Shown: positions 1 to 64,000 of the stretch, piece after piece
How positions within the stretch are numbered: position 1 is the first letter of the stretch
Layout of the letters: every line of letters begins with the position of its first letter
IMG/VR virus record: IMGVR_UViG_3300044641_009805
Coordinates: 1 to 64,000 of that record
DNA length: 64,000 nucleotides
Direction: 5' to 3' (one strand)
The notes under the pieces: generated by a model
What the model was told of the DNA's origin: nothing
What the model saw: the letters and a program-made list of their open reading frames with translations, nothing else
The model's database searches: none
Translations under genes and position numbers: made by a program

Positions 1-1
1 T

Positions 2-127
2 TTTGGTGTTTTTGTTGGAACAACCAAGAAGGGTTATCCAATGAGAAGATTGAAGATGAGGTTTTTGGTGGATGGTGTTGTTCAAGAGATACCAAATGGA
101 TTGATATTTAAACTTGAAGTTGTGTGA
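2..127 (+). CDS. 3' part of small hypothetical protein (truncated by window edge), probably same SH3-like family
   Basis: Open frame FGVFVGTTKK...FKLEVV* whose TGA overlaps the next ATG. Confidence 0.5.
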   Translation, partial: FGVFVGTTKKGYPMRRLKMRFLVDGVVQEIPNGLIFKLEVV

Positions 128-336
128 TGAAAACCGGGGATCTCATTTGGTACTGTGATGAACATAATTCCTTGAGGAATGATTTCCTTGGGATATACCT
201 AAGTTCCAGAGGAACCAAATGGAGTGATAAACATATGTTCCATAAGGTGATCCTGTGTGGGGGAGGAATAGATGAGTTTATTTTGAGGATTGGTGGAGAA
301 GGTAAGATAGAGGTGGTTCAGGGGTGGGAGGAATGA
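127..336 (+). CDS. small 'GDL' SH3/KOW-like hypothetical protein
   Basis: MKTGDLIW...IEVV; overlapping stop/start with neighbours. Confidence 0.7.
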   Translation: MKTGDLIWYCDEHNSLRNDFLGIYLSSRGTKWSDKHMFHKVILCGGGIDEFILRIGGEGKIEVVQGWEE

Positions 337-578
337 AAATTCGCCCAGGAGATTTGATGTTTTCCAATATAGGTACCAATGTTTGGGATACCCCTGGAGA
401 TCATTCTCCTTCCAGTGTTGTTGATCTTCTGGAGGAAAAACAACCGGTGATTGTGTTGGAAATTTACAAGAGAAAATACTATGAACACAACCTCACTGAA
501 ATAAAGGTTCTCACCCCCAATGGTGCGGTTGGGTGGGTTGCGATAGAGAAAGTGGATAAGGTTTGGGTGATAATGTGA
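333..578 (+). CDS. small SH3-like hypothetical protein
   Basis: MKIRPGDL...KVLTPNGAVGWV; ATGA overlap with the previous gene. Confidence 0.7.
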   Translation: MKIRPGDLMFSNIGTNVWDTPGDHSPSSVVDLLEEKQPVIVLEIYKRKYYEHNLTEIKVLTPNGAVGWVAIEKVDKVWVIM

Positions 579-835
579 TCCCCGGTGATTCAGTACGAGT
601 TCTCTCGGTAAAAAACCACCACAACCCTCTCCACCGGGTTTACGATATCCCCGATAAATTCCGTTGGGTAGGTGAATCCGTGGTACCACGTTCCTTCATC
701 TTCAAGGTTCCAGGAGGATCACTTGGAATCATTCTGGAAATCCAAGGTGAACAACTCAAGGTTCTGTTCCACGGTGGTTCCGTGGGGTGGATCAAGAGTG
801 AACTTGTGGAAGTTGTGGATATCCACACCCTGTGA
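575..835 (+). CDS. small SH3-like hypothetical protein
   Basis: (V)IPGDSV...KVLFHGGSVGWIKSELVEVV; GTGA overlap. Confidence 0.7.
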   Translation: MIPGDSVRVLSVKNHHNPLHRVYDIPDKFRWVGESVVPRSFIFKVPGGSLGIILEIQGEQLKVLFHGGSVGWIKSELVEVVDIHTL

Positions 836-867
836 AATCCTCCACCCACAGGTGATACAATATACCT
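832..867 (+). promoter_or_regulatory. leaderless sigma70-like promoter (GTGAAA-N18-TACAAT-N6-ATG)
   Basis: Matches the 36-nt promoter architecture repeated across the window. Confidence 0.6.
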
Positions 868-1092
868 ATGGAATACCATCCCGGTGATCTCATCCTGGTA
901 AAACCCGGAACCCATGTTCCACCAGGATCCAGATATTCCTCCGGAATCCTACTGGATGTACGAGAGGATCCGCGATTCACCCATTGGAATGGAATCCCCG
1001 AGGTATACCTAAAAATCCTCTGGGTGGATGGGCACCAATCAACCGAGGATATTCGAAAGGTATCACCCTACTATGAATTCATCCACCCTTAA
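868..1092 (+). CDS. small SH3-like hypothetical protein
   Basis: MEYHPGDLILV...KILWVDG. Confidence 0.7.
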   Translation: MEYHPGDLILVKPGTHVPPGSRYSSGILLDVREDPRFTHWNGIPEVYLKILWVDGHQSTEDIRKVSPYYEFIHP

Positions 1093-1336
1093 ACCCGGTT
1101 CACTTCTCAAGGTAAACCACCACGTGGTACCCGAACTCAGGTTCTACCGCGAACTCAAGGATGATATCCAATGGGATGATATCCAATGGGATGGAAAATC
1201 CAAACTATATCCCAACGATATCCTCATTTACCTCGGATCGGAAATGGTTCGTTTCGTTCTATTCGCCCATGTTTTCTCATCTTCCCAAGGTAAAACCGGT
1301 TACGCGGCTCTCACTTACCTCTCGGATCTCAAATGA
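1073..1336 (+). CDS. small SH3-like hypothetical protein
   Basis: MNSSTLKPGSLLKV...VFSSSQGKTGY; paralog of the next ORF. Confidence 0.65.
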   Translation: MNSSTLKPGSLLKVNHHVVPELRFYRELKDDIQWDDIQWDGKSKLYPNDILIYLGSEMVRFVLFAHVFSSSQGKTGYAALTYLSDLK

Positions 1337-1578
1337 AACACCCCGAATTTCCAGGAGGAACCCTTCTCAAGCTCCACGGTTCCCTTCTCTCCACCTCATT
1401 CCACAATGATGGTGTGGATAACCTATGGAATGGAGAACATCGAATCCATCCCCAGGAAATCCTCATTTCCCTGGGGAAAACCCTCAGGACTTTCACCCAC
1501 TACACCCTCGTTTTCTCTCCCACCCACAATCGGGCAGGTTACATTAGAACCGATCACATCTCGGAAATTCAACAGTGA
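1333..1578 (+). CDS. small SH3-like hypothetical protein
   Basis: FPGGTLLKL...VFSPTHNRAGYI. Confidence 0.65.
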   Translation: MKHPEFPGGTLLKLHGSLLSTSFHNDGVDNLWNGEHRIHPQEILISLGKTLRTFTHYTLVFSPTHNRAGYIRTDHISEIQQ

Positions 1579-1787
1579 AACCCGGTGATCTGGTGAGCAT
1601 CACCCACATCGTTGGGATTCGCATGGAAACCAAAACCACGGTAGGAATACTTCTCTCCTACGAACCGGTTGAACCCAACATGTACGATAACATCTACGAT
1701 CTTGAGATACTCACCACCGAAGGTAACGTAATCGGGCTCGGAATTTTTCACGGGGATAAACTGGAGGTGATCAATGAAGATTGGTGA
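1575..1787 (+). CDS. small SH3-like hypothetical protein
   Basis: MKPGDLVSI...LEVINE. Confidence 0.7.
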   Translation: MKPGDLVSITHIVGIRMETKTTVGILLSYEPVEPNMYDNIYDLEILTTEGNVIGLGIFHGDKLEVINEDW

Positions 1788-1986
1788 TCTACTCATCCCA
1801 CTCAACTCCTCCACATCCCACAAACATCATCCAGGATTGGTAACAGGTTTAACCGATAAAAGCTCCAACTTCAACGTGGTATACATCACCTGGAGGAATG
1901 GAGTAACCGATGGTTGGGATCACAACTTCGTTATCAAAAACTTTGAGGTTATCAGTGCACAAAACCCGAATCCCAAGTGTAAATGA
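1774..1986 (+). CDS. small SH3-like hypothetical protein
   Basis: MKIGDLLI...YITWRNG...FEVIS. Confidence 0.7.
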   Translation: MKIGDLLIPLNSSTSHKHHPGLVTGLTDKSSNFNVVYITWRNGVTDGWDHNFVIKNFEVISAQNPNPKCK

Positions 1987-1987
1987 T

Positions 1988-2143
1988 GTGATTCCAGGGG
2001 TACTGGTTCTCCACCATCTCACCCCAGAAATCGGAATTGTTCTCCGTGTAAATTGGGAGGTGGTTGAGTTACTATCGTGCAATGGATCGGTTGTTAGGTG
2101 GGAACTCGATTCATTTCGAAGCACCTATGAGATTCCACTATGA
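1988..2143 (+). CDS. small SH3-like hypothetical protein
   Basis: (V)IPGVLV...IGIVL; start uncertain (track ORF begins 1910). Confidence 0.5.
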   Translation: MIPGVLVLHHLTPEIGIVLRVNWEVVELLSCNGSVVRWELDSFRSTYEIPL

Positions 2144-2322
2144 AAAAAGGTGATCTGGTTCTAATCGATCATTATCATCCCAGAGATAAAACCTATGGGA
2201 TCTACATCAAGGATATTCAACTACGAGATCCTCGATACATACCATCATTTCCAACCTGTGAAATCATCACCTCCAATGGTTTACAGGTAATTGGAGTGGA
2301 AAGAATCCATGTACTCCTATGA
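2140..2322 (+). CDS. small SH3-like hypothetical protein
   Basis: MKKGDLVLI. Confidence 0.7.
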   Translation: MKKGDLVLIDHYHPRDKTYGIYIKDIQLRDPRYIPSFPTCEIITSNGLQVIGVERIHVLL

Positions 2323-2507
2323 AAATGAAACCCTCTGAGGTTCAGGTTGGAGATCTTATGATCACAACAGATTTTCTAGAAGCAGAGTTACAACTGGTAC
2401 TTCGAGTGGATCACAACCGGGATCTCGTTGAGATTTACAACACCAGGTTAGGAAAGGTGGAACACTATCGTTTATCCTGGGTTATGGGTTGTGAAAAGGT
2501 ATGTTAA
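2319..2507 (+). CDS. small SH3-like hypothetical protein
   Basis: VQVGDLMI. Confidence 0.65.
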   Translation: MKMKPSEVQVGDLMITTDFLEAELQLVLRVDHNRDLVEIYNTRLGKVEHYRLSWVMGCEKVC

Positions 2508-2959
2508 ACCTCTATTATTTCCTTTATCCAACTCCTAGGAATCGAAGGTAAGGATGTTCCTATTTCTCCATCCACACCATCAGGAAATTCATTCATAAAC
2601 TCATAGTAACCATCATCACCACTTCCAAACCTATCATCAGGAACCACATACTGGGGATTCAAATATTTCTTTGGAATTTCAACCCTAACCATCACCCCTT
2701 CATTGGTTACCCACCTAGGAGAATCATACCATCCCACGGTAAAATAAATTCCATGTGATTCCGATTGAAGTTTTAATCCAACCCTATCAATCGATTCCTT
2801 ATTACTCAATGGTGATTCATGGGTTACACGAAGAAAACCTCCACCCTCATCCGCAAGATGTTTTAAGGTGGAATAAAACCAAACCTTCTCAGGAATCCAA
2901 TCCTCTTCCTCCAGGTTTTCCCTAATCAATCTTCTCAAATCACCAAGTGAAATCTTCAT
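2504..2959 (-). CDS. LRxxIRE-leader protein with putative ADP-ribosyltransferase (Tpt1/KptA-like) fold
   Basis: N-term MKISLGDLRRLIRE; VTHES..SI..GL..GIYFT and C-terminal IPRSWI resemble ART/Tpt1 motifs (inference). Confidence 0.55.
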   Translation of the reverse strand: MKISLGDLRRLIRENLEEEDWIPEKVWFYSTLKHLADEGGGFLRVTHESPLSNKESIDRVGLKLQSESHGIYFTVGWYDSPRWVTNEGVMVRVEIPKKYLNPQYVVPDDRFGSGDDGYYEFMNEFPDGVDGEIGTSLPSIPRSWIKEIIEV

Positions 2960-2988
2960 GGGGTTAATTATACAATTGAGTTGATATT

Positions 2989-3210
2989 ATGGTTCCTGGT
3001 TCCCTAATCACTCCATCGTGTGCAACCGTTCACATGTATAAATCCATCGAGTTACACCTTGGAGAGTATGTTTCTTCATTTTCCTTCGGTGATTTTGGAA
3101 TCGTAATCGAAACTGGAATTTCACCTTGGGATGTTCAGTATCTAAAGGTTCTACTTCCAGATGGAAAAATTGGGTGGCTCCGCAGAGAAAAAGTGGAAGT
3201 TCTTCTATGA
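2989..3210 (+). CDS. small SH3-like hypothetical protein
   Basis: MVPGSLI...KVLLPDGKIGWL. Confidence 0.7.
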   Translation: MVPGSLITPSCATVHMYKSIELHLGEYVSSFSFGDFGIVIETGISPWDVQYLKVLLPDGKIGWLRREKVEVLL

Positions 3211-3383
3211 AAACCGGTGATCTGATCAAGTTCATCAACCTAACACCTTATGGTAAACGTGCGTACCTAGGGGTTGTTCTGGAATATCATGGAACTTGGG
3301 CGAAGATGTTGTGGTGTTCCGATGTTCATGAACAAATTCAAGATTCCATCATTGTTCCAAAACAATGGAAGGTTATCCAGTGA
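3207..3383 (+). CDS. small SH3-like hypothetical protein
   Basis: MKTGDLIKF; ATGA overlap. Confidence 0.65.
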   Translation: MKTGDLIKFINLTPYGKRAYLGVVLEYHGTWAKMLWCSDVHEQIQDSIIVPKQWKVIQ

Positions 3384-3577
3384 AACGGGGTGATCTTCTC
3401 CATTTTCCGGATGAACCACAATATGTTCACCGTGGAAAATTATACCTTGCCCTCAGGTTTTTCCAGTGGGAATCTCCACACAATGGGGTGGTATTCAATG
3501 AGGTTGATGTGTTGGAATTTGGAACCACCGAAATAAGAAAATTTAGGGTGGAACATCTCAAGGTGGTTGAACGGTGA
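3380..3577 (+). CDS. small SH3-like hypothetical protein
   Basis: (V)KRGDLLHF; GTGA overlap. Confidence 0.65.
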   Translation: MKRGDLLHFPDEPQYVHRGKLYLALRFFQWESPHNGVVFNEVDVLEFGTTEIRKFRVEHLKVVER

Positions 3578-3780
3578 AGATAGGTGATTTATTACTAATT
3601 AAAAACCCGTGTTGGTTGAGGGATGATCCTATTGGTGGTGGTAGTATTGAAAAATATCACCAAGGAACCATGGTAACTCTACTCCAGGAGGATGATCCGG
3701 AATTATACCACCACAAGGTTCTAACCCCGGATGGAAAAACCGGGTGGATCTTTAAGGATAACCTGGAGTTGATACAATGA
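3574..3780 (+). CDS. small SH3-like hypothetical protein
   Basis: MKIGDLLL...KVLTPDGKTGWI. Confidence 0.7.
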   Translation: MKIGDLLLIKNPCWLRDDPIGGGSIEKYHQGTMVTLLQEDDPELYHHKVLTPDGKTGWIFKDNLELIQ

Positions 3781-3992
3781 GTTTCATTGGTAAATTGGTT
3801 CGAATGGATCTTCCTCCACCTCATCCTCACTATGGTGAAACCGGTGTGATTATCCGTGTAAGGAAACCAACCGGTGGAACCGGAGATACCTACCGGGAAT
3901 CCAGGATTCGATATGATATTCTCGTTGGTGATGAGGTTCTTCACGATCAACTCTATGAATACTTTGTTGAATTGGATTTGAGGAAGGGATGA
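3777..3992 (+). CDS. small KOW/SH3-like hypothetical protein
   Basis: IGKLVR...YGETGVII. Confidence 0.65.
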   Translation: MSFIGKLVRMDLPPPHPHYGETGVIIRVRKPTGGTGDTYRESRIRYDILVGDEVLHDQLYEYFVELDLRKG

Positions 3993-4225
3993 GAATTGGT
4001 GATCTTGTTTGTACTCATGTGTTTGGTGTTGATGTATTCCTTGGTGTTGTATTGGATATCCAACCAATGAAGGATGTTTACAAGGATTCCAACCGTGGGG
4101 AGAAGATGAATTCGGTAAAGATCCTATGGGAAAAACCTGTACCAAGTTGGTTAGGTGAAGGAAGAATTTGTGAAGTAACTGATTCAATTCTTCAGGTGGT
4201 GGAACCGGAGGAATTGGATGAGTGA
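3989..4225 (+). CDS. small SH3-like hypothetical protein
   Basis: MRIGDLVC...GVVL...KILW. Confidence 0.7.
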   Translation: MRIGDLVCTHVFGVDVFLGVVLDIQPMKDVYKDSNRGEKMNSVKILWEKPVPSWLGEGRICEVTDSILQVVEPEELDE

Positions 4226-4415
4226 TAAACACCGTGGATTTTTACCTGGTGATCAGGTGAAGGTGGTTAATCCCTGGTACACCAGGAAACCCCCACAACT
4301 CGGTGTTGTTATCGAGGTGGTTCCTAGTGGTGGTGTGGTTAATTCTAACAGGATAAAATTGGTGGTTCCTGAAGGAATTACCTGGAGATGGGATCATGAG
4401 TGCGAGAGAATTTGA
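4218..4415 (+). CDS. small SH3-like hypothetical protein
   Basis: FLPGDQVKV...GVVIEV. Confidence 0.65.
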   Translation: MSDKHRGFLPGDQVKVVNPWYTRKPPQLGVVIEVVPSGGVVNSNRIKLVVPEGITWRWDHECERI

Positions 4416-4635
4416 GTTAGGTTCTCTGGTGAAATTGAACAGAACCTATATTCAACACCCATCCAAACCTATACTTGGTATCCTACTTGAATATGAAAAG
4501 TTTGATGATAACAATGGGGCCTTTGGAAAGGTTTCAAAAATAAAACTATTGTTATCCAATGGAATTTCCAAAGATTATTTCCTGTTCAAGGAGGATGAAT
4601 TGGAGATGGTAAATGAGATCAATATCCCCAGGTGA
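4396..4635 (+). CDS. small SH3-like hypothetical protein
   Basis: FELGSLVKL...GILLEY. Confidence 0.65.
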   Translation: MSAREFELGSLVKLNRTYIQHPSKPILGILLEYEKFDDNNGAFGKVSKIKLLLSNGISKDYFLFKEDELEMVNEINIPR

Positions 4636-4792
4636 TTTGGTGATTCATTCCTATGGAGTTCCAATGATCGGTATGGTGTTGGAGGTTAGAGGTGAATTTC
4701 CTTGGAGTTACCGAGTGGTGTGGAATTCAGGGGAGATAAAGGATTGTGATTTGGGTACCGTGAGGAGAGTGTGGTGTTATGAAGGTAGGTGA
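4613..4792 (+). CDS. small SH3-like hypothetical protein (59 aa, below the ORF-track cutoff)
   Basis: MRSISPGDLVIHSYGVPMIGMVLEV...YRVVWNSG read from the sequence. Confidence 0.65.
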   Translation: MRSISPGDLVIHSYGVPMIGMVLEVRGEFPWSYRVVWNSGEIKDCDLGTVRRVWCYEGR

Positions 4793-5027
4793 TTTGGTTA
4801 CTCCAGATCCTAAGGGATGTACCGATAGAGGTTTACATGTTTACCCATTTTGGGGTTCCAAGGATACCGGAATACCGGTACCGGTGGGAAGTTGGAAGTT
4901 GGGTGAGGTTGGTGTGTTACTGGAATCACTTGAGGTTCAAGGTGGAAATGGTTGTAAGGTGTTGTGTGGTAGTGTTTCAGGTTGGGTTTACCTATGTTAC
5001 CTGAAAATTGTGGATGATGAAAAGTAA
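4779..5027 (+). CDS. small SH3-like hypothetical protein
   Basis: MKVGDLVT...KVLCGSVSGWV. Confidence 0.7.
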   Translation: MKVGDLVTPDPKGCTDRGLHVYPFWGSKDTGIPVPVGSWKLGEVGVLLESLEVQGGNGCKVLCGSVSGWVYLCYLKIVDDEK

Positions 5028-5114
5028 AATGAGGTTTTACTTTGGTGTAGGAAAGGTAACTCCAGGGATACTTTTGTGAGGAGGAGAAACACCTCAGGAA
5101 TATGGCCTTTGGAT

Positions 5115-5297
5115 ATGCTCACCGGTGATTTGGTGTTGCGTGAGGATTTTGATGGGAGAAATATATTGGTGTTTATGGGATGGGTGGATAGGAACAAATA
5201 CCATGCCATGATTTATGATTATCAGGGTTATAGGCCATTTTGGTTCAACCCGAATTATTCGATGGAGAAATGGTGGATTATAAACCCGATAGAATAA
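5115..5297 (+). CDS. small SH3-like hypothetical protein
   Basis: MLTGDLVL. Confidence 0.6.
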   Translation: MLTGDLVLREDFDGRNILVFMGWVDRNKYHAMIYDYQGYRPFWFNPNYSMEKWWIINPIE

Positions 5298-5482
5298 CGG
5301 TTGGTGATCTGGTGAATTGGTATGAGAAGGAATTTGGGGCCAGTGTTGTTGGTTTGGTTTTAGGGGTGAAACCCCATACATTTTATCCGGAAGTTGATAT
5401 ATACTCAATTCTGGATTTTGATGGATTGAAGAGGGAGATATATTCCTCGTTGTGGTCGGAGTATAGGATATTGAATAGATGA
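5270..5482 (+). CDS. small SH3-like hypothetical protein
   Basis: ITVGDLVNW...GLVL. Confidence 0.65.
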   Translation: MVDYKPDRITVGDLVNWYEKEFGASVVGLVLGVKPHTFYPEVDIYSILDFDGLKREIYSSLWSEYRILNR

Positions 5483-5718
5483 AGAATGTGTGGAATAGTA
5501 GCGATAATGGAGGAAATCCACCTGAGGGGTTGGATGAAAAGGTGAGGAAGGGTGATCTGGTTAGGTTTACCCATTTTCCTTCATTTAATGGTTTTGTTGG
5601 GATTTACCTGGGGGTTGATGTTGAGGGTGGTAGATCCAAGTGGAAGTTTGCCACCGATAGGGGAATGGAATGGGTGGATCCAAAGGGGTTGTCACATTAT
5701 AGGGTTGATTTGGTGTGA
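5479..5718 (+). CDS. small SH3-like hypothetical protein
   Basis: VRKGDLVRF...GIYLG. Confidence 0.65.
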   Translation: MKNVWNSSDNGGNPPEGLDEKVRKGDLVRFTHFPSFNGFVGIYLGVDVEGGRSKWKFATDRGMEWVDPKGLSHYRVDLV

Positions 5719-5763
5719 AAATAAGCTGTGTAAAACAATCGCTGCGAGATGTAGATTTTACAC

Positions 5764-6762
5764 GTGAATGGAATTTTACCTCTAATCGGCCTGATAGGCT
5801 CTACACTTCTTTCAGTTTGGGCTGCTTTCAAATACCTGCTAACATCATCTTATCGGCTTGAGGATGGTGTATCAAAGCTTCTCCTGTCGCGTATTCGAAA
5901 AGAAAAGCCCCTATCCTGGATGTTCGGTGGAGAACATGTAACACCGCCACGATTTCCAGAGCTGTGGGAAGGTTTTCTGTTGTTGGACAAGATTCCCCTG
6001 TATTTCCACCGCAACGAGAGGTTGATGACTGCCGGGTGGAAATCAAAGGAATCGATCTCAACCCTGTCGTTCTTCAGGTGGAATAGGTCACAAGTGGATA
6101 GGTTGTTGGCCCATGTGAACACAGGTGAATCGATACAGGTTTCAGCTCTTACACCCCACGGAACCGATAGGCTTGGTGAACTTGAACCTGGCGGTGAAGG
6201 TGAGTTGTACCTGAATCCTGGGAGCTACGAGGATATTGAGGAGGATGTGAAGAGGGTTTTGTCAGGAGAGTTGAATAAAACTGGTGCTCTTCTCTATGGA
6301 TCTCCAGGAAATGGAAAGACTCGATTCGTTCGTTACCTGTCAAAGAAGTATTCGTTGCCAATCAATGTTGTTTACCTCCTTCCAGACTACAACAACCTCG
6401 ACATCAGTCTCATGTTCTCCAATATTCCTCAACGATCAATCGTTCTTCTCGAGGACTTCGACAACCTCTTCGACGGGCGGAAGTGCACCATTCCAAACGA
6501 CCAGATAAAGTTTACCTTCGACTCTATCATCAATGCCCTCGATGGGGTACACAACGATTATCGACAGGTGGTATTCATCATGACCGTGAATGATATTGGA
6601 AAGGTGGATGACAGCATCAAAGAGAGGCCATCAAGGTTCAAGTTTGTCAAGGAATTTGGTCCGCCAAAACTTGAGGTGCGGGAGAGAATTTTGGGTGATA
6701 GGAACCTTGCTATCATTGCTGAAGGATTGTCATTAGATAAGGTGGTTCATTTTAAAAATTAA
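5764..6762 (+). CDS. membrane-anchored AAA+ ATPase (BCS1-like)
   Basis: N-terminal TM helix; Walker A GSPGNGKT, Walker B LLEDFD, INALDG, sensor TVN, RPSRF. Confidence 0.8.
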   Translation: MNGILPLIGLIGSTLLSVWAAFKYLLTSSYRLEDGVSKLLLSRIRKEKPLSWMFGGEHVTPPRFPELWEGFLLLDKIPLYFHRNERLMTAGWKSKESISTLSFFRWNRSQVDRLLAHVNTGESIQVSALTPHGTDRLGELEPGGEGELYLNPGSYEDIEEDVKRVLSGELNKTGALLYGSPGNGKTRFVRYLSKKYSLPINVVYLLPDYNNLDISLMFSNIPQRSIVLLEDFDNLFDGRKCTIPNDQIKFTFDSIINALDGVHNDYRQVVFIMTVNDIGKVDDSIKERPSRFKFVKEFGPPKLEVRERILGDRNLAIIAEGLSLDKVVHFKN

Positions 6763-6806
6763 AAAGAAGACATTTGTAAATGTGATTGATATTTAGGCTG
6801 CAATAT

Positions 6807-7154
6807 ATGAGAAAAGTTAATAAGCCTTGGGGTTACGAATTGATCTGGGCAGAAAATCCAAAATATCTTGGTAAGATTCTTTACGTCATGGCTGGTAAAC
6901 GTTTATCCTTGCAATACCACAAAGTGAAGGATGAAACAATTCTTGTTAAGAAAGGCACCATGAAGCTAGAGTTTGGAAATTCGAAGACCGGTCTCCAAGA
7001 GATTGAAATGAATGAAGGAGACTCCTTCCACATCTCACCTGGGCTTCTTCACAGGATGGCTGCCGTCACTGACTGCGAAGTCATCGAGGTCTCGACTTCC
7101 GAGCTAGCAGACGTGGTCAGAGTAGAAGATGATCATGGTCGTGTGAAACCCTGA
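6807..7154 (+). CDS. cupin domain protein (mannose-6-phosphate isomerase type II C-terminal-like)
   Basis: KPWGYE, RLSLQYHKVKDET, HRM, IEVST, DVVRVEDDHGR motifs. Confidence 0.85.
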   Translation: MRKVNKPWGYELIWAENPKYLGKILYVMAGKRLSLQYHKVKDETILVKKGTMKLEFGNSKTGLQEIEMNEGDSFHISPGLLHRMAAVTDCEVIEVSTSELADVVRVEDDHGRVKP

Positions 7155-8702
7155 TCACTGGTCTTCGAACCATGAGATTGAAAAAGTAGCTTCTGAAGTG
7201 TTCTTATTCGTTTTGGCTGCTATTGTCAATATCTCGCCGCTCGTGAGGAAGAAATTTTCTGCCTGTATGGTCAAGATGGTAGCCTCGTTCGCACCAACTA
7301 TGAAGCTTTTGACGAGTTGAGTATTAGGTCCGATGCTTATTGAAGTCGCAGACAGATCAGCTGCAGCTATTGATTTATTTGTATCAACGTGTTGAAAGTT
7401 GACAGGACCTCCGAGCACGGCATTCTTGTATACATAGACTTCCGTCAAAATTGTGCTCGTGGCATTGCCTGTGTCCGTACCGACCGATATGTTGAAAAGA
7501 TCTATCTCGCCGTAATTACATTGACCCAGGAAGTTTCTGTTGGCACGTATGGTCAACACAGGTGTGAGCGTGGTGTCAAGATCAAGTGCTGCCCCGACGC
7601 GAGCAGAACCCGTAGCAAATGCTGGTCCTATGTTACGAATCACCAATCCTTCAGCGAAAACTCCTGCTGAAGCACCTTTGATGGTGACAGGTGTAGCCAA
7701 CGATCCGCTGTTGTAGACACCCCACTTGGCGGTCATCTGGGGATTTCTGAGGACAGTGGTGGACCTGCTGTTGGCGTTCTTTATCATGTGGCACCCAGCC
7801 AACAGGCCCGTTTCGGAGTTCTCCACCGCAAAGAATGCATTGCCGAACCCGAGATACTGGAAGCCGACGGAGTAAACATTTCCATACCTCGGGTTCAAGG
7901 CAAATCTCGATTCACCTGTTCCGTCCATCTTATCGATGTTCCACTGGGACTGTGAGATGAATGTCTCGACCGGTAGTTCTCCCGTTTGAACCACCGCCGT
8001 TGTGGCTATCTGAGTTGCTCCGTTGAACAGAGAAAAAGTTCCTCCTATGGGCCCTGGGCGTCTCGATACGAAGAAGACGGTTCCATCGATGGATTCAGCA
8101 TCCCAGCCTGAACCGACCTGTGAGTAATCTGCCTGTGATAATTGGTAAGAAGTCTGGTTGGCGGAACTACCGCCATTTATCGCGACAGTTCTCGTGGCCC
8201 CTCCGAGGGTGACCGTGATGGTGGCAGCTCCGACTGGGGGTACCGTGATGGAAAAGCTCCTGATTTCTCGTTTGGATCTCTCGCGGTGAAGTATGCCGAA
8301 CTCATTATTCCGTTGAGCGAAGAAGTAACCGGTCTCTTCGTTACCGATCCCTGCCAGCTGAAGCGTGTTGGGTGCACCTGGATCGAAGATCGCAGTCATC
8401 CTACACATGGAGCCCTGTCCAGGGCGATACTTGAGACTTCGAGACAGCCTCACCTCAGCGGATCCTGATGTAGATGTTCCTGAAGAGCTCGTCATGATTC
8501 CTAGTGAAGCGGCCACAAATGCACCAGTCCCAGCTGACGATGTGGTCCATTGTACTGGATTTACGGTGTAGATGAACGCAGCCTGAGCCGTGGGGTGTGC
8601 TTCGGACACAAGGGGAGACCCGAAAGGACCGACAGCGTTAGCGTTGATGCTTCCCTCGCTGGCAAATAAAGATTTCTTACCAATCGTCGTAAATCCTGAC
8701 AT
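7155..8702 (-). CDS. putative virion structural protein (beta-rich)
   Basis: 515 aa Ser/Thr/Gly-rich; YRPGQG and FQYLGFG segments seen in phage structural proteins; GGAG RBS. Confidence 0.55.
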   Translation of the reverse strand: MSGFTTIGKKSLFASEGSINANAVGPFGSPLVSEAHPTAQAAFIYTVNPVQWTTSSAGTGAFVAASLGIMTSSSGTSTSGSAEVRLSRSLKYRPGQGSMCRMTAIFDPGAPNTLQLAGIGNEETGYFFAQRNNEFGILHRERSKREIRSFSITVPPVGAATITVTLGGATRTVAINGGSSANQTSYQLSQADYSQVGSGWDAESIDGTVFFVSRRPGPIGGTFSLFNGATQIATTAVVQTGELPVETFISQSQWNIDKMDGTGESRFALNPRYGNVYSVGFQYLGFGNAFFAVENSETGLLAGCHMIKNANSRSTTVLRNPQMTAKWGVYNSGSLATPVTIKGASAGVFAEGLVIRNIGPAFATGSARVGAALDLDTTLTPVLTIRANRNFLGQCNYGEIDLFNISVGTDTGNATSTILTEVYVYKNAVLGGPVNFQHVDTNKSIAAADLSATSISIGPNTQLVKSFIVGANEATILTIQAENFFLTSGEILTIAAKTNKNTSEATFSISWFEDQ

Positions 8703-8755
8703 ATTTCTCCCCTAACAAAAATCTTGTAGTATAATTAGGTAAGGGATCATAAAAT

Positions 8756-9148
8756 ATGTCGCTAAGTTGGCCACAGAATGGAGAGTATTACGCACCAGCC
8801 TATCAGGTATCGGCGTTACCCTATCTGTCCTCATCAATTATATCTGTCGGGAACGTGCACAAGTATGAGTTCCCCTACGTCACCAAGTTCATCAACATCG
8901 TCAACAGAGGTGCTAACGTCGGCGACAAAATTGCTCTGGCATTTACCGAAAATGGTCTTCGGACAGGAAACTACATCACGCTCGATCAAGGTGTCGCCAT
9001 CGACCAAGAGATCAGGACTTCCGTTCTCTTCATCTCAGGTTCCGATGGGACATCCGTCGACTATCAGATCTTCTGCGGGCTCACGACAATCCCAACCAAA
9101 AACTTCTTGACGCTCACCGGCTCCAACGGACACTCAGGCGTCGGTTGA
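8756..9148 (+). CDS. putative structural protein, paralog of 19075..19479
   Basis: Shared YQVSALP/FQTSGLP, FP.VTK.I, FTENG..NY, LTTI, LTGS..GVG. Confidence 0.6.
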   Translation: MSLSWPQNGEYYAPAYQVSALPYLSSSIISVGNVHKYEFPYVTKFINIVNRGANVGDKIALAFTENGLRTGNYITLDQGVAIDQEIRTSVLFISGSDGTSVDYQIFCGLTTIPTKNFLTLTGSNGHSGVG

Positions 9149-9252
9149 TCGCAACAGAAAAATAATTGCACGACGGCGTGTAAAAGCCCGCATACCTAGG
9201 TTACTATAGGATCATCAAACAACGGAGGAAACGAACTCTAAGTTGTTGATTC

Positions 9253-9561
9253 GGAACGGTAAATCAATAGGTTCAGATTAGCGGTCTCATCAAAATGGTG
9301 ACTTCAATCAGTAATGATTGTCGAAAATCGGATGAATTCGGGGAAGTCTAAGTCGCAAGATATGATAATCCCGAGCCAAGTCCACCAAGCATGGTGGAAA
9401 GGTGTAGAGACTACCTGGTGTTGAATGATCTTTCAACGTAATACAGGGTTAGCGTCCGACACCCTAACAGTTAGGCTGAGGGTGATGATATAGTCCACAG
9501 AGTCAAGAAATTGACACAAATGTGAAACCGAAATGTGTGGGTTCGAGTCCCACCCGTTCCA
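9253..9561 (+). tRNA. tRNA with CAU anticodon (probably Ile2, lysidine type), interrupted by a group I intron
   Basis: Exon1 9253-9290 ends CTCAT and exon2 9525-9561 starts AAACCG; acceptor GGAACGG/CCGTTCC-A; T-loop GTTCGAGTC. Confidence 0.85.
9291..9524 (+). ncRNA. group I self-splicing intron in the tRNA anticodon loop (after position 36)
   Basis: P1 with U.G wobble (TCAT|CA-aaa-TGGTGA); core elements AATTCGGGGAA, AATCCCGAGCC, GTAGAGACTA, GATATAGTCC; terminal G. Confidence 0.9.
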
Positions 9562-9571
9562 CAAGGAACCT

Positions 9572-10360
9572 TCAGCATAAACCGCTGAAGGTTCCTTTTT
9601 TTATTTCTTCGATCTCTTGCTTTTTGAGAACAATCAATTTTTCAGGAAACTGAGACCATTTGGCTAGATCTCTTTCTCTTTCATAGCCCTTGACTTCGAT
9701 GTATAGATCTAGATTAGGCAGATAAAAGTCAGGAAAGTATGTTCTAGATCCGTTCCATTCATAGGGAAACCCTTTCGTACACCTTTGAGGATCAAGACCA
9801 TTTATTTTTGCCCATTTATAAAATTCTACTTCCCATTTACCTTGAAGTTTGATTCCGTCCATGATAACTTGCTTTACTCTGCCTCTTCTTCCACCCATGA
9901 AAGCTTCAGGATTTTCAGCGATTCTTTTCTTCATCATTTCTGATATTTGTTTTCTCTTTTCTTCAGACATCTTGAAAGGACGCTTTTGCTTTCTAATAAA
10001 ATTTCTTTTTTGACGAGCATCATATCTTTTCTTTTCTTCTTCAGACATGTCTTCTATGGTGAGATATTCAGGAGTTTCTCTTCCTCCCCTATGTTCATCA
10101 CACCACTTCTTCGTTTTGCTGGCTGCAAGAAATATTTTTCCACATTTTGCGCATGTAATCTCATATCTTTTTTCAAAAGTTTTTCCTGCGCTCCATCCTT
10201 TTTGTCCCATCAACTTTTTTGAAACCTTTTCGTTAATCTCTTTTCTCTTTTTAGAAGTTGAAGTAGATCTAGCACAAGGCTGGCTACAAAATCTCCCTGA
10301 TCCATAGAATTTTTCTGGTATTTTTCCACATTTTTCACACGGTTTTAGATTATTTTCCAT
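9572..10360 (-). CDS. free-standing homing-endonuclease-like protein (Zn ribbons + NUMOD3-like + PD-(D/E)XK nuclease)
   Basis: CEKC..FCSQPC, CAKC, MSEEKRKQIS, YFPDFYLP..IEVKG. Confidence 0.75.
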   Translation of the reverse strand: MENNLKPCEKCGKIPEKFYGSGRFCSQPCARSTSTSKKRKEINEKVSKKLMGQKGWSAGKTFEKRYEITCAKCGKIFLAASKTKKWCDEHRGGRETPEYLTIEDMSEEEKKRYDARQKRNFIRKQKRPFKMSEEKRKQISEMMKKRIAENPEAFMGGRRGRVKQVIMDGIKLQGKWEVEFYKWAKINGLDPQRCTKGFPYEWNGSRTYFPDFYLPNLDLYIEVKGYERERDLAKWSQFPEKLIVLKKQEIEEIKKGTFSGLC

Positions 10361-10505
10361 GACGATAAGTATAGAACTTGAACCGAGAAGTAGACTCTTG
10401 ATCTATATTTTACGAAAAAAGTAGTCTAATCCCAAACAAAAAACCGGCCAGGATTTCTCCCAGGCCGGTCATGTTAGGTGAACTGATTATATAATCAGGC
10501 GATCA

Positions 10506-11060
10506 TCACCAGCCGCCGCCGCCGCCTCCACCACCACCGAAGCCGCCACCGCCGCTCATCACGTAAACAACGATTTTGAAAGAGATTCCAGAAACAACAG
10601 CGATGAAATTATACATTGTGAAACCAGGTAACTCGGGATTCGTATTTGAATAAGTGCTGCCGTAATAATCAGAGAAGTATATGTCACCGAGGTTGAGTGG
10701 CACGTTTCCGCTGGCTATTTGAGAGACAGCGTTGAAAGACGAATCTGATGTTGATATCGTATACGCCTGAGATGCATATGTTGATGTCAACGAATTGGAC
10801 ATTGCGAAGAAGTTCTGGAATTCAACTACGTCGCCTGGATTGACTGGGACCGACACGTTATTCCCTGTCATAAAGTCTGGGTAGGTCCAATATACTGCTG
10901 GACCGCCTCCGCCTCCGCCTCCGCCTCCGCCACCGCCGCCACCGCCGCCACCATCGAGTGGTGCCGTGCCTGCTCCCATTCTTCCTCCCAGTCCCAAATC
11001 AATCAATTTGATTGTTTGACCTGGTGTATAATTTTCTGTTTTTTTCCATTTAATGGCCAT
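10506..11060 (-). CDS. Gly-linker putative virion appendage/decoration protein
   Basis: MAIKW start with GGAG RBS; poly-Gly linkers; beta-rich domain. Confidence 0.55.
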   Translation of the reverse strand: MAIKWKKTENYTPGQTIKLIDLGLGGRMGAGTAPLDGGGGGGGGGGGGGGGGGPAVYWTYPDFMTGNNVSVPVNPGDVVEFQNFFAMSNSLTSTYASQAYTISTSDSSFNAVSQIASGNVPLNLGDIYFSDYYGSTYSNTNPELPGFTMYNFIAVVSGISFKIVVYVMSGGGGFGGGGGGGGGW

Positions 11061-11146
11061 AAAGATCTCCTGATCGAACGCGATGTTGAGCGCTCGACGC
11101 AAATATAATTATGTAATCTTTAGTAGAATCGTTGTAATATAGAATC

Positions 11147-14100
11147 ATGTTCCGAAAATTCGCAGTTGTTTTTTCGATGATTCTGTTTGTTGTTGTAGGA
11201 GTCTACTCTACCGCTCGAGCCCAGTTCACTCCGCCCCTTGATTCTAAGGTGAAGATTCCGAACGTTCTCCTTCTCGTCGACACGAGTGCCTCAATGACTT
11301 GGGCACTGGATGGAAATAACGCAGATTGCAAGGACGAGCTGAACCCGAAGAAGGCGCGTTACACCATCCTTGGTGAGGTTCTTACAGGAACTGTGGATGA
11401 TCTCGATTGTTGGTCAAACAACGATCCGCTCAACATCGACGGTCCGCCTGTTCCCCTTATGTCGAACTCAGAACGACATCAACCCGGTGGTCAGAACTGT
11501 GTCCCTACTTTAAACCTTGATGTTGATATCATCAATTCCCTCAAGGCACAACCCTTCGGTTGGCCTTACGAAGCCGCAGATAAAGACAATTCATCCGCAA
11601 TCACTTACTGTGGAGGCAAAACTTCTCTCAAGTTCGCACGATGTTTCTCCTCTTCGGGTTGGAGTAATCGAGATGTTTGCAGCAAGGCCACAATCGGGTG
11701 GAACCAGGCGGCCGATGGATTGCTGGACACATATGGATCCAAGATTCGATTTGGAATGATGTCTTTCGATTCACTTGTGTGGCCAGGATATTCAACATCC
11801 GACCTCTATTCCAACAAGACCATGGCATGGTGGACACCTGAGACAGGAGGTCCTGTAACTTTTACATATGATCCATTGTGTAGGAACAACACGATGGGAC
11901 ACTATTGCTTCCTGTATTCATATTCGCTTATGTACTATGATACGGCTGAGTGGTCATATTGGCACGGCACGGGAAGCACCTTGAGCTCAACATGGTTGAC
12001 AGGAGCAAGATCTGCAACACTGTTTCCTACGACTGCAATCGTCGGCGGGGCATACACACTTGCAAGCTCGGACATTGGAGCAAGAAATTCTAGGGCTCTT
12101 CCTCACAAGGGCCGCATGATTGGTTTTGGTCATCCGGACGCTGTTGCGACCGATACTGTTGCTCACAATGAAATGGTTCAGGATGCAATCCTTGGATTAT
12201 CCACGAACCTCGAACACAACACTCCTCTTGCTGCTCTCATGCGAGATGCCTTCGAGTTTGTTGCCAATGATGTTTCCACCAATGGTGTCACAATTCCACA
12301 CCCAACGACATCTGTTCCCAATTTGGTAACAATCGGTCCTCAAACTGATCCATATTTCTCATCCACAGCTCGATGCCGGGATACACTAGTCATCCTCATC
12401 ACCGACGGAGAGCCTACTGGGGATCTAAACGATAGAATGTCCTTTTGGGCAGGAAGATTGGCAACCGAGCAGGATGTCAAGACAATTGTATTTGGAATTG
12501 GATTGGAAACAGCTCGATGGAAACCTGGATCAACCATCCTCACAAAGAAGTGCGATGATCTAGCTCCATCAGATTACAGCTCAGTTTCCACCGGAACAAC
12601 CATGTGCACACGAGATGGCTTGAGCTGGAAATACGCGGATAATCCACTCTTCACATTTGGCCTGACAACTACAGATCGATCCGCCATTCGTGCCTGTTGT
12701 AACCTGTTGGAAACTGCGATCCTTGGAGATCCAACCAATTCCTACGGTCAGGTTCCATATTTTCCCAACGATCAGGCACAGCTAAAACAAACACTCGACA
12801 CGATCCTCAAGTCGATCGCAGGAACAACTGTGAGCAGAACAGTTCCGGTCTTCGCCAACATCTCTTCAACGTTTCAGTCAGGTAATGCTCCTGCTTCATA
12901 CTACGAGCTACGATCCGCACTCATTCCTGCCTCTAAGCCCACCAGTGGAACCCTCGAGCGGGTGAGGTATGCGTGCAATAATTCATTCGAACCTATCAGA
13001 CAAAGCGTTGAGGAGACCAAGGGAGATCAATTCCACAAGAACCTCGATGCCACATCTGTCAGGCCACGAAAGTTCATCACGGTGGTTCCTCTGAAGGCCG
13101 GAAGTGTTGTGAAACCAATGTGGACAGTGAGACCTGCAGTGGTTGTCGAGGATCAACTCATGGGTTCACCTGCAACATCAGGAAACTTTGTCAGGCTGGA
13201 TGTAACAGCTCCTGATCTCACAGCTCCATACCAACCTGATTTTGGTGTAGGTATCGACACGCTTGCATCTACTGTCAATTCCTTGGGCGGAACATATCCA
13301 AAAAGTTCAGAGCTGTTGAACCTTTCCAATTCCGACAAGAGCACATGTCTCAGTCAGGTTGGAACAACCGACCTAGAGGAATGCGCCAAACGCGTGTTGC
13401 AGTGGTACGGAGGAAGTCCTCAGGTTTATTCCCTTGGTGCAGGTAAGTTCTCACCATCACGAGATCCAAATGTTTGCGGAGGATGGGACAAGTGTGGACC
13501 GCTGGGTGCGATCTTCCGTTCCAACCCAGTCATCGTTGAACCGCCAAGCCAAAATGCTGCTGAGCAGGCCTACTCGAACAATAGACCAACAGGAACAACA
13601 TCCTTCTACCAGCAACAAAGAACTCGTCCAACGATGTTGTATTCACAAACAATCGATGGTATGCTGCATGCATTTGTTCTATCGAAGAATGCTGCCCTTC
13701 CCGATTCGTATGCAAACGTATCCACGGTAGACTCGCTTGAGAACAACGAGCTATGGAGCTTCATTCCTCCTGCGATCCTTCCACAGATCTGGCCCAACTT
13801 CAAGACAGAGGCTCGATTGCTTGATGGGCCTCTAACTGTTGGCAACGTTGTTTTCAGCAGGAACATGACGCAGACTTCTGAGGGAACAACAAATCTTTCA
13901 GGATTCAGGACGGTCCTCGTTGGTTCATCAGGATATGGAGATTCTGGGTTCTATTATGCGGTGGATGTGACAAATCCAATTGAACCACGTTTCCTGTGGC
14001 AGCTCGTGAATTCATCCGGTGGTAATGCCTTGTTTGGCAAGGTTCTTCCAGGGGCAGCAATTACCATGTTGAAGATCAAGGATCCAAAGGATGGGATCAT

Positions 14101-15391
14101 CAAGCAGGTTGGAGTTGCCATCCTCCCGGGTGGAAGGGATCCTGGAACACCCACCGCCACGATGTCACGTAGGATCTTCAGCACATCACGATCTCCACTC
14201 TTCGCGTGGAATGGTCAATACTATCCACGAACACTGATTAGAAATTGGGGTGCGAAGGTACCATCCAGATCTTTGACCGTTGTAGAATTGGAGACAGGTA
14301 GGATCATCGCGCGGCTGGCAGGCGAGTGGGGTGATAATCCTGGCAAGACCTCAACATCCACATGTTCAGGTGGGCCTGGTGGTGCCGATTCCCTGACTTG
14401 CGGGTTATCACCTACAGTAATTGTGAATCCCACGCGAGTCAGTTTCGATTCTCCGCTCACGGGAACACCTGTTCCTTTCCCATCAGGCGTGGCTCAAACA
14501 TCCACACGCGCGTATGTTGGTGATGCTGATGGTGTCGTCTGGCGGATCAACATGGCAGATCCTGAACCGCTCAAGTGGACAGCTGAAATTGCATGGGATG
14601 CATACAATCACACGTCTGTCCCAGATAATTCTTTGAAATTATCATACGTAGTTAATGGCATCAATTCTGGGAACCCTCTGAACCTATCGACAACCTCGTT
14701 GGTTGCTGCAACCATGGGCCAACCAATCGAACAGGCACCCATTGTTTCCGTAGATTCTCGCGGTGTCACAACTGTTACGTTGACAACAGGTGACGGCGAA
14801 TCTTTCAACACAGTTTCACCGGGCACACTCAACTTCCTCGCAACATTTGTAGATGACTTGAATGCAAGTGGAACATCTTTCGCACCAACCATCAATGCAA
14901 CACAAGGCATTTCGATGGCGTTTACGGATGGGGGCAGGGTGACAGGACCCCCTACACTCTTCGATGGCAAACTATTCTTCAGTTACTTCTCGCCTCAAAC
15001 GGCGACAGTTTGCACCTCAGGTAAGAGTGGTTGGTGCGCCGTTGATTTCTTGAATGGTAACAATTCAACTCCTCTCGCTGTCATGGATGTGGATCCGCTT
15101 CTTCCAGGTAACGATCGTTGTACCACATTCCAGAACGGTGAGGTCGTCTTCGGTCTTGCAATCAATGCAGTTCCATCATGCGTTCAAACTGAGGACAACT
15201 TCAATGATCAGTGGTTGGCAGGTCAGTACAACAGCTATTCATCATCAAAGGGTATGAACTACCAACTCGTTATGCAAACAAGTCAAGGTGGAACATCTGA
15301 AAATAATTCAACAATTAATTCCACACGAATCACACTTCCTCCACCACGAGCCAAAACTCGATTGCAATCGTGGGTCTCCGTGATGCAATAA
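11147..15391 (+). CDS. pilY1: PilY1/PilC-like type IV pilus adhesin (signal peptide, vWA, PilC beta-propeller)
   Basis: Signal peptide ending ARA; MIDAS LLVDTSASM..NTPLA..ITDGEP; GMLHAF..ELWSFIPP..LDG; AYVGDADGVVWRI. Confidence 0.8.
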   Translation: MFRKFAVVFSMILFVVVGVYSTARAQFTPPLDSKVKIPNVLLLVDTSASMTWALDGNNADCKDELNPKKARYTILGEVLTGTVDDLDCWSNNDPLNIDGPPVPLMSNSERHQPGGQNCVPTLNLDVDIINSLKAQPFGWPYEAADKDNSSAITYCGGKTSLKFARCFSSSGWSNRDVCSKATIGWNQAADGLLDTYGSKIRFGMMSFDSLVWPGYSTSDLYSNKTMAWWTPETGGPVTFTYDPLCRNNTMGHYCFLYSYSLMYYDTAEWSYWHGTGSTLSSTWLTGARSATLFPTTAIVGGAYTLASSDIGARNSRALPHKGRMIGFGHPDAVATDTVAHNEMVQDAILGLSTNLEHNTPLAALMRDAFEFVANDVSTNGVTIPHPTTSVPNLVTIGPQTDPYFSSTARCRDTLVILITDGEPTGDLNDRMSFWAGRLATEQDVKTIVFGIGLETARWKPGSTILTKKCDDLAPSDYSSVSTGTTMCTRDGLSWKYADNPLFTFGLTTTDRSAIRACCNLLETAILGDPTNSYGQVPYFPNDQAQLKQTLDTILKSIAGTTVSRTVPVFANISSTFQSGNAPASYYELRSALIPASKPTSGTLERVRYACNNSFEPIRQSVEETKGDQFHKNLDATSVRPRKFITVVPLKAGSVVKPMWTVRPAVVVEDQLMGSPATSGNFVRLDVTAPDLTAPYQPDFGVGIDTLASTVNSLGGTYPKSSELLNLSNSDKSTCLSQVGTTDLEECAKRVLQWYGGSPQVYSLGAGKFSPSRDPNVCGGWDKCGPLGAIFRSNPVIVEPPSQNAAEQAYSNNRPTGTTSFYQQQRTRPTMLYSQTIDGMLHAFVLSKNAALPDSYANVSTVDSLENNELWSFIPPAILPQIWPNFKTEARLLDGPLTVGNVVFSRNMTQTSEGTTNLSGFRTVLVGSSGYGDSGFYYAVDVTNPIEPRFLWQLVNSSGGNALFGKVLPGAAITMLKIKDPKDGIIKQVGVAILPGGRDPGTPTATMSRRIFSTSRSPLFAWNGQYYPRTLIRNWGAKVPSRSLTVVELETGRIIARLAGEWGDNPGKTSTSTCSGGPGGADSLTCGLSPTVIVNPTRVSFDSPLTGTPVPFPSGVAQTSTRAYVGDADGVVWRINMADPEPLKWTAEIAWDAYNHTSVPDNSLKLSYVVNGINSGNPLNLSTTSLVAATMGQPIEQAPIVSVDSRGVTTVTLTTGDGESFNTVSPGTLNFLATFVDDLNASGTSFAPTINATQGISMAFTDGGRVTGPPTLFDGKLFFSYFSPQTATVCTSGKSGWCAVDFLNGNNSTPLAVMDVDPLLPGNDRCTTFQNGEVVFGLAINAVPSCVQTEDNFNDQWLAGQYNSYSSSKGMNYQLVMQTSQGGTSENNSTINSTRITLPPPRAKTRLQSWVSVMQ

Positions 15392-15396
15392 AAAAC

Positions 15397-15418
15397 GGCA
15401 GGATAGAAATATCCTGCC
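15397..15418. terminator. hairpin between convergent genes
   Basis: GGCAGGATA-gaaa-TATCCTGCC flanked by A-runs. Confidence 0.6.
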
Positions 15419-15528
15419 TGAAAAAGCACTACTTAAGCATAATCAATGAAACCAGGTGATTTGGGCATGTGACCGCCATGTTTGTTGGCATCTTGTGCAA
15501 TCATACTTTTTGTGTAGGTGGTTCACGC

Positions 15529-16323
15529 TCACAGACCGAAACGTGTTCTAGTAGCATCCCAGTTCTGTGTTAGTTCGCTGGTGTTAAGCGCCCTATTGTA
15601 GAAGGCTACGGAACCTACGGTACATGACAGGTACACAGGGGATGCGTAACCGGTCCATTTGGAGGCAATTCTGTAGCCTTCCAAACCATTTAATCCTCCT
15701 ATTGCCCCCGCCGCCGAAGAGGCCACCAAGGAATTGTTGGAGTACAATTTGAATCCTGCTGAGTCCTTCATACCGACAAGGAAGTAGAAGGCGCCAAGGG
15801 TCGCTGAGAAGGGTGAACCCGAGGTGCCGAACCAATTATTGCCAATGACATATGTGTTTGTTGAGACTCCTGATGTTGAGTACAGGTGTCCTAAGCAATA
15901 GTTGACGCTTCCATTCCCACTTGGTGAGGTCTCGTCGGTGAAAAACTGCTCAGACCCTGAGGGATCGTCTGCATCCCTTCTGACCCACATGCAGATGGTC
16001 CATTCGGTCTGAGCACCGAGAGCAGGACCGGCCGCATACTGTGTGGAAGGTTTGCTGAACGATACTATCCCGCCATTCGTTGCTGAATAAGTCGGCGAAT
16101 TGTAGAGTGTGGCATGTTTTCCGTTTCCGCTCAAGTCGGTCCATGTTGTACCGCTGCCAGGATAGGATGCTGGGTTACCTGCGTCGAGATGGAGGATTAA
16201 ACCCGACGAGACGATGGGAGAACCTCCGCCACTACCTCCCCCTCCCGACGAAGTAACCTTCATACCTCCCCCTGTTCCTCTAAGTCTGAACGAACCACCT
16301 GAACCTGTTATCTTTATAGCCAT
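15529..16323 (-). CDS. LamG/concanavalin A-like lectin domain virion protein
   Basis: LILHLDAGNPASYPGSGTTWTDLSGNG...FYNRALNTSE..QNWDATRTRFGL. Confidence 0.8.
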   Translation of the reverse strand: MAIKITGSGGSFRLRGTGGGMKVTSSGGGGSGGGSPIVSSGLILHLDAGNPASYPGSGTTWTDLSGNGKHATLYNSPTYSATNGGIVSFSKPSTQYAAGPALGAQTEWTICMWVRRDADDPSGSEQFFTDETSPSGNGSVNYCLGHLYSTSGVSTNTYVIGNNWFGTSGSPFSATLGAFYFLVGMKDSAGFKLYSNNSLVASSAAGAIGGLNGLEGYRIASKWTGYASPVYLSCTVGSVAFYNRALNTSELTQNWDATRTRFGL

Positions 16324-16387
16324 AAAATCTCCTCGACAAAGTTCATTTCTCTGTCTGTAGTTATTAACTAATGCCGCTCAAATAAAA

Positions 16388-16411
16388 CGGGTGCAAAATA
16401 AATTGCACCCG
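16388..16411 (-). terminator. rho-independent terminator
   Basis: CGGGTGCAA..TTGCACCCG followed by T-run on the minus strand. Confidence 0.6.
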
Positions 16412-16438
16412 AAAACCTTAAAGGTTTATTACGTTTCT

Positions 16439-17275
16439 TCAGATCGATATTCCGTATTTGTTTGCTAGGTATTGCGTAACTTGAAGACGCTTAGTATTAT
16501 CGTGTTGCTCGCTGTATATTAAACCTTCGGCAAACTTACCACAGAAATTACGTATTCCAAGGTCGCCGACTGCAGATCCTATGACTAGCATAACTGGATT
16601 AATAGACAGAGTATAACCATAACCTGCATAGCCTGGCTGAACAGTCCCTACTTGATCGTTTACATATAACTCTGTAGTGGCAGGGTGAGCACCTGCTGAC
16701 AGAGACACGGATATTACGACCGCAGGGGGCCCGTGCGCGTCATTTTTCTTAACAGCATAATCACCAGTGTTGTAATTTATGAAGTAAGCAGGACCGCCCC
16801 ATGCTGGTTGTAATGAACTTACCGAGGCCTGCGCCATCGTCGCCGCCTGTCCCCAACCTAAGATGGTAAAAGTAGAATCAGAGTTGGTGTTATCAGCATA
16901 AGCCACTACGTACATTGAGTACGCTGTGGCGCCTGATGGTAGACCCGATGGAGAGCTTTTGTAAAGAAAGGAAGACCCATTGAAGCTAACGCTAGGCATG
17001 TTGCCGAATTGAGCATCAGATGCGTTATAAGTGGGAGTACCGCCATATCCATTCAGAGTGTTTCCACCTGCACTGTCCGTCCATGATGTGACGGTAGCTC
17101 CATTTGATAGACCCAATGCGTCAGCCTTAAACCAAGAGCTGAGATTACCTAGAGAAGATGGATCAAATCCTCCTCCGCCGCCGCCGCCACCACCGCCTGA
17201 TGAAGTGATGCTTATACCACCGCCTGTTCCGCTAAATTTGATGGATCCACCGGATCCTTTTGTCACTATTGCCAT
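16439..17275 (-). CDS. LamG-like domain virion protein
   Basis: WFKADAL..VTSWTDSAG..GKFAEGLIY..YLANKYGI. Confidence 0.75.
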   Translation of the reverse strand: MAIVTKGSGGSIKFSGTGGGISITSSGGGGGGGGGGFDPSSLGNLSSWFKADALGLSNGATVTSWTDSAGGNTLNGYGGTPTYNASDAQFGNMPSVSFNGSSFLYKSSPSGLPSGATAYSMYVVAYADNTNSDSTFTILGWGQAATMAQASVSSLQPAWGGPAYFINYNTGDYAVKKNDAHGPPAVVISVSLSAGAHPATTELYVNDQVGTVQPGYAGYGYTLSINPVMLVIGSAVGDLGIRNFCGKFAEGLIYSEQHDNTKRLQVTQYLANKYGISI

Positions 17276-17438
17276 AAAATCTCCACTGAACAGCTTAAAT
17301 GCTGTTCAACAAATTATAAATATCAACACCACTAACGAATTAATGAATTTACGTTTGTTCTCCTCGGAAAGTCCCATGTAATTCCCGACAAATTGGTCCT
17401 GTGAAAACCTCATCATAATTGCTGTAATATCAGGAGAC

Positions 17439-18047
17439 ATGATCAGGTTCCTAGGAAAGCTACCTCGGAAGTGCGTTGTTGCCTTCAGCAGCGGAGTTGA
17501 TTCGGTGGCTGTAACTGATTTCCTTCTGAACGGTAAACGTGATGTTCACCTGGCGTTTTTTCACCATGGAACTGCGACGTCCGATGAGGCCGAGGTATTC
17601 GCCAAGGAATTTTCCAAGGAACGTAACCTCACGCTCTCAATCGGGCGGATCAGCGGTGAAAAACCTCCTGGGGAATCGATGGAGGAATACTGGAGGAATG
17701 AAAGGTATCGTTTCCTTTCGATGTACGAATTTCCTGTTATTACCGCCCATCACCTTGGAGACGCGGTGGAAACATGGATCTTCAATTCTCTCCATGGAAA
17801 TCCTAGGGTGTTGCCCTACCAGAGGAACAACGTCATCAGGCCTTTTCTCATCACCCCAAAGTCTGAGCTGATTGATTGGGCGGAGAAAAAAGGATTGAAG
17901 TGGATGGAGGATGAATCCAACAACGATCTGAAGTACATGAGGAACTTGATCAGGCACAAGATCGTTCCTGAAGCGATGGTGGTTAATCCTGGTCTTGACA
18001 AGGTTGTAAAGAAGATGTATATTAAAGAAGAGATGAAAGAGGGGTAA
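17439..18047 (+). CDS. tilS: tRNA(Ile)-lysidine synthetase, compact catalytic-domain-only form
   Basis: PP-loop VAFSSGVDS, HHG, RYRFL, TAHHLGDAVET, IRPFL, EDESN..Y.RN.IRH. Confidence 0.9.
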   Translation: MIRFLGKLPRKCVVAFSSGVDSVAVTDFLLNGKRDVHLAFFHHGTATSDEAEVFAKEFSKERNLTLSIGRISGEKPPGESMEEYWRNERYRFLSMYEFPVITAHHLGDAVETWIFNSLHGNPRVLPYQRNNVIRPFLITPKSELIDWAEKKGLKWMEDESNNDLKYMRNLIRHKIVPEAMVVNPGLDKVVKKMYIKEEMKEG

Positions 18048-18050
18048 ACT

Positions 18051-18302
18051 ATGGAAATGTTTAGAAAACCTACATGGATTGAGTTGCGAGTTCCGCCTCC
18101 TGCAGCTGGGATGGTTTTCATCCACGTTGCAAGACCTGATCGGCCATTAATGATAACGGATATTTTAGAGGATGAGATACAGCGTGTAGACGTGGCGGGC
18201 GTCACGGCACCTTGGGGGTCCATTGAAGACTGGCGAGATGAGGTTCGCCATAGAAATATAGAGGTTGTTTATGACCCAAAGCATTACATTCAAAAAAGGT
18301 GA
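18051..18302 (+). CDS. hypothetical protein
   Basis: ORF with GAGGGG RBS in operon. Confidence 0.55.
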   Translation: MEMFRKPTWIELRVPPPAAGMVFIHVARPDRPLMITDILEDEIQRVDVAGVTAPWGSIEDWRDEVRHRNIEVVYDPKHYIQKR

Positions 18303-18507
18303 TTTGGTTCTCTACGATAAGTTTGGATCTTATCATGAGTCAGTATCCCCTTCTGTCTTCATTGACGATTTTGCTGTAGGAATTATTCTTGAAATTGTAG
18401 AGGAAAAAAGCGGAGGTGCTGACAACGCTTTCGCAGAGATCATAAAGGAAGATGGGTCAAAAGGTTTCTTTTCTTTATCTTATCTAAATTCGTTCGAACA
18501 GCCATAA
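18271..18507 (+). CDS. small SH3-like hypothetical protein
   Basis: FKKGDLVLY...GIILE...DGSKGFF. Confidence 0.6.
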   Translation: MTQSITFKKGDLVLYDKFGSYHESVSPSVFIDDFAVGIILEIVEEKSGGADNAFAEIIKEDGSKGFFSLSYLNSFEQP

Positions 18508-18520
18508 AAAAGGAAATTTG

Positions 18521-19096
18521 ATGAGTGACTTGAAAAATCCGTCGTGGCCACAGGGACAGTTCGATCATAGGAACGTCATCGATTATTACAAATATTGGGA
18601 GCACGATGCGATCCTAGCCGACCAAGACAAGAACAGGTGCCGTTTGAAAATCGTGGCTGAGAATTTTGGAAATGACTTCAACATCTCAACCGTCGTGAGA
18701 TCTTCAAATGCTTTCTTGTGCAACGAAGTGATCATCGTTGGTCGAAGGCGTTGGGATCGGCGCGGAGCTTGCGGTACGCATAATTATGAGCACGTAAACT
18801 ATGAAGAGAATATTGGGAGCGTTATCTCCAAGAACCCGAATCATAGAGTGGTCGTGCTAGATAATGTTCCAGAAGCCTCTTCGATTTATGATTATAAATG
18901 GTATGAAGATACATTGCTTGTTTTAGGGCAAGAATCAATTGGGGTATCTCCTGAATCAATGGTGGCGGCCCATGATGTGATCTACATCCCGCAATGGGGA
19001 TCGGTTAGATCGTTGAACGTCGGATCAGCCGCCACAGTAGCCATGGCGTTTTATCGAGGACAGTGGGGTAAAGATCAGCCGACACCATCCCAATAA
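18521..19096 (+). CDS. SpoU/TrmH family RNA methyltransferase
   Basis: N..FNISTVVRS, LVLGQESIGV, IYIPQWGSVRSLNVGSAA. Confidence 0.9.
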   Translation: MSDLKNPSWPQGQFDHRNVIDYYKYWEHDAILADQDKNRCRLKIVAENFGNDFNISTVVRSSNAFLCNEVIIVGRRRWDRRGACGTHNYEHVNYEENIGSVISKNPNHRVVVLDNVPEASSIYDYKWYEDTLLVLGQESIGVSPESMVAAHDVIYIPQWGSVRSLNVGSAATVAMAFYRGQWGKDQPTPSQ

Positions 19097-19479
19097 TTGG
19101 ATCCGTCGACAGAACCGGTTAGAATTGGCATGAACCTTCCATCGATCGTGGTTAACGCGCAGTAAACGCTGTACGTATATGCTCCTGAAGCGTTTGCTCT
19201 AATGAATATTTCTTTCACTCTTGCATCAAGGGTGATAGTTTGACCACCATTTACTAATACGTAATTTGTGCCGTTAATTCCATTCTCAGTAAATCCAATC
19301 CTGATTCTATTGGTTGCCGTCGTGTCAGTATTCACGAAAGTTATACTTTTAGTGACTTTTGGTAAAGAGTACTTGGTGACGATTACTCCGCTAGTGGCAG
19401 CTGTAACTGTCCATGGCAAACCTGAAGTTTGAAATTCTGGTGTGCTAAAAAAGCCTGAACTTGGATTATTAAGTGACAT
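19075..19479 (-). CDS. putative structural protein, paralog of 8756..9148
   Basis: Shared motifs with 8756..9148. Confidence 0.6.
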   Translation of the reverse strand: MSLNNPSSGFFSTPEFQTSGLPWTVTAATSGVIVTKYSLPKVTKSITFVNTDTTATNRIRIGFTENGINGTNYVLVNGGQTITLDARVKEIFIRANASGAYTYSVYCALTTIDGRFMPILTGSVDGSNYWDGVG

Positions 19480-19525
19480 AATTTCTCATTATATGTATAA
19501 TGGGAGCGAGTAAACGGAAGCTAAA

Positions 19526-19891
19526 ATGAAAGTATTGGTTCTAAACGATTCTGAGAGTGAGTTTCTTGCAATTGCAGCGCACCACGAAAATTCTGATGTG
19601 TTACATGCGCACCGTTACCTACAATTTTTGCAGCAGATAGACGGGCAAGATTGGGACATCGTGTACCTCGATGATGACCTTTCCTCTGCAGCTGAACCTG
19701 ATTCTTGGTTCGACGGCAACGGGTTCAAGAGACTTTACGATGGCATTCATGCCGCAAGGGCGATAGCTACGTTGGCTGAAATTGGGAAGAACCCCACGAA
19801 GCGAGTCATCATTTCTTCGGACTCGGCCGCAGCGAGCAAAATGCTACAGATTTTATCTGACGTCGGAGTAAACGTCACAAAAAGTACTTGA
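19526..19891 (+). CDS. receiver-fold protein (cyclic-phosphate-processing receiver-like)
   Basis: KVLVLND...DIVYLDDDL...DG...VIISS pattern. Confidence 0.5.
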   Translation: MKVLVLNDSESEFLAIAAHHENSDVLHAHRYLQFLQQIDGQDWDIVYLDDDLSSAAEPDSWFDGNGFKRLYDGIHAARAIATLAEIGKNPTKRVIISSDSAAASKMLQILSDVGVNVTKST

Positions 19892-19927
19892 GTTTGAACA
19901 AAGAATCTTACATTGATTAATTTAACA

Positions 19928-20434
19928 ATGATGAAAATTACACCTTCACAAAAGTTGTTTCTACATAACGTTCTTTTTCACTATCTCATGCTCCCAGATG
20001 TCAGTATGAGAACTCAAGATGGAGTTGAAGAAATCATGCATCTTCTCGAAGATGAACTCATTCATCATGATGATGAAGACAATGATTTAGAGGATGATCA
20101 AGATGAAAAAGTAAAAGTAGAACTTCGGTCTCATGATGAGGAGGTTTCAGCATGGAGTTTAATGGATTTGCCTCCTTGTCGAGCCAAAACTTCTGACGAA
20201 GAGACGGGCAATCTATCTTTTTTTGGTGATGATGTAGATCTTCGATTCGACATCATTAATGACGATGGAACTGTCGTTGAAGAAGGAGATAGAGTTTTGC
20301 AGGTTATCCGCCGCGGAAAAGAAATCACACTGGTAAATGAGGAAGGTGATGAAAAGACTTTTCAAGTTTCAAAGTTTCCAAAGGAATGGACCAGTTTACT
20401 TAAAGCCAACCTATTTTATGGTGTGATGGATTGA
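19928..20434 (+). CDS. acidic hypothetical protein
   Basis: ORF only. Confidence 0.55.
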   Translation: MMKITPSQKLFLHNVLFHYLMLPDVSMRTQDGVEEIMHLLEDELIHHDDEDNDLEDDQDEKVKVELRSHDEEVSAWSLMDLPPCRAKTSDEETGNLSFFGDDVDLRFDIINDDGTVVEEGDRVLQVIRRGKEITLVNEEGDEKTFQVSKFPKEWTSLLKANLFYGVMD

Positions 20435-20436
20435 AT

Positions 20437-20757
20437 ATGATGTTACAATTATCGCCGCAAGAATTGCTCGATTTATATAAAGCTGTGTTACTTTCGAACG
20501 ACTCTGTTTCTCGCCACGATATTCTTATGAAAATAGAGCATATAATGCTTTCTTCATTGGAAAATTCTTGGCAAAAAACCGTAACAACTGGGTTCGATAA
20601 ATGGTTAAAGTCTGAGACAAACAAGATTAAAGATCTAGAAGACGAGATTAAGAAAATAAATGAATCAATACCTAGAGAAGAATTAATTAAAAAATTTGTG
20701 CCTGCTTCTTCTTCCTCAAGAAATAAGCAAAAAGGAAGACCACGAAAAAGCAAATGA
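20437..20757 (+). CDS. hypothetical protein with C-terminal AT-hook-like KGRPRK
   Basis: Coiled coil followed by KGRPRKSK. Confidence 0.55.
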   Translation: MMLQLSPQELLDLYKAVLLSNDSVSRHDILMKIEHIMLSSLENSWQKTVTTGFDKWLKSETNKIKDLEDEIKKINESIPREELIKKFVPASSSSRNKQKGRPRKSK

Positions 20758-20761
20758 TTCA

Positions 20762-21136
20762 GGGGCCAAAATAGTTTCGACGTGGTTTTGACATCGATCT
20801 ATGCAGGCCCAGGTGCACGAGGAACCTGGTAAAAATCCAAGTGACGTATAGTTGCCAACGACAACGGCTACGCTCCAGCTGCCCTAGCGGCCTGACTGGT
20901 TGGGTGGTGACAACCTAGAAACAGAAAGTCACAATCAATGGTTATCCTCATTGTATGAGGTGGGTTTCTCTCGGAAGGTGGTTCCGGAAGACGACTAACG
21001 GGTTTCGATCCGACCGGTCGTAAAATTGGTCAGATCGAATAGACTAGGATGGCGTCGATAAAATCATTCCAAGCCTGTGGACGAATTGTTTGATTGAAGA
21101 ATTGCGGACACCGGGGCAGTACCGGTTGGCTCCACC
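20762..21136 (+). ncRNA. ssrA: tmRNA; tag peptide ANDNGYAPAALAA (20854-20895)
   Basis: 5' GGGGCCA..TTTCGAC; 3' T-arm + TGGCTCCACC with G3.U70; resume codon GCC AAC GAC AAC; tag ends LAA*. Confidence 0.92.
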
Positions 21137-21165
21137 TGTTGTATATTTATAATCTGTAAAAACAT

Positions 21166-21768
21166 ATGAATATCATTAAAGACATCTCAAAACGTTTAGA
21201 AAAAGTCGAGCTACGTTACAACCCAGTGATCATCAGGGTGAATAAATTTGATGAGGAAGCCGCCGAAAAGTTCTCCAATCAAATGTCGGCCGCGCAGTCC
21301 ACGGGTCAAACGATGATCCCAGTGGTCATAGACTCTTATGGGGGTCAAGTCTACTCTCTCATGTCCATGATCGCAAACATTAAGGCTTCAAACATTCCGG
21401 TGGCAACAATCGTCGAAGGTAAGGCCATGTCATGTGGTGCGTTGTTGTTCAGCTACGGTACTTCTGGTTATCGTTTCATGGATAAGCACGCCACCATCAT
21501 GATCCATGATGTTTCTAGTGGTGCCAGGGGAAAGATCGAAGAGATCAAGGCCGACGCAAAAGAAGGTGATAGACTAAACCAGCTTGTTTATAGAGAAATG
21601 GCGGCAAATTGTGGCAAGGAACCTGAATTCTTTTTGAAGCAAATTCATGATAGGTCACACGCCGACTGGTATTTGGACGCAGAAGAAGCCCAATCGATCG
21701 GTCTGGCAAACCATTTACGAGTGCCTAGCCTCAAGGTGAAGGTCGACGTGTCTTATAGCTTTGAGTGA
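21166..21768 (+). CDS. clpP: ClpP-family protease subunit
   Basis: IDSYGG, GKAMSCGA (catalytic Ser), IMIHDVS, DWYLDAEEA..GL. Confidence 0.85.
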   Translation: MNIIKDISKRLEKVELRYNPVIIRVNKFDEEAAEKFSNQMSAAQSTGQTMIPVVIDSYGGQVYSLMSMIANIKASNIPVATIVEGKAMSCGALLFSYGTSGYRFMDKHATIMIHDVSSGARGKIEEIKADAKEGDRLNQLVYREMAANCGKEPEFFLKQIHDRSHADWYLDAEEAQSIGLANHLRVPSLKVKVDVSYSFE

Positions 21769-21830
21769 TTAAACAATTATAATTCGTTGGCGATTTTAAG
21801 CCATAATTATTCTTGTGGGACATCTGCAGG

Positions 21831-21884
21831 TGTCTCTGAGGAGTAGTTATGGCTATAAATTTTAATGGCGTAAGAATAAAACCT
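21831..21884 (+). repeat. 54-bp direct repeat (RBS + N-terminus) identical to 23753..23806
   Basis: TGTCTCTGAGGAGTAGTTATGGCTATAAATTTTAATGGCGTAAGAATAAAACCT at both sites. Confidence 0.9.
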
Positions 21885-22754
21885 TGCGCAGGAGGTGGTG
21901 CAGCATCACCTTCCAACAACATAACAAGTTTCGAAACAATAACTGGTGATTCATACACGAAATTTTTGGCACACTTTGACGGTGCGGATGGATCAACATC
22001 TTTTACAGATGATTCATCTAATCCAGGAACAGGAACATTTTCAGGAGCTGCCGTAATAAAGACTGCTCAGTCAAAATTCGGCGGTTCTTCGTTGTATTTC
22101 AACGGCAATAATGCTTCTAAATTTAAGTGCACTAATACTAATAACAAGGTAAACTTTGGTCCTACAGGTGGAAGTAGTTTTACCATTGAGTTATGGTTCT
22201 ACTACATATCACTCATACCTTGGACGTCGCTGATACATTTTAATACTTCAGCTTGGTATCAAGGACCTGCTCTAATAATGAACAACGCAGGTCAACTATA
22301 CCTTGAAAATTCGTATGGAGGATCTTTCCACTACGCGGTGAGCCCAGGATGGGTTCCGCCAACTGGTCAATGGCATCACATCGCCATTGTTGGCACTTCA
22401 GGTCAACATATCAAAATTTATATTAATGGTACGCTATATGTTACAAGAGCAGGCAGTTATTTTCTTAGCATGCCATCTGCCGGAGACATTGGGTTAGGTC
22501 ATTCTTTAAGTCTACCCGGCGGTCTTCCTGGAGATACCGGAGTGCGTACCATTAATGGATACATTGATGAGGTCAGGTTCTCTGATACTGCTAGATACAG
22601 TGCAAACTTCACCCCTTCCACTTCAGCTTTTGGAACAGGGGTTTTAACCTACCCAACAGCAGAGCTTGGAAAAATGGCCAAAGACAGCAATGGCTTTCTT
22701 TACGAATGTACTGATGCGGCAGTTCCCACATGGCGTAGATACACCTTAGGTTGA
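21849..22754 (+). CDS. LamG-like lectin domain virion protein (MAINFNGVRIKP family)
   Basis: HFDG..SKFGGSS..FTIELW..WHHIA..GYIDEVRFS..ARYSANFTP. Confidence 0.8.
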   Translation: MAINFNGVRIKPCAGGGAASPSNNITSFETITGDSYTKFLAHFDGADGSTSFTDDSSNPGTGTFSGAAVIKTAQSKFGGSSLYFNGNNASKFKCTNTNNKVNFGPTGGSSFTIELWFYYISLIPWTSLIHFNTSAWYQGPALIMNNAGQLYLENSYGGSFHYAVSPGWVPPTGQWHHIAIVGTSGQHIKIYINGTLYVTRAGSYFLSMPSAGDIGLGHSLSLPGGLPGDTGVRTINGYIDEVRFSDTARYSANFTPSTSAFGTGVLTYPTAELGKMAKDSNGFLYECTDAAVPTWRRYTLG

Positions 22755-22777
22755 GAACAATAAAAGGAGATTAAATT

Positions 22778-23635
22778 ATGACTATAAATTTTAATGGCGT
22801 AAGAATTAAACCTTGCGCCGCACCAGTCAATTCAAACACAGCAACTTATATTCAACCCGTTGGTGATTCAACGGTTTCTTTGCTTCTTCACATGGATGGA
22901 GCCAATAATAGCACGACATTTACCGACAGTTCTTATACACCAAAAACCGTCACCGCTTACGGCAATGCTAAAATCAGCACTGCTGCAAGTAAGTTTGGTG
23001 GTTCTTCTGCGGCATTTGATGGTAATGGTGATTACATAGAATTTGACAGAGGAACAGATCTTCAATTTGGAGCAGGTGATTTCACAATTGAAGGATGGGT
23101 AAATCTAAATTCTTTTGCAAGTTATCAAAGCGTTTTCGGCGGTTACGATATAGGCTTTGATATTCAAAATTCAACAACGATCGTGGTGGGATACAATGCT
23201 ATAGGTGGCGGGTTCATGTCAAGAACAGTTTCAGCAATGTCAACAGGAACCTGGTACCACTGGGCAATGTCAAAAACTTCTGGCACATTTAGATTGTTCT
23301 GGAATGGAGTACAGGCTGGCGCCAGTGCTGTGGCTCCTGCGATGAACAATACAGTAAGCAAATGGGTCATTGGTAAAAATGCCACCAACAACACCTCACA
23401 TCATCTTAATGGATATGTTGATGAAGTTAGGGTCACAAAGGGAGTAGGTCGTTACACCGCAAACTTCACGCCTCCTGCCTCAGCTTTCTCAAATGCAAAT
23501 GGATCTGTTGAGCTACCATCGAGCCCAATAGTTGGTCAAGCTGTCTATTCTGATGATAGAGCTTACATCTGCACGAGTGCCTCACCAGTTACCTGGAAGG
23601 TGTTCGATCAGGCAGGCAGAAACATCAATATCTGA
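22778..23635 (+). CDS. LamG-like lectin domain virion protein
   Basis: LLLHMDG..SKFGGSS..DFTIEGW..GYVDEVRVTKGVGRYTANFTP. Confidence 0.8.
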   Translation: MTINFNGVRIKPCAAPVNSNTATYIQPVGDSTVSLLLHMDGANNSTTFTDSSYTPKTVTAYGNAKISTAASKFGGSSAAFDGNGDYIEFDRGTDLQFGAGDFTIEGWVNLNSFASYQSVFGGYDIGFDIQNSTTIVVGYNAIGGGFMSRTVSAMSTGTWYHWAMSKTSGTFRLFWNGVQAGASAVAPAMNNTVSKWVIGKNATNNTSHHLNGYVDEVRVTKGVGRYTANFTPPASAFSNANGSVELPSSPIVGQAVYSDDRAYICTSASPVTWKVFDQAGRNINI

Positions 23636-23658
23636 TTAAGAATAATCAATAAAAACTT

Positions 23659-23692
23659 TTCAGGACCTCGGCCTTTCGACCTTGGTCCTGAA
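23659..23692 (+). terminator. repeated terminator hairpin, copy 1
   Basis: TTCAGGACCTCGG-cctttcga-CCTTGGTCCTGAA + T-run; also at 24768 and 25649. Confidence 0.75.
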
Positions 23693-23770
23693 TTTTATTT
23701 AATGACTAATTCATAATTGAATTTATATTTATTCTTAAGAGATGTCTACAGATGTCTCTGAGGAGTAGTT

Positions 23771-24742
23771 ATGGCTATAAATTTTAATGGCGTAAGAATA
23801 AAACCTGCATCTGGTGGTGCTGGTGGTGGAGTTTCCTGGCCTGGTGATGGAACAAAAATTTTGGCAGGTGATGGATCACAGGTTGTTGTTGGCGATGGTC
23901 TGGATTTGTCTGCAGGCACTCTAACATCCAATGGGCCTTCATCTACATACATAGCAACGGTAGGAGACTCTTCAGTCTCTTTGCTTCTTCACATGAATGG
24001 AGCAAACAACAGCACGACGTTTACCGACAATTCTTATACACCAAAAGCTGCCACAGTTAGTGGCAATGCAAAGATTAGTACAACCGATAGCAAATTTGGC
24101 GGGTCTAGCGGATATTTTGATGGAAATGGTGACTATTTCTATTATTCATATAATAACGATTTCAACTTAAGTACAGGAGATTTTACGATAGAAGGTTGGG
24201 TAAACCCCAGCTCTCTCGCATCTCAAATGTGTCCAATTGCAAAACATCAAACTACCATTTCTCAAGATTGGCAATTTTATATTATAAATTCTACGACAAT
24301 TGGCTTTGCTGCATCTGGTCTTGTGACGAGAACGGTTCCAACGATAACAACGGGAACCTGGTATCACTTTGCCGTAGTAAAACTCTCAGGTAACACATCC
24401 ATCTATTGGAATGGTATTAGACAAGGAGCAACTTTTGCCAACGTACCAACTAATTCCGTAGCTGCAGTTGTAATTGGCGCTGACAGATTGAACGCTATTC
24501 AATATCCATTTCACGGATATATCGATGAAATTAGAGTCAGCAAAGGTATCGCAAGATATTCTGCTGATTTCACACCTTCTGCAACAGCTTTCGCAAATCC
24601 AGATGGCTCGGCTGAACTGCCTGCCGCTCCCGTGGCAGGAGATGTCGTTTACTCCGACACGGGAATCTACGTTTGTTCTAGTGCTTCTCCTGTTGTTTGG
24701 AAAAAATTTGACGGAGCACCAACACAGACCATAACGATCTAA
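23771..24742 (+). CDS. LamG-like lectin domain virion protein
   Basis: Same family; close paralog of 22778..23635. Confidence 0.8.
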   Translation: MAINFNGVRIKPASGGAGGGVSWPGDGTKILAGDGSQVVVGDGLDLSAGTLTSNGPSSTYIATVGDSSVSLLLHMNGANNSTTFTDNSYTPKAATVSGNAKISTTDSKFGGSSGYFDGNGDYFYYSYNNDFNLSTGDFTIEGWVNPSSLASQMCPIAKHQTTISQDWQFYIINSTTIGFAASGLVTRTVPTITTGTWYHFAVVKLSGNTSIYWNGIRQGATFANVPTNSVAAVVIGADRLNAIQYPFHGYIDEIRVSKGIARYSADFTPSATAFANPDGSAELPAAPVAGDVVYSDTGIYVCSSASPVVWKKFDGAPTQTITI

Positions 24743-24767
24743 ACATCAAACATAACGACAAAAACTA

Positions 24768-24801
24768 TTCAGGACCTCGGCCTTTTAGCCTTGGTCCTGA
24801 A
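24768..24801 (+). terminator. repeated terminator hairpin, copy 2
   Basis: Near-identical to 23659..23692. Confidence 0.75.
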
Positions 24802-24863
24802 TTTTCATGACTTTTTGATACTTTGTAAAGCGGATACATATACCTAATTTAGAAGAGGACTTT

Positions 24864-25634
24864 ATGAGTATAAAATTAAATGGTGTTAGAGTAAGACCTG
24901 CAGTTGTTGCACCTGAACCCAGCCCACCCACGGATTCATTGGGAGCATGGTACAGGGCAGATGATATCAATCAGTCGAATGGTTCAACGGTTTTTACTTG
25001 GACAGATCGATCTGGAAATGGAGTCGACTTGGTACCTGTACCAAGTGTCTCTCAACCCACACTCTCTACAAGTTCACCTGAGTTTAACAGTCGAAAGGCT
25101 ATTAGCTTCAATGGGTCTCAGCAGCTGTATCGTCTCACACCTCCTAATTGGTCAACGGGTTCAAGTGCTTTTAGCATATATGTAGTAAATGATCCCACAT
25201 TTTCGACAGACTTGCTGGGTCTCGTCGGTTGGGGTCAAGAAGGTTCTACTAATGGTCGAGTGTGTTTTTGCTATTATGGTCCTGCTCCTCACGTAATAGG
25301 AGTTGACGGTTACGGCAATGCCTCCAAAAAGTATGTAGCAAACTCAAACGCACAAATTTCAGCAGCATTTTCTGCGAGCGGTGCAAACATGTCTAGCGCT
25401 GAAATTTTGATCAATGGTTCAACTGGCACACTTGCAAGTTCCGGGGATGCTGTTCCTTGGAATATTCCAAATCCTTGCCCGGAACTTCGAATTGGTGGAT
25501 TTGCACAGGCTTCTTACGGTCCATTCGTCGGGAAAATTGCTGAAATTCTAATTTATCACAAGCAACATGCCTCGACTGAACGCACAGATACGTTGAACTA
25601 CTTGTCCAATCGTTACGGTATTTCTTTAGTTTGA
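24864..25634 (+). CDS. LamG-like domain virion protein
   Basis: MSIKLNGVRVRP leader; WYRADD..WTDRSGNG..GKIAEILIY..YLSNRYGI. Confidence 0.75.
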   Translation: MSIKLNGVRVRPAVVAPEPSPPTDSLGAWYRADDINQSNGSTVFTWTDRSGNGVDLVPVPSVSQPTLSTSSPEFNSRKAISFNGSQQLYRLTPPNWSTGSSAFSIYVVNDPTFSTDLLGLVGWGQEGSTNGRVCFCYYGPAPHVIGVDGYGNASKKYVANSNAQISAAFSASGANMSSAEILINGSTGTLASSGDAVPWNIPNPCPELRIGGFAQASYGPFVGKIAEILIYHKQHASTERTDTLNYLSNRYGISLV

Positions 25635-25648
25635 TTTATAGAAAACAA

Positions 25649-25682
25649 TTCAGGACCTCGGCCTTTCGACCTTGGTCCTGAA
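25649..25682 (+). terminator. repeated terminator hairpin, copy 3
   Basis: Identical to 23659..23692. Confidence 0.75.
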
Positions 25683-25743
25683 TTTTTATTTATTTGTGTT
25701 TGGCAACATCAAATAATTATTGGAAGAATATTCTTGATATCAC

Positions 25744-27678
25744 TTACGCGTCACGCCACAAATTATTTGAAGCATACACAAGAATTTCTTCTGCGCTTTC
25801 GGCGGTGTATCCATGATCCTTGATGAGTGTTGCCACCATCTCATTGTACTTTTCCTTCTGCTCCTCGTCGCGAGTTTTGCTCTTGGTCACGACTCGAGCA
25901 AGTGATTTGACCGATGAGATGAGGAATGATTCAATGGCTTCTCGGAGTGGTTCATAGGAACGGAATCCAACCTTTTCACCACGACGCATCTTGGCGAACA
26001 TGTAGGCAGCAACGTCGGAGCGGAAACCATCACGGGCTGAACCGCTGATACCGATCTGTTCTTCGATCGAAGCCATGAACTGTTCGTCTGGCTTTCTCTC
26101 TTCCTTTGTAACACGATCCTTGAGTTTGACACGGGTCGTGTATGCTTCAGCGTTGTCGAGATATGTATCGAATAGAGATTGAGCCTGCTCCTCGTATGCG
26201 GAGATAAATGCCTTTGCGATCTCATTCTCAAGGATCTTGAGGTATTCTTCTCGTACCGTCTTTTGGAGGATTTCTAGGCACTTTGTCTTGAACGTCTCGT
26301 CGTTGATCTGCTCCTTCACCATCTTGGTCAAAGACTCAATGACAGAAACTGGTGTAATCATTCCCTTGTCGGATGCCGTGAGGGCATTGTCCAATGCCTT
26401 GGTGATGAAACGCGTAGAGATACCATCCATGCCTTCGTGTTTAGCTTCCTCACGAAGATCCTTGATGTCGACCTTACGAACGCGACCCTTCTCAAGGACG
26501 TCCTCGCCGTTATAGATCTTCATTTTCGTCAATAAATCACATTTAGCTGATGGCTTCAAGCGGCTCATGACCGAGAACATTGATACAACCTTGAGGGTGT
26601 GAGGTGCGATGTGTGCCTTGAAGTCTGATTTACCTAGCATCTTCTCATAGATCTTCTGTTCCTGATCCACCTCAAGACAGTATGGAACTGCGATCTTCAC
26701 GATGCGGTCCATGATGGCTTCATTGGTGTGTTCTGACTGGAAGCGATTCCACTCAGCCTCATTACAGTGTGCGAGGATGACTCCGTCGAAGTGAAGCATA
26801 TCGCTCTTTCCGGGTGATGGAACCCTCTTCTCCTGTGTGGCGGTGATGATTGTATGGAGGAACTCAATCTCGTTCTTGAAGACCTCGACCAGTTCCACGA
26901 TGCCACGGTTACCTACGTTGAATGCTCCCGTGAGCGAAAGAGCTCGTGGATCATCCTCGGCAAACTTATCCAACTTAGAGATATCTACCGACCCAATGAG
27001 AACAGACACGTCCTGACTATTGGCATCCATTGGAGGAACAGCCGCGACACCTCTACGACCACGTTGCGAGAATGTCGTCTCCTCAACCTCGAAGTCCTCA
27101 TATTTACCGCCGTAATCGTTGAGAAGCTTGTGGCGGGCGACTGGTGAAATATCTCCATCAATCTTCACGTTGAGTGCCTTCTCAAATTCCGAGCGAAGAG
27201 AACGTGGTACGAGTTGCAGGGGTTCACCACGATGAGGATCTCCCTTGAGGTGATAGTACTTCTTGCCTTCGAGCGCACGTTTAATGTGTTCGGTTAATGC
27301 TGACTTACCAGCTCCAACTGGTCCCATGAGAAGAAGAACCTGACGAGATTCCTCGCCCTTATGTGCCGCTGAAGACAGGAACGACATGACCTTGTCAATG
27401 ACCGTCTCCATTCCGAAGAATTCACCTTCAAAGTACTTGTGGACCTTCACGGCATCGCCATCGAACACCTTGAATTTACGTGAATCCGAATCAGGCATCA
27501 CGTAGGAACCATGTTCCTCAATGGCCTCATATAACCTACGATGCGCTGATTTTACTATCGACGGTTCTTTCTCGACGAGGTCGACGTAATCCATAAGATT
27601 ACCAGAGAACTTTTTTGTTTTGGATGACTCTTCTCGAGCCGTTTGAATTTGTTTGAGTAGTTGCTTCTTGACGCTCAT
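25744..27678 (-). CDS. prkA: PrkA/YeaG family AAA+ serine kinase
   Basis: FFGME, LLLMGPVGAGKS, GNRGIVELVEVFK, HCNEAEW, EGMDGISTRF. Confidence 0.93.
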   Translation of the reverse strand: MSVKKQLLKQIQTAREESSKTKKFSGNLMDYVDLVEKEPSIVKSAHRRLYEAIEEHGSYVMPDSDSRKFKVFDGDAVKVHKYFEGEFFGMETVIDKVMSFLSSAAHKGEESRQVLLLMGPVGAGKSALTEHIKRALEGKKYYHLKGDPHRGEPLQLVPRSLRSEFEKALNVKIDGDISPVARHKLLNDYGGKYEDFEVEETTFSQRGRRGVAAVPPMDANSQDVSVLIGSVDISKLDKFAEDDPRALSLTGAFNVGNRGIVELVEVFKNEIEFLHTIITATQEKRVPSPGKSDMLHFDGVILAHCNEAEWNRFQSEHTNEAIMDRIVKIAVPYCLEVDQEQKIYEKMLGKSDFKAHIAPHTLKVVSMFSVMSRLKPSAKCDLLTKMKIYNGEDVLEKGRVRKVDIKDLREEAKHEGMDGISTRFITKALDNALTASDKGMITPVSVIESLTKMVKEQINDETFKTKCLEILQKTVREEYLKILENEIAKAFISAYEEQAQSLFDTYLDNAEAYTTRVKLKDRVTKEERKPDEQFMASIEEQIGISGSARDGFRSDVAAYMFAKMRRGEKVGFRSYEPLREAIESFLISSVKSLARVVTKSKTRDEEQKEKYNEMVATLIKDHGYTAESAEEILVYASNNLWRDA

Positions 27679-27711
27679 GTTGTTATGTATACCTCTCCCT
27701 GCTCCAGTGTA

Positions 27712-29022
27712 TCAAATCTCCCAAGTTTCATCTTCAATAACCGTGAAAAACTTCACATCGCTACCCCATAGGGTCTTGACATGTTCCACGACCTTATTGG
27801 CATGACTTAATTCTAGATCTCGACCATCATGCTCATGTTTGATGATCAATGTGCCATCTCTCTTTACGTCGTCCACAAAGACAGCTGGAATTGATCCACC
27901 TGCCACTTGGTTGACAAGATCTTTCTTAACCTCTTCCCAGCCTAAATCATCTGAAACCTCATCGACAGTGACACCTTCATGACGTTTTGATGAGTACGTG
28001 AAGAGATTGAGATCCACACAGTCCTCCTCCGTGAGATATTGACGGAGGAAAGAAGCATCATGGCATGTCTCCCTTGCGATGAAACACTCTTCAATGCCAT
28101 GTCTCTCCTTGATCTTCTGGAAGAGATGGAAACCTAAGTGATAAGGATTTATCGCGCCCACATGAGGTCGAACCACTTGGTTGTGCATTTTGATAAAAGG
28201 TAAATGCATACCATCAGGCAGATCTAATTCATGACACATGGTGTAGTGCCAGTAGGAAGCCCAACCTTCATTCATCACCTTCGTTTGAATTTGTGGCCAG
28301 AAGTACTGACCTTCATCACGACAGACGTCAATTATATCACGCTTCCAGTCAGGCATCTTACCGTGCTCTGATATGAAGCCTAATAAATCGTAGTCAGGTT
28401 CTAAGGGAATTCTATTGATGTCAAAGAACTTATATTCATTTTTCTTGTCGTTGTTCATCAGCTCAACGTATTCCGCCTTGAGCTCCGCATGTGTTCTGCG
28501 AATTTGCCCATACTTCGTCGTCTGGAACTGTATTGCATGACAGGCATCTATCACCTCTTCCACATTTTCCACACCAATGTTGGGATTCTCAATGTAAGAC
28601 TGGATTCTCTTCTTCGCTGCTCTGAACCGAGGCACGACTGTCTCAGGACGTGTGGCCTTGAACATCCTGTTGTTCTTAAAGAAATCGCTATGTCCAACGC
28701 AATGCGCCATGATGAGGATCTGCAGGTATAGTGGATTCTCACGCATGAGGTAAGCGATCGACGGATCACTGTTGATGATTAATTCATACGGCAAACCTTC
28801 CATACCTAGGTTATAACGGTGGAAGGTTTGTTCGAACGTTTTGCCGTAAGACCAATGATCGAAGTGTGTAGGAAGACCATGATAGGCCATGGCACCGATC
28901 ATTGAGTAATAATCGAGGGTTTCATAGGCAATCTCAAACCAATCGAGATTGTGACCCTTGGCCAACTTGCAGATTTTATCATCCCATTCTGCCAATGTAT
29001 CTAATGTGTAATCCATTTTCAT
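27712..29022 (-). CDS. spoVR: SpoVR/YcgB family protein
   Basis: HWSYGK, YELIINSDP, AHCVGHSDFFKNN, TKVMNEGWASYWH, NPYHLG. Confidence 0.93.
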   Translation of the reverse strand: MKMDYTLDTLAEWDDKICKLAKGHNLDWFEIAYETLDYYSMIGAMAYHGLPTHFDHWSYGKTFEQTFHRYNLGMEGLPYELIINSDPSIAYLMRENPLYLQILIMAHCVGHSDFFKNNRMFKATRPETVVPRFRAAKKRIQSYIENPNIGVENVEEVIDACHAIQFQTTKYGQIRRTHAELKAEYVELMNNDKKNEYKFFDINRIPLEPDYDLLGFISEHGKMPDWKRDIIDVCRDEGQYFWPQIQTKVMNEGWASYWHYTMCHELDLPDGMHLPFIKMHNQVVRPHVGAINPYHLGFHLFQKIKERHGIEECFIARETCHDASFLRQYLTEEDCVDLNLFTYSSKRHEGVTVDEVSDDLGWEEVKKDLVNQVAGGSIPAVFVDDVKRDGTLIIKHEHDGRDLELSHANKVVEHVKTLWGSDVKFFTVIEDETWEI

Positions 29023-30191
29023 CCTTTGGTCAAAGACACGCCTGTACCACCCATCAATGTTCTAAAAGCAGGCCATACGTCTGCCTTCTCTACCACTCTA
29101 ACGGTCTTTAATTTTGGTCCGACGAGAGGTTGCATCGTTGTATGGAGCTTGTCTTGATTGTAATACCTTTCAGGTTCAATCTCGCAGTAACCGTACAGCT
29201 GACAGATGTCTTTTAGCTCACGTGCGAGATTTATGAACTTTTCATTATCAGATGAGAAGTTATCGCCATCGGACGCCTGAAACGTGTAGATGTTCCACGA
29301 TGATGGATGAAATCGTTTATCTATCTCTTGTAACGTCAGCTCCAAAGCGCTGGATGCAATCGTTCCTCCGCTGGTCGCTTCCGTGAAGAATTCTTTCTCT
29401 TCGACCACCCTCGCCTCAGTGTCATGCGTGATGAAAACGACCTCGACCGTTTCGTACTTGGACCTGATGAACTGGTAGAGTAAAAAGAAGAAAGATCTTG
29501 CCAGGAACTTCTTGTCTTGCGTCATAGACCCGCTGACGTCCATCAAGAAGAATATGACTGCGTTGGTGCAAGGTTTCGGTGTGACCTTGAAGTGTCTGTA
29601 CCGCAGATCGTCTTCGTGGAAAGAGAAGGTTTCTCCTTCTTCGGCTTTTTCAGGGTCAAATCCAGCCGCCTTCATTCTCTTGATTCGAGCGATTGCAGAC
29701 TTCTTCTTGTCCAAGCGTGGAAGAATACCGTCAGTACGATACCCATTTCTCTTTAATTTATCAGCTGATATGTTCGACAGTTGACGTCTCTGCAACTCAG
29801 GAAGCTGTAGTTCAGCGAAGAGATACTCTGCGAGTTCTTCCAACGTGATCTCAACGTCGTAATATTCTTCTCCTTTTTGATCACTGGCCTTCTGCGGTTT
29901 TCCTTGACCTTGCTGTTGTCCCTCACCGATTTTTTGGCCTCGTTTGACATCCTTACCAGGAGCCGATCCAACCTGCTTATTGCCGTTGTTGTCGCCGTAG
30001 ACAAACTTGTATTCCTTAATTCCTCTAACAGGAACTCTGAACTTTTTCTTGCCATCTTGACCTATGATGCTCTCATCAGCGACAATATGATGAATACCAT
30101 CTCGAATTGCCTTCTCGATTTTCTGTTTGTGACGACGTCGATCGGAGGCGGATCGATCAGCGATTGTCTTATGTTCCTTAAAGATCGACAT
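29019..30191 (-). CDS. yeaH: YeaH/YhbH (DUF444) vWA-like protein
   Basis: DRRRH, DDLRYR, AVIFFLMDVSGSM, SGGTIASSA, WNIYTFQASDGDN. Confidence 0.92.
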   Translation of the reverse strand: MSIFKEHKTIADRSASDRRRHKQKIEKAIRDGIHHIVADESIIGQDGKKKFRVPVRGIKEYKFVYGDNNGNKQVGSAPGKDVKRGQKIGEGQQQGQGKPQKASDQKGEEYYDVEITLEELAEYLFAELQLPELQRRQLSNISADKLKRNGYRTDGILPRLDKKKSAIARIKRMKAAGFDPEKAEEGETFSFHEDDLRYRHFKVTPKPCTNAVIFFLMDVSGSMTQDKKFLARSFFFLLYQFIRSKYETVEVVFITHDTEARVVEEKEFFTEATSGGTIASSALELTLQEIDKRFHPSSWNIYTFQASDGDNFSSDNEKFINLARELKDICQLYGYCEIEPERYYNQDKLHTTMQPLVGPKLKTVRVVEKADVWPAFRTLMGGTGVSLTKG

Positions 30192-30224
30192 AGTTTTTAT
30201 TATACTTCATTCTGAGGTTTATTT

Positions 30225-30896
30225 TTAACCCAAACGTTCTTTTTCGAATCTTTCCACACCAGCTCTAGATATTCGTGCTAACAACGAATCGACATCGACG
30301 TCTTTGTCACTAAGACGTTCAATAAAACTATCATGATTGGATAGAAGTTTTTGAAAGATAGAATTCTCATTTCCCTTCGGGAAATATGCATTATCAAGCA
30401 CGGGATCTCCTACCCACCGTCCTGTAATTTTATCAAGATTCCAATTTCTAACTCTACAGTCATCGGAATCATCTTTAGGAGTGGCTTTCTTGTCATCATC
30501 TGCGTAAAAATTATCAAGAGCCGCTTTTTTGCGGGATCCCTGTTTGCTCCATCCTCTCACGGCATCGTCAGTAAGCGAATTTCTGTCAGGTATGAGTGGA
30601 CCTCCAACAGCAGCAAACATCGCTGGGTATAAAATCCCACCATACCCTCGTCCCCCGGCCATTTTAATTTCCCATGCGCCTGCGCAACGTTGTTTAGGCT
30701 TTTGTGCGGCAATGTATCCGACGACCCCTTGTGAGACATCGTCCAAATTCTTTTGAACCTGAGATGGATAATATAAGGTGATAGCCTTCATACCCCAATC
30801 GCTGGCGTCTTCATAGAATCCTGCTAGCTCTTCCGTGGGAGAACTAACTTCCATTAAAACTTGTCTGATGAATCTTCTAAGCTGCGTTTCTGACAT
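30225..30896 (-). CDS. LRxxIRE-leader protein, GNAT-like paralog 1
   Basis: LRRFIRQVLME; VVGYI..C.GAW..GRGYGGILY..PDR..DDC. Confidence 0.6.
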   Translation of the reverse strand: MSETQLRRFIRQVLMEVSSPTEELAGFYEDASDWGMKAITLYYPSQVQKNLDDVSQGVVGYIAAQKPKQRCAGAWEIKMAGGRGYGGILYPAMFAAVGGPLIPDRNSLTDDAVRGWSKQGSRKKAALDNFYADDDKKATPKDDSDDCRVRNWNLDKITGRWVGDPVLDNAYFPKGNENSIFQKLLSNHDSFIERLSDKDVDVDSLLARISRAGVERFEKERLG

Positions 30897-30973
30897 CCAA
30901 GTGTAAATATACAGGCTGCCATGTTAATCTTTCGAAAGTAAGCACAAAAAACGCTTATAAGAGGGTTACTCAA

Positions 30974-31801
30974 ATTCCTGAAGGTCCCGAGCTTCGTCAT
31001 TCAAGAGATCTTTTAAGAGAGATTTTGCTCAACAAACGCATCAAAAAGTTCGACCTCGTCGGCGGACGATACACCAAGAAACCCATCGAGGGATTGCACG
31101 AATTTCTGCGAGATAACGAGAAGAATTCTTACGTTGTCGAATCCGTCGACGTCAAAGGCAAGTTCATGTGGTGGACGATGGGTCCCTGGAAAATGTGGTG
31201 CACATATGGTATGTCAGGTCAATGGACAACCACACCGCCAGATAGAAACACCGCCGTGATACTCTCGTATGGTGAAGATTCAAAGAGCATCGGGTTTCAC
31301 GACGTTCGTAGGTTCGGTACACTAAAATTCGTCAAAGATGAAGGAGTGCACAGAAAGAAATTGGAAAGTCTCGGTCCTGATGTTCTTGGAGATGACGAAT
31401 TGACACCAGAAATATTCACAAAAAGAACGCTGGGTAAACCCAATAGGACAATCTGCGAGGCCCTCATGGATCAATCTACGGTGGCTGGGATTGGCAACTA
31501 TCTACGTGCAGAGATTCTGTTCGCCTGCGGTGTTGATCCATGGTGTAACGTGACTGACATATCTTCTCAAGAGTACATAAGGTTATGTGAGGAATCCGCG
31601 AAGATTTCTCGTCAGTCCTATTTGTCTCAAGGAGCCTCTATCAAGACCTACAGGGACGTGAATGGATTAACGGGAACATCTCAATTTTTCTTCAAGGTGT
31701 ACGCTAGATCACGATGTCCCAAGGGTCATGAGATCCGCAGCGAACGTGACAACGGAGGAAGGATGGTCCACTGGTGTCCACAATGTCAGCCACCACGGTG
31801 A
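30974..31801 (+). CDS. mutM: Fpg/Nei family DNA glycosylase/AP lyase (ATT start)
   Basis: In-frame (M)PEGPELR upstream of the track start; KGK, GMSG, DVRRFG, LMDQ..AGIGNYL..E (H2TH), C-terminal Zn finger. Confidence 0.9.
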   Translation: MPEGPELRHSRDLLREILLNKRIKKFDLVGGRYTKKPIEGLHEFLRDNEKNSYVVESVDVKGKFMWWTMGPWKMWCTYGMSGQWTTTPPDRNTAVILSYGEDSKSIGFHDVRRFGTLKFVKDEGVHRKKLESLGPDVLGDDELTPEIFTKRTLGKPNRTICEALMDQSTVAGIGNYLRAEILFACGVDPWCNVTDISSQEYIRLCEESAKISRQSYLSQGASIKTYRDVNGLTGTSQFFFKVYARSRCPKGHEIRSERDNGGRMVHWCPQCQPPR

Positions 31802-31833
31802 AAAGTCATCATCCATCATGTTATGATGGATCC

Positions 31834-32172
31834 ATGCTAAGAGAATGCGTGGAGTGTAGTTGCATGTTCGATACAAATTCGCCTGCAAAGATTCGTGCCG
31901 GTGGCCGAGTCAACACGTGCCCGGAATGTTCGGTAGAATCTACGGTGAAATACCTGGGATTGGCCAATGGCGACGGCAAACAGGCTTCTGTCACCGTTCT
32001 TGCTTTTGACTCTACTGCTGATCGCGAAAAGTACTCATCATTTTACAGGAACAACGCAGGATACCATAAGGGCAAGAGCTGTCAATTAGGATCTCATCTG
32101 TCCACTGATCCAGGCGTAAGATTTAAGACGATCACTCAATCTTCGGCAACTAATCACAAGGGAAGAATGTAA
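31834..32172 (+). CDS. Zn-ribbon hypothetical protein
   Basis: CVEC..CPEC; start set by the 36-nt promoter at 31798. Confidence 0.6.
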   Translation: MLRECVECSCMFDTNSPAKIRAGGRVNTCPECSVESTVKYLGLANGDGKQASVTVLAFDSTADREKYSSFYRNNAGYHKGKSCQLGSHLSTDPGVRFKTITQSSATNHKGRM

Positions 32173-32402
32173 TGACTTTAAAGGCAGCTGTATCACTTGC
32201 TTTTTTGACAGCTTTGGCATTCGTTGGTTTCAAATCGTTCTCAAATCCAGATTCAGCGATGATAGGTATGACCATCATTTGTTACGGGTGGGTAGCTACG
32301 CAAATAATCGCTGAAGGATTTGTTGCGATTATTTGGCTTGCTTTTAAACGAATCATCGAAAAAACGTTGGATCAAAATTCTGACGATCATGACGAAAGCT
32401 GA
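32172..32402 (+). CDS. small membrane protein
   Basis: Two hydrophobic segments. Confidence 0.55.
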   Translation: MTLKAAVSLAFLTALAFVGFKSFSNPDSAMIGMTIICYGWVATQIIAEGFVAIIWLAFKRIIEKTLDQNSDDHDES

Positions 32403-32419
32403 TAATTATTGATAAGAAA

Positions 32420-32704
32420 ATGATGAGCGCAGCTGAAACCAGCGAGCCTGACGAAATTCTTCAAGATTTACGGAAAATCAGCATGCCGTGTCATCTTCCT
32501 CAGAATAAACCTATCATTGGTGATATAGTTCGCTGGATTTACGAATGGGTTGAAGATCCTCTATACGGGTCTCTTTACATCGTCGCTGGATTTCATGCTG
32601 AAGTCCAAGACATCGCCGTCGTTAGAGTCTTGAATAATCCCTTTGAAGTTCGAGAATTTCACGTGTCTCAATTAGAAACTGTTTCTAACAAATCTACGTC
32701 TTAA
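32420..32704 (+). CDS. SH3-like hypothetical protein
   Basis: IGDIVRW...LETV. Confidence 0.5.
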   Translation: MMSAAETSEPDEILQDLRKISMPCHLPQNKPIIGDIVRWIYEWVEDPLYGSLYIVAGFHAEVQDIAVVRVLNNPFEVREFHVSQLETVSNKSTS

Positions 32705-32764
32705 GCCCCAGAGTCGCCACAAATATTCCGATTCCTATGAGAAGGAACAAGACGCCTACCAACA

Positions 32765-33181
32765 TCACTTTTCTTTCATAATTTCTTTTATAAATTCTCT
32801 AACGATCGATTCGCCGATGTCAAGAGTCTTTGGGTAACCTTTTTCGCCTGGTCGCTTTGGTCGCTTTCCAGCTTTTCGACGCGCGTGAATATTAGCCCAT
32901 AATCCTTTCTTCTTCTTACGACCTTCAAGAACTTCGCCTGGTACTTCTGGAGATTCTTCGTGAGATTCATACTCGATATAAGCAAAAGCGTCGTTTAAAT
33001 CATTGTACGCTCTCGTGATCTTGTATTGTATCCAACCTGGTATTTCGTCATTCTCACCTATGACATCCAACATCATGTTCGACATCTCCACTATTCTGTG
33101 AAGTTGTGCGACAGCCATGTACCCTTCGTGATCTTCCTCTCCTTCATTCCAGTCTCTGCCAACGCTTTCGTCATTCATCAT
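32765..33181 (-). CDS. hypothetical (putative internal virion) protein
   Basis: HEGYMA..IPGWIQYKI; basic KKGLWANIHARRK..GEKGYP; C-terminal VREFIKE. Confidence 0.6.
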   Translation of the reverse strand: MMNDESVGRDWNEGEEDHEGYMAVAQLHRIVEMSNMMLDVIGENDEIPGWIQYKITRAYNDLNDAFAYIEYESHEESPEVPGEVLEGRKKKKGLWANIHARRKAGKRPKRPGEKGYPKTLDIGESIVREFIKEIMKEK

Positions 33182-33242
33182 GACAATATGTATTCAAATA
33201 TTTGTAAATATGATATGCTGAATCCATATATAGTCTTTGCGT

Positions 33243-33422
33243 ATGAAGCTAAGATTGTCTGAACTCCGAAGAGTCATTAGAGAAATAATCGAAGAGGAAA
33301 CGTGGATGCCAGGACGTTGGATGGGATTCGTGAACGATCCTTTGGATGTAGAAGAGTTAGAGATGCTTGGTTCTCAAGGTTATATTGAGGAAGATCTCGA
33401 AGATGAGAACGATCAAAATTAG
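33243..33422 (+). CDS. LRxxIRE-leader small protein
   Basis: MKLRLSELRRVIREIIEE. Confidence 0.65.
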   Translation: MKLRLSELRRVIREIIEEETWMPGRWMGFVNDPLDVEELEMLGSQGYIEEDLEDENDQN

Positions 33423-33708
33423 CCTCAAAGAGTTACGTAAAATCATCAGGAAGCATCTGCAAGAGGGCCCATCTGGTCCTGGAGTCACGGCCGACCCCAC
33501 TGAAAAATCTGGGTTTTATCCCTATGAGATTGAACGAGGCGTGGACATCCAAGGATATTGGTACAGATCTCCAGGAAGAGCGCAAGGATCTGATGGGGAC
33601 CCAAGCCGTCCCGCCGACGCTGCAGAGTATATAGGTTTTAAAACTAAGGGAGCTACGCCTGCAGACGCAGCAGCAGAAGCCGCCCCTAAAGAGGAAACCA
33701 AAGAATAG
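33403..33708 (+). CDS. LRxxIRE-leader protein
   Basis: IKISLKELRKIIRKHLQE. Confidence 0.65.
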   Translation: MRTIKISLKELRKIIRKHLQEGPSGPGVTADPTEKSGFYPYEIERGVDIQGYWYRSPGRAQGSDGDPSRPADAAEYIGFKTKGATPADAAAEAAPKEETKE

Positions 33709-33760
33709 ATTATAAGAAGCTCGTATATACTTATCGTAAATTTGTAGAAAGTTTATTTAC

Positions 33761-34159
33761 ATGCAGGTCACCATAAGCATTTTAAGAGAGATCATAAGTG
33801 AAGCTTTCATGTTGATGGAAGCAGGGGTATTCGATGAGTACGAGCTCAACGTTGAACAAATCGACATGTTGACAGAAGCTGAGTATCGAGGTCGTGATGT
33901 TCAACTCGGCAAACCCATGAAAGGTGACGTAAAAAAATACAAGGTCTACGTCAAAGATAAGAGGACGGGAAATGTGAAGAAAGTCAACTTCGGGGATCCT
34001 AACATGGAAATTCGACGTGACAATCCGAAAGCTCGTAAGTCTTTTAGGGCCCGTCACGGATGTGGTACAAAAAGGGCTTCAGATAGGACAAAAGCAGCCT
34101 ACTGGAGCTGCCGCCTATGGTCTAGAAAACCAGTTTCTCAAATTTTGAGAGGAAAATGA
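33761..34159 (+). CDS. conserved basic phage protein with LRxxIRE-type leader
   Basis: ILREIISE; EAEYRGR..KYKVYV..VNFGDPNM..RKSFRARHGC..AYWSCRLW. Confidence 0.7.
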   Translation: MQVTISILREIISEAFMLMEAGVFDEYELNVEQIDMLTEAEYRGRDVQLGKPMKGDVKKYKVYVKDKRTGNVKKVNFGDPNMEIRRDNPKARKSFRARHGCGTKRASDRTKAAYWSCRLWSRKPVSQILRGK

Positions 34160-34243
34160 TTGTCTGAATACATTGTAAACAATGCTTGAATGTGATATAT
34201 TCTTTGTATCAACCGTACTTTCGGTTGACAAGGTTAAAGAAAA

Positions 34244-34468
34244 ATGATCAAGAATACTATCGCATTGTTTATCGTCGCCGCCGTCGCTCTCGCTGCTTGC
34301 GGCGATGATTCAGGTTCGACTGGTACCGGCGCCGGTGGAGCCGGTGGTGCTGGTCAAGGTGGTGCAGTTACTTCGACGGGTGGAGCACCTGGAACTGGTG
34401 GCACGGGAGTTGGTGGTGGTGCAACAGGTGGGGCACCGGGTGTTGGTGGTGCCGGCGGCGGCGTTTGA
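34244..34468 (+). CDS. Gly-rich lipoprotein
   Basis: Lipobox LAAC followed by GDD and a Gly/Thr/Ala tail. Confidence 0.7.
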   Translation: MIKNTIALFIVAAVALAACGDDSGSTGTGAGGAGGAGQGGAVTSTGGAPGTGGTGVGGGATGGAPGVGGAGGGV

Positions 34469-34491
34469 AAAATAAAAAAGCATAAAGCTTT

Positions 34492-34523
34492 AACCGCAGG
34501 AGGGAATACTCCCTCCTGCGGTT
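34492..34523 (+). terminator. rho-independent terminator
   Basis: AACCGCAGGAGGGA-atac-TCCCTCCTGCGGTT + T-rich tail. Confidence 0.7.
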
Positions 34524-34544
34524 GTATTTATTTGTCGAAAATCT

Positions 34545-35087
34545 ATGAATCGAAAAGATGAAAAACTCCTTAGAGAATACATCAAAGAATCTCTGGGCAC
34601 TAGATCGTTGGTGCAGGAAGATATAATTACTGAACGCATAGTATATACTGCAGGAGATCTTAGACAAGCTCTACAGTTTATACAAAAGCATAAAAATATA
34701 GCGAAAGCTAAAGAAGCAGCAAAATCTGTTGGAAAAGCAACTGTTGTTGGGATAATTGGTGCGCTCGCTGGCGCGGCGAGCGCGCCAGCGTTAATTGCCG
34801 CGGCAGCGAAGATGGGGGCGATTGAAGCTGGCACGGCGGCATATGATGCTTACAAAGCTGCACAAGAATTAGACCCCGCAGAGAAAAAGAAAAATCCATT
34901 CTTCGACTACCTTTCCATCGATCCTGACACCACTGATATTGTGGACGATAAATTAGAAAATGAATTCGAAAAAGAGTTTCTAAGTCGACTTAGATATTAT
35001 GACGATGAAGATGAATTGCCCGATGCTGATAGAGCATTTACTTCATGGTTGAAAAATAAATTTAACCAGTCTCATGTCACGAAGTGA
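34545..35087 (+). CDS. LRxxIRE-leader protein with Ala/Gly hydrophobic hairpin
   Basis: LLREYIKESL; VVGIIGALAGAASAPALIAAAA. Confidence 0.6.
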   Translation: MNRKDEKLLREYIKESLGTRSLVQEDIITERIVYTAGDLRQALQFIQKHKNIAKAKEAAKSVGKATVVGIIGALAGAASAPALIAAAAKMGAIEAGTAAYDAYKAAQELDPAEKKKNPFFDYLSIDPDTTDIVDDKLENEFEKEFLSRLRYYDDEDELPDADRAFTSWLKNKFNQSHVTK

Positions 35088-35226
35088 GGACGTCAATATG
35101 TTATAGACGAAGATGTGATATTCGAAATAAGCTCACTTATAGTGGATGTGGAAAACATGCGGAACAAATCTTTGGAGGAAGTACCTAGCTTTGGCGGCGA
35201 GCCTTGATTTAAACTTAAAAACGAAT

Positions 35227-35256
35227 AAAAAGCTGTGGAGCTCCACAGCTTTTTTT
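35227..35256. terminator. bidirectional terminator
   Basis: AAAAAGCTGTGG-agct-CCACAGCTTTTTTT. Confidence 0.7.
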
Positions 35257-35279
35257 ATTTGCTTGAGATAAGTATTGAC

Positions 35280-35507
35280 GTGAATTCTGACGAAAAAGCA
35301 TTAAGAATTTTAATAAAAGAATTCGTGAAAGAATACTCTTCTCATGCGGGATCTCATCCGGAAGAGAGCTATCATGAAGATCTACTAGATGATCCTGCTT
35401 ATAAAGCAGACAGCGTTTACGTTCCCAATGACATAAAAGATAAAATAAACAAGTGGGCAGAAGACATGGGTCTGAAATCTAAGAAAAGTAAAAAGGAAAC
35501 TAAGTAA
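35280..35507 (+). CDS. LRxxIRE-leader small protein
   Basis: EKALRILIKEFVKE. Confidence 0.6.
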   Translation: MNSDEKALRILIKEFVKEYSSHAGSHPEESYHEDLLDDPAYKADSVYVPNDIKDKINKWAEDMGLKSKKSKKETK

Positions 35508-35848
35508 TGCAACAGAGTGAGAAGCGTTTGAGAAAACTCATTAGAGAGTTTCTAGAAGCAGCCAATTTAAATGAGATGTCCGCGAAAGGTCTCAAGAAGA
35601 CCAGCTTTGAAGAAATACAAAAGAAGTTTCCAAGGTTCGCCAAAATACTTCAGGCAAAATACAAACAACCTGAATTAGACGCAGCTTCATTTGCAGTCCA
35701 AGGTTCTGGAAGTATGTTTGGATTTGGAACAAATGTTCCAATGATGGTCACAAAAGGTTATGATGATCCTGTTGTCCTGTGGCAAGACGATTCGCTAAAA
35801 TACAATGGCAGCGAGACGTTGGCTGACGCAGTAAGAAATGCTCAGTAA
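35507..35848 (+). CDS. LRxxIRE-leader protein
   Basis: EKRLRKLIREFLE. Confidence 0.65.
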   Translation: MQQSEKRLRKLIREFLEAANLNEMSAKGLKKTSFEEIQKKFPRFAKILQAKYKQPELDAASFAVQGSGSMFGFGTNVPMMVTKGYDDPVVLWQDDSLKYNGSETLADAVRNAQ

Positions 35849-35911
35849 ACCCAGAAATTTAAAAGGTATCATCGAATGACAGGCTAATGATGGAATGGAA
35901 GAAAAGGTAAT

Positions 35912-36061
35912 ATGTGCTATAGAAGACGTTGCGATATTTGCAACAAACTGACATATGGAGGTTGCGGAAAACACGTTGAATATGTGCTTGCTGGTGTGCC
36001 ACAAGAAGACAGGTGCCAAGGGCATGGTATCGTTCAAAGTGATGAAGAAGATTCAGATTAA
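35912..36061 (+). CDS. 49-aa Cys/His-rich putative Zn-binding peptide (not in ORF track)
   Basis: MCYRRRCDICNKLTYGGCGKHVEYVLAGVPQEDRC. Confidence 0.6.
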   Translation: MCYRRRCDICNKLTYGGCGKHVEYVLAGVPQEDRCQGHGIVQSDEEDSD

Positions 36062-36378
36062 TAAGGTTCAGGGCAACCTAGATTTATGATGTTCTGTATT
36101 GGATCACAAAAAACCTGAATTTCTACCATATACTTCACACCATCTTTTTCAAGAATTAAATACGTGTCAACTGGACATGGTCCACCAAAGCTTTCGTCGT
36201 CGTGATCATCTTTCGTTACAGGTTCTGGTTTTTGATCATGATTTTTCGGAGGCTGAGAGATCTCGGTGGATTCTTCGTCGGCCATTTCTTCACTTTCTTC
36301 AAAAGAAGAATCGCTGCCGACACACCCAGATAAGGTCACGCAAAAAAAACATACCGCATTCAGGAAACGTAAGTTCAT
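36058..36378 (-). CDS. putative lipoprotein
   Basis: Lipobox-like LSGC; acidic linker; Cys-containing C-terminus. Confidence 0.55.
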   Translation of the reverse strand: MNLRFLNAVCFFCVTLSGCVGSDSSFEESEEMADEESTEISQPPKNHDQKPEPVTKDDHDDESFGGPCPVDTYLILEKDGVKYMVEIQVFCDPIQNIINLGCPEPY

Positions 36379-36455
36379 AATGAACCCCCTGCCGTATAAT
36401 AATAGTTATAGAAAAAACAAAGGTTTTTTAGATAATTTTATAAGATAGAGAACAA

Positions 36456-36827
36456 ATGCCATACAAGATACGTAAACAAAAATGTAAGCAGAGTGACGGA
36501 GATTCTGGCGGTTACGTGCTTTCTTATACTGATAAAAAAGGTAAAAAGCACAGGGCTTGTCATACATCTAAAAAGAAAGCCAGGGGTCAAATAGCTGCCA
36601 TAGAGGCTGAAGGTACAAAGATGAATAACGAAGATAGTCTTTTGGAGTTAAGAGCTTTTATTAGAGATGTTGTGAAAGAAGAACTGCATGCAGAGGGATC
36701 GCAAGAAGATTTAGACAAAGATGATGATGGTGACAAAGATTTTGCTGACATTTTGATATCTAGAATGATGGCAGGCGGGCTGTCAAAGAAAAAAGCAATC
36801 AAGAAGTCTAGAAAATACGACTCTTGA
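36456..36827 (+). CDS. hypothetical protein with internal LRxxIR motif and EF-hand-like loop
   Basis: MPYKIRK..CH.SKKKA; LRAFIRDVVKEE; DKDDDGDKDFAD. Confidence 0.6.
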   Translation: MPYKIRKQKCKQSDGDSGGYVLSYTDKKGKKHRACHTSKKKARGQIAAIEAEGTKMNNEDSLLELRAFIRDVVKEELHAEGSQEDLDKDDDGDKDFADILISRMMAGGLSKKKAIKKSRKYDS

Positions 36828-36962
36828 TCTTACTTCATTAATCTCTTACACGTTTAATCTAGCCAAGTTATTCACATTAAGTATTTTTTAACTTAGGTTG
36901 TGAATAAAATTTCACAACTACGGTAAATACACTCTCATAAAAGTGTTATAAACGTTCATAAG

Positions 36963-37295
36963 ATGAGCCGAACAATCAATAATTATAGTTTGATGAAGTT
37001 AGGTTCGAAAGAGCCGATGCAACGATATAACATGAAGACTAGAGGGAACTCAAATATTCCGATCAGCGAATGCACTGAGTTTACCATGCACGTTTCGCAG
37101 AAAACAGAATTTGCAAACTCTAAGAAAAAGCTCATTGATTACACTGAATATAAACTGATAAAGTACATTGAGAAAATTAAAGATAAACAACAAGAATTGA
37201 TCCTAAATGTAATGTTGGTCGATTATGTCAAGGGTCACATAGCTGTTGCTTGGAGAAAAGGACAACCTGTGTACGTAAATGTCACCAAGGGATAA
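36963..37295 (+). CDS. hypothetical protein
   Basis: ORF; start uncertain. Confidence 0.5.
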   Translation: MSRTINNYSLMKLGSKEPMQRYNMKTRGNSNIPISECTEFTMHVSQKTEFANSKKKLIDYTEYKLIKYIEKIKDKQQELILNVMLVDYVKGHIAVAWRKGQPVYVNVTKG

Positions 37296-37334
37296 AATCC
37301 TGTACAAATACTTAGGTGAGTTTACTATACTGGT

Positions 37335-38957
37335 ATGTCTTTTGAACCCCATCCTCCTAAATCTAATAATTGCGTGTTATTTTCTAGCGATGCTAGAAAA
37401 AAGCTATATGCAGGTCTTAGCATAGCAGCTGAAGCAGTAAGCTGCACTTTAGGTCCGAATGGAAAAACAGTCTTAATCCAAAATGGAAATGATTCTCCGA
37501 TCATTACAAAAGACGGCGTAACGGTCAGCAAATCCGTAAAACTAGATGATCCAGTAGAGATGATGGGAGTAAGGCTACTGAGAGAAGCAGCGTCTCAAAC
37601 CAATGACACAGCTGGCGATGGAACGACTACCTCGACCGTCCTTACACATGCTTTAGTAAAAAATGGATTAAATTTGTTAGAGGCGGGTTACAACGCGAAA
37701 AAATTAGTAGAAGGAATGGACATCGCGATCAAATTAGTGACTGATGCCGTTGTTTCTCAGGCACATCCAGTCGAAACGACTGAAGAAATTGCGCAAATTG
37801 GTACCATTTCAGCCAATGGTGATAAGAAAATAGGTGAGCTAATTTCAGCTGCAATGGAAAAAGTTGGAAGAGATGGAATCATTACTGTAGAAGATGCTAA
37901 GGGAATGGCGACCACTCTTGACGTGGTTGACGGAATGCAGTTTGATAGGGGTTATTTAAGTCCTTACTTCGTTACGAACAACGAAAAGATGCATGCTTCT
38001 TATAATGATGCATATGTTCTAATCACAGATAAAAAAATATCTGTATTAAAGGATCTTGTTCCTATTCTTGAATCTGTGGTAAATTCTAGAAAACCTCTTC
38101 TCATCATTGCTGATGATGTTGACGGAGAAGCATTACAAGGGTTAGTTCTTAATAGAGTGAAATCTCAATTACCGATTGTTGCCATTAAGTCTCCTGGATT
38201 TGGAACTTCAAAAGATGAATATCTTATTGATATTTCAAAACTGACAGGAGCTAAGCTGGTTTCTAGCTCTACTGGTTTGTCTTTGGACAAAGTAAAACTA
38301 TCAGATCTGGGAACTGCAAAGAAGTTTGTTGTCGATGCAAAAACCACTACGATCGTTGGTCCTTCATCTGCGAGAGAGCAGGTCCAAGAGCATGTTTCTG
38401 ATTTAAAAGTGAGGCTTAATGATGTAACAATAAGCTCTCTTGAAATGAATAACCTAAGAACCAGAATTGCTCGGCTCGCTTCTGGGGTTGCTGTCGTACG
38501 AGTCGGCGGGGCCACCGAGATGGAAATGATCGAACGCAAATATAGAATAGAAGATGCTCTTCATGCGACACGCGCAGCGACTGAAGAAGGAATAATTCCG
38601 GGCGGAGGAACAGCTTTATACACGGCATCGATAGCAGCCAGAAAAGCTACAAAAAATGTCTCTTATGAAAGGGACGTGTTGGCCGGAATTGAAATGGTTT
38701 TTAAATCTTGCGTAGAACCATTGAGGAGAATTGCTCATAATAGTGGCAAATCGCCAGACGTCATTGAAGAATGTATGAGTAAGAATGTCAATAACAACTT
38801 CGGATATGATGCTTCTTCAGGCGAGTTTGTCGATCTTGTGGCGGCTGGTATTATCGACCCAGTCAAGGTTACTAAAATGGCTCTTAAGAATTCTTCTTCA
38901 GTTGCTAGACTGTTTTTAACTTTAGACGCTGTCTTGGTCAATGGAGAAACTGCTTGA
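37335..38957 (+). CDS. groEL: chaperonin GroEL
   Basis: TLGPNG, ITKDGVTV, AGDGTTT, GMQFDRGYLSPYF, EEGIIPGGG, IIDPVKV. Confidence 0.95.
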   Translation: MSFEPHPPKSNNCVLFSSDARKKLYAGLSIAAEAVSCTLGPNGKTVLIQNGNDSPIITKDGVTVSKSVKLDDPVEMMGVRLLREAASQTNDTAGDGTTTSTVLTHALVKNGLNLLEAGYNAKKLVEGMDIAIKLVTDAVVSQAHPVETTEEIAQIGTISANGDKKIGELISAAMEKVGRDGIITVEDAKGMATTLDVVDGMQFDRGYLSPYFVTNNEKMHASYNDAYVLITDKKISVLKDLVPILESVVNSRKPLLIIADDVDGEALQGLVLNRVKSQLPIVAIKSPGFGTSKDEYLIDISKLTGAKLVSSSTGLSLDKVKLSDLGTAKKFVVDAKTTTIVGPSSAREQVQEHVSDLKVRLNDVTISSLEMNNLRTRIARLASGVAVVRVGGATEMEMIERKYRIEDALHATRAATEEGIIPGGGTALYTASIAARKATKNVSYERDVLAGIEMVFKSCVEPLRRIAHNSGKSPDVIEECMSKNVNNNFGYDASSGEFVDLVAAGIIDPVKVTKMALKNSSSVARLFLTLDAVLVNGETA

Positions 38958-39172
38958 TTTTACCTAGATTTTCCAAGGGAGACCTTGTCAAATTTAAAAT
39001 GAAAAGTCCTGAAAAAAATGGTATTGTTATAGACGTACACCATTCTAATTCATGCAAAAGCAAACACGTCGAGCACATGTCCAATAGCTATTCTCAAGTT
39101 TACTATGTTCTTGTAGACGGAACTTCAGTTGAAGGACCATACTTTTTTGATGAGCTATTGAGGGTGGTTTGA
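38954..39172 (+). CDS. small SH3-like hypothetical protein
   Basis: FSKGDLVKF..GIVIDV. Confidence 0.55.
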   Translation: MILPRFSKGDLVKFKMKSPEKNGIVIDVHHSNSCKSKHVEHMSNSYSQVYYVLVDGTSVEGPYFFDELLRVV

Positions 39173-39558
39173 AAAATCATGCAAAGATTTCTTCATCTGG
39201 AAAAGTAGAAGAGATTATCTTACCTAGTTACATGTCGTCTCTGTGCACAGAAGAAATTCTAGTAATAAAAGAAAAAATGAGAAAGAACGTGATAATCGCT
39301 TGTGGTTATCATCATTCATCTAAACGAATAGTCATCTTAAATGAAGATTCTAACATTTTGGAATTAATTCCTGAAGATTTTTTTGGAATGAATTTAACGA
39401 TTCTACAAGCGGTCCCTATAAAGTCTGGGTCTAAAATTGAAATTACCACTTCCAGGACTTTTATAGAAGTTGATTCAAGAGACGTTATTAGCGCATCTAA
39501 CTACGTAGACATATCGAATTTGGAAATAGATATGATACATGAAAATCAAGTTATCTGA
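39169..39558 (+). CDS. hypothetical protein
   Basis: ORF only. Confidence 0.45.
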   Translation: MKNHAKISSSGKVEEIILPSYMSSLCTEEILVIKEKMRKNVIIACGYHHSSKRIVILNEDSNILELIPEDFFGMNLTILQAVPIKSGSKIEITTSRTFIEVDSRDVISASNYVDISNLEIDMIHENQVI

Positions 39559-39757
39559 ATTAAGAAAGATTATAAGAGAAGAAGTTGAAAGAAATTTACG
39601 TTGGTCTGCAGGATACTTTGGAGGAGATTTAAGTAGTCCTCAAAAAGGAATAAATTACGTACCTCTCCAAGGGTTAGGAAGTTCGACAGAAGAAGAAAAA
39701 AAACAAATAGAAAATTATGAAGAAGAAGAAGAACTCGAAAGAGACATCACAGATTGA
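39539..39757 (+). CDS. LRxxIRE-leader small protein
   Basis: MKIKLSELRKIIREEVE. Confidence 0.7.
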   Translation: MKIKLSELRKIIREEVERNLRWSAGYFGGDLSSPQKGINYVPLQGLGSSTEEEKKQIENYEEEEELERDITD

Positions 39758-39968
39758 AAGAGAAGATAGTTTAGAGCTCACAGGAACTGTCGAAGAGGCA
39801 TTACCTGGCACCTTATTCAAGGTAAAAACAACAACAGGCCAGACTGTATTGGCAACGCTGTCAGGAAAGTTAAGGCAAAATCACATCGTCGTATTACCAG
39901 GGGATGATGTAACAGTTGAAGTTTCAATCTACGATACTACAAGAGGTCGAATCTCGTGGCGCAGATAA
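39717..39968 (+). CDS. infA: translation initiation factor IF-1
   Basis: G.VEEALP..FKV..VLA.LSGKLRQNHIVVLPGDDV.VE.S.YD.TRGRI.WR. Confidence 0.92.
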   Translation: MKKKKNSKETSQIEREDSLELTGTVEEALPGTLFKVKTTTGQTVLATLSGKLRQNHIVVLPGDDVTVEVSIYDTTRGRISWRR

Positions 39969-39981
39969 ACGGGAGAATGAA

Positions 39982-40140
39982 ATGATTCAATGGGCGCTTG
40001 AACACCCTTACTTGTTTTTTACTATGTTTTTATTTTCACTAGTAACAATGGTAAGCATTACAGCAGAAATTAGCAACTCTATAGCGTCATGTTTCGCTAA
40101 GAATGTAGCAGAAAAAGAAAAGTCTACTAAAGAATCCTAG
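39982..40140 (+). CDS. small membrane protein
   Basis: One TM helix after GGAG RBS. Confidence 0.45.
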   Translation: MIQWALEHPYLFFTMFLFSLVTMVSITAEISNSIASCFAKNVAEKEKSTKES

Positions 40141-40150
40141 TTATAAGCAT

Positions 40151-40438
40151 ATGAAAAACAAAATCTTGAGAGAGTATATCAAAGAAACAATCAGAGAGGT
40201 GTTAGAAGGACCTCACATCAGCAATGTACTTTCTCAAGATTTAACTTCAAGAGAACAGTTGGGTTCTATCGCTGATCCTGAAGATGAAAAAATTATATCG
40301 CATCTTTCAGAACCAGAAGTAGATCTCGAAGATTGTTACGGACCAGTTCCTCCAATTTCAGACGACGTTGGTGTCTTTCCAGACATGTATACAAAAGATT
40401 ATCACGTGATTCCTCATAGCCCAATATACAGGTCATGA
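40151..40438 (+). CDS. LRxxIRE-leader protein
   Basis: ILREYIKETIREVLE. Confidence 0.65.
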   Translation: MKNKILREYIKETIREVLEGPHISNVLSQDLTSREQLGSIADPEDEKIISHLSEPEVDLEDCYGPVPPISDDVGVFPDMYTKDYHVIPHSPIYRS

Positions 40439-40773
40439 ATACTTTTAAGCATGCCTTTAATGTTTTTTTTGCTACCATTAGAGAAAAATCTAAGGAGCTT
40501 AGAAGAGACAAATTATGGCCGCTGGTAAGAGCAGCGCATTTAGAACTTAATGAATCGTGTGTGGCATGCGGAAAGAAAAAGAAAATACAAGTTCATCATA
40601 TAATTCCAGTACACATTGATCCTTCTTTCGAACTAGACAGCGAAAACTTGATCACCTTATGTATGGATCAATACGAGTGTCATTTGAACATAGGCCACAA
40701 AGGTTCATGGCGAAATCACAATCCTAATGTAAGAAAAGATGCTCAAGATTTCTACTCAAAGTTAAAAACATGA
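40435..40773 (+). CDS. HNH endonuclease
   Basis: CVACG..QVHHIIP..NLITLC..CHLNIGH. Confidence 0.85.
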   Translation: MNTFKHAFNVFFATIREKSKELRRDKLWPLVRAAHLELNESCVACGKKKKIQVHHIIPVHIDPSFELDSENLITLCMDQYECHLNIGHKGSWRNHNPNVRKDAQDFYSKLKT

Positions 40774-40936
40774 AAAAATCAGAAAAAGATCTGTATTCGT
40801 CGATCGTAGAAAAAACCGCTTCTGGCATTTCTCTTAAAATTAAAGAAGAGCAAAGAAAAGACGCTCTTTCGCTCGTTGATCAAGAACTGTGTTATTGGAG
40901 TCTAGACTACGATCACATTTGCTCTTACTAGATCGA

Positions 40937-41362
40937 TCAACCGATCATATTCCACATAATGTTATATACATCATGTTGCTTAATCAACATGTTGAAAACT
41001 CCTGTATTTTCTCCACCTAGTAAAAACCCAAGAGCTACATTAGAAGATCCATCGATATCAATAATTTTCTTATCAAGAACTATCCCTAATCCCAATGACA
41101 TATTTGGAATTGAATGATAAGGTTCCCAAGCACCATCATTCAAAGGTTTCCATATTATGCTTCTATCTGGAAGTATGGGATCTCCGTTTTTTGCGCAACC
41201 GATAATCAATAACTTGTCATAATCTGTCGGGCTTTTATCAAAAAAGCCCCAACAACCAAGCGAGGGTGACCACACCCTCGCTTGGTTTTTTTCTTTTGCA
41301 AAAAATTCTTTTGCAATTCTTTCTATAAGTTCAAGTCCGCAAACTTCATGTAATCCTGGCAC
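40937..41362 (-). CDS. hypothetical protein
   Basis: ORF only. Confidence 0.45.
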   Translation of the reverse strand: MPGLHEVCGLELIERIAKEFFAKEKNQARVWSPSLGCWGFFDKSPTDYDKLLIIGCAKNGDPILPDRSIIWKPLNDGAWEPYHSIPNMSLGLGIVLDKKIIDIDGSSNVALGFLLGGENTGVFNMLIKQHDVYNIMWNMIG

Positions 41363-41487
41363 GGTTGCCTTTGGAAAAGTAAGTACAATGTCCTGAATCG
41401 TTGGAATAAATAATCTTGTATATAACTTAATAGTTTTCGATTGGAAGATTTTTCCGAATTATTCAGGCCATCATACATAACTATGTA

Positions 41488-41949
41488 TCAACATCCGCCA
41501 GACTTCGTGCAACGTTTTTCAACTAAAGTCTTCATACCACCACATTTACCTGATGCGTATGCACCAAGAGCTGGTCGAAGACCTCCACAGGTTTTATTTA
41601 ACGAACGAATCACGCCTAGTCCTGCCTTGAAACCTGCCACTGCTGAGGAACGTAGCTTATCACAAGACACGCCTCCTGTCCTCGGCATTACTTGCATGAT
41701 TCCACAGGATCGACCACCATCTCCCAACGCATCATGCTTCCATGACGATTCCCAATATGACCAAGCGATGAGAAGTTTACCTAGCTTTTCTCTTGCGGCT
41801 TTTGGGTCATTGGACAATTCAGGATATAGTTCGGTCGCATCCACGTCTGCAATAACTACAGAAATGGCATCAACTGCTGTTCGAGCCCTTGTCTCTGCTC
41901 CGCCACCCGAAAGCGTAAGAGCGAGGGCAATAAGTGCTTCTTTCAACAT
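41488..41949 (-). CDS. secreted lytic transglycosylase (SLT-like)
   Basis: Signal peptide; WESS, GIMQV, ALGAYASG motifs. Confidence 0.75.
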   Translation of the reverse strand: MLKEALIALALTLSGGGAETRARTAVDAISVVIADVDATELYPELSNDPKAAREKLGKLLIAWSYWESSWKHDALGDGGRSCGIMQVMPRTGGVSCDKLRSSAVAGFKAGLGVIRSLNKTCGGLRPALGAYASGKCGGMKTLVEKRCTKSGGC

Positions 41950-42102
41950 ATCATGTCTACCTTTCTAATTCGTCAGCGAATATTCAAGACGCTGCCTCCT
42001 TAAATATGGAGGTTGCTCAAATGTAATCAACTTAAGTACGTTGTATTCCGTTCGCACGTTTAATCTGAATAAAACTTTTAGAAGTAGAATATAATTAATG
42101 TC

Positions 42103-42399
42103 ATGAGTTCACCTGGAAAAGTAACGGAAAATCTTCTCAGGAAATTGATAAGAGAAATCATATTAGAGAAGAAAAAACCGGGCGGAGGAATTACGAAAAT
42201 AGGGGCAAAAAAGATAGTAGATCCTAGTTCAGCTGACATAGAGATTAGGAATGCTCTTGCAGATGAGCAAGGATCCGTTTCTGACGCGGCTGAAACATTA
42301 GATGTCTCTACAAGAACTCTTTACAATTACATCGACGATGACTCTAGACTGAAGAGAGTAAAAGACAAATTTGAAAAAAACGACGAAAAGAACAAGTGA
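42103..42399 (+). CDS. LRxxIRE-leader protein with Fis-type HTH
   Basis: LLRKLIREIILE; GSVSDAAETLDVSTRTLYNYI. Confidence 0.7.
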   Translation: MSSPGKVTENLLRKLIREIILEKKKPGGGITKIGAKKIVDPSSADIEIRNALADEQGSVSDAAETLDVSTRTLYNYIDDDSRLKRVKDKFEKNDEKNK

Positions 42400-42406
42400 G
42401 TCAGAC

Positions 42407-43237
42407 ATGAAAAGAAGCAATTACGTTCTAGAGAAAATCTACAAAAGACTCTTAAAAGAGGCTGAAGAAGATAAGCAGCTTTCAGCTCAGCAAATAGATT
42501 ACGCAAAAAAAATCGCTGAAAAACTTGCGAGTGCTGCCAAAAAAGACGTAGGGCTTCTAACTGAAAAATATGGAGATACGGGAATTGCAATAGTTCTCTA
42601 TAAAACAAACGTATTTGTCGGTAATGTGTTAGCCAGCTTGAACACAGAAGAAGGTAAGGGAGGAGACACACAGGCCATAGCTGACGCCACTGAAAATAGC
42701 ATCGTTGGCATGATTGTTATAGACAAAGCGCCTGATAGGTGCAATGATGCCATGGTCGTCAAATATGTCTTTGCAAAAGAGAAGTACGGACCATTATTGT
42801 ACATAATAGCCATGCAATTCTCACCTTCAGGCAGAATCATATCTGATAGAACAGCGGTAAGTGATGATGCTAGACCAATGTATGTGACCTTAGGTCAACG
42901 CGGCGACATTGAGAAAAAACCACTTGACGACAATCTTCTTCCTATGAAAAAAAGAAGAACGCCTGATGATCCATCTGATGACTGCGAAGTCTGGAATCAC
43001 AAGGGTCAACGTCCTAAAGAGGAGTTCCTCGATTACTCATATGGTGGTGCTTCCATCGATGTTAACAGGTTGAAGAATCATCACAAAGAATCTATGGAGA
43101 TGCTGAACAGATACGTGCAGAAGTATCTTGGATGGTCTCCAGACTTTGCTGCTGATTATCTGTCAAAAGTGGCATCTATGCTGTTTATGAGAATTTATCA
43201 CGCAATGCCGATATCAAAAAGAGGATTAAAAAACTAG
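42407..43237 (+). CDS. GNAT-like paralog 2
   Basis: IVGMI..C.DAM..YGPLLY..SPSG.IISDR..DDC..EFLDYSY. Confidence 0.6.
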   Translation: MKRSNYVLEKIYKRLLKEAEEDKQLSAQQIDYAKKIAEKLASAAKKDVGLLTEKYGDTGIAIVLYKTNVFVGNVLASLNTEEGKGGDTQAIADATENSIVGMIVIDKAPDRCNDAMVVKYVFAKEKYGPLLYIIAMQFSPSGRIISDRTAVSDDARPMYVTLGQRGDIEKKPLDDNLLPMKKRRTPDDPSDDCEVWNHKGQRPKEEFLDYSYGGASIDVNRLKNHHKESMEMLNRYVQKYLGWSPDFAADYLSKVASMLFMRIYHAMPISKRGLKN

Positions 43238-43247
43238 AAGTTAAAAG

Positions 43248-43457
43248 TCACAGCTTCCAATCTTTTCTCCTCATTTTTAACCATTCAACAGGAAATTTTC
43301 CACAGGAATCTGCCCATTCCTTCACATTGGATAAAAATTCCTCCTCCCAACCTTCTGCTTTTGACTTTTCTCTTAATTGATCCATCAATTTCCACAAGGC
43401 TGAAATTTCTTCGCTACTCCAGGTGGCAGGGTCTGCAATCTCGTTCTTAAATCGCAT
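43248..43457 (-). CDS. hypothetical protein
   Basis: ORF only. Confidence 0.5.
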   Translation of the reverse strand: MRFKNEIADPATWSSEEISALWKLMDQLREKSKAEGWEEEFLSNVKEWADSCGKFPVEWLKMRRKDWKL

Positions 43458-43556
43458 AGAATATGTAGGAACTCACGTTTCGGCGAACAAACGGTAAAAT
43501 ACAGCTTTTTAATCGACAACGCCGCGCATTCTTGTTACGATTCATACATATTCTTT

Positions 43557-43781
43557 ATGAAGATTCGAAAGACATCCAAGCAAAATGCTAGAGAACCCTC
43601 ATATAAAGATCTTCACGATGCGTGGTGGTGCATCTATAACGCTCTTAAACACATAAAACCAAATATTGTAAGAGATTATTTCGTTCGAATCACGTTCGAG
43701 TCATTGTTAGAACAGTGTAATTGGAAAATAGAAGAATGGAATGAACAAACTATGTTAGCAAAGAAAAAAGGCCTTGAATAA
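43557..43781 (+). CDS. hypothetical protein
   Basis: ORF only. Confidence 0.5.
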   Translation: MKIRKTSKQNAREPSYKDLHDAWWCIYNALKHIKPNIVRDYFVRITFESLLEQCNWKIEEWNEQTMLAKKKGLE

Positions 43782-43815
43782 GAATTCAAGGCCTTTGCAC
43801 GTCAAGATTGTTATT

Positions 43816-44382
43816 TCAATCTATCTCAGCAGCTTTTCTTGCTTCGAACAAGTCGCGCACCGCAGACAATAACTTGCTCTCATATAATTCTACCGGAGGA
43901 TTTTTCGTCCAGTACGGAATTTGTTGCGTACCTTCATTTTTGTCTCCATAATTGTTCAGGCAGAAGATAGACTCAGGAAATACGCCGACCGTTGGCAGCA
44001 TGACTTTTTCCCAAACGATTTGGGGTCTGCAAACCTTTCCGCTTTCAGATTCCAAAAATGATACTTTTAGATCCCATCGCCAGGGACGAATCGACGAATT
44101 CGAACATTGATCGACGAATTGCTTGACCCATTCCTCCGTAACATCAAGATAATGAGCAACTTTTGCAATCCAAATGTCTGGTGAGGGGATCCAAAAGGTG
44201 TCATATTCGTTACCTTCTTTTCTCGTCTCAGAGTACCAAAGAACGCACATTGCAGGAGAAAATTCTTTCTTATCCCAGTCCGCCCATCTTACTCGAGTCG
44301 TTACTTTGCATGCGTCTCGAGTTCCGACGCCTTTTGAATTAACCCACTGACACGCTTCCATGATACGATCTAGTCGTTCCAT
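43816..44382 (-). CDS. hypothetical protein
   Basis: ORF with GTGAAA-N18-TAGAAT promoter just upstream. Confidence 0.6.
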   Translation of the reverse strand: MERLDRIMEACQWVNSKGVGTRDACKVTTRVRWADWDKKEFSPAMCVLWYSETRKEGNEYDTFWIPSPDIWIAKVAHYLDVTEEWVKQFVDQCSNSSIRPWRWDLKVSFLESESGKVCRPQIVWEKVMLPTVGVFPESIFCLNNYGDKNEGTQQIPYWTKNPPVELYESKLLSAVRDLFEARKAAEID

Positions 44383-44438
44383 GGAATTTATTCTACACCA
44401 TTTGATCTAGTTATTTCACGACAACAAAAATGTTATAC

Positions 44439-44951
44439 TCATGCTGGATTGATTATCAGATAAGAAGCTGTATCAGAATCTCCTGCTGCGCTCGAAACCA
44501 CCGTAAAGCTGCCGTTGGACTTAGAAGACACAAGAGGTGTACCAGCTGGGTACGTTGCGGACTGTTTCGTCAAAAAAATCATAGAAGAAGTTTTTGCAAG
44601 AGTATTGGATATCGTGACAGGATTGCTTCCATTTAAGATCAATGTCCCCATCGGAACGTTAGAACCACTGCTCAACGATATCTCCCCAGTTACCAGTAAA
44701 GAACCTGTCACAACCAAAGATCCGACATCATCAATGATGAAATCTCCGCCAGTCATTGAAAAAGAACCAGTCATTTCAAAAGCCATCGAAGAACCGCCAG
44801 TTATCTCTAGAGGACCGTCTACAATCGTGGATCCTGAGACCGCAAGAGAACCAGATACAGTAACGTTGGTAAATGTAACATTATCAGCTAAATCATCGGA
44901 AGTTATTGTCCCATCCTGTATTTGCCCACCTCTAATCTGAGTTCTTGTCAT
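44439..44951 (-). CDS. putative virion structural protein (V/ITGS beta repeats)
   Basis: TQIRGGQI; repeated VTGS/SGS. Confidence 0.6.
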   Translation of the reverse strand: MTRTQIRGGQIQDGTITSDDLADNVTFTNVTVSGSLAVSGSTIVDGPLEITGGSSMAFEMTGSFSMTGGDFIIDDVGSLVVTGSLLVTGEISLSSGSNVPMGTLILNGSNPVTISNTLAKTSSMIFLTKQSATYPAGTPLVSSKSNGSFTVVSSAAGDSDTASYLIINPA

Positions 44952-45014
44952 TTTCTCTCAATAATTATATGCTTCAAAGTAATTGATAATTATATAGACG
45001 AGCTAGGGTGAGAA

Positions 45015-45713
45015 ATGAAGATCAGGTTGTCACAATTGAGAAAAATTATAAGAGAAGAAATCGTGCGACCTACTTTGTTTGAAAACCTCGACGATCTCAT
45101 TACCTCAGACATGGCCGCGGTGGTCTCAGACACGGGAACCTCACGTACCGCAGTGGTCTATAACGTCGATGCGTTGATAACCGCGTTGGGTAGACGTCGT
45201 CTCGACACTCTTAAAGTCGTAGGCATAGTTCAGATATCCGAACCTCGAGGAGCGCCATGCAGAGGCGCTTGGATGATTCGAGGCATCACAGGACCTGGGA
45301 AGATCATGTACGGTCTTGCTTATGCCATGTCCCCTACGGGGTTGGTCGTGCCAGATAGGTCAAGTGTGTCACCTTCGGCCACAGCAGCGTGGAAGAAATA
45401 TTCATTGAAAGCAGGTCCAGGCAAAATGTTACCTCTCGACGACGCCAGCCATCCAAAGCCTGGGACGGATCCTCATCATGACAAGCATCACACTGAAGAT
45501 CCCAATGATGATTGCTTTACATCACATGACGAAGAATTTCTCAATGCTGCCTATAAGGGACCCGGAGGAGAAGCCGCACTTCTTGATCGATTGACCAATA
45601 ATCATGAAAGAGCGTTGAAGATGATCGATGCAACGGGTCGCCGCCGAGAAGAGATAGAGACAGAGCTTCTCGATGCAGGATTCATGGCCTTCGACATTGC
45701 AATGGATTTTTAA
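45015..45713 (+). CDS. LRxxIRE-leader protein, GNAT-like paralog 3
   Basis: MKIRLSQLRKIIREE; VVGIV..C.GAW..GPGKIMY..PDR..DDC..EFLNAAY. Confidence 0.65.
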   Translation: MKIRLSQLRKIIREEIVRPTLFENLDDLITSDMAAVVSDTGTSRTAVVYNVDALITALGRRRLDTLKVVGIVQISEPRGAPCRGAWMIRGITGPGKIMYGLAYAMSPTGLVVPDRSSVSPSATAAWKKYSLKAGPGKMLPLDDASHPKPGTDPHHDKHHTEDPNDDCFTSHDEEFLNAAYKGPGGEAALLDRLTNNHERALKMIDATGRRREEIETELLDAGFMAFDIAMDF

Positions 45714-45717
45714 GCGT

Positions 45718-46431
45718 TCACTCGAGGAGATCGTTTTGGAAAATAATGTCGCATATCAAACGAGAAACTTTCGTGTCTGATGGATAGTGGATCGCGACGA
45801 CCTCTCTAGAAAAAGCAATTTTTTTCCCCAAAGATCTCAAGGGGATTGACAAGCGAGGATATTTTCGTGAATAATACTCACTCATTACGAACCCAACCAA
45901 CGCATGACCGCTAGGATATGAAGCTGTCATGGCGTCAGTGCGTATAAGAGGATAGATTGGAAGCCCGAAATGACGAGCCAGCTGATATGGCCTGGGTCTA
46001 TCAATGACTTCTTTCAAATAAAACAGCAATGACAATGTTTGATTGTCAATCCTGTAGTACTCTTCCAAAGATTCCTCATATCCATTTTCAGACAGAAAAG
46101 AAAGAAACAATTCTGCTATGTTGCTTTCGTCATCCACGAACTTGGAAAAAGCTACATCTTCCTGCGTAGCTTCTCTCGTCAACTTCAACAACTTTTCAAG
46201 ATCTCTCTTGGTAACTTCGCCGTCATTGGTAGGCGCCGAACCTTGTATCTTCTCAGCCCAACCAGAACGAATGAACCACTCTTTGATGCGATCATCGGAC
46301 TTCCGCGCCAATTTAACGAATTCTATTGGTGCGTGACCATAACGAATGGAATTTGTCGGAATTAACCCTTTTTCGGGTTCGAAGATTTCTTCTCTAATAA
46401 TCTTCCGCAATTCACCAAGTTCAATCTTCAC
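45718..46431 (-). CDS. LRxxIRE-leader PAP2/acid phosphatase superfamily protein
   Basis: VKIELGELRKIIREE; K..IDRPRP, SYPSGH, SR....HYPSD. Confidence 0.85.
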   Translation of the reverse strand: MKIELGELRKIIREEIFEPEKGLIPTNSIRYGHAPIEFVKLARKSDDRIKEWFIRSGWAEKIQGSAPTNDGEVTKRDLEKLLKLTREATQEDVAFSKFVDDESNIAELFLSFLSENGYEESLEEYYRIDNQTLSLLFYLKEVIDRPRPYQLARHFGLPIYPLIRTDAMTASYPSGHALVGFVMSEYYSRKYPRLSIPLRSLGKKIAFSREVVAIHYPSDTKVSRLICDIIFQNDLLE

Positions 46432-47125
46432 GATACAACTCCTCCAACAACGCATCCAAATCCAATGACTTCATGTTCTGGTCCACAACGCTTATTCCTT
46501 TGAACGCCTTCCCGTAATCCACGAGACTCTTGACGTATTTGATTACGTCAGGATTGAAAGCCCCAACATCTGTCAAGACGATGGCCACAGGCCGCCAGTT
46601 GTCCAGCACACCCTCATTGCCCATAGATCCGGCCTCCTTGAAGCTCGCAGCATCAATGACGTAGTCCTCGAGGGCGCTCATGTTCATCATCGTACCGCGT
46701 CGGACCGCACCGGATGTTTTTGCATGTTGCGGTTGGGCCTCGTCGGCGTATCCGGTCCATATCGACCCCATGTCATTCGAGGCTAGGGTGACACGACCTT
46801 GAAGGACCACGCCAACGCCAGGCTCCATCCAAGCCGAAGCGGGTGATACCTTCTTGCCGGGGAGGTACAAACCGACGGACACCTCATCGCGACCCCTACC
46901 TTCGTCAAAGAAACTGAGGGCCTGATAACGACGAACCCAATGGACCTTCGTCAACCCGGCGAAGAAATCGTGGTCGGCTTCTGCATTCCACAATCGTTTG
47001 ATGTCTCGCGGTGCAGAAGGGCTCTTTCCCTTGATGATCGGCTCCGAGGCGGAAAGGAAAGACCCCTTGTCCTCTAGGAGAACCTTCTGAATAACCCGGC
47101 GTAATTCTGCTAATCGTATTTTCAT
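46421..47125 (-). CDS. LRxxIRE-leader protein, possible ART-like domain
   Basis: MKIRLAELRRVIQKVLLE; VHW..EVS..NEGVLDNW (inference). Confidence 0.55.
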   Translation of the reverse strand: MKIRLAELRRVIQKVLLEDKGSFLSASEPIIKGKSPSAPRDIKRLWNAEADHDFFAGLTKVHWVRRYQALSFFDEGRGRDEVSVGLYLPGKKVSPASAWMEPGVGVVLQGRVTLASNDMGSIWTGYADEAQPQHAKTSGAVRRGTMMNMSALEDYVIDAASFKEAGSMGNEGVLDNWRPVAIVLTDVGAFNPDVIKYVKSLVDYGKAFKGISVVDQNMKSLDLDALLEELYRED

Positions 47126-47137
47126 TCAGTTACCTCC

Positions 47138-47821
47138 TCATCGCCAAGCGGCTCTATAACGAGTTCGCCAATAAGATAGACCTGCCTCTGTCAAGACTTT
47201 CTCTACCTCTTCTCTCGTCAGTATGCCGCCCTTCGTGGCTCTGGCGATCATAACTTCATGGTTATCATGCATCGTCTCCAAGACGCCCATCTCCCAACCT
47301 TCGGCTCCATAGGCATAATTGAGGAATTCTTCCGGACGTAAGACACAATCATCATTGGGCTCAGGCGTCGCAGGTTCAGAAACATTGTCTAACTTTTTCT
47401 TGTCACGATTACCCTTGGTCGACATATTACGCCAGGCTGAGACTGCAACATCAGTCATAGAATCGCGATCGGAGATCAAGAGACCAGAGGGGGACAAAGC
47501 ATAGGCAATACCATACATCAGCTTGCCAGGACCAGCAATGGAAGCAATCATCATCGCATCCCAACAAGGATCCTTCGGCTTCACCACCTGGACCCAACCG
47601 ACCATATACTCTTTCAACTTCGCCATCAGTTCAGGCGACCGGTCAACAACATCTCCAGGCAACTTACGCATCATGTTCTCAATGGGTACAGGATGATACA
47701 CGACCACTTTGGCCCCACCATCATTTTCAGTCAACATCGCCGCGAGCTCATCTGTGTTGAGTTGTGCCGCCTCAGCCGCCTCACGAATAATCCTGCGTAA
47801 TTCCCCTAACCGTATCTTCAT
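47138..47821 (-). CDS. LRxxIRE-leader protein, GNAT-like paralog 4
   Basis: MKIRLGELRRIIREAAE; MVGWV..CWDAM..GPGKLMY..SDR..DDC..EFLNYAY. Confidence 0.65.
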   Translation of the reverse strand: MKIRLGELRRIIREAAEAAQLNTDELAAMLTENDGGAKVVVYHPVPIENMMRKLPGDVVDRSPELMAKLKEYMVGWVQVVKPKDPCWDAMMIASIAGPGKLMYGIAYALSPSGLLISDRDSMTDVAVSAWRNMSTKGNRDKKKLDNVSEPATPEPNDDCVLRPEEFLNYAYGAEGWEMGVLETMHDNHEVMIARATKGGILTREEVEKVLTEAGLSYWRTRYRAAWR

Positions 47822-47924
47822 GTCATTTATCCCGAATATTCGTGTATAACTATGCGGCTCGCGTGGGATGACAAATCTAGAAATGCACGATACCTATAAA
47901 CGAACCAACAAGGAAACACCGCCC

Positions 47925-48278
47925 ATGAAACTAACCGTCAACCAACTAAGATCAATCATCAGAGAAGAAGTCCAGAAGGCGACACATCGTCGTCACCTCA
48001 CCGAAACGGTCCTCGACGTCTCACCCTCTGCCATCCCCGATATAGCAATGAACATCGCCTCAATGGCAGGCACAGGAACGCCCAATGACTTCAGGGGCGT
48101 GGCAAGAGCCATCGTCGGCATGAAAACAGCCTACGGCTACAGGTACACCACAAGCCCAATCAACCCCACCATGGAACTGGAACGCCTCCTCGACATGGCT
48201 GCCTTTGACGCAAACCTCACCCTCACATCATCAGCCACCAACCTCGCCCGCGACCTCGCCAACATGTACAACCTCTAA
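47925..48278 (+). CDS. LRxxIRE-leader protein
   Basis: MKLTVNQLRSIIREEVQK..LTE. Confidence 0.65.
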   Translation: MKLTVNQLRSIIREEVQKATHRRHLTETVLDVSPSAIPDIAMNIASMAGTGTPNDFRGVARAIVGMKTAYGYRYTTSPINPTMELERLLDMAAFDANLTLTSSATNLARDLANMYNL

Positions 48279-48376
48279 ACCCCCGCACCCACCCGGGCGG
48301 AGACAAATTCCAGAACTCCTCCATCCTCCATAATACATATAGACGATCCCGCGGCGGGAGAAAGACAAACACCCAC

Positions 48377-48643
48377 ATGAAACTCACAACAACACAGCTA
48401 AGAAAACTCATCGCAGAAGAAGTGAAAGCTGCTCGGGGCAAGAACAACCCCACAAGAATCACAGAAGCACTCAGCCCAGAAGAAGTGGACATGGCAAAAA
48501 ACCGCATCCTCAGATCCCTAGGCGAGGCACGGATGGAACTGGCAGAACTCTTCGAAATGACCGACGACTCCAACGCCATGTCGGCCGCAAACGACCTCGA
48601 CGACCTCATCACACTCGTAACAAACATCACAGGCACACCCTAA
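48377..48643 (+). CDS. LRxxIRE-leader helical protein
   Basis: MKLTTTQLRKLIAEEVK..ITE. Confidence 0.65.
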   Translation: MKLTTTQLRKLIAEEVKAARGKNNPTRITEALSPEEVDMAKNRILRSLGEARMELAELFEMTDDSNAMSAANDLDDLITLVTNITGTP

Positions 48644-48670
48644 CACACCCCCACAAGAAACTGAACACCC

Positions 48671-48919
48671 ATGAAACTCACAGCAACACAACTAAGATCA
48701 ATCATCAGAGAAGAAGTACAGAAGGTAAGATCCCGTCGGGGTCTCAACGAAGACTCCGCAACAGACACAGAAATAGAATTCACCAAAGAAGAACTGATGC
48801 GATCCCTATCCTCCGCCTCGGCAGAACTATCCAACCTGGCAGAACTAACAGGCAACCAAGCCTACAGCGACGCCGGTACACAAATCGCATCCATAATGGA
48901 ACTCGTGGATAACCTCTGA
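48671..48919 (+). CDS. LRxxIRE-leader helical protein, paralog of 48377
   Basis: MKLTATQLRSIIREEVQK..LNE; shared RSL..A..EL. Confidence 0.65.
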   Translation: MKLTATQLRSIIREEVQKVRSRRGLNEDSATDTEIEFTKEELMRSLSSASAELSNLAELTGNQAYSDAGTQIASIMELVDNL

Positions 48920-49377
48920 CCCACCCCCCATCAGAACAAAACCCCGGTAGCGGATCCTCACATCCCTCCGGGGTCTTCCCATTTAACCACCACAACACCA
49001 CCCCCACGCTGCCCTCTCCTACCACGCTCCACCACTTCTTACCACTCACCTCCACTTTCCACCACAAATGCCACCCCACGAGCGAGGACAAGTGGACACA
49101 ATCTCGAGCTATACTGGTGACTCAGGAGGGCATCTTTTCTGCAAATGTGCCCTGGTGTGTGCGGGATGTGCAGGAGTGGCTAGTGAACTCCTTACGCCTC
49201 ATCCTGGACGAATTTGCTGCCGTCAGCGGAAGTGCCCCCACGAGCGCCCACGACCCTTTCGGTCTGCTTGCTCCGGTGGTGGACAGTTGCTCTGCGTGGG
49301 GACCGCCGCTCCTGATGCTCGTGGGTGGGGGTAGCTCGTGTGGTCATGGGTGGCAAGTGCCCTCATGCATCGTGGTG

Positions 49378-49599
49378 TCAGGTTCGGTCTGCTTTTCGTG
49401 CTAGTCGACATGAGCCCTTGTGGATCCAGGCGGTCTTTCCTGAGGGGAGGATGATGTTGAGGTAGAAGCCGTGGATGGAGACGACGAGGGCGGTGAGGTG
49501 GTCTTCCGTGGTGAGGGCAGCAGGAGAGGAGTAGGCCGCTGGGTATAGGGAGGCGTGGGGTGATATGGTGACGAGGTCGCCGAGGCCTACTTCGGTCAT
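49378..49599 (-). CDS. small SH3-like hypothetical protein
   Basis: GLGDLVTI..ILPSGKTAWI. Confidence 0.6.
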   Translation of the reverse strand: MTEVGLGDLVTISPHASLYPAAYSSPAALTTEDHLTALVVSIHGFYLNIILPSGKTAWIHKGSCRLARKADRT

Positions 49600-49609
49600 G
49601 TGAGTGCAA

Positions 49610-49809
49610 CTAGTTGCAAGGTGGGGTCAGTTCGTCGAGGTGGATGAGGTCGATGGCCGATTCCCATCGGGGTCCTGTGGGGAAGAGGACCTCCACGTCG
49701 GCGATGGGGTGGGTGGTGACCAGTTGGATGACGATTCCCGTGTCGAGGGGTTTGTTGTGCCAGTCGATCTTGACGACTTGGGAGCCTGGGAGAAGTCTCG
49801 TATCTTCAT
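49610..49809 (-). pseudogene. SH3-like gene with apparent 1-nt frameshift near its start
   Basis: ATG (MKIRD) lies in a different frame from LLPGSQVV..GIVIQL..VEVLFP. Confidence 0.4.
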
Positions 49810-50006
49810 GTCTCCCCGCTCGAGTGGACTGTGAAGGTGGGTGCCCATTCCCAGAAGGTGTCCCCGTGTGGGGAGAGGACGTGGACCATCGTGTCTGATC
49901 CATTGGGTGATTCCACCTTGATGACCGGGTAGACCGCCGATCGATCTCGTTCATTCCAGGTCAGTACGCCGGGGCGGAAGGTGACCATGTCTCCCACGCG
50001 GATCAT
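49806..50006 (-). CDS. small SH3-like hypothetical protein
   Basis: MIRVGDMVTF; ATGA overlap with the vWA gene stop. Confidence 0.6.
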   Translation of the reverse strand: MIRVGDMVTFRPGVLTWNERDRSAVYPVIKVESPNGSDTMVHVLSPHGDTFWEWAPTFTVHSSGET

Positions 50007-51310
50007 CGCCAGGCTCCGGACTTGGGGGTCGTGGGATCTAGGGAGATGGTGATCTCGTTGGTGGGGAATTCCAGCTTGTGGCCGGGGGAGATGACCCAGC
50101 CGCGCTTGACTCGGGAGGGGCCGGGGGCAGAGCACTCACCGTCGGTCATGATGAGCATGCCGTCCCACTTGCCCCGGTTCTTCGGGTCGTTGACGATCTT
50201 GGTGGGGGCGTTGAAGTCAGTACCTCCGCCTCGGACCCGCTTGGCGTCCACGTTGCTTCCCTTCTTCCATTCGAAGGCATCGCGGAGGTCTGCTGCGCAG
50301 TCGAAGGGGAGGATGGTGACCGTGACCTTCTTCGTGAGGGTGGCGAGTTCGTTGAAGAAGAGGGCGAGCTGGCGGTCATCCACGCTTCCGGATTGGTCGA
50401 TGGCGATGAGGAGCTTGGCGACGTAGCCACGCTTGACGCCGGGGTGGATGTAGGGGTAGCGCTTGTTGATACGCTTGATGGTGGTGGTGCGTTCACCGCG
50501 GGCGATGTTACCGATGAATTGGCGGAGAACGTTGCGCCAGTCGACGAGCTTGCTGACCGAGCGGCGGATCTCTTCGCGGAGTTCGGAGGGGATGTTGCCC
50601 CATCCGTTCGCCTGGGAGTCGGCGTGCTTCGTGGCCTTCTCCACCATGCCGTTGACCTTAGAGGCGACCATCTCCTTCTGTTCATCGGTCAGCTCGTCCC
50701 AGGCCGAGTGGTCATCGAAGGAGTCGAGGCCGCCGAAGGGGTCACCGTCGGGGTGAGGGGTGCCCTTGGCGTTGTCACCCTTCTTGCGTTCCTCCTCAAC
50801 CTTGTCCTTGAGCTTCTCGAAGTACCACTCCGAGGATTGCCCCTTGGGGAAGTCAGCGATGAGTTGGGCGATGGGCATGGCGGCTTTCTCCTCCGCCGTC
50901 CACTCGCGACCTTCGGGACCGGCAGGGAAGACGCCTGGCATGAGGCAACCGGCCGGCAGTGTCATGTTCGAGTGGCCGGAGATGATCGAGTTGATGGCGA
51001 GGTCCGTCGCCACGTTCCACATCTTCGCCGGCTTCTTGCGGCGGGTCGTGAGGTGGCAGAAGATGAGGTGGTAGAACTCGTGGGTGAGGACGCCACGGAT
51101 CTCCTGGTCGCTCATCGGCCGGAAGAACTCAGGGTTCCAGTACAGGGTGATGTCGTCGAACTCCGGGTCGAAGGCCACCGCCGCCGTGGGCATGTCGAGG
51201 GTGGGCGTCTTCCGGATGTGCCGGCTCAGTTCCGCAAAGAACGGCGTGTCCTGGAGGAACGAGATGAGGTGCCGGTCCAGGTTGAAGTCTGTGTCCGTGT
51301 GGCTGAACAT
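50003..51310 (-). CDS. HExxH metallopeptidase-like + vWA domain protein (DUF2201-type)
   Basis: LTHEFYH, WNVATDLAIN, DDHSAW, IDQSGSV, GGGTDF, MTDG. Confidence 0.85.
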   Translation of the reverse strand: MFSHTDTDFNLDRHLISFLQDTPFFAELSRHIRKTPTLDMPTAAVAFDPEFDDITLYWNPEFFRPMSDQEIRGVLTHEFYHLIFCHLTTRRKKPAKMWNVATDLAINSIISGHSNMTLPAGCLMPGVFPAGPEGREWTAEEKAAMPIAQLIADFPKGQSSEWYFEKLKDKVEEERKKGDNAKGTPHPDGDPFGGLDSFDDHSAWDELTDEQKEMVASKVNGMVEKATKHADSQANGWGNIPSELREEIRRSVSKLVDWRNVLRQFIGNIARGERTTTIKRINKRYPYIHPGVKRGYVAKLLIAIDQSGSVDDRQLALFFNELATLTKKVTVTILPFDCAADLRDAFEWKKGSNVDAKRVRGGGTDFNAPTKIVNDPKNRGKWDGMLIMTDGECSAPGPSRVKRGWVISPGHKLEFPTNEITISLDPTTPKSGAWR

Positions 51311-51387
51311 AGATACATCCTATCACAGGTGGTGTATACTTTGCACCGGTCCCGAAAAAAAATCTCAAGAGAAAGATAGTTATATTG

Positions 51388-51567
51388 ATGAAGGGCCTCA
51401 GGTCATCCGAGTCGTGGAGGACGTTTCTTGCAGGATTCCTGTTGGGGTACCTGGCCGCCTGGGGGTTCCACTGGGCTACCACCTTCTACGCGTGGGGTAT
51501 ACCTACCCATCATCACATTCCAGGTCTCACCCCCGAGCCTCCTGCCGCGGAGGGCCATGGACGATAA
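51388..51567 (+). CDS. small membrane protein
   Basis: FLAGFLLGYLAAWGF TM helix. Confidence 0.45.
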   Translation: MKGLRSSESWRTFLAGFLLGYLAAWGFHWATTFYAWGIPTHHHIPGLTPEPPAAEGHGR

Positions 51568-51817
51568 ATCCTGCAAGAAGTGTGCGGAACGGGAGGAGGC
51601 GTGGGACATGCTCTTCCAGGTGAAGGATATGTTGGCATCCGTAGACACCATGATCTATCAGGCCACCGAGGCAGGATTGGACCAGGGTCGCATCGTAGGA
51701 CTCCTTGAGGCCGCCACGGCCCTGGAAAAAGCCGGATATGGGGAACTGGCTGACATTATTCGCAAGTTAATCCAGGAGGACGTGATGATCCTCGGGAAGC
51801 ACGACGGAGAAGCCTAG
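51557..51817 (+). CDS. hypothetical protein
   Basis: MDDKSCKKC after GGAGG RBS. Confidence 0.55.
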   Translation: MDDKSCKKCAEREEAWDMLFQVKDMLASVDTMIYQATEAGLDQGRIVGLLEAATALEKAGYGELADIIRKLIQEDVMILGKHDGEA

Positions 51818-52014
51818 AGTCCCGACAGGTTCTCGAACGTTTCCGAGACCCGTCCCATCATGGACACCGCGTCGACGAGGCTCATGATCCGGCTTTCTTC
51901 TCCGACCTTCACGTGGATTCGTCCGTGATTCGAGACGGAGAAGACGAGATCGCCCAGTTCGTAGGCGGTGGTCCAACGTTCGAGACGGGAGGCTAGATCG
52001 ATGACTTTGAACAT
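51814..52014 (-). CDS. hypothetical protein
   Basis: Preceded by a 36-nt leaderless promoter (52015-52050). Confidence 0.6.
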   Translation of the reverse strand: MFKVIDLASRLERWTTAYELGDLVFSVSNHGRIHVKVGEESRIMSLVDAVSMMGRVSETFENLSGL

Positions 52015-52059
52015 GGTGTCAGGGTATCATGTCCTGTCAGGACATTGCACCGAGATTTG

Positions 52060-52146
52060 CGGAGAAGGAGAGATTCGAACTCCCGGTGGGCTTTCACCCA
52101 CGACGGTTTTCTAAACCGTTGCCATCGACCACTCGGCCACTTCTCC
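52060..52146 (-). tRNA. tRNA-Ser(AGA)
   Basis: Stem ACGGT/ACCGT, loop TT-AGA-AA, long variable arm, G73. Confidence 0.85.
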
Positions 52147-52147
52147 A

Positions 52148-52223
52148 TGGAGCCTTCTGTCAGAATCGAACTGACGACAGGCAGTTTACAAAACTGCTAC
52201 TCTACCAACTGAGTTAAGAAGGC
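52148..52223 (-). tRNA. tRNA-Thr(TGT)
   Basis: Cloverleaf with CCA. Confidence 0.9.
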
Positions 52224-52224
52224 T

Positions 52225-52298
52225 TGGTGGACCCGGTGAGAATCGAACTCACAAGTGCGCCGTGCAAAGGCGCCAGTTTCCCATTAGCTTACAGGCCC
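52225..52298 (-). tRNA. tRNA-Ala(TGC)
   Basis: G3.U70, CCA. Confidence 0.9.
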
Positions 52299-52332
52299 GA
52301 CTTTTCTATATATTCATTCACATAAGTTTTTG

Positions 52333-52419
52333 CGGAAAGAGAAGGATTCGAACCTTCGGTAAGTTTTCACCTACGTGTGCTTAGCAAGCACATGCCTTAG
52401 GCCACTCGGCCATCTTTCC
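52333..52419 (-). tRNA. tRNA-Ser(GCT)
   Basis: Long variable arm, loop TT-GCT-AA. Confidence 0.9.
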
Positions 52420-52424
52420 ATTCG

Positions 52425-52498
52425 TGGAACGTGGTGGATTCGAACCACCGACCTTCTCCTTATCAGAGAGACTATCTAACCAACTGATATAACGTTCC
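52425..52498 (-). tRNA. tRNA-Ile(GAT)
   Basis: Loop CT-GAT-AA. Confidence 0.9.
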
Positions 52499-52503
52499 TC
52501 TAG

Positions 52504-52585
52504 TGGGGCATGATGGACTCGAACCACCGAAGTCTTTGACAGCTGATTTACAGTCAGCCCCCTTTGCCGCTCGGGACAATACCCC
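52504..52585 (-). tRNA. tRNA-Tyr(GTA)
   Basis: Loop CT-GTA-AA, variable arm. Confidence 0.9.
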
Positions 52586-52588
52586 ATG

Positions 52589-52663
52589 TGGAGCGGAGGA
52601 CGGGACTCGAACCCGCAACAATCAGTTTGGAAAACTGGGACTCTACCATTGAGTTACCTCCGC
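52589..52663 (-). tRNA. tRNA-Gly(TCC)
   Basis: Loop TT-TCC-AA, U73, CCA. Confidence 0.9.
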
Positions 52664-52703
52664 AAGCTTTTCTACTATACAACCTTTACGTGATTTGTAT
52701 CGG

Positions 52704-52778
52704 TGGCTGGGGAACAGGGACTCGAACCCCAATTCGCGGATTCAAAGTCCGCTGTCCTAACCATTGAACGATTCCCCA
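52704..52778 (-). tRNA. tRNA-Gln(TTG)
   Basis: Loop CT-TTG-AA, CCA. Confidence 0.9.
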
Positions 52779-52779
52779 G

Positions 52780-52856
52780 TGGCGTCCTTGAGAGGGCTCG
52801 AACCTCTGACCCGTTGCTTAGAAGGCAACTGCTCTATCCAACTGAGCTACAAGGAC
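52780..52856 (-). tRNA. tRNA-Arg(TCT)
   Basis: Loop CT-TCT-AA, CCA. Confidence 0.9.
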
Positions 52857-52859
52857 ATG

Positions 52860-52933
52860 GGCTCCGGGGGTTGGGATCGAACCAACGACCGGGCGGTTAA
52901 CAGCCGCCAGCTCTGCCGCTGAGCTACCCCGGA
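52860..52933 (-). tRNA. tRNA-Asn(GTT)
   Basis: Loop CT-GTT-AA. Confidence 0.9.
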
Positions 52934-52976
52934 AAAACCTCCACCCCGACCTGCAGGGTGGAGGCAGTCACAGCAA

Positions 52977-53234
52977 TCAGCGACGACGCGTTGGGCGCTC
53001 TACTGGTCGAACCTCTGCAAAGTAGGCTGAGTAACCGTCTGGGCGACGATAGTTGATGTTCGACGCGCATGACTGCGCCTCCTCGCGGGTGTCGAATGTC
53101 GTGGCCTCATCGAACGTACCCCAGACGCCTTGAACTCGACCGCTGTACGTTGGCCGGGTAAGGAAGCGGCGGCTGTTGGCCTCACGAACGACGTATGCTG
53201 TGATTGTGCTGTTGTTCTTGTTTGTCATGATCAT
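52977..53234 (-). CDS. hypothetical protein
   Basis: ORF with WG..DEA..F.TREEA motif. Confidence 0.6.
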   Translation of the reverse strand: MIMTNKNNSTITAYVVREANSRRFLTRPTYSGRVQGVWGTFDEATTFDTREEAQSCASNINYRRPDGYSAYFAEVRPVERPTRRR

Positions 53235-53427
53235 ATGGTATTCTTTCTTTTTTTGTTTTACAAGCGGGTCATGCGATTAGTTGCATGACGAAATTTTTTG
53301 GAGGATGGTTACTGTCCCGATGTGTGGCCCGGGAGGTCACCTGCTTATAATAGGAGCTTTCCTCGCGACGCCGGGGTCCACAGCTGCAAGATATATCTAA
53401 GTCTCCAGTATTCGTCGTTCGTGGAGA

Positions 53428-53503
53428 TGGTGGGTCCGGTGGGGTACGATCCCACAACTTATCGCTTAAAAGGCGACTACTCTACCAATTGAGTTACGGA
53501 CCC
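53428..53503 (-). tRNA. tRNA-Lys(TTT)
   Basis: Loop CT-TTT-AA, CCA; atypical T-loop. Confidence 0.85.
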
Positions 53504-53513
53504 GTAACAACAA

Positions 53514-53723
53514 TCAATCTTCTGACCAAGAGATGACTTCGGTCAGAGAATTGAGAACCTCTTTTTCAATTTCTGATTTGATCGTATCGCTGCTCGGCGA
53601 TTCGGCGTACTTGAATGCTCGATTCCAACCGCGATGGATTCCATCCTCCACCGCACGAGAGATAATCACGTATGTGTTGATCTTCAGTTCTGCACGGGGG
53701 TGAAGTCGTCTTGTGAGCTTCAT
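53514..53723 (-). CDS. hypothetical protein
   Basis: MKLTRR..AVEDGI..GWNRAFKY. Confidence 0.55.
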   Translation of the reverse strand: MKLTRRLHPRAELKINTYVIISRAVEDGIHRGWNRAFKYAESPSSDTIKSEIEKEVLNSLTEVISWSED

Positions 53724-53730
53724 TGTTGTG

Positions 53731-53806
53731 TGGTGCCTACCGTGGGATTCGAACCCACCCTGTATCGATTTTGAGTCGACTGCCTCTGCCACTGGGCTAC
53801 GTAGGC
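53731..53806 (-). tRNA. tRNA-Leu(CAA), short variable arm
   Basis: Loop CT-CAA-AA, A73, CCA. Confidence 0.85.
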
Positions 53807-53849
53807 GTGTTGTTTGGATGTTCTTAATCTACCCCATCGGGGTATCTTT

Positions 53850-54338
53850 TTACACCGTCCGAATCATATTCGGATCATCAAGGAGATATTTGTTCTGTCC
53901 GACGAGGACTGTGCGGAATGCACGGTCAACAACATTACCTTCGACATGCGAAGAGCCTGCTGAACGCTTCATCTTGACGGTGGTCATGCCGAGGTACACT
54001 GCGAACGTTCCTTGAGGAAGTTGCTCACCGCCAGGGATGTTTGCATACGTCACCGGCCCCCGCATGGTCAGAATGGGCGTTCCTTCTGATTTCTTCAAGA
54101 CAGGAAGCGGGAAGCCAGGAGATGACACTACCTTGGCCGCTGTGGCGAAGGTAATGGGCGATCCTTGGTTGATCTCGTCCCACGCCACCCGAGCGGCATC
54201 ACTCATCGGAGGTTCAAGGTAGAACCATGGCTCATTGGTCACGCGAGTGATGCCGCTCGGGCGGGGGCGTCGAGGAGCCTTCTTGACCGCGGGTGTCGCA
54301 GACGGATTGGTCCACGTGATCTTCGGCCTGGGCTTCAT
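53850..54338 (-). CDS. hypothetical protein
   Basis: 36-nt leaderless promoter upstream. Confidence 0.6.
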   Translation of the reverse strand: MKPRPKITWTNPSATPAVKKAPRRPRPSGITRVTNEPWFYLEPPMSDAARVAWDEINQGSPITFATAAKVVSSPGFPLPVLKKSEGTPILTMRGPVTYANIPGGEQLPQGTFAVYLGMTTVKMKRSAGSSHVEGNVVDRAFRTVLVGQNKYLLDDPNMIRTV

Positions 54339-54377
54339 GGTCCAATGGTATCCTATTGGACTTTGACTTTACACTGG

Positions 54378-55001
54378 TCAATCTTTTTTCTTGGGTTTCA
54401 TGCCTTTAGACTTCATGTAGGCCGCGAGGATGACATCACGTTTTTTCTGGGGGGCAGAGGCCCATTGCCATAGGATGGAATTCTCGATATTTTTCAGGCG
54501 TCCTTCTAGGTCCCCTGCGACCTTCTCCAGTCTGGTCACCGCCGCCATGGATGCCTCAGGTAGGTCCATGCCTAGCTCTAGTGCGACGGCCACGATCTCG
54601 TCGATGGACCCGTCCGCCATGGCTGCTGCAGCCCTCCTGTAGAGTTCCGACTTGGCTACATCTCCACCGGTCTTGTCAGGGTGGGTGGCGACGGCGATCT
54701 TCTTCCAAAGAGCTTTTATTTCGTCTGGGATTTCTGGATCTTCACGCGTCGGAAGATCGGGTTCAGAGGTATGATCCCCTTCGGTCCGATCTTCGACGAC
54801 GGTCGTGGCAGGGCTGGGAGGCGCAGGCGAGGCGGGTTGTTCAGGAGGTTCTTCTGTGTCAGCTACTTTCGAAAGTTCTTCCATGAACTGTTTGGTGATG
54901 TCGTCCATCGTTTCTTCGTGGTCTTCGATTTCGAGGCGAAGATGTTCCACCTTCAACGTCAGGCTTTTCCACTTGCGTTTGCCGTTGCCCTTCATGGGCA
55001 T
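54378..55001 (-). CDS. J-domain (DnaJ-like) protein
   Basis: IKALWKKIAVATHPDKTGG. Confidence 0.75.
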   Translation of the reverse strand: MPMKGNGKRKWKSLTLKVEHLRLEIEDHEETMDDITKQFMEELSKVADTEEPPEQPASPAPPSPATTVVEDRTEGDHTSEPDLPTREDPEIPDEIKALWKKIAVATHPDKTGGDVAKSELYRRAAAAMADGSIDEIVAVALELGMDLPEASMAAVTRLEKVAGDLEGRLKNIENSILWQWASAPQKKRDVILAAYMKSKGMKPKKKD

Positions 55002-55023
55002 AAATATTCATGAAAGAATTATT

Positions 55024-55584
55024 CTAGGGGTGGCTCTCGAAATCTGGGTCTTTTAGAGCCCACCGCATGTAGGACTTGATGAACTTTGATTTCAGTTCAT
55101 TCCAACGCATGTCGTTGATCTCTATGTTCAATTTCTTGGCGAGTTTGCGGCCGCGGTGCCATGCCTCAAATTCTTCTTCGATGACAGCGCAACGGTGGAT
55201 GAACTTGCCCTTGACGGCTGGATCATAAATCGAAGGGTAGCCTAAGGTGAACCTTGGATTGGTCGTCCCGTCGCCTGATCCTACGAGGAGGTGACCACAC
55301 TCGTGGAGGAGGATGAAGAGTTGGTTCTCGTATGATTGAGTGGAGTTGACGTAAATCTTTTTTTCGTCAGACACGAAGGATCCTGCTTCACGTCTGTTGG
55401 TAAATTCTACTTCTATTTTTCGGGAGGCACACCATGCGACAACGAGGTTTAAACTCGCAGAGGATGTTATATCTACATCCAAACGGGCCCGAGCCTTGGG
55501 CTCGGCGGCAGGATCCTTTGACCTCTGCTTTTCATACCGGGCCCAGGCTCGTTCCTCCCAGAGTCCGCGCTGGAAGGATGGCAT
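55024..55584 (-). CDS. HExxH zinc metallopeptidase (ImmA/IrrE-like)
   Basis: ILLHECGH..EEEFEAW. Confidence 0.7.
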   Translation of the reverse strand: MPSFQRGLWEERAWARYEKQRSKDPAAEPKARARLDVDITSSASLNLVVAWCASRKIEVEFTNRREAGSFVSDEKKIYVNSTQSYENQLFILLHECGHLLVGSGDGTTNPRFTLGYPSIYDPAVKGKFIHRCAVIEEEFEAWHRGRKLAKKLNIEINDMRWNELKSKFIKSYMRWALKDPDFESHP

Positions 55585-55588
55585 GTGT

Positions 55589-56707
55589 TCACTTCTTCTT
55601 CTTCGGCGTCGTTACCGACTTCGTATCTGCCGGGGTGAGGGCCTTGGCGGCTTCGCCCTTGTCGACACCGAAGACCGAGAGGATGTGGTTGACACACCAC
55701 TTGTGGACCGACTTGGCGAGCTCGAGGTTGTTGACCCCGCCGGCCGTGAGCTTTGACCAGGCCGCCACTCGGAGCTCCGCGGGGAGGTCACCCATGAAGT
55801 CTCGGAGGTTGGCACCTTGGTTGTCGTCGAGAACCTTCAGGTTCTTCGTGACGTAGTCGGCTACCTTCTCGATGGAGACGTTGAGCTTCTCCTGACCGAG
55901 CTTGGCGATCTTCGACTTGACCTTAGCGTAGCCCTCGATGATCTCCTCACCGGTGACCTGGGCGTCGATCGTCTTGACGTAGCCGTGGAAGGCGATGGTC
56001 GCCTCCGTACCGACGTAACCGAGACACATCGGGTAGAAGAGGGCGTCATCCGGGAGGTCCGCGACCCCGTTGGAGACCAGAGCGTGGGACAGACGTTCCC
56101 AGCTGCGGCGGCTGGGGGAGACGGCCGAGGCCTCGCCACCCTTGGGCGGGTCGAGCCACTTCTCGTTGCCGGCGATGAAGGTGATGATGTTCTCGTGGAT
56201 GGCCCCGGACTCCTTGGCCCAAGTGAGCCAGTCCTGCGTGTCCGGCGTCAGGTCGATGGCCCAGAAGCGATCGAGGAGCGCAGGGTCCATCTCGTTGACC
56301 GAGTAGGCCGCCGAGGAGTTGATGGCCGCGTAAACGCGGGTCTGCGGGTGGAGCTTCCAGCCGTTGAGCTCACGGTCGAGGACGACCTGGAAGGCGGCCT
56401 GCATGACCTCGGGGGTGGCACGGTTGAGCTCGTCGAGGAACAGGGCCACCGGCTTCTTGCAGGCGTTCTTGTACCACTCCGGCGGGTTGAACCGCGTGAC
56501 CTCGCCGTCCGTGGACGGGAGACCGATCATGTCGCCTTCGCTCATCTGTGAGAGGCGGCGGTCGATGACCTCGAGACCGAAGCCCTTGGCCACCTGGCGG
56601 ACGACCTGGGACTTACCGATGCCGTGGTTGCCACGGAGGAGGACCGAGGTCTCGACGGGGAGCTTGGAGGAGACCTTGAGGAACGTGCGGACGGACATGG
56701 TGGTCAT
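55589..56707 (-). CDS. MoxR/dynein-related AAA+ ATPase
   Basis: GNHGIGKS, LFLDELNRA, AAIN, MDPALLDRF, SRRSWE. Confidence 0.88.
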   Translation of the reverse strand: MTTMSVRTFLKVSSKLPVETSVLLRGNHGIGKSQVVRQVAKGFGLEVIDRRLSQMSEGDMIGLPSTDGEVTRFNPPEWYKNACKKPVALFLDELNRATPEVMQAAFQVVLDRELNGWKLHPQTRVYAAINSSAAYSVNEMDPALLDRFWAIDLTPDTQDWLTWAKESGAIHENIITFIAGNEKWLDPPKGGEASAVSPSRRSWERLSHALVSNGVADLPDDALFYPMCLGYVGTEATIAFHGYVKTIDAQVTGEEIIEGYAKVKSKIAKLGQEKLNVSIEKVADYVTKNLKVLDDNQGANLRDFMGDLPAELRVAAWSKLTAGGVNNLELAKSVHKWCVNHILSVFGVDKGEAAKALTPADTKSVTTPKKKK

Positions 56708-56836
56708 TGCGTTGTTTCCTTGTTAGGAGGTGATGGTTAGATACTACCAGGATGTCTGCGGACTTTGCACAGCTTCTCAAAAAAAGTTTCGACGAAGGGA
56801 TCCAGTCTGGATGAGGACCCCAGGTCGAGATGGTGG

Positions 56837-57514
56837 TCACCCCACGGCTGCGATGGGAGATGACTCGTTCGAGAGGGGCTCTTGGATCTGGAGGACCTCA
56901 ACATCGCTGGTGAACAGGTACACGGGACGCTTGGCACCGGGGACGTTGACGTAACACCGAATCCGCTGTGCACGATCGACCGTACCGAACTTGCCGACGA
57001 ACCGTGGATCACCACCAATGATTCGGACCTTGGCACCTGCCACGACTCGCTGGCCGAGGGCTCGTTCCGTGGCCTTCGCCCTGTTGAAGTGCTGGAGGTG
57101 GAGCGCAAGGGCCATCGTCTGCTCTGCAGAGAAGTTCGTCGTTGCCTCGTCGAACAAGCGCTGAACCTCGTTCTGCATCGCAGGCAACTTTGCCGCAGCC
57201 GTCTCGATCTTCTTCATGTGGACGGGCTTCTTACCTGAAGTTGCCTCTGCCTTCTCCTCACGGCGCTTCTGGCGCTCTGCGTCACGGACTGCCTTGGCTG
57301 CCTCGCGGGCTGCCTTCAGAGCCTCTGTCTTCTGCGACTTCGCGACCTCAGGATGCGTTTCCTTCTTTGCCTTAGGCTGCTTCGCGGGTGCATCGGCCTC
57401 CGTGGCGGGCTCCTCGCTTGCCTGGCGGGCTGCCTTGCGGGCCTTAGCGGCGGCGAGCGCCTTGTCGATGGCCGAGAGCTTCGTGTCGAGGTTCGTGTCA
57501 TTCGTGGTCTGCAT
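56837..57514 (-). CDS. Lys/Ala-rich protein with C-terminal KOW/SH3-like domain
   Basis: GAKVRIIGG..FVGKFGTV. Confidence 0.6.
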   Translation of the reverse strand: MQTTNDTNLDTKLSAIDKALAAAKARKAARQASEEPATEADAPAKQPKAKKETHPEVAKSQKTEALKAAREAAKAVRDAERQKRREEKAEATSGKKPVHMKKIETAAAKLPAMQNEVQRLFDEATTNFSAEQTMALALHLQHFNRAKATERALGQRVVAGAKVRIIGGDPRFVGKFGTVDRAQRIRCYVNVPGAKRPVYLFTSDVEVLQIQEPLSNESSPIAAVG

Positions 57515-57622
57515 GATGTAATCCTTTCCGTGGGTTAGGCTGTTTGCCTGTTGATGTTTCTGTTATACCTTGTTGGCCGAGAACTTTACACTGACGTTTT
57601 TTCTTTTTTTTCTTCCGAGAAT

Positions 57623-57832
57623 TCAGCTGGGCTTGTTGCGGTCAGACAGGAGGCGTTTCGCCTCACCTGCTCCTGCTTTCAATCCTCCCCCGAGGCCTGC
57701 CCCGAGTGCGCCGATCTTGGTCTTGATTCCGAAGAGAAACATCTTGACCTTCAAGAACGCCAGCTGAACGTAGGTCTTGGTGACGAGCGGGATGTAGAAG
57801 AACAACCAGATGAGACGTTTGAGAAACTGCAT
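57623..57832 (-). CDS. small hypothetical protein
   Basis: ORF only. Confidence 0.4.
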   Translation of the reverse strand: MQFLKRLIWLFFYIPLVTKTYVQLAFLKVKMFLFGIKTKIGALGAGLGGGLKAGAGEAKRLLSDRNKPS

Positions 57833-57906
57833 GAAGTTTTTTCTTGTTGGAGGAATGTTGTAACTAGTTGCAATGAAAGGGGTAGGTTACCCTACCCCGT
57901 GGATGA

Positions 57907-58671
57907 TCAGTCGTTGTAGCTGATGACGCCCTTCTCGTAGAGTCCCTTCTTCTCGAGGCCGAGGATGAAGGTCTTGCCGGAGCAACCGAACCGGTTCTTC
58001 TGCACCTCGAAGAGGCGCTCACCGAAGGTCTCCGAGTTCTTCTTGTCGTCGATGTAGAGGTGGGCGTGGGCATCCACCGTGTGCTTGATCTGTTGCTTGC
58101 CGGCGAACTCGCCACCCTTGGTGACCTGGCCGATGATGATGGCCACGCCGAACGTCTCCTTGCACCAGTTGGTGATCATCTCAGTGGCGCGAACCTGGCT
58201 CATCGAGTTGGTGAAGCCGTCCTTATACTTGCCGTCGTCCAGCGTCTGGAGCGAATCGACGACGATGAAGACCTGCTTACCGGGGTTCTTCTTACGCAGC
58301 TCGTCGCCGTGCTTGAGGATGTCCGAGACGAGCGTGTCCTGGCCGGCGACGAAGCCGTGCTTCATCTCGAGGCGCTTGGCCACCTTGCGAACCTGGAAGA
58401 GCGACTCCTCGCCGGTGTTGAAGAGGCAGATGTTGCCTGCGCCGGTGATGGCGTCCGCGAGTTGGAGGCTGAGAGTCGTCTTACCGGCGCCGGGGGTACC
58501 GGTGAAGAGGAGGGCCGTGGAAGGCGTCATGCCCTCACCACCCATGGCATCGTCGAAGAACTTGACGCCGGTGCGAACCGTGCGCTCGAGCTGGGCGGGG
58601 ACCTCGAGGTCGAGGATGTTGGTGCCGTTCTTCCAGGACTTGAGGCCGACGTTCATCTTCATCTGCGACAT
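57907..58671 (-). CDS. radA: RadA/Sms-like RecA-fold ATPase (ATPase core only)
   Basis: GTPGAGKTT, TGEES..QV, VVDSLQTL, IGQVTKGG.FAG, H.VD, KNRFG. Confidence 0.85.
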   Translation of the reverse strand: MSQMKMNVGLKSWKNGTNILDLEVPAQLERTVRTGVKFFDDAMGGEGMTPSTALLFTGTPGAGKTTLSLQLADAITGAGNICLFNTGEESLFQVRKVAKRLEMKHGFVAGQDTLVSDILKHGDELRKKNPGKQVFIVVDSLQTLDDGKYKDGFTNSMSQVRATEMITNWCKETFGVAIIIGQVTKGGEFAGKQQIKHTVDAHAHLYIDDKKNSETFGERLFEVQKNRFGCSGKTFILGLEKKGLYEKGVISYND

Positions 58672-58760
58672 GGCGTTCTCCTTGGTGGCTGGCTTCCGAA
58701 CCAGCCGATAGATCAGTTATACCAGGATTCGTCTGAGCTTTGCACCGCGGCGATGCAATT

Positions 58761-58976
58761 TCAGAAGTGTTTGTAGACGATGTCGGACGCGATGTCCTGA
58801 TCGAGGCCTTCGTCGACGAGGTACATCTCGACGCTGAAGAGGTCGTCGGTCCGTCCGAAGAGCTTCTTGAGACCGCGGACCCCTGAGTCGAAGAGCTTTG
58901 CGTCGACCGTACGGCCGGCCGCGTCCATGGACTTGACGATCATCTGACCGGCGGAGAGCTTGGTGGCGTTCTTCAT
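58761..58976 (-). CDS. small early hypothetical protein
   Basis: MKNATK start set by the 36-nt promoter. Confidence 0.6.
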   Translation of the reverse strand: MKNATKLSAGQMIVKSMDAAGRTVDAKLFDSGVRGLKKLFGRTDDLFSVEMYLVDEGLDQDIASDIVYKHF

Positions 58977-59020
58977 GGTCCTAGTATATCCTTTCGACGA
59001 GGAACTTTGCACTGGGCGGA

Positions 59021-59034
59021 TGCAACTAGTTGCA
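59021..59034. promoter_or_regulatory. perfect palindrome TGCAACTAGTTGCA (candidate operator)
   Basis: Also at 49605-49618; variants at 57858 and 53269. Confidence 0.5.
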
Positions 59035-59104
59035 AACCACATTGGACCCCTGGAATTGATAGGTAATCTCCTCCAGGGGTGGAGGGGCAGAAGCCCCCGA
59101 TAGG

Positions 59105-59320
59105 TCAGGCGACCGAGTGCGTTTCGATCGTGACGTAGTGGCCGGACTTGGCCGACCAGGAGTGACCGCGGCCGGGCTTGTACTCGTGGGAGGCGATGTC
59201 CTCGTCCGTCTCCATGTAGTTCTTGGCTGCTGCGAGGGCCGCCTCCTCCGTGGCGTGGACGGAGACGAGGTTGTGCGAGGCGTAGTGCTCACCGGCGAAG
59301 ACGATGTATACCTTGTCCAT
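59105..59320 (-). CDS. small early hypothetical protein
   Basis: MDKVYIV..SVHATEEAA; 36-nt promoter. Confidence 0.65.
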   Translation of the reverse strand: MDKVYIVFAGEHYASHNLVSVHATEEAALAAAKNYMETDEDIASHEYKPGRGHSWSAKSGHYVTIETHSVA

Positions 59321-59424
59321 GTCCTTATCCTACCTTTTCTGCAGAGAACTTTGCACTGAGTGGAGAGTTTTTTTGCCCCGCGGGGAGCGGGGGGGCGGGC
59401 CGAAGGCGCCCGCCCCGAGGGGTC

Positions 59425-59631
59425 TCACTGAGCAGGGGTGAAGGTGCCTTGGTTGACGTAGAGCCCCTCGAGTGCCTCGACGTCGTACAGGTTGAAGAGC
59501 TTGTCGTGGTACTTCGCGTCGGGCATGAAGACGAGCTCACCGCGGGAGGTGGTGACGTAGCCCGTCATGGTGCCCATCTTGGGGAGCTGGGGGTGAACGA
59601 AGGTGCCCTTGGTCTTGGTGGCGTTGTTCAT
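59425..59631 (-). CDS. small early hypothetical protein
   Basis: 36-nt promoter. Confidence 0.6.
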   Translation of the reverse strand: MNNATKTKGTFVHPQLPKMGTMTGYVTTSRGELVFMPDAKYHDKLFNLYDVEALEGLYVNQGTFTPAQ

Positions 59632-59967
59632 GGTCTTATATTACCCTTTCCTCTGTGAACTTTGCACTTTTGCGAGAACTTTTTTCTTTTTTTTCTCTCT
59701 CTTTACCTTGCCGCTCCGTTCCTTTCCATGGTTCCAATATAACATGCGGCGGCCGTACTTTGCACTTTGCTCTCACTTTTTTCTGTGAAAGTAACTTTCA
59801 ACAAGAGCGGTACTTTTGCTCAACCGCCGGGGCAAATAAGGGGCACGGCCGCCGTAGGCTCAGGATGCCCTTGGAAGGCTTTTCTCGAGTCGAATGAGGT
59901 TACCCCTTGGCTCAAGGTGAGGCCTCTCCAAGGGCATCCTGGCTCTTTTACAAATTGTTTGGGGGCT

Positions 59968-60003
59968 GTGCAAAGTCGCTACCGAGTTTGGTATATTGGA
60001 CCC
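59968..60003 (+). promoter_or_regulatory. leaderless promoter GTGCAA-N18-TATATT-N6-ATG (type example)
   Basis: Same architecture at 60319, 60604, 60847, 61488, 62214, 63595 and others. Confidence 0.75.
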
Positions 60004-60303
60004 ATGGAACACAACAAGGCAGCAAGCTCCTTCGTCGTCCAAATCGTCCACCTCCTCGAGGTCGACCGCAGCGGAGCTCCCCGCTTCTCCCCTGCGCAGA
60101 TCCTCGCCGTAACGGGGTCGATCGACGAGGCACGTTCGATCGCGCACCGCTTCCCCAAAGGCCCGACGGCAGACGTCCAGATCCTCGAGGTCGTCCCGCC
60201 GGTCGACGTCGGCGGTGTCGGGCTCCGGTTCCTCACCCCAATCCGCCGGGCGGTCATCGAACCCAAGGCCAAACCGGTCCGGAAGGCGCGCAAAGCCGCC
60301 TGA
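60004..60303 (+). CDS. small early hypothetical protein
   Basis: Start set by the promoter. Confidence 0.6.
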   Translation: MEHNKAASSFVVQIVHLLEVDRSGAPRFSPAQILAVTGSIDEARSIAHRFPKGPTADVQILEVVPPVDVGGVGLRFLTPIRRAVIEPKAKPVRKARKAA

Positions 60304-60354
60304 AAATCTGCGGGAATAGTGCAAAGTTCATCCACGAAAGGATATACTAAGGTC

Positions 60355-60603
60355 ATGGACATCCAGAGCATCTCTCCCTCGCAGGTGGTCAAGGCGTACG
60401 TCGGCAAGGTCGGCTGCATGTGCGGCTGCAAGGGCAAGTACTACGGCCATGCCGCAGGCATCGAGATCGACCGGGCCGACCCGAAGATGGTGACCAAGAT
60501 CCTCCGGACCATCCAGGCCAATGAGGAGGCGGTCGAGGTGGATGACGGCATCCTCGCCTACGAGGCCAAGGGCAAGTCCTGGGTCGTCTATCTCTCGGCC
60601 TGA
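60355..60603 (+). CDS. small early hypothetical protein (GCMCGCKG motif)
   Basis: Y.GK.GCMCGC.G.Y. Confidence 0.65.
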   Translation: MDIQSISPSQVVKAYVGKVGCMCGCKGKYYGHAAGIEIDRADPKMVTKILRTIQANEEAVEVDDGILAYEAKGKSWVVYLSA

Positions 60604-60639
60604 GTGCAAAGTCAGCCTCGAACCTGATAGGGTTGAACT

Positions 60640-60864
60640 ATGGATCTAGAAGAGTTCCTCCAGTTGGCTTTGGAACCTCATGGTCAAGGTCAGCGGCGCG
60701 GGCAAGCTTTCATGAACGTTGTGTCCACTCTCCACCCGCATCTCTACCGAGACCTCCTTGCGGTTCAGCTCGATGCCTTCTACGACGACTCCAAGATGTG
60801 GCCGGCCGTGGAGTGGATCACGCGGAACGCACATAACTACTTCTCTGTGCAAAGTTCAACCTAG
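60640..60864 (+). CDS. small early hypothetical protein
   Basis: R.GQAFMN..P..DAFYDD. Confidence 0.65.
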   Translation: MDLEEFLQLALEPHGQGQRRGQAFMNVVSTLHPHLYRDLLAVQLDAFYDDSKMWPAVEWITRNAHNYFSVQSST

Positions 60865-60882
60865 AAAAGGTAGGATAGAACC

Positions 60883-61161
60883 ATGATCAATCTGTTCATC
60901 GGGTGGGGCGTCTCGGCCTTGATGGGGACCGGAACTCTCTACCTCATCCTCATGGTCTTCGCGCTGGCCTTCCCGCGGCTTTTCCGAGTGGGCTACTGGC
61001 TTTTCATGTTGCCCATCATGTCGCTAGGACCTGCCATCCTTGGGTGGCTCTTCTTCGGCTTCTTCCTCGGCTGGAACACCGCAACATTCATGTTGACTCT
61101 CGCAGGTGGCACGGCCTTCGGGGTTGCCTTTTGTCTTTGGTCGGATCCTAAACAAGATTGA
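60883..61161 (+). CDS. small membrane protein
   Basis: Three hydrophobic helices. Confidence 0.65.
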   Translation: MINLFIGWGVSALMGTGTLYLILMVFALAFPRLFRVGYWLFMLPIMSLGPAILGWLFFGFFLGWNTATFMLTLAGGTAFGVAFCLWSDPKQD

Positions 61162-61170
61162 GGATAAGCC

Positions 61171-61389
61171 ATGAACTCTCGACTCAAAGAAGCATTGCTG
61201 TTCTACATCAAGGGAACGCTGACAGACCCCGCTGGGGTGGATGAGATGGTGATGTTGGCTTTGTACAAACTTCGTGGCGAGTCAACTGACATGGGCCTTC
61301 GTCAAGACCTCGACGCGCTGATCGCTCGGGTCGAGAAGAGAGGCGAAAGGTACCACTTGGCGTCTCCCGAACGGATGAGTGTGGCTTAA
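61171..61389 (+). CDS. hypothetical protein
   Basis: GAGG RBS. Confidence 0.55.
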   Translation: MNSRLKEALLFYIKGTLTDPAGVDEMVMLALYKLRGESTDMGLRQDLDALIARVEKRGERYHLASPERMSVA

Positions 61390-61523
61390 TGGCTACCTTG
61401 GTCTTGAAGATCATCTGCTGCTTCGTGATGGCTGTGCTCTTCCCCTTGGGGGTTGTAGCCACCCTGGACAACAAATAGCTCGTGGCAGTGCAAAGTTCCA
61501 GCTTGACGTGATAGGATCTAACC

Positions 61524-62135
61524 ATGAACGACGACACCATCCTGCCGCCCCCGTTCGAGGAACCCGAGTTTGAGTCGATCTCCTCGATCCTTGCGAACGA
61601 GGCGAAAGAGAAGGCCCGCCTCGCGCAGAAGCCCATCATTGACCTCCTCGAGGATGCCATCGAGTTGGACGAGGACGGTGTGCCCGTGTTCACGATCCCT
61701 CCAGGCGAGCGAGTCATCATCGAGCGTGTGGCCTCTGTTCTTCCTGGGAAGCAGTGGCTCGACACGAAGGTGTACACAGTGGAGACCATCGACGGAGTCA
61801 CCGGTAACCTGATGCTCTGGGACGACGCAGGCAAGTGTCACGCCATGTCGAACTACCTCACCGCGCCAAAGGTTGGCTACCGGTTCAAGGTCCCGCCGGC
61901 CAAGGGTGGTCTGCAGATTCAAGGTCGTAAGCGTGGTCGGCCCCGTAAGGTGGTGCCCCTTGGCCAGGAGAAGCCGGTAGAGCCTGTCCAACTGGACGAG
62001 AATGGTCAACCGATCAAGAAGAAGCGTGGGCGTCCGCCGGGGACCAAGAACCGACCGAAGGAGATCGTGGTTGCGGAACGTAAGGCCAAGGCAGAGATGA
62101 AGGCCAAGAAGAAAGCAAAGCGTAAGAAGGCTTGA
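61524..62135 (+). CDS. AT-hook DNA-binding protein
   Basis: RKRGRPRK and KKRGRPPG; acidic N-terminus. Confidence 0.7.
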   Translation: MNDDTILPPPFEEPEFESISSILANEAKEKARLAQKPIIDLLEDAIELDEDGVPVFTIPPGERVIIERVASVLPGKQWLDTKVYTVETIDGVTGNLMLWDDAGKCHAMSNYLTAPKVGYRFKVPPAKGGLQIQGRKRGRPRKVVPLGQEKPVEPVQLDENGQPIKKKRGRPPGTKNRPKEIVVAERKAKAEMKAKKKAKRKKA

Positions 62136-62142
62136 TGGCCAT

Positions 62143-62216
62143 GCCGCTGTAGCTCAGACGGATAGAGCAGATCATTCCTAACGATCAGGCCACAGGTTCG
62201 ACTCCTGTCAGCGGTG
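62143..62216 (+). tRNA. tRNA-Arg(CCT)
   Basis: Loop TT-CCT-AA; T-loop GTTCGACTC. Confidence 0.85.
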
Positions 62217-62249
62217 CAAAGTTAACCTCAAACAAGGTAAGGTAGAACC

Positions 62250-63092
62250 ATGGACACGCAAGAGACGCTTCAACGGGCAGCTCAGCTATTGCGAGTAGCT
62301 GACGCACTCATCATCACGGCTGGAGCAGGAATGGGGGTGGATAGCGGTCTGCCCGATTTCCGAGGAGATGAAGGTTTCTGGAACGCCTATCCGGCGTACA
62401 AGCACCTTGGTCTCACCTTCTCCGACATGGCCAACCCGAGGTGGTTTGAGGATAACCCGGCGTTGGCATGGGGATTCTATGGTCACCGGCTCAACCTGTA
62501 CCGAGCGACCCAACCTCACGCAGGCTTCGACGTTCTTAAGCGTCTTGCTCGAGGCATGAAGCATGGTGCCTTCGTCTTCACGTCTAACGTGGATGGTGCC
62601 TTCCAGAAGGCTGGTTTCGACCCTGATCGTATCGTGGAATGCCATGGATCCATCCATCACGTCCAGTGTACAAAGGGATGTGGCATCGGCATTCTGCCTG
62701 CAGAACGTGTTAAGATCGACGTGGATTCCAAGACGTTTGAGGCCCAGAGCCCGCTACCCGCCTGCCCGCGCTGCGGAGAGCTCTTGAGGCCAAACATCCT
62801 GATGTTTGGCGATCCGGGATGGAATTTCTCTCGTGCCGATGAGCAAGACGAGAGGATGACGGAGTGGGTCCGGACCTTAGCAGATCGTCATGTCGCAACC
62901 GTTGTCATCGAGTTGGGCGCAGGCAAACACATCCCCAGCGTGCGGGCGAAGAGTTCTTTGTTGTCAAACAAACTCAATGCTCCACTCATTCGCATCAATA
63001 CTCGAGATTCCGATGGTTTCCCCAATACGTTGTCGTTGCCGATGAAGGCAAAGGAGGCTCTCATCGAACTGGAAATCTTGTCAAAATCTTAA
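62250..63092 (+). CDS. Sir2-family NAD-dependent deacylase
   Basis: TAGAGMGVDSGLPDFRG, TSNVDG, ECHGS, CxxC..CxxC, RPNILMF. Confidence 0.92.
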   Translation: MDTQETLQRAAQLLRVADALIITAGAGMGVDSGLPDFRGDEGFWNAYPAYKHLGLTFSDMANPRWFEDNPALAWGFYGHRLNLYRATQPHAGFDVLKRLARGMKHGAFVFTSNVDGAFQKAGFDPDRIVECHGSIHHVQCTKGCGIGILPAERVKIDVDSKTFEAQSPLPACPRCGELLRPNILMFGDPGWNFSRADEQDERMTEWVRTLADRHVATVVIELGAGKHIPSVRAKSSLLSNKLNAPLIRINTRDSDGFPNTLSLPMKAKEALIELEILSKS

Positions 63093-63183
63093 CACCACGC
63101 GGTGCAAACCTTAGACCCATCGTGATATACTGATTTCAACGCTGGCCACTAACCACAACCTCTTGACCTTGAAAGAAAAAGAA

Positions 63184-63375
63184 ATGAGCAACGAGAACAG
63201 CAACATCAGCACGGACACCTGCGACGACTGCGGACGACATGGCCCCGGGACACGTTACGTGCAGGACGACTCGACGACATACTTCATCTGCATGTCGTGT
63301 GGGCCAAAGCAATTCGAAAAGACCGCACGTCGGGACATCGACTCATGGCTGGCAGGAGGTGACTTCGGGGGATGA
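63184..63375 (+). CDS. small Zn-ribbon protein
   Basis: CDDC..CMSC. Confidence 0.55.
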   Translation: MSNENSNISTDTCDDCGRHGPGTRYVQDDSTTYFICMSCGPKQFEKTARRDIDSWLAGGDFGG

Positions 63376-63626
63376 GCTGGAATTACCGAGTTGTCCGCAA
63401 GATCCTCTCTGGTGAAGGATACACCACAACTCAGTACGGAATCCATGAGGTCTACTACGATGACGATCACGTACCGACTTCATGTACCGTCAACCCTGTC
63501 ACCCCTTATGGTGAGTCCGAGGACGAGTTGGCCCAAGACGTGCGGCATTACGCCTCGGCCTTGGAGAAGCCGGTTCTTGATTACGATTCGATCGGTGTAA
63601 AGTCAGAGTCGAACGTGGTAGAGTAG
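63372..63626 (+). CDS. conserved phage hypothetical protein
   Basis: MSWNYRVV..YGIHEVYYD..AL.KPVL. Confidence 0.7.
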   Translation: MSWNYRVVRKILSGEGYTTTQYGIHEVYYDDDHVPTSCTVNPVTPYGESEDELAQDVRHYASALEKPVLDYDSIGVKSESNVVE

Positions 63627-63630
63627 AACC

Positions 63631-63765
63631 ATGAAGAACAAGAGGAAGCAAAACCCTATCGCCGTGGCCATGACTCTTCGACACGCCACGACGACAACCC
63701 GTATGAAGGATCGTCGTAACCGGCGCCCGAAGGACGCCCGCCACAAGGAGGACTGGTACAAGTAG
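63631..63765 (+). CDS. 44-aa basic peptide (not in ORF track)
   Basis: MKNKRKQNPIAVAM..RMKDRRNRRPK; preceded by a 36-nt promoter at 63595. Confidence 0.6.
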   Translation: MKNKRKQNPIAVAMTLRHATTTTRMKDRRNRRPKDARHKEDWYK

Positions 63766-64000
63766 ACCCAACGGGTTTACCATTGGCGCAGCAGAGATAC
63801 ATTGCGGCAATGGCACGAAAGAAGAAGCAAGAGGCACAAGATAAGCAAGCCTCGATAATCGAGATTCAAATACCGGAAGCAAAGATGGTTCCTGCAAATC
63901 AAGTGGTGCCTGGACAGGTCGTCAAAATTCCAGGCGGTGAGTTTCACAAGGTCGTATCTGTGGATCCCATCCTCGACCCGTCTCACCCTCAGCTCTGGGG

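What the first reader, a model, noticed from the sequence alone, without database searches (positions are those of the whole stretch)
11147..15391. Phage-encoded full-length PilY1 adhesin
Seen: a 1414-aa secreted Cys-rich vWA + PilC-propeller protein with an early-type promoter and no other pil genes in the window. Established: PilY1 sits at the type IV pilus tip and primes assembly, and T4P are common phage receptors. Inference: it could remodel or block host pili (superinfection exclusion) or change motility/adhesion of infected cells. The architecture suggests a myxobacterial source.
Basis: partly seen in the sequence, partly recalled or inferred. Interest (0 to 1): 0.68.

Follow-up and report, generated by a model that had tools for sequence, protein, structure and literature searches.

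The report
Jumbo phage carries a pilus-tip adhesin
A 278-kb lake-water phage carries an intact, long-kept copy of PilY1, the large adhesin that myxobacteria put on the tip of their type IV pili; no PilY1 was found in deposited phage genomes or in the papers searched, so it looks like a new way for a virus to re-equip its host's pili.

Summary
The ORF is real: 11147-15391 (+), 1414 aa, Sec signal peptide, 24 Cys. It has an N-terminal vWA domain with a complete MIDAS motif and a C-terminal PilY1-type beta-propeller. The best solved-structure match is P. aeruginosa PilY1, 3HX6.

The window is the start of a 278-kb IMG/VR record that encodes a T4 gp23-like head protein, three tail-sheath paralogues, DnaE, RNR and a tRNA array.

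The gene is not a mis-assembly. It lies in the same gene order in at least five independently assembled relatives (69-92% aa identity). Its GC3 (0.46) matches the phage, not its bacterial kin (0.73-0.94). dN/dS is about 0.05.

The phage copies form one clade nested among Polyangiaceae/Myxococcales PilY1 proteins. In the one such locus whose upstream genes I read (L005), the gene follows fimU-pilV-pilW-pilX. The phage record has no pilin or pilus ATPase gene.

A modelled complex docks the phage propeller and its C-terminal strand onto a Polyangiaceae PilX (ipSAE 0.67, best control 0.00).

A second IMG/VR record (361 kb) carries an independently acquired PilY1, and a third record may too.

Most likely the exported protein plugs into the host's minor-pilin tip complex and replaces the host adhesin. 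The pay-off (exclusion of tip-binding phages, changed adhesion) is untested. The host is inferred only, and the "early-type promoter" is not supported.

The parts
11147..15391 (+). pilY1-like gene, 1414 codons plus stop
   Evidence: ORF list and translation. Full-length homologues: 69-92% identity in phage contigs, about 40% in Polyangiaceae MAGs.
11147..11224 (+). Sec-type signal peptide, residues 1-26, predicted cleavage after A-R-A
   Evidence: Read directly from the translation. Equivalent N-termini in L002, L027 and L028, and in the independently acquired P0122 and P0123.
11240..12844 (+). vWA domain with large insertions, residues about 32-566; MIDAS residues D45, S47, S49, T359, D420
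   Evidence: AlphaFold2 model pLDDT 77.5. VIA-align Z 16.5/14.6/14.5 to the pilus adhesins PitA, SpaC and S. sanguinis PilB, spanning model residues 6-543. MIDAS columns invariant or nearly so.
12845..13546 (+). Middle region, residues about 567-800, beta-rich then helical, with conserved Cys pairs
   Evidence: Models. Invariant C610, C734, C746. dN/dS 0.10. No separate fold assignment attempted.
13547..15388 (+). PilY1-type beta-propeller and C-terminal region, residues about 801-1414
   Evidence: Profile hit to 3HX6, E 1.5e-19. Foldseek top hit 3HX6, E 5.7e-12, TM 0.52 normalised by target length. Weak PF05567 match at 13505-13678.
15344..15385 (+). C-terminal strand, residues 1400-1413, predicted to pair with PilX
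   Evidence: Interface list of the modelled complex with a Polyangiaceae PilX: residues 1400 and 1402-1413, plus 1196-1204 and 1267-1274. Matches the PilX-PilY1 beta-strand complementation described in PMC13190605.
11104..11111 (+). -10-like TATAATTA box, 36-43 nt upstream of the ATG
   Evidence: Sequence. The NATAATTN motif occurs 64 times in the 100 nt upstream of 365 genes, against roughly 19 expected from its genome-wide frequency (my rescaling of the figure). Kept in L002 but not in the more distant relatives. Function and timing unknown.
15397..15418 (.). Terminator-like hairpin between pilY1 and the convergent LamG-like gene
   Evidence: Consensus scan, called on the minus strand; 9-pair stem then a T run. 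The number of such hits in the region is at shuffle level, so this is weak evidence.

Best explanation
The gene is a working, host-derived copy of the type IVa pilus tip adhesin and priming factor PilY1, of the Polyangiales vWA-plus-propeller type. A lineage of freshwater T4-like jumbo phages captured it once, long ago, and has kept it.

Proposed mechanism:
1. During infection the protein is exported by the Sec pathway.
2. It forms its disulfides in the periplasm.
3. Through its propeller and C-terminal strand it docks onto the host's own PilX/minor-pilin complex.
4. It thereby takes the place of the host PilY1 at the base and tip of newly made pili, presenting the phage's vWA/MIDAS adhesin head.

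The likely pay-off is a changed pilus tip. One possibility is masking of the tip against phages that adsorb there, including the phage's own progeny, as shown for prophage FimU in Pseudomonas. Another is a change in what the infected cell sticks to.

Shown here: identity, domain make-up, phage residence, purifying selection, origin within Polyangiaceae-type PilY1, absence of other pilus genes.

Inferred: export, docking onto host minor pilins (in silico only), host identity, and the benefit.
For: - Identity: the family profile hits 3HX6 PilY1 at E 1.5e-19. The propeller model's top Foldseek hit is 3HX6 at E 5.7e-12. The vWA fold has pilus tip adhesins at the top, Z 16.5. MIDAS is complete.
- Phage residence: head, sheath, DnaE and RNR genes lie on the same 278-kb record. 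Neighbours are phage-like.
  - The order AAA - 515-aa structural protein - 130-aa protein - PilY1 - PP-loop ATPase recurs in L002, L003, L004, L027 and ERZ27292242 and in IMG/VR contigs.
  - A 10,956-nt contig of run X2 spans 10958-16399 (X2 may be the source sample). Independent run X6 spans 13334-16128.
- Long residence: GC3 is 0.457 against 0.73-0.94 in bacterial kin.
- Function kept: dN/dS is 0.05 overall, 0.03-0.11 per domain, with dS about 1.4 or more.
- Origin: the phage copies form one clade (SH-aLRT 100) inside a 28-member Polyangiaceae clade (97-98). All full-length GTDB relatives are Polyangiaceae/Myxococcales, including Lake Erken and Baikal MAGs.
- Bacterial context: the L005 homologue follows fimU-pilV-pilW-pilX with prepilin motifs. 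L006 appears to have three tandem PilY1 paralogues behind one minor-pilin set, so one set seems able to serve several PilY1s.
- Docking: phage residues 800-1414 with L005 PilX give ipSAE 0.67, best control 0.00. That mark was reached by 51 of 78 solved complexes and 2 of 108 mismatched pairs. Runs agree in at least 81% of contacts, and the partner's pLDDT is at least 66. The interface includes the C-terminal strand.
- Precedent: prophage FimU is built into the pilus and blocks tip-binding phages (PMC12952977).
- Recurrence: a 361-kb IMG/VR record carries a PilY1 from a different bacterial clade. The AU test rejects a single origin, p 7e-81.
Against: - No experiment and no expression data. The only RNA-labelled run holding the gene is probably DNA and comes from a diverged strain.
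- The host is unknown. The nearest cultured phages by head protein infect Microcystis and Flavobacterium. A roughly 42% GC phage on a 60-70% GC host would be unusual.
- The PilX used for docking comes from a MAG whose own PilY1 is only about 40% identical. A pass may reflect family likeness rather than a real pairing.
- The canonical calcium motif Dx(D/N)xDGxxD is absent, as it is in the nearest bacterial kin.
- The single sequence is below Pfam's PF05567 threshold.
- No sign of diversifying selection on the vWA head, which a phage-versus-phage arms race might predict.
- The record is 84% complete, so pilin genes could lie in the missing part.
Confidence: 0.55

Rival explanations
1. Dominant-negative blocker. 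The phage PilY1 docks onto the host minor pilins or the pilus machine but does not support priming. Infected cells lose their pili, which shuts out pilus-dependent phages and stops progeny from sticking to doomed cells.
For: Same docking evidence as the main explanation. All phage clade-A copies end in ...SW(V/A)SVMQ, where the bacterial kin printed mostly end in E. Known phage proteins disable pili (Aqs1, PMC13436744).
Against: The whole 1414-aa protein, including the MIDAS adhesin head, is under strong purifying selection (dN/dS 0.03-0.05 in the vWA part). A mere blocker should tolerate loss of that head. No truncated phage versions were seen.
Confidence: 0.15
2. Pilus-independent role. The exported protein acts as an outer-membrane or secreted adhesin, or as a surface-sensing signal input, changing aggregation, attachment or signalling of the infected cell without entering pili.
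For: The vWA/MIDAS adhesin fold is intact. PilY1 proteins have been found in several cell compartments, and the vWA domain is tied to surface signalling in P. aeruginosa (PMC13190605).
Against: The propeller and C-terminal strand that contact PilX are as conserved as the head and are predicted to dock onto PilX.
Confidence: 0.12
3. Virion protein. The PilY1 homologue is a tail-fibre-like receptor-binding part of the phage particle.
For: It lies among genes with virion-structural PHROG matches and a family of LamG/ConA-like proteins that look like receptor-binding modules.
Against: A conserved Sec signal peptide and 24 mostly conserved Cys point to export and periplasmic folding, whereas virions assemble in the cytoplasm. 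Viral structure models give only generic propeller matches.
Confidence: 0.05
4. Artefact or dead cargo. Either host DNA was joined to the phage by mis-assembly, or this is a recent passenger gene without function.
For: GC content swings from 0.32 to 0.61 along the record, which invites suspicion of a chimera.
Against: The gene has the same neighbours in at least five independent assemblies and in many lake metagenomes. GC3 is phage-like. dN/dS is 0.05 over a saturated dS. The reading frame is intact in all copies.
Confidence: 0.03

Closest known systems
Polyangiales-type PilY1 (vWA + beta-propeller; about clade 1.4a/1.4b of Mahanta et al. 2026, PMC13190605)
   Same: Full-length collinear homology at about 40% identity. 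Signal peptide, vWA with MIDAS, propeller, C-terminal strand, and 21-27 Cys in most copies counted. No canonical calcium motif in either.
   Different: Encoded by a phage, with no minor-pilin genes and no small downstream partner gene. GC3 0.46 instead of 0.73-0.94. Ends in Q where most of the bacterial kin printed end in E. I did not place it in that paper's own tree.
P. aeruginosa PilY1 C-terminal domain (PDB 3HX6)
   Same: Best solved-structure match by profile (E 1.5e-19) and by fold (E 5.7e-12). The motifs at the start of the propeller and the GD..G..WR motif align.
   Different: Only 14% identity over the fold alignment. The EF-hand-like calcium loop is missing. No RGD motif.
Prophage-encoded FimU (P-FimU) of Pseudomonas F10-like phages (Sztanko et al., Cell Rep 2026, PMC12952977)
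   Same: A phage carries a homologue of a host pilus-tip component. There it is built into the pilus in place of the host protein and blocks tip-binding phages. This is the nearest working model.
   Different: FimU is a small minor pilin, in temperate phages of a gammaproteobacterium, and is tested experimentally. Here it is the 1414-aa tip adhesin itself, in a T4-like jumbo phage of an unknown (probably myxobacterial) host, and untested. That paper's survey of phage genomes found only FimU- and PilA-like genes.
Phage inhibitors of type IV pili (e.g. Aqs1 of DMS3, PMC13436744)
   Same: Phage-encoded interference with pili as phage receptors.
   Different: Per the abstract, Aqs1 is a protein inhibitor of pilus function; from my own knowledge, such inhibitors are small cytoplasmic proteins. 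They are not homologues of a pilus part.
vWA pilus tip adhesins of Gram-positive and type V pili (PitA, SpaC, RrgA, GBS104, Mfa5; S. sanguinis PilB)
   Same: Best structural matches of the N-terminal domain, Z 12.6-16.5. MIDAS-type adhesin head at a pilus tip.
   Different: Unrelated pilus systems. Similarity is limited to the vWA fold at 16-20% identity.

Membership tests
PilY1/PilC type IVa pilus tip adhesin | C-terminal PilY1-type beta-propeller, by Pfam PF05567 at its curated threshold | tested here: not met
   No Pfam hit at E 0.1. Six-frame search gives 11.2 bits against a cut-off of 28.1. Many homologues at 27-39% identity do carry PF05567.
PilY1/PilC type IVa pilus tip adhesin | Homology and fold match of the C-terminal domain to the solved PilY1 propeller (3HX6) | tested here: met
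   Family profile against PDB: 3HX6 at E 1.5e-19, the only real hit. Model pLDDT 83.7; Foldseek top hit 3HX6 at E 5.7e-12, next hits at 1e-6 are generic propellers.
PilY1/PilC type IVa pilus tip adhesin | Exported (signal peptide) | tested here: met
   By inspection of the N-terminus and its conservation in relatives. No predictor was run.
PilY1/PilC type IVa pilus tip adhesin | Gene linked to minor pilins fimU-pilV-pilW-pilX | tested here: not met
   No prepilin gene anywhere in the 278-kb record. The nearest bacterial homologue is so linked. Unlinked pilY1 genes also exist in bacteria (PMC13190605), so this feature is usual but not obligatory.
PilY1/PilC type IVa pilus tip adhesin | Docks onto PilX by beta-strand complementation | tested here: met
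   In silico only. ipSAE 0.67 against a best control of 0.00; the mark was reached by 51 of 78 solved complexes and 2 of 108 mismatched pairs. Contacts agree in at least 81% between runs and the partner's pLDDT is at least 66. The C-terminal strand 1402-1413 is in the interface. The PilX came from a MAG, not from the unknown host.
PilY1/PilC type IVa pilus tip adhesin | Calcium-binding motif 1, Dx(D/N)xDGxxD, in the propeller | tested here: not met
   The pattern is absent from the phage copies and from the nearest bacterial kin. The motif is found in only 29 of 150 myxobacterial PilY1 proteins (PMC13190605).
PilY1/PilC type IVa pilus tip adhesin | Sits at the pilus tip and primes assembly | not testable with these tools
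   Needs piliation assays, sheared-pili blots or cryo-ET.
vWA (von Willebrand factor A) adhesin domain with MIDAS | vWA fold | tested here: met
   VIA-align against 48,161 chains: 99 chains at Z 8 or more, and all 50 listed rows are vWA-type domains (Ku and similar included), best 16.5 with 216 aligned residues at rmsd 3.0. Foldseek alone was weak, best E 0.04.
vWA (von Willebrand factor A) adhesin domain with MIDAS | MIDAS residues DxSxS ... T ... D | tested here: met
   D45 and S47 invariant; S49, T359 and D420 nearly invariant among 43 homologues. They sit after beta-1, before a helix and after a central strand in the model.
Phage-encoded pilus component that replaces the host's (P-FimU type) | Phage-encoded homologue of a host pilus structural part | tested here: met
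Phage-encoded pilus component that replaces the host's (P-FimU type) | Built into the pilus and blocks adsorption of tip-binding phages | not testable with these tools
   Needs a host, phages and adsorption assays.
CglB gliding-motility adhesin (NCBIfam NF033757) | Score over the curated cut-off | tested here: not met
   25.8 bits against 200, and only residues 22-65 (the beta-1/MIDAS stretch) match.

The most novel reading that the evidence does not exclude
Pilus-tip hijacking is a recurrent viral strategy. Unrelated large freshwater phages have captured the host's whole PilY1 tip adhesin at least twice independently, without any pilin genes. They use it to re-tip the pili of infected predatory myxobacteria. 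This would change what the infected cell binds and which phages can adsorb, a host-behaviour or receptor-editing function on a scale not described for phages (a 1414-aa adhesin rather than a small pilin or inhibitor).
Probability: 0.35. Interest if true: 0.8.

Novelty: new variant of a known kind. Interest (0 to 1): 0.62.

Why it matters
Phages are known to disable pili with small inhibitors. Recently they were also shown to swap in their own minor pilin (FimU) or PilA-like proteins. A phage-borne PilY1 would extend this to the adhesin that defines what the pilus tip binds and that primes pilus assembly.

Several points make it worth testing:
- It has been kept under strong purifying selection.
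- It was acquired more than once by large phages.
- It points to Myxococcota, a group from which, as far as I know, few phages have been cultured.

It offers a natural 'orphan' PilY1 for testing how freely tip adhesins can be exchanged on one minor-pilin set. It also gives a gene-based host clue for an abundant lake jumbo phage, found in lake-water metagenomes from more than 20 studies. I found no PilY1 match in 50,697 deposited phage genomes and no mention in the papers searched.

Tried and rejected
- Single-sequence Pfam scan and PDB phmmer search gave nothing. The profile and the folds were needed.
- The NCBIfam CglB hit is only the MIDAS stretch and was rejected.
- Foldseek on the N-terminal model was weak. 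The wide VIA-align search settled the vWA fold.
- Host clue from the high-GC3 island: the DUF2201 peptidase gene at 50003-51310 has only unnamed metagenome relatives at up to 93% identity, so it gives no taxon.
- The head protein points to T4-like phages of Microcystis and Flavobacterium, not to any myxophage. DnaE was equally uninformative.
- The head-protein search in the other PilY1-bearing records found nothing. The phrog_138 search rang nowhere, controls included, so it says nothing. phrog_23 found a sheath-like gene in the 361-kb record only.
- Alternative genetic codes were considered because of sparse long ORFs near the start of the window. The standard code already gives 90% coverage, so they were rejected.
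- Promoter class: the sigma-70 scan is at shuffle level, and the upstream region is not conserved across the clade.
- Expression: no true RNA run holds the gene. X23 is probably DNA from a 90-97% identical strain.
- AU tests that included the long-branched P0123 did not finish in time. Its separate origin rests only on tree placement, and that 87-kb record was not independently verified as phage.
- BFVD gave only generic propellers.

Full report
**1. The observation**

The standard code is appropriate. Stop-to-stop frames of 100 aa or more cover 90% of the record.

The N-terminus has two basic residues, about 15 hydrophobic residues and an A-R-A|Q site, so it reads as a Sec signal peptide. Relatives that differ in sequence keep the same layout. 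The protein has 24 Cys.

Single-sequence searches were nearly blank:
- no Pfam family;
- no PDB sequence match;
- only a 25.8-bit NCBIfam match of residues 22-65 to the gliding adhesin CglB, far under its 200-bit cut-off.

**2. What the protein is**

A word-index search found 196 relatives.
- Copies of 69-92% identity sit on unnamed metagenome contigs.
- Full-length proteins of about 40% identity come from Polyangiaceae/Myxococcales MAGs.
- About 30%-identical proteins of roughly 1200 aa come from Sorangium and Chondromyces. Many of these carry PF05567 or JGI's name 'type IV pilus assembly protein PilY1'.

A profile of 43 of these (A1) hits one solved protein, the C-terminal domain of P. aeruginosa PilY1 (3HX6), at E 1.5e-19. 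The start of the propeller and the GD..G..WR motif align.

An AlphaFold2 model of residues 620-1414 (pLDDT 83.7, pTM 0.88) has 3HX6 as its top Foldseek match at E 5.7e-12. The next matches, at 1e-6 and weaker, are generic propellers.

The model of residues 27-640 (pLDDT 77.5) was weak in Foldseek. In a full scan of 48,161 chains it gave Z 16.5 to the pilus adhesin PitA. SpaC, S. sanguinis PilB and Mfa5 score Z 13.6-14.6, RrgA 12.9 and GBS104 12.6, and every row is a vWA domain.

The MIDAS residues (D45, S47, S49, T359, D420) are invariant or nearly so in the family.

The canonical calcium loop Dx(D/N)xDGxxD and RGD are absent. They are also absent from the nearest bacterial kin, so this is a trait of the clade and not a phage-specific loss.

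The sequence itself misses Pfam's PF05567 threshold (11.2 against 28.1 bits).

**3. Is it really phage DNA?**

The window is the first 64 kb of a 278,435-bp linear IMG/VR record, estimated 84% complete. The record encodes:
- a T4 gp23-like major head protein (nearest isolates Microcystis phage Mel-JY01 and Flavobacterium phage immuto);
- three roughly 1000-aa tail-sheath paralogues, a DnaE-type polymerase and RNR, and an SbcCD-like nuclease;
- a 12-tRNA array plus one further tRNA in the window.

The immediate neighbours are phage-like:
- a virion structural protein (phrog_1645);
- an endonuclease;
- LamG/ConA-like proteins;
- a PP-loop ATPase, a SpoU methylase and ClpP.

Four results answer the mis-assembly refuter.
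- Synteny. The order AAA ATPase - 515-aa structural protein - 130-aa protein - PilY1 - PP-loop ATPase recurs on contigs from JGI, ENA and Logan assemblies whose PilY1 is 89%, 70% and 69% identical. It also recurs on five IMG/VR contigs.
- Contig continuity. The 6-kb stretch 10400-16399 is held by lake-water and freshwater metagenomes of 23 coded studies, 18 runs with at least half of its words.
  - One 10,956-nt contig of run X2 covers 10958-16399, both junctions included. X2 may be the source sample.
  - In independent run X6 a contig covers 13334-16128.
  - The only contig breaks fall at a CCGCCT repeat inside the upstream gene.
- Composition. The gene's GC3 is 0.457, like its phage neighbours, against 0.73-0.94 for bacterial homologues.
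- Selection. Against the 89% relative dN/dS is 0.05 (dS 1.4). Against the 73% relative it is 0.07. By domain it is 0.03-0.11.

The gene is an old, selected resident of this phage lineage.

**4. Where it came from**

In a 116-row maximum-likelihood tree the six phage-context proteins form one clade (SH-aLRT 100). That clade lies inside a 28-row group (97-98) of 1400-1500-aa proteins, whose named members come from Polyangiaceae/Myxococcales MAGs.

A scan of one genome per GTDB species found full-length relatives almost only in Polyangiaceae/Myxococcales. The few labelled otherwise are unclassified MAGs. The hits include MAGs from Lake Erken and Lake Baikal. Outside that group only the first 170-200 residues of the propeller match.

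In the Polyangiaceae MAG locus L005 the homologue follows four genes. Three have G|FTLVE-type prepilin motifs and the fourth has a PilX-like N-terminus, which is the classical fimU-pilV-pilW-pilX-pilY1 operon. In L006 one such set is followed by what look like three PilY1 paralogues in tandem.

The phage record has no prepilin motif, no PF07963 match and no real PilB/PilT match.

The myxobacterial source is therefore supported. The host itself is only inferred from it.

**5. It has happened more than once**

The IMG/VR scan also returned two further records.
- A 361-kb record: 33% GC, labelled provirus, 97% complete, with a sheath-like gene. It carries a 1206-aa PilY1 (P0122).
- An 87-kb record: 31.5% GC, with a 1125-aa PilY1 (P0123).

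Both proteins have signal peptides and low-GC phage-like neighbours, and neither locus has pilins nearby.

P0122 groups with the Sorangium-type clade (51% identity to P0057). Forcing it together with the window's clade costs 470 log-likelihood units (p-AU 7e-81). The group was named after I had seen the tree.

P0123 sits on a very long branch elsewhere. Its tests did not finish, and its record was not verified as phage beyond IMG/VR's label.

**6. How it most likely works**

A full-length adhesin with an intact export signal, MIDAS head, propeller and C-terminal strand, all under purifying selection, argues for the normal PilY1 job done on the host's machine.

Myxobacterial work shows that PilY1 sits on PilX at the tip of a FimU-PilW-PilV-PilX stack, joined by beta-strand complementation. 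It also shows that genomes hold several exchangeable or unlinked PilY1s (PMC13190605).

I tested the docking in silico, using phage residues 800-1414 with the PilX of L005.
- ipSAE was 0.67 in three runs, and the best of three controls was 0.00.
- That mark was reached by 51 of 78 solved complexes and 2 of 108 mismatched pairs.
- Contacts agree in at least 81% between runs, and the partner's pLDDT is at least 66.
- The interface comprises residues 1196-1204, 1267-1274 and the C-terminal strand 1402-1413, which are among the family's most conserved stretches.

This supports binding but does not show it. It may only reflect family likeness.

The closest experimental precedent is prophage FimU. 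It replaces the host minor pilin in the pilus, leaves motility intact and blocks phages that bind the tip. That paper's survey of phage genomes found only FimU- and PilA-like genes (PMC12952977).

My best explanation is tip replacement (0.55). The benefit, whether exclusion of tip-binding phages or altered adhesion, remains open.

Rivals:
- a dominant-negative blocker (0.15), weakened by selection on the adhesin head;
- a pilus-independent adhesin or signalling role (0.12);
- a virion protein (0.05), contradicted by the signal peptide and the Cys content;
- an artefact or dead cargo (0.03).

**7. What is not supported**

The 'early-type promoter' is not supported.
- There is a TATAATTA box at 11104-11111, and such boxes are enriched upstream of genes across this phage.
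- The sigma-70 scan is at shuffle level.
- The box also precedes putative structural genes.
- The 70% relatives have a tRNA 3' end and a hairpin there instead.

There is no evidence on expression.

**8. Novelty**

- No match to this protein in 50,697 deposited phage genomes.
- Only generic propellers in BFVD.
- No paper among those searched reports a phage PilY1.

The protein family is known, and so is the idea of phage-encoded pilus parts. The tip adhesin itself in jumbo phages, captured repeatedly, is a new variant.

Read laying was given 6,000 letters. No alternative code was used. No step needed referral.

Noticed in passing
window 25744-30191 (-): A PrkA kinase-like protein (644 aa), SpoVR (436 aa) and DUF444 (390 aa) lie in a row. 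This is the bacterial YeaG/YeaH/YcgB-type stress triad, here in a phage, and it is kept in the related contigs L002 and ERZ27292242.
   Followed up: partly
window 10506-11060 (-), 15529-16323 (-), 16439-17275 (-), 21849-25634 (+, four genes): A paralogue family that starts with a shared 'MAI(K/N)...' N-terminus, in several members followed by a poly-Gly linker. Most members carry a LamG/ConA-like lectin domain with PHROG matches to virion or baseplate proteins. They look like exchangeable receptor-binding modules, and they flank pilY1 in a region that varies between relatives.
   Followed up: partly
window 9572-10360 (-) and 10506-11102 (-): An endonuclease-like gene with very low GC3 (0.285) sits beside a shortened 184-198-aa 'MAIK' gene. 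Relative L002 has a single 471-aa version there instead, which suggests a mobile endonuclease insertion. Contigs of public runs break at the CCGCCT repeat 10903-10952.
   Followed up: partly
window 52059-53806 (-) and 62143-62217 (+): An array of 12 tRNA genes plus a separate tRNA-Arg(CCT). Several have U at the wobble position of the anticodon (Lys-TTT, Gln-TTG, Arg-TCT, Gly-TCC, Thr-TGT, Ala-TGC). That would fit a low-GC phage on a high-GC host.
   Followed up: no
whole record; window 46000-64000 and on to about 80 kb: GC swings from 0.32 to 0.61 along the 278-kb record. The high-GC part (GC3 up to 0.9) holds a DUF2201 metallopeptidase, a MoxR-like AAA_5 ATPase and a KaiC-like ATPase; a SIR2 gene (GC3 0.61) lies in the same stretch. 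The one gene searched (the DUF2201 peptidase, 50003-51310) has relatives at up to 93% identity in many unnamed metagenome contigs, so it is not obviously host DNA.
   Followed up: partly
window 37335-38957 (+), 21166-21768 (+): A phage-encoded GroEL-type chaperonin (Cpn60, E 2e-68) and a ClpP-like protease.
   Followed up: no
window 4001-6000: Unusually strong GC skew (+0.365) in one 2-kb window. Not explained.
   Followed up: no
L034 9983-13603 (IMG/VR 361-kb record); L035 9629-13006 (87-kb record): Two other low-GC IMG/VR records carry their own signal-peptide-bearing PilY1 genes from different bacterial PilY1 clades, again without pilin genes nearby.
   Followed up: partly
L006 8001-20377; L005 12423-12980: A Polyangiaceae metagenome contig appears to have three PilY1 paralogues in tandem behind one minor-pilin set (only the N-termini of the second and third were read). 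The first two are each followed by a small 100-115-aa gene. L005 has a 185-aa lipoprotein-like gene in that place. The phage copies lack this small partner.
   Followed up: no
G000 177649-187076 (outside the window): Three consecutive tail-sheath paralogues of about 1010-1020 aa each, unusual for a contractile-tail phage.
   Followed up: no
L027, L031, L033 just upstream of pilY1: In the 70%-identity relatives the gene is preceded by what looks like a tRNA 3' end (T-arm, acceptor, CCA) and a hairpin with a T run. The region upstream of pilY1 has therefore been rebuilt within the lineage.
   Followed up: no

What the first reader, a model, noticed from the sequence alone, without database searches (positions are those of the whole stretch)
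51311..63630. Leaderless early regulon: -35 box exactly 36 nt upstream of the start codon
Seen: GTG(C/T/A)AA-N18-TAnnnT-N6-start occurs at + strand 832, 5728, 31798, 59968, 60319, 60604, 60847, 61488, 62214 and 63595. On the - strand the -35 begins at 51346, 52050, 54374, 59012, 59356, 59667 and 59765. In all 17 the start codon is exactly 36 nt from the first G, and most have no recognisable Shine-Dalgarno at canonical spacing. pilY1 (11147) and groEL (37335) show the same -10-N6-ATG spacing. Established: this spacing places the TSS on the start codon (leaderless mRNA), and such mRNAs can be translated by 70S ribosomes and are disfavoured by IF3. Inference: nearly every early gene is a stand-alone leaderless cassette, which could keep it translated during shut-off of SD-led host translation.
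Basis: partly seen in the sequence, partly recalled or inferred. Interest (0 to 1): 0.75.

Follow-up and report, generated by a model that had tools for sequence, protein, structure and literature searches.

The report
Promoters fused directly to start codons
An uncultured 278-kb T4-like giant phage carries about fifty copies of one conserved promoter, placed so that transcription should begin on the ATG of a small gene. That would make a GC-rich block of probably early genes into leaderless messages, but no transcript ends could be mapped.

Summary
All 17 sites are as described. The strict pattern occurs 18 times in the window, against 0.05 expected, and 47 times in the 278-kb genome.

The sites fall into two groups:
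- **Class A:** GTGCAAAGT-N15-TAnnnT-nnnACC-ATG, in a GC-rich island at 48-80 kb.
- **Class B:** a GTGAAA variant near the ends of the record.

Twenty-eight related metagenomic phage contigs carry hundreds of non-identical copies with the same 18-nt spacer and the same 6-nt gap to ATG.

The anatomy is that of a bacterial sigma-70-type promoter:
- G at -14
- an A-tract at -54 to -49
- C at -1 and A at +1

The same element also drives a tRNA array and several genes with Shine-Dalgarno leaders, so it acts in transcription. Leaderless mRNAs are therefore the best explanation.

Transcription starts could not be mapped, because the public RNA runs are held only as undirected contigs.

- The cassettes are not stand-alone. 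Stop codons abut the next -35 and terminators are rare.
- "Early" and "host sigma-70" are inferred, not shown.
- The shut-off idea is speculative. The phage's own capsid gene and other genes outside the island use Shine-Dalgarno sites.

The closest known systems are T4-type PeSL cassettes, the -10-adjacent leaderless genes of Deinococcus-Thermus, and Thermus phage phiYS40.

The parts
51308..51346 (-). Promoter-ATG fusion (GTGCAAAGT...TAGGAT-N6-ATG). It drives ORF 50003-51310, a DUF2201 metallopeptidase/VWA protein of 435 aa.
   Evidence: orthologues at 57-60% identity keep the motif and its spacing
52012..52050 (-). Promoter-ATG fusion (GTGCAATGT...TACCCT). It drives ORF 51814-52014 (66 aa).
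53820..53855 (-). Promoter of the same architecture (GTGTAAAAA-N15-TAGATT-AAGAAC-A). The predicted +1 lies 13 nt before tRNA-Leu, the first gene of the tRNA array at 52059-53806.
   Evidence: this shows the element acts in transcription and is not a translation signal
54336..54374 (-). Promoter-ATG fusion. It drives ORF 53850-54338 (162 aa).
56732..56770 (-). Class A promoter with a 27-nt leader that carries an SD (AAGGAA). It drives the MoxR-like AAA_5 ATPase ORF 55589-56707. The +1 context ACC|ATC is kept.
57553..57591 (-). Class A-type promoter (-10 TATAAC) with a leader of about 41 nt that carries an SD. It drives ORF 56837-57514 (225 aa).
58707..58745 (-). Class A-type promoter (GTGCAAAGC, -10 TATAAC) with a leader of about 38 nt that holds a hairpin and the SD AAGGAG. 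It drives the KaiC/RecA-like ATPase ORF 57907-58671.
58974..59012 (-). Promoter-ATG fusion. It drives ORF 58761-58976 (71 aa).
59318..59356 (-). Promoter-ATG fusion. It drives ORF 59105-59320 (71 aa).
59629..59667 (-). Promoter-ATG fusion. It drives ORF 59425-59631 (68 aa).
59727..59765 (-). Promoter fused to an 8-codon mini-ORF (59703-59729). It lies in tandem, 98 nt upstream of the 59667 promoter, and is the outermost leftward promoter of the divergent pair.
59968..60006 (+). First rightward promoter-ATG fusion. It drives ORF 60004-60303 (99 aa).
60319..60357 (+). Promoter-ATG fusion. It drives ORF 60355-60603 (82 aa). The stop codon of this ORF abuts the next -35.
60604..60642 (+). Promoter-ATG fusion. 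It drives ORF 60640-60864 (74 aa). The end of this ORF overlaps the next promoter by 18 nt.
60847..60885 (+). Promoter-ATG fusion. It drives ORF 60883-61161 (92 aa). An SD-led ORF (61171-61389) with no promoter of its own follows.
61488..61526 (+). Promoter-ATG fusion. It drives ORF 61524-62135 (203 aa). tRNA-Arg(CCT) at 62143-62217 follows.
62214..62252 (+). Promoter-ATG fusion. It drives the SIR2-family ORF 62250-63092 (280 aa).
   Evidence: the orthologue at 80% identity keeps the motif
63102..63140 (+). Promoter of the same type (GTGCAAACC...TATACT) with a leader of about 47 nt. It drives ORF 63185-63375 (63 aa, with two C-x2-C pairs).
63595..63633 (+). Promoter-ATG fusion (GTGTAAAGT). It drives ORF 63631-63765 (44 aa).
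832..870 (+). Class B variant (GTGAAATCC...GTGATACAAT-N6-ATG). It drives ORF 868-1092 (74 aa).
5728..5766 (+). GTGTAA-type site with a GTG start. It drives the AAA ATPase ORF 5764-6762 (332 aa).
31798..31836 (+). GTGAAAAGT-type site. It drives ORF 31834-32172 (112 aa). Orthologues of this gene in related phages are SD-led instead.

Best explanation
The repeated 39-bp element is a two-part promoter read by bacterial RNA polymerase.

**Anatomy of the element**
- A -35-like GTGCAAAGT, followed by an almost invariant 18-nt spacer.
- G at -14, as in an extended -10.
- A TAnnnT -10.
- A purine-rich stretch that ends in CC at -2 and -1.
- Often an A-tract at -54 to -49.

**How it works**
The element is fused to an ORF so that the expected +1 is the A of the ATG. 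Each such gene is then the first cistron of an mRNA with no 5' leader, and translation starts on the 5'-terminal AUG without a Shine-Dalgarno (SD) site.

The cassettes sit head to tail with almost no terminators. Transcripts are therefore nested and read through into the genes behind.

**Where it sits**
The block (48-80 kb) diverges leftward and rightward from about 59.8 kb. It is a GC-rich island with GC3 of 78%, inside an AT-rich T4-like giant phage.

**Inferred steps**
- It is probably the early, variable gene region, read by the host's primary sigma factor before the phage's own sigma-70-family factor and tRNAs take over.
- The repeated promoter-ATG unit also serves as a recombination joint at which small genes are gained, lost and swapped between relatives, as PeSL cassettes do in T4-type phages.

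**Shown:** the sequence architecture, its enrichment, its conservation, its use before a tRNA array and before SD-led genes, and indels at promoter copies.
**Inferred:** the exact +1, early timing, which sigma reads it, and the mode of translation.
For: **Enrichment and fixed geometry**
- 18 matches in the window against 0.05 expected.
- 47 of 62 promoter-like sites in the genome have a start codon at exactly N6 (p = 1.6e-49).
- Among class A-type sites counted with a stricter -35, the spacer is 18 nt in 36 of 39, and 32 of those 36 have the start at N6.

**Conservation**
- 28 related IMG/VR contigs hold 387 such sites, 304 of them with ATG at N6. There are 217 unique 72-mers.
- Orthologues at 45-85% identity keep the motif and its spacing in 32 of 69 cases.

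**Promoter-type features**
- G at -14 in 92% of sites.
- C at -1 in 86% and A at +1 in 91%.
- A-tract at -54 to -49: a run of five or more A in 24% of sites, against 2% in controls.

**Acts in transcription, not translation**
- The same element stands 13 nt before a tRNA array.
- It also stands before SD-led genes, with the ACC|A context kept.
- In relative L059 the same promoter carries an 11-17 nt SD leader.

**No RNA structure**
- No covariation in the spacer, and a mean folding z-score of +0.25.

**Fits leaderless translation**
- 45 of 47 starts are ATG.
- No SD core of 5 nt or more.
- The first 30 nt of the ORFs fold weakly, -2.2 against about -6 kcal/mol further in.
- TANNNT placed 6-7 bp before an ORF is the experimentally shown leaderless promoter form in D. 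radiodurans (PMC12340547).

**Fits early timing**
- GC3 is 78% in these ORFs against 31% in structural genes. The phage tRNAs read codons that are 3-40 times commoner in the structural genes.

**Recombination at promoter copies**
- Contigs of relatives skip from 58995 to 59738 and from 62223 to 63183.
Against: - No transcription start was mapped. The only public RNA runs are stored as undirected contigs of related strains and gave no read ends. One 285-nt contig from an RNA library begins at 59962, 42 nt upstream of the predicted +1 at 60004. That could be DNA carry-over, read-through or a break in the assembly graph.
- The -35 (GTGCAA) matches TTGACA at only 3 of 6 positions and is invariant. 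That pattern fits a dedicated factor better than a general host sigma.
- The host is unknown, so its ability to translate leaderless mRNA is unknown.
- With no terminators, every gene but the first also sits inside longer transcripts. There, the AGGA or AAGG inside TAGGAT/TAAGGT lies 7 nt before the ATG and could serve as a weak SD.
- The counts from relatives are partly ascertained, because those loci were fetched with a pattern that already included N6-ACCATG.
Confidence: 0.75

Rival explanations
1. The architecture and the leaderless outcome are the same, but host holoenzyme alone does not read the promoters. A phage-specified factor recognises the invariant GTGCAAAGT box. Candidates are the phage sigma-70-family protein working with a separate region-4-like protein, or a MotA-like activator that replaces -35 recognition. 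The genes would then be a middle class rather than immediate-early.
For: - GTGCAAAGT is invariant and a poor match to TTGACA.
- The phage encodes a sigma with regions 1.2 to 4.1 but no Pfam region 4. Its short C-terminus is conserved in orthologues down to 50% identity.
- A separate 104-aa Sigma70_r4 ORF exists at 119333-119647.
- T4 middle promoters likewise pair a TAnnnT -10 with an activator box in place of a -35 (own knowledge).
Against: - Something must be transcribed by unmodified host polymerase first, and this is the only abundant promoter class placed before small ORFs of unknown function.
- Host-like GC3 (78%) in exactly these genes points to expression before the phage tRNAs are available.
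- The sigma without region 4 fits better with the TATAAT promoters that lack a -35 and lie in the AT-rich regions.
- No AsiA homologue was found, though that search rang nowhere and so is uninformative.
Confidence: 0.2
2. The element works at the RNA level. It would be a cleavage site or a translation signal between cistrons of long transcripts that start far upstream, so its likeness to a promoter is incidental.
For: - The cassettes are packed with gaps of 0-18 nt and almost no terminators, so long read-through transcripts must exist.
- 12 of 46 sites have AGGA or AAGG 7 nt before the ATG.
- One contig from an RNA library covers a whole promoter.
Against: - There is no conserved RNA structure or covariation.
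- The conserved positions are those of a -35, an extended -10 G, a -10, a CA start and an upstream A-tract.
- The same element precedes a tRNA array and also SD-led genes at variable distances.
- The strongest conservation lies 28-36 nt before the ATG, too far upstream to contact a ribosome at the start codon.
Confidence: 0.04
3. The repeats are mainly recombination modules (mobile regulatory cassettes). The exact fusion to ATG is a by-product of how cassettes are copied and is not selected for leaderless expression. Transcription may start a few bases away and give very short leaders.
For: - Indels and gene swaps in relatives have their ends inside promoter copies.
- PeSL cassettes of T4-type phages set the precedent (PMC2839356, PMC4122927).
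Against: - Copying alone would not hold the 6-nt gap across 217 distinct sequences and two promoter sub-types with different spacers. It would also not hold it in class B and in the TATAAT class, whose sequences are unrelated.
- Relatives that lost the fusion gained an SD leader, which points to selection on how translation starts.
Confidence: 0.1

Closest known systems
PeSL (promoter-early stem-loop) cassettes in the variable regions of T4-type phages (Arbiol et al. 2010, PMC2839356; Comeau et al. 2014, PMC4122927)
   Same: - The phage is T4-like: capsid and portal match PHROG families, and tblastn of the capsid gives T4-type gp23 relatives.
- Many copies of one strong sigma-70-like promoter each precede a small ORF of unknown function in a variable block.
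- Indels between relatives have their ends in promoter copies.
   Different: - There is no stem-loop terminator. Only 3 of 36 promoters have a significant hairpin, and stop codons abut the next -35.
- The promoter is fused to the ATG with no leader or ribosome-binding site.
- The -35 is GTGCAAAGT.
Leaderless genes with the -10 motif next to the ORF in Deinococcus-Thermus (PMC12340547) and, from my own knowledge, in Actinobacteria
   Same: [quoted passage not shown] In D. radiodurans this was shown by experiment to be the promoter -10 of leaderless mRNAs.
   Different: - Those host genes mostly lack a -35 and the motif is degenerate. Here an invariant -35-like box at a fixed 18-nt spacing accompanies it.
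- The setting here is a phage regulon of near-identical copies, not a genome-wide habit of a host.
Thermus phage phiYS40 leaderless programme (Sevostyanova et al. 2007, as summarised in PMC3594737)
   Same: A large myovirus in which a whole temporal class of transcripts is leaderless, linked to a proposed shift in initiation factors.
   Different: - In phiYS40 the middle and late transcripts are leaderless, and host IF2 rises while IF3 falls.
- Here the leaderless block looks early. The capsid gene and other genes outside the island use SD sites, and the phage itself encodes an IF1 homologue.
- No expression data exist for this phage.
T4 middle promoters (MotA box plus TAnnnT -10, with AsiA sigma appropriation; own knowledge)
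   Same: A TAnnnT -10 combined with a conserved, non-TTGACA box upstream, in a T4-like phage.
   Different: - The box sequence and its position differ: GTGCAAAGT at -36 to -28, against TGCTTtA centred at -30.
- No AsiA match was found, though that search was uninformative.
- T4 middle genes have leaders with SD sites.

Membership tests
sigma-70-type bacterial promoter | A -10 hexamer with T-12, A-11 and T-7 | tested here: met
   TAnnnT was required by the search. The commonest forms are TATACT, TAAGGT and TAGGAT.
sigma-70-type bacterial promoter | A -35 hexamer close to TTGACA, 17 +/- 1 bp upstream of the -10 | tested here: inconclusive
   The spacing fits: 18 bp for GTGCAA, or 17 bp if read as TGCAAA, and it is nearly invariant. 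The sequence matches TTGACA at only 3 of 6 positions.
sigma-70-type bacterial promoter | Auxiliary elements: extended -10 TG, UP-type A-tract, pyrimidine at -1 and purine at +1 | tested here: met
   G at -14 in 92% of sites, with T at -15 in only 37%. C at -1 in 86% and A at +1 in 91%. A-tract at -54 to -49.
sigma-70-type bacterial promoter | Initiation by RNA polymerase holoenzyme at the predicted +1 | not testable with these tools
   Read laying returned only undirected contigs and no molecule ends.
leaderless mRNA gene | The transcription start coincides with the start codon (5' UTR of 0 to a few nt) | tested here: inconclusive
   The geometry predicts it: the -10 is followed by 6 nt and then ATG. 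The RNA data could not show it.
leaderless mRNA gene | An AUG start and no SD upstream | tested here: met
   45 of 47 starts are ATG. No SD core of 5 nt or more was found; 12 of 46 have a 4-mer inside the -10 hexamer.
leaderless mRNA gene | The fused ATG is the true N-terminus of the protein | tested here: met
   tblastn alignments to orthologues start at residue 1-2 in most pairs, down to about 35-45% identity. There is no proteomic evidence.
PeSL cassette of T4-type phages | A repeated strong early-type promoter before small ORFs in a variable region of a T4-type phage | tested here: met
PeSL cassette of T4-type phages | A stem-loop terminator joined to the promoter | tested here: not met
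   Only 3 of 36 promoters have an upstream hairpin with z < -2, and the gaps to the upstream ORF are often 0-18 nt. The one clear terminator stands before the promoter at 75559.
PeSL cassette of T4-type phages | Indels and gene replacements between relatives have their ends in the cassettes | tested here: met
   Contig joints at 58995->59738 and 62223->63183. The same gene families sit behind different promoter copies in relatives.
T4 middle promoter (MotA/AsiA) | A MotA box (TGCTTtA centred at -30) and MotA and AsiA genes | tested here: not met
   The box is GTGCAAAGT at -36 to -28. AsiA (PF09010) gave no match, but the control rang nowhere, so absence is not shown. MotA was not searched.

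The most novel reading that the evidence does not exclude
A lineage of uncultured T4-like giant phages runs its whole first wave of expression through a 39-bp promoter-ATG adaptor, into which any ORF can be recombined with no ribosome-binding site. Together with a phage IF1, a sigma factor that lacks region 4, host-like codons in these genes and phage tRNAs for the rest, this would form a separate translation channel. Leaderless, 70S-type initiation would serve early proteins and SD-led initiation would serve late ones. The phage could tune that channel against the host.
Probability: 0.15. Interest if true: 0.8.

Novelty: new variant of a known kind. Interest (0 to 1): 0.55.

Why it matters
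Leaderless mRNAs are usually scattered through a genome or tied to a host lineage. Here about fifty near-identical promoter-start-codon fusions form one block, and the arrangement is conserved across a family of environmental giant phages.

- **A clean natural test set.** The block holds hundreds of sequence variants with fixed geometry. It can be used to ask what a leaderless promoter and a 5'-terminal AUG need.
- **A way for phages to add genes.** It suggests how new genes could be plugged in without evolving a ribosome-binding site.
- **A pointer to the host.** The unknown host is probably GC-rich and able to translate leaderless messages.
- **A testable model of timing.** The island differs sharply in composition from the rest of the genome, and the phage also has its own tRNAs, an IF1 and a truncated sigma. 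Together these suggest temporal control that works on translation as well as transcription.

Without a cultured host or mapped 5' ends, this remains a prediction from sequence.

Tried and rejected
- **RNA evidence.** Seven public runs hold related sequence, but all are stored as undirected assembled contigs. Two runs labelled RNA are probably DNA. No molecule ends were reported, and the contigs break at promoter repeats. Nothing can be said about transcription starts. In X3 (RNA, oligo-dT), word depth falls to 0-1.2 across the divergent promoter gap (59585-59938). The motif is confined to a few phage-like contigs in them, and those contigs were probably binned by GC content.\n - The RpoD of G002 is of proteobacterial type and only 39% identical to the phage sigma.\n - TANAAT-N6-ATG is enriched in G002 (62 against 18) but not in G001 (28 against 32). 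This is a lead only.\n- **Factor searches.** IF3 gave no match. AsiA gave no match and the search was uninformative.\n- **Archaeal TATA/BRE reading.** I considered it because of the leaderless genes and the PrkA/SpoVR genes. I dropped it because the chaperonin scored as bacterial GroEL/GroL in tblastn, with all top hits annotated that way, the phage sigma is bacterial, and some phage genes carry SD sites.\n- **My own gene finder.** It under-calls the small GC-rich ORFs, so the genome-wide shares of SD-led and leaderless genes are rough. I do not rely on them.

Full report
**What the window is**

The window is the first 64 kb of a single 278,435-bp virus record. IMG/VR classes it as linear, and CheckV estimates it as about 84% complete.

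- The capsid and portal match PHROG families. By tblastn the capsid gives T4-type gp23 relatives. The nearest are Microcystis phage Mel-JY01, Flavobacterium phage immuto and an uncultured 484-kb phage.
- It encodes a bacterial GroEL and a PrkA/DUF444/SpoVR trio, and 13 tRNAs lie in the window.
- No isolated phage is close at the DNA level.
- The host is unknown.

Every one of the 17 listed sites reads GTG(C/T/A)AA, 18 nt, TAnnnT, 6 nt, start codon.

- The strict pattern occurs 18 times in the window, against 0.05 in shuffles.
- It occurs 47 times in the genome.
- Of 62 sites that have only the two promoter boxes at 18-nt spacing, 47 are followed by a start codon at exactly 6 nt. The binomial p is about 1e-49.

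The sites form two groups:

- **Class A:** (c)(R)GTGCAAAGT-N15-TAnnnT-(A)(R)(R)ACC-ATG. It has about 35 strict copies between 51 and 76 kb.
- **Class B:** GTGAAAnnCCC...ATGATAnnAT-N6-ATG. It lies at 253-276 kb and at 0.8 kb, which would be one region if the record were circularly permuted.

Among class A-type sites counted with a stricter -35, the spacer is 18 nt in 36 of 39, and the gap to the start is 6 nt in 32 of those 36. Three more copies are fused to an ATG: 64180 and 71775 with a 17-nt spacer, and 68194 with a 7-nt gap. The latter two have TATATA in place of TAnnnT.

**It is a conserved feature of a phage family**

A scan of IMG/VR for GTGCAAAGT-N15-TANNNT-NNNACCATG found 53 stretches on 28 contigs, up to 298 kb long and with up to 16 copies per stretch.

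- In those stretches, 387 sites have the two boxes and 304 of them have ATG at N6.
- 217 distinct 72-mers carry the full class A motif.
- These counts are partly ascertained, because the loci were fetched with the N6 pattern. The whole-genome counts for this record are not.
- Orthologues of the downstream genes at 45-85% amino-acid identity keep the motif and the exact spacing in 32 of 69 pairs.
- Where the fusion is absent, the orthologue often has an SD instead, as in L024, L042 and L051. In L059 the same promoter is followed by an 11-17 nt leader with AAGGTAGGA.

So the same gene families switch between leaderless and SD-led forms. A loss of the fusion goes with a gain of an SD.

**Why it is a promoter**

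The conserved positions are those that RNA polymerase holoenzyme contacts:

- a -35-region box
- a fixed spacer of 17 or 18 nt
- G at -14 in 92% of sites, the G of an extended -10
- T-12, A-11 and T-7
- C at -1 (86%) and A at +1 (91%)
- an A-tract at -54 to -49, with a run of five or more A in 24% of sites against 2% of control windows in the same GC-rich DNA. This is where UP elements lie.

There is no base-pair covariation in the spacer, and the RNA would not fold better than shuffles (mean z +0.25).

The element is also used where no start codon follows:

- At 53855(-) the predicted +1 lies 13 nt before tRNA-Leu, the first gene of the 12-tRNA array.
- At 56770(-), 57591(-) and 58745(-) it precedes leaders of 27-41 nt with clear SD sites, for a MoxR-like ATPase, a 225-aa protein and a KaiC/RecA-like ATPase. 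The ACC|A start context is kept.
- At 63102(+) it precedes a leader of about 47 nt.

This rules out a translation signal and makes an RNA-processing site unlikely.

**Why leaderless**

- With the -10 at -12 to -7, six more bases put +1 on the A of the ATG.
- TANNNT placed 6-7 bp before an ORF is the arrangement shown by mutagenesis and reporters to be the -10 of leaderless genes in Deinococcus radiodurans (PMC12340547).
- The starts are ATG in 45 of 47 sites.
- No site has an SD core of 5 nt or more. Twelve of 46 have AGGA or AAGG, but only as part of TAGGAT or TAAGGT.
- The first 30 nt of the ORFs are A-rich and fold weakly, -2.2 against about -6 kcal/mol further in.
- Alignments to orthologues begin at residue 1.

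The direct test failed. The RNA runs that hold this phage are kept only as undirected contigs of related strains, and no read ends were reported. One contig from an oligo-dT RNA library starts at 59962, upstream of the predicted +1 at 60004. I cannot tell DNA carry-over or read-through from a real upstream start.

- **The cassettes are not stand-alone.** The stop codon of one ORF abuts or overlaps the next -35, with a gap of 0-18 nt in about half of the consecutive pairs. Only 3 of 36 promoters have a significant upstream hairpin. The terminator scan is not above chance. Transcripts must be nested.
- **Other gene types are in the block.** It also holds SD-led and translationally coupled genes with no promoter of their own, such as 61171-61389 and 63372-63626.
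- **The shut-off idea is untested.** Leaderless early genes escaping a block on SD-led translation has no support here. It sits badly with SD-led capsid and other genes outside the island.
- **A precedent exists for the general idea.** In Thermus phage phiYS40 most middle and late transcripts are leaderless, and IF2 rises while IF3 falls (PMC3594737).

**Timing and who reads the promoter (inference)**

The class A block is a GC island, 52-61% GC against 32-45% elsewhere.

- GC3 is 78% in class A ORFs and 31% in structural genes.
- The phage tRNAs read TCT, ACA, AGA, AAA, CAA, GGA and TTG, which are 3-40 times commoner in the structural genes.
- This fits genes that must be translated with the tRNA pool of a GC-rich host before the phage tRNAs accumulate.
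- The tRNA array itself sits in the island behind a promoter of the same type.

The phage also has a sigma-70-family gene at 78902-79735, just beyond the block.

- It has an rpoD-box region 2 and region 3, but no Pfam region 4.
- It ends in a short tail (...GxGLT) that is conserved in six orthologues down to 50% identity.
- A sigma of that kind suits a third promoter class. Perfect TATAAT with no -35 has an ATG-ORF 6-8 nt downstream at 16 of 187 sites, almost all in the AT-rich parts of the genome.

My model is therefore:

1. Host primary sigma reads classes A and B.
2. The phage sigma reads the TATAAT class.

The invariant, non-consensus GTGCAAAGT box keeps open the alternative that a phage factor reads it. 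That could include the separate 104-aa Sigma70_r4 ORF at 119333-119647.

**Comparison with known systems**

- **PeSL cassettes** are the closest in genome biology. They are repeated early promoters in the variable regions of T4-type phages that mediate modular shuffling (PMC2839356, PMC4122927). Here, contigs of relatives likewise skip between promoter copies (58995->59738 and 62223->63183). The defining stem-loop is absent and the promoter is fused to the ATG, so I do not file this as a PeSL.
- **Leaderless genes of Deinococcus-Thermus and Actinobacteria** are the closest in mechanism. They have the -10 next to the ORF. They differ in lacking a fixed -35 and in being a habit of the host.
- **phiYS40** is the phage precedent for a leaderless temporal class.
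- **By contrast**, dRNA-seq found no leaderless transcripts in phiKZ (PMC8244752), and AR9 has 5' UTRs of 26-491 nt (PMC5312081).

**Verdict**

The feature is real, strongly non-random and conserved. It is best read as a regulon of sigma-70-type promoters fused to start codons, which would give leaderless mRNAs in the probable early region of an uncultured T4-like giant phage.

It is a new variant of known kinds, not a new kind. The key mechanistic step, +1 on the ATG, is predicted and not shown.

Noticed in passing
window 48000-64000, continuing to about 80 kb of the record (L001): A sharp GC island, 52-61% GC against 32-45% elsewhere. GC3 is 78% in the promoter-fused ORFs against 31% in structural genes. 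The 13 phage tRNAs read codons (TCT, ACA, AGA, AAA, CAA, GGA, TTG) that are 3-40 times commoner in the AT-rich structural genes. This suggests a GC-rich host and a hand-over of translation from host tRNAs to phage tRNAs.
   Followed up: partly
G000 78902-79735 (L065:1315-2148): A phage sigma-70-family gene with an rpoD box (YATWWVRQAI). It has regions 1.2 to 4.1 but no recognisable region 4.2, and ends ...ISMGEGLT. This short end is conserved in six orthologues down to 50% identity, so it is not a sequencing error. The next ORF (79967-80281, 104 aa) has no Pfam match.
   Followed up: partly
G000 119333-119647 (L066:1333-1647, + strand, inside a minus-strand structural block): A stand-alone 104-aa ORF that matches Sigma70_r4 (37 bits). 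It could supply the missing region 4 to the truncated phage sigma, or act as an anti-sigma or appropriator.
   Followed up: no
window 39717-39968 (+): A phage-encoded homologue of translation initiation factor IF1 (PF01176, 70 bits). No IF3 domain was found in the record. This is of interest next to a leaderless regulon, but no link was tested.
   Followed up: partly
window 2959(-), 19479(-), 30191(-), 42103(+), and about 12 more sites outside the window: A second leaderless-type class. Perfect TATAAT, often GTATAAT, with no -35 box lies 6-8 nt before an ATG-ORF. This holds for 16 of 187 TATAAT sites, against about 1 at other distances, and almost all are in AT-rich regions. The site at 30191(-) heads the DUF444-SpoVR-PrkA genes.
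   Followed up: partly
window 25744-30191 (-): A PrkA kinase / SpoVR / DUF444 (YeaG-YeaH-YcgB type) trio carried by a phage, with strong Pfam scores (E 1e-111 to 1e-136).
   Followed up: no
window 62250-63092 (+); 50003-51310 and 55589-56707 (-): Among the promoter-driven genes are a SIR2-family protein, a DUF2201 metallopeptidase/VWA protein and a MoxR-like AAA_5 ATPase. In several metagenome strains the SIR2 gene is skipped (joint 62223->63183).
   Followed up: partly
window 59703-59765 (-) and G000 69955-70017 (+): Two promoters of the class are fused to 8-codon mini-ORFs, and another promoter follows closely. They are tandem promoters or decayed cassettes.
   Followed up: no
L067 (JBBAUR010000072.1, labelled Bdellovibrionota MAG), G001:C9, G002:C270 and C261: Public metagenome-assembled bacterial genomes hold contigs of this phage family. 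One contig is 98% identical at protein level. The promoter motif is confined to those contigs. This is probably a binning artefact caused by the GC-rich island, and at most a weak hint about the host.
   Followed up: partly
It does have TAATAT-N6-ATG.
   Followed up: partly
G000 73175-73705 (L001:9175-9705): A class A-driven ORF of 176 aa holds collagen triple-helix repeats (PF01391, E 5e-20).
   Followed up: no
G000 75500-75560 (L001:11520-11560): The one clear intrinsic terminator in the block (GGGGAGGACC-TTCG-GGTCCTCCCC followed by TTT) stands directly before the last class A promoter. It is the only place where the layout resembles a PeSL.
   Followed up: partly
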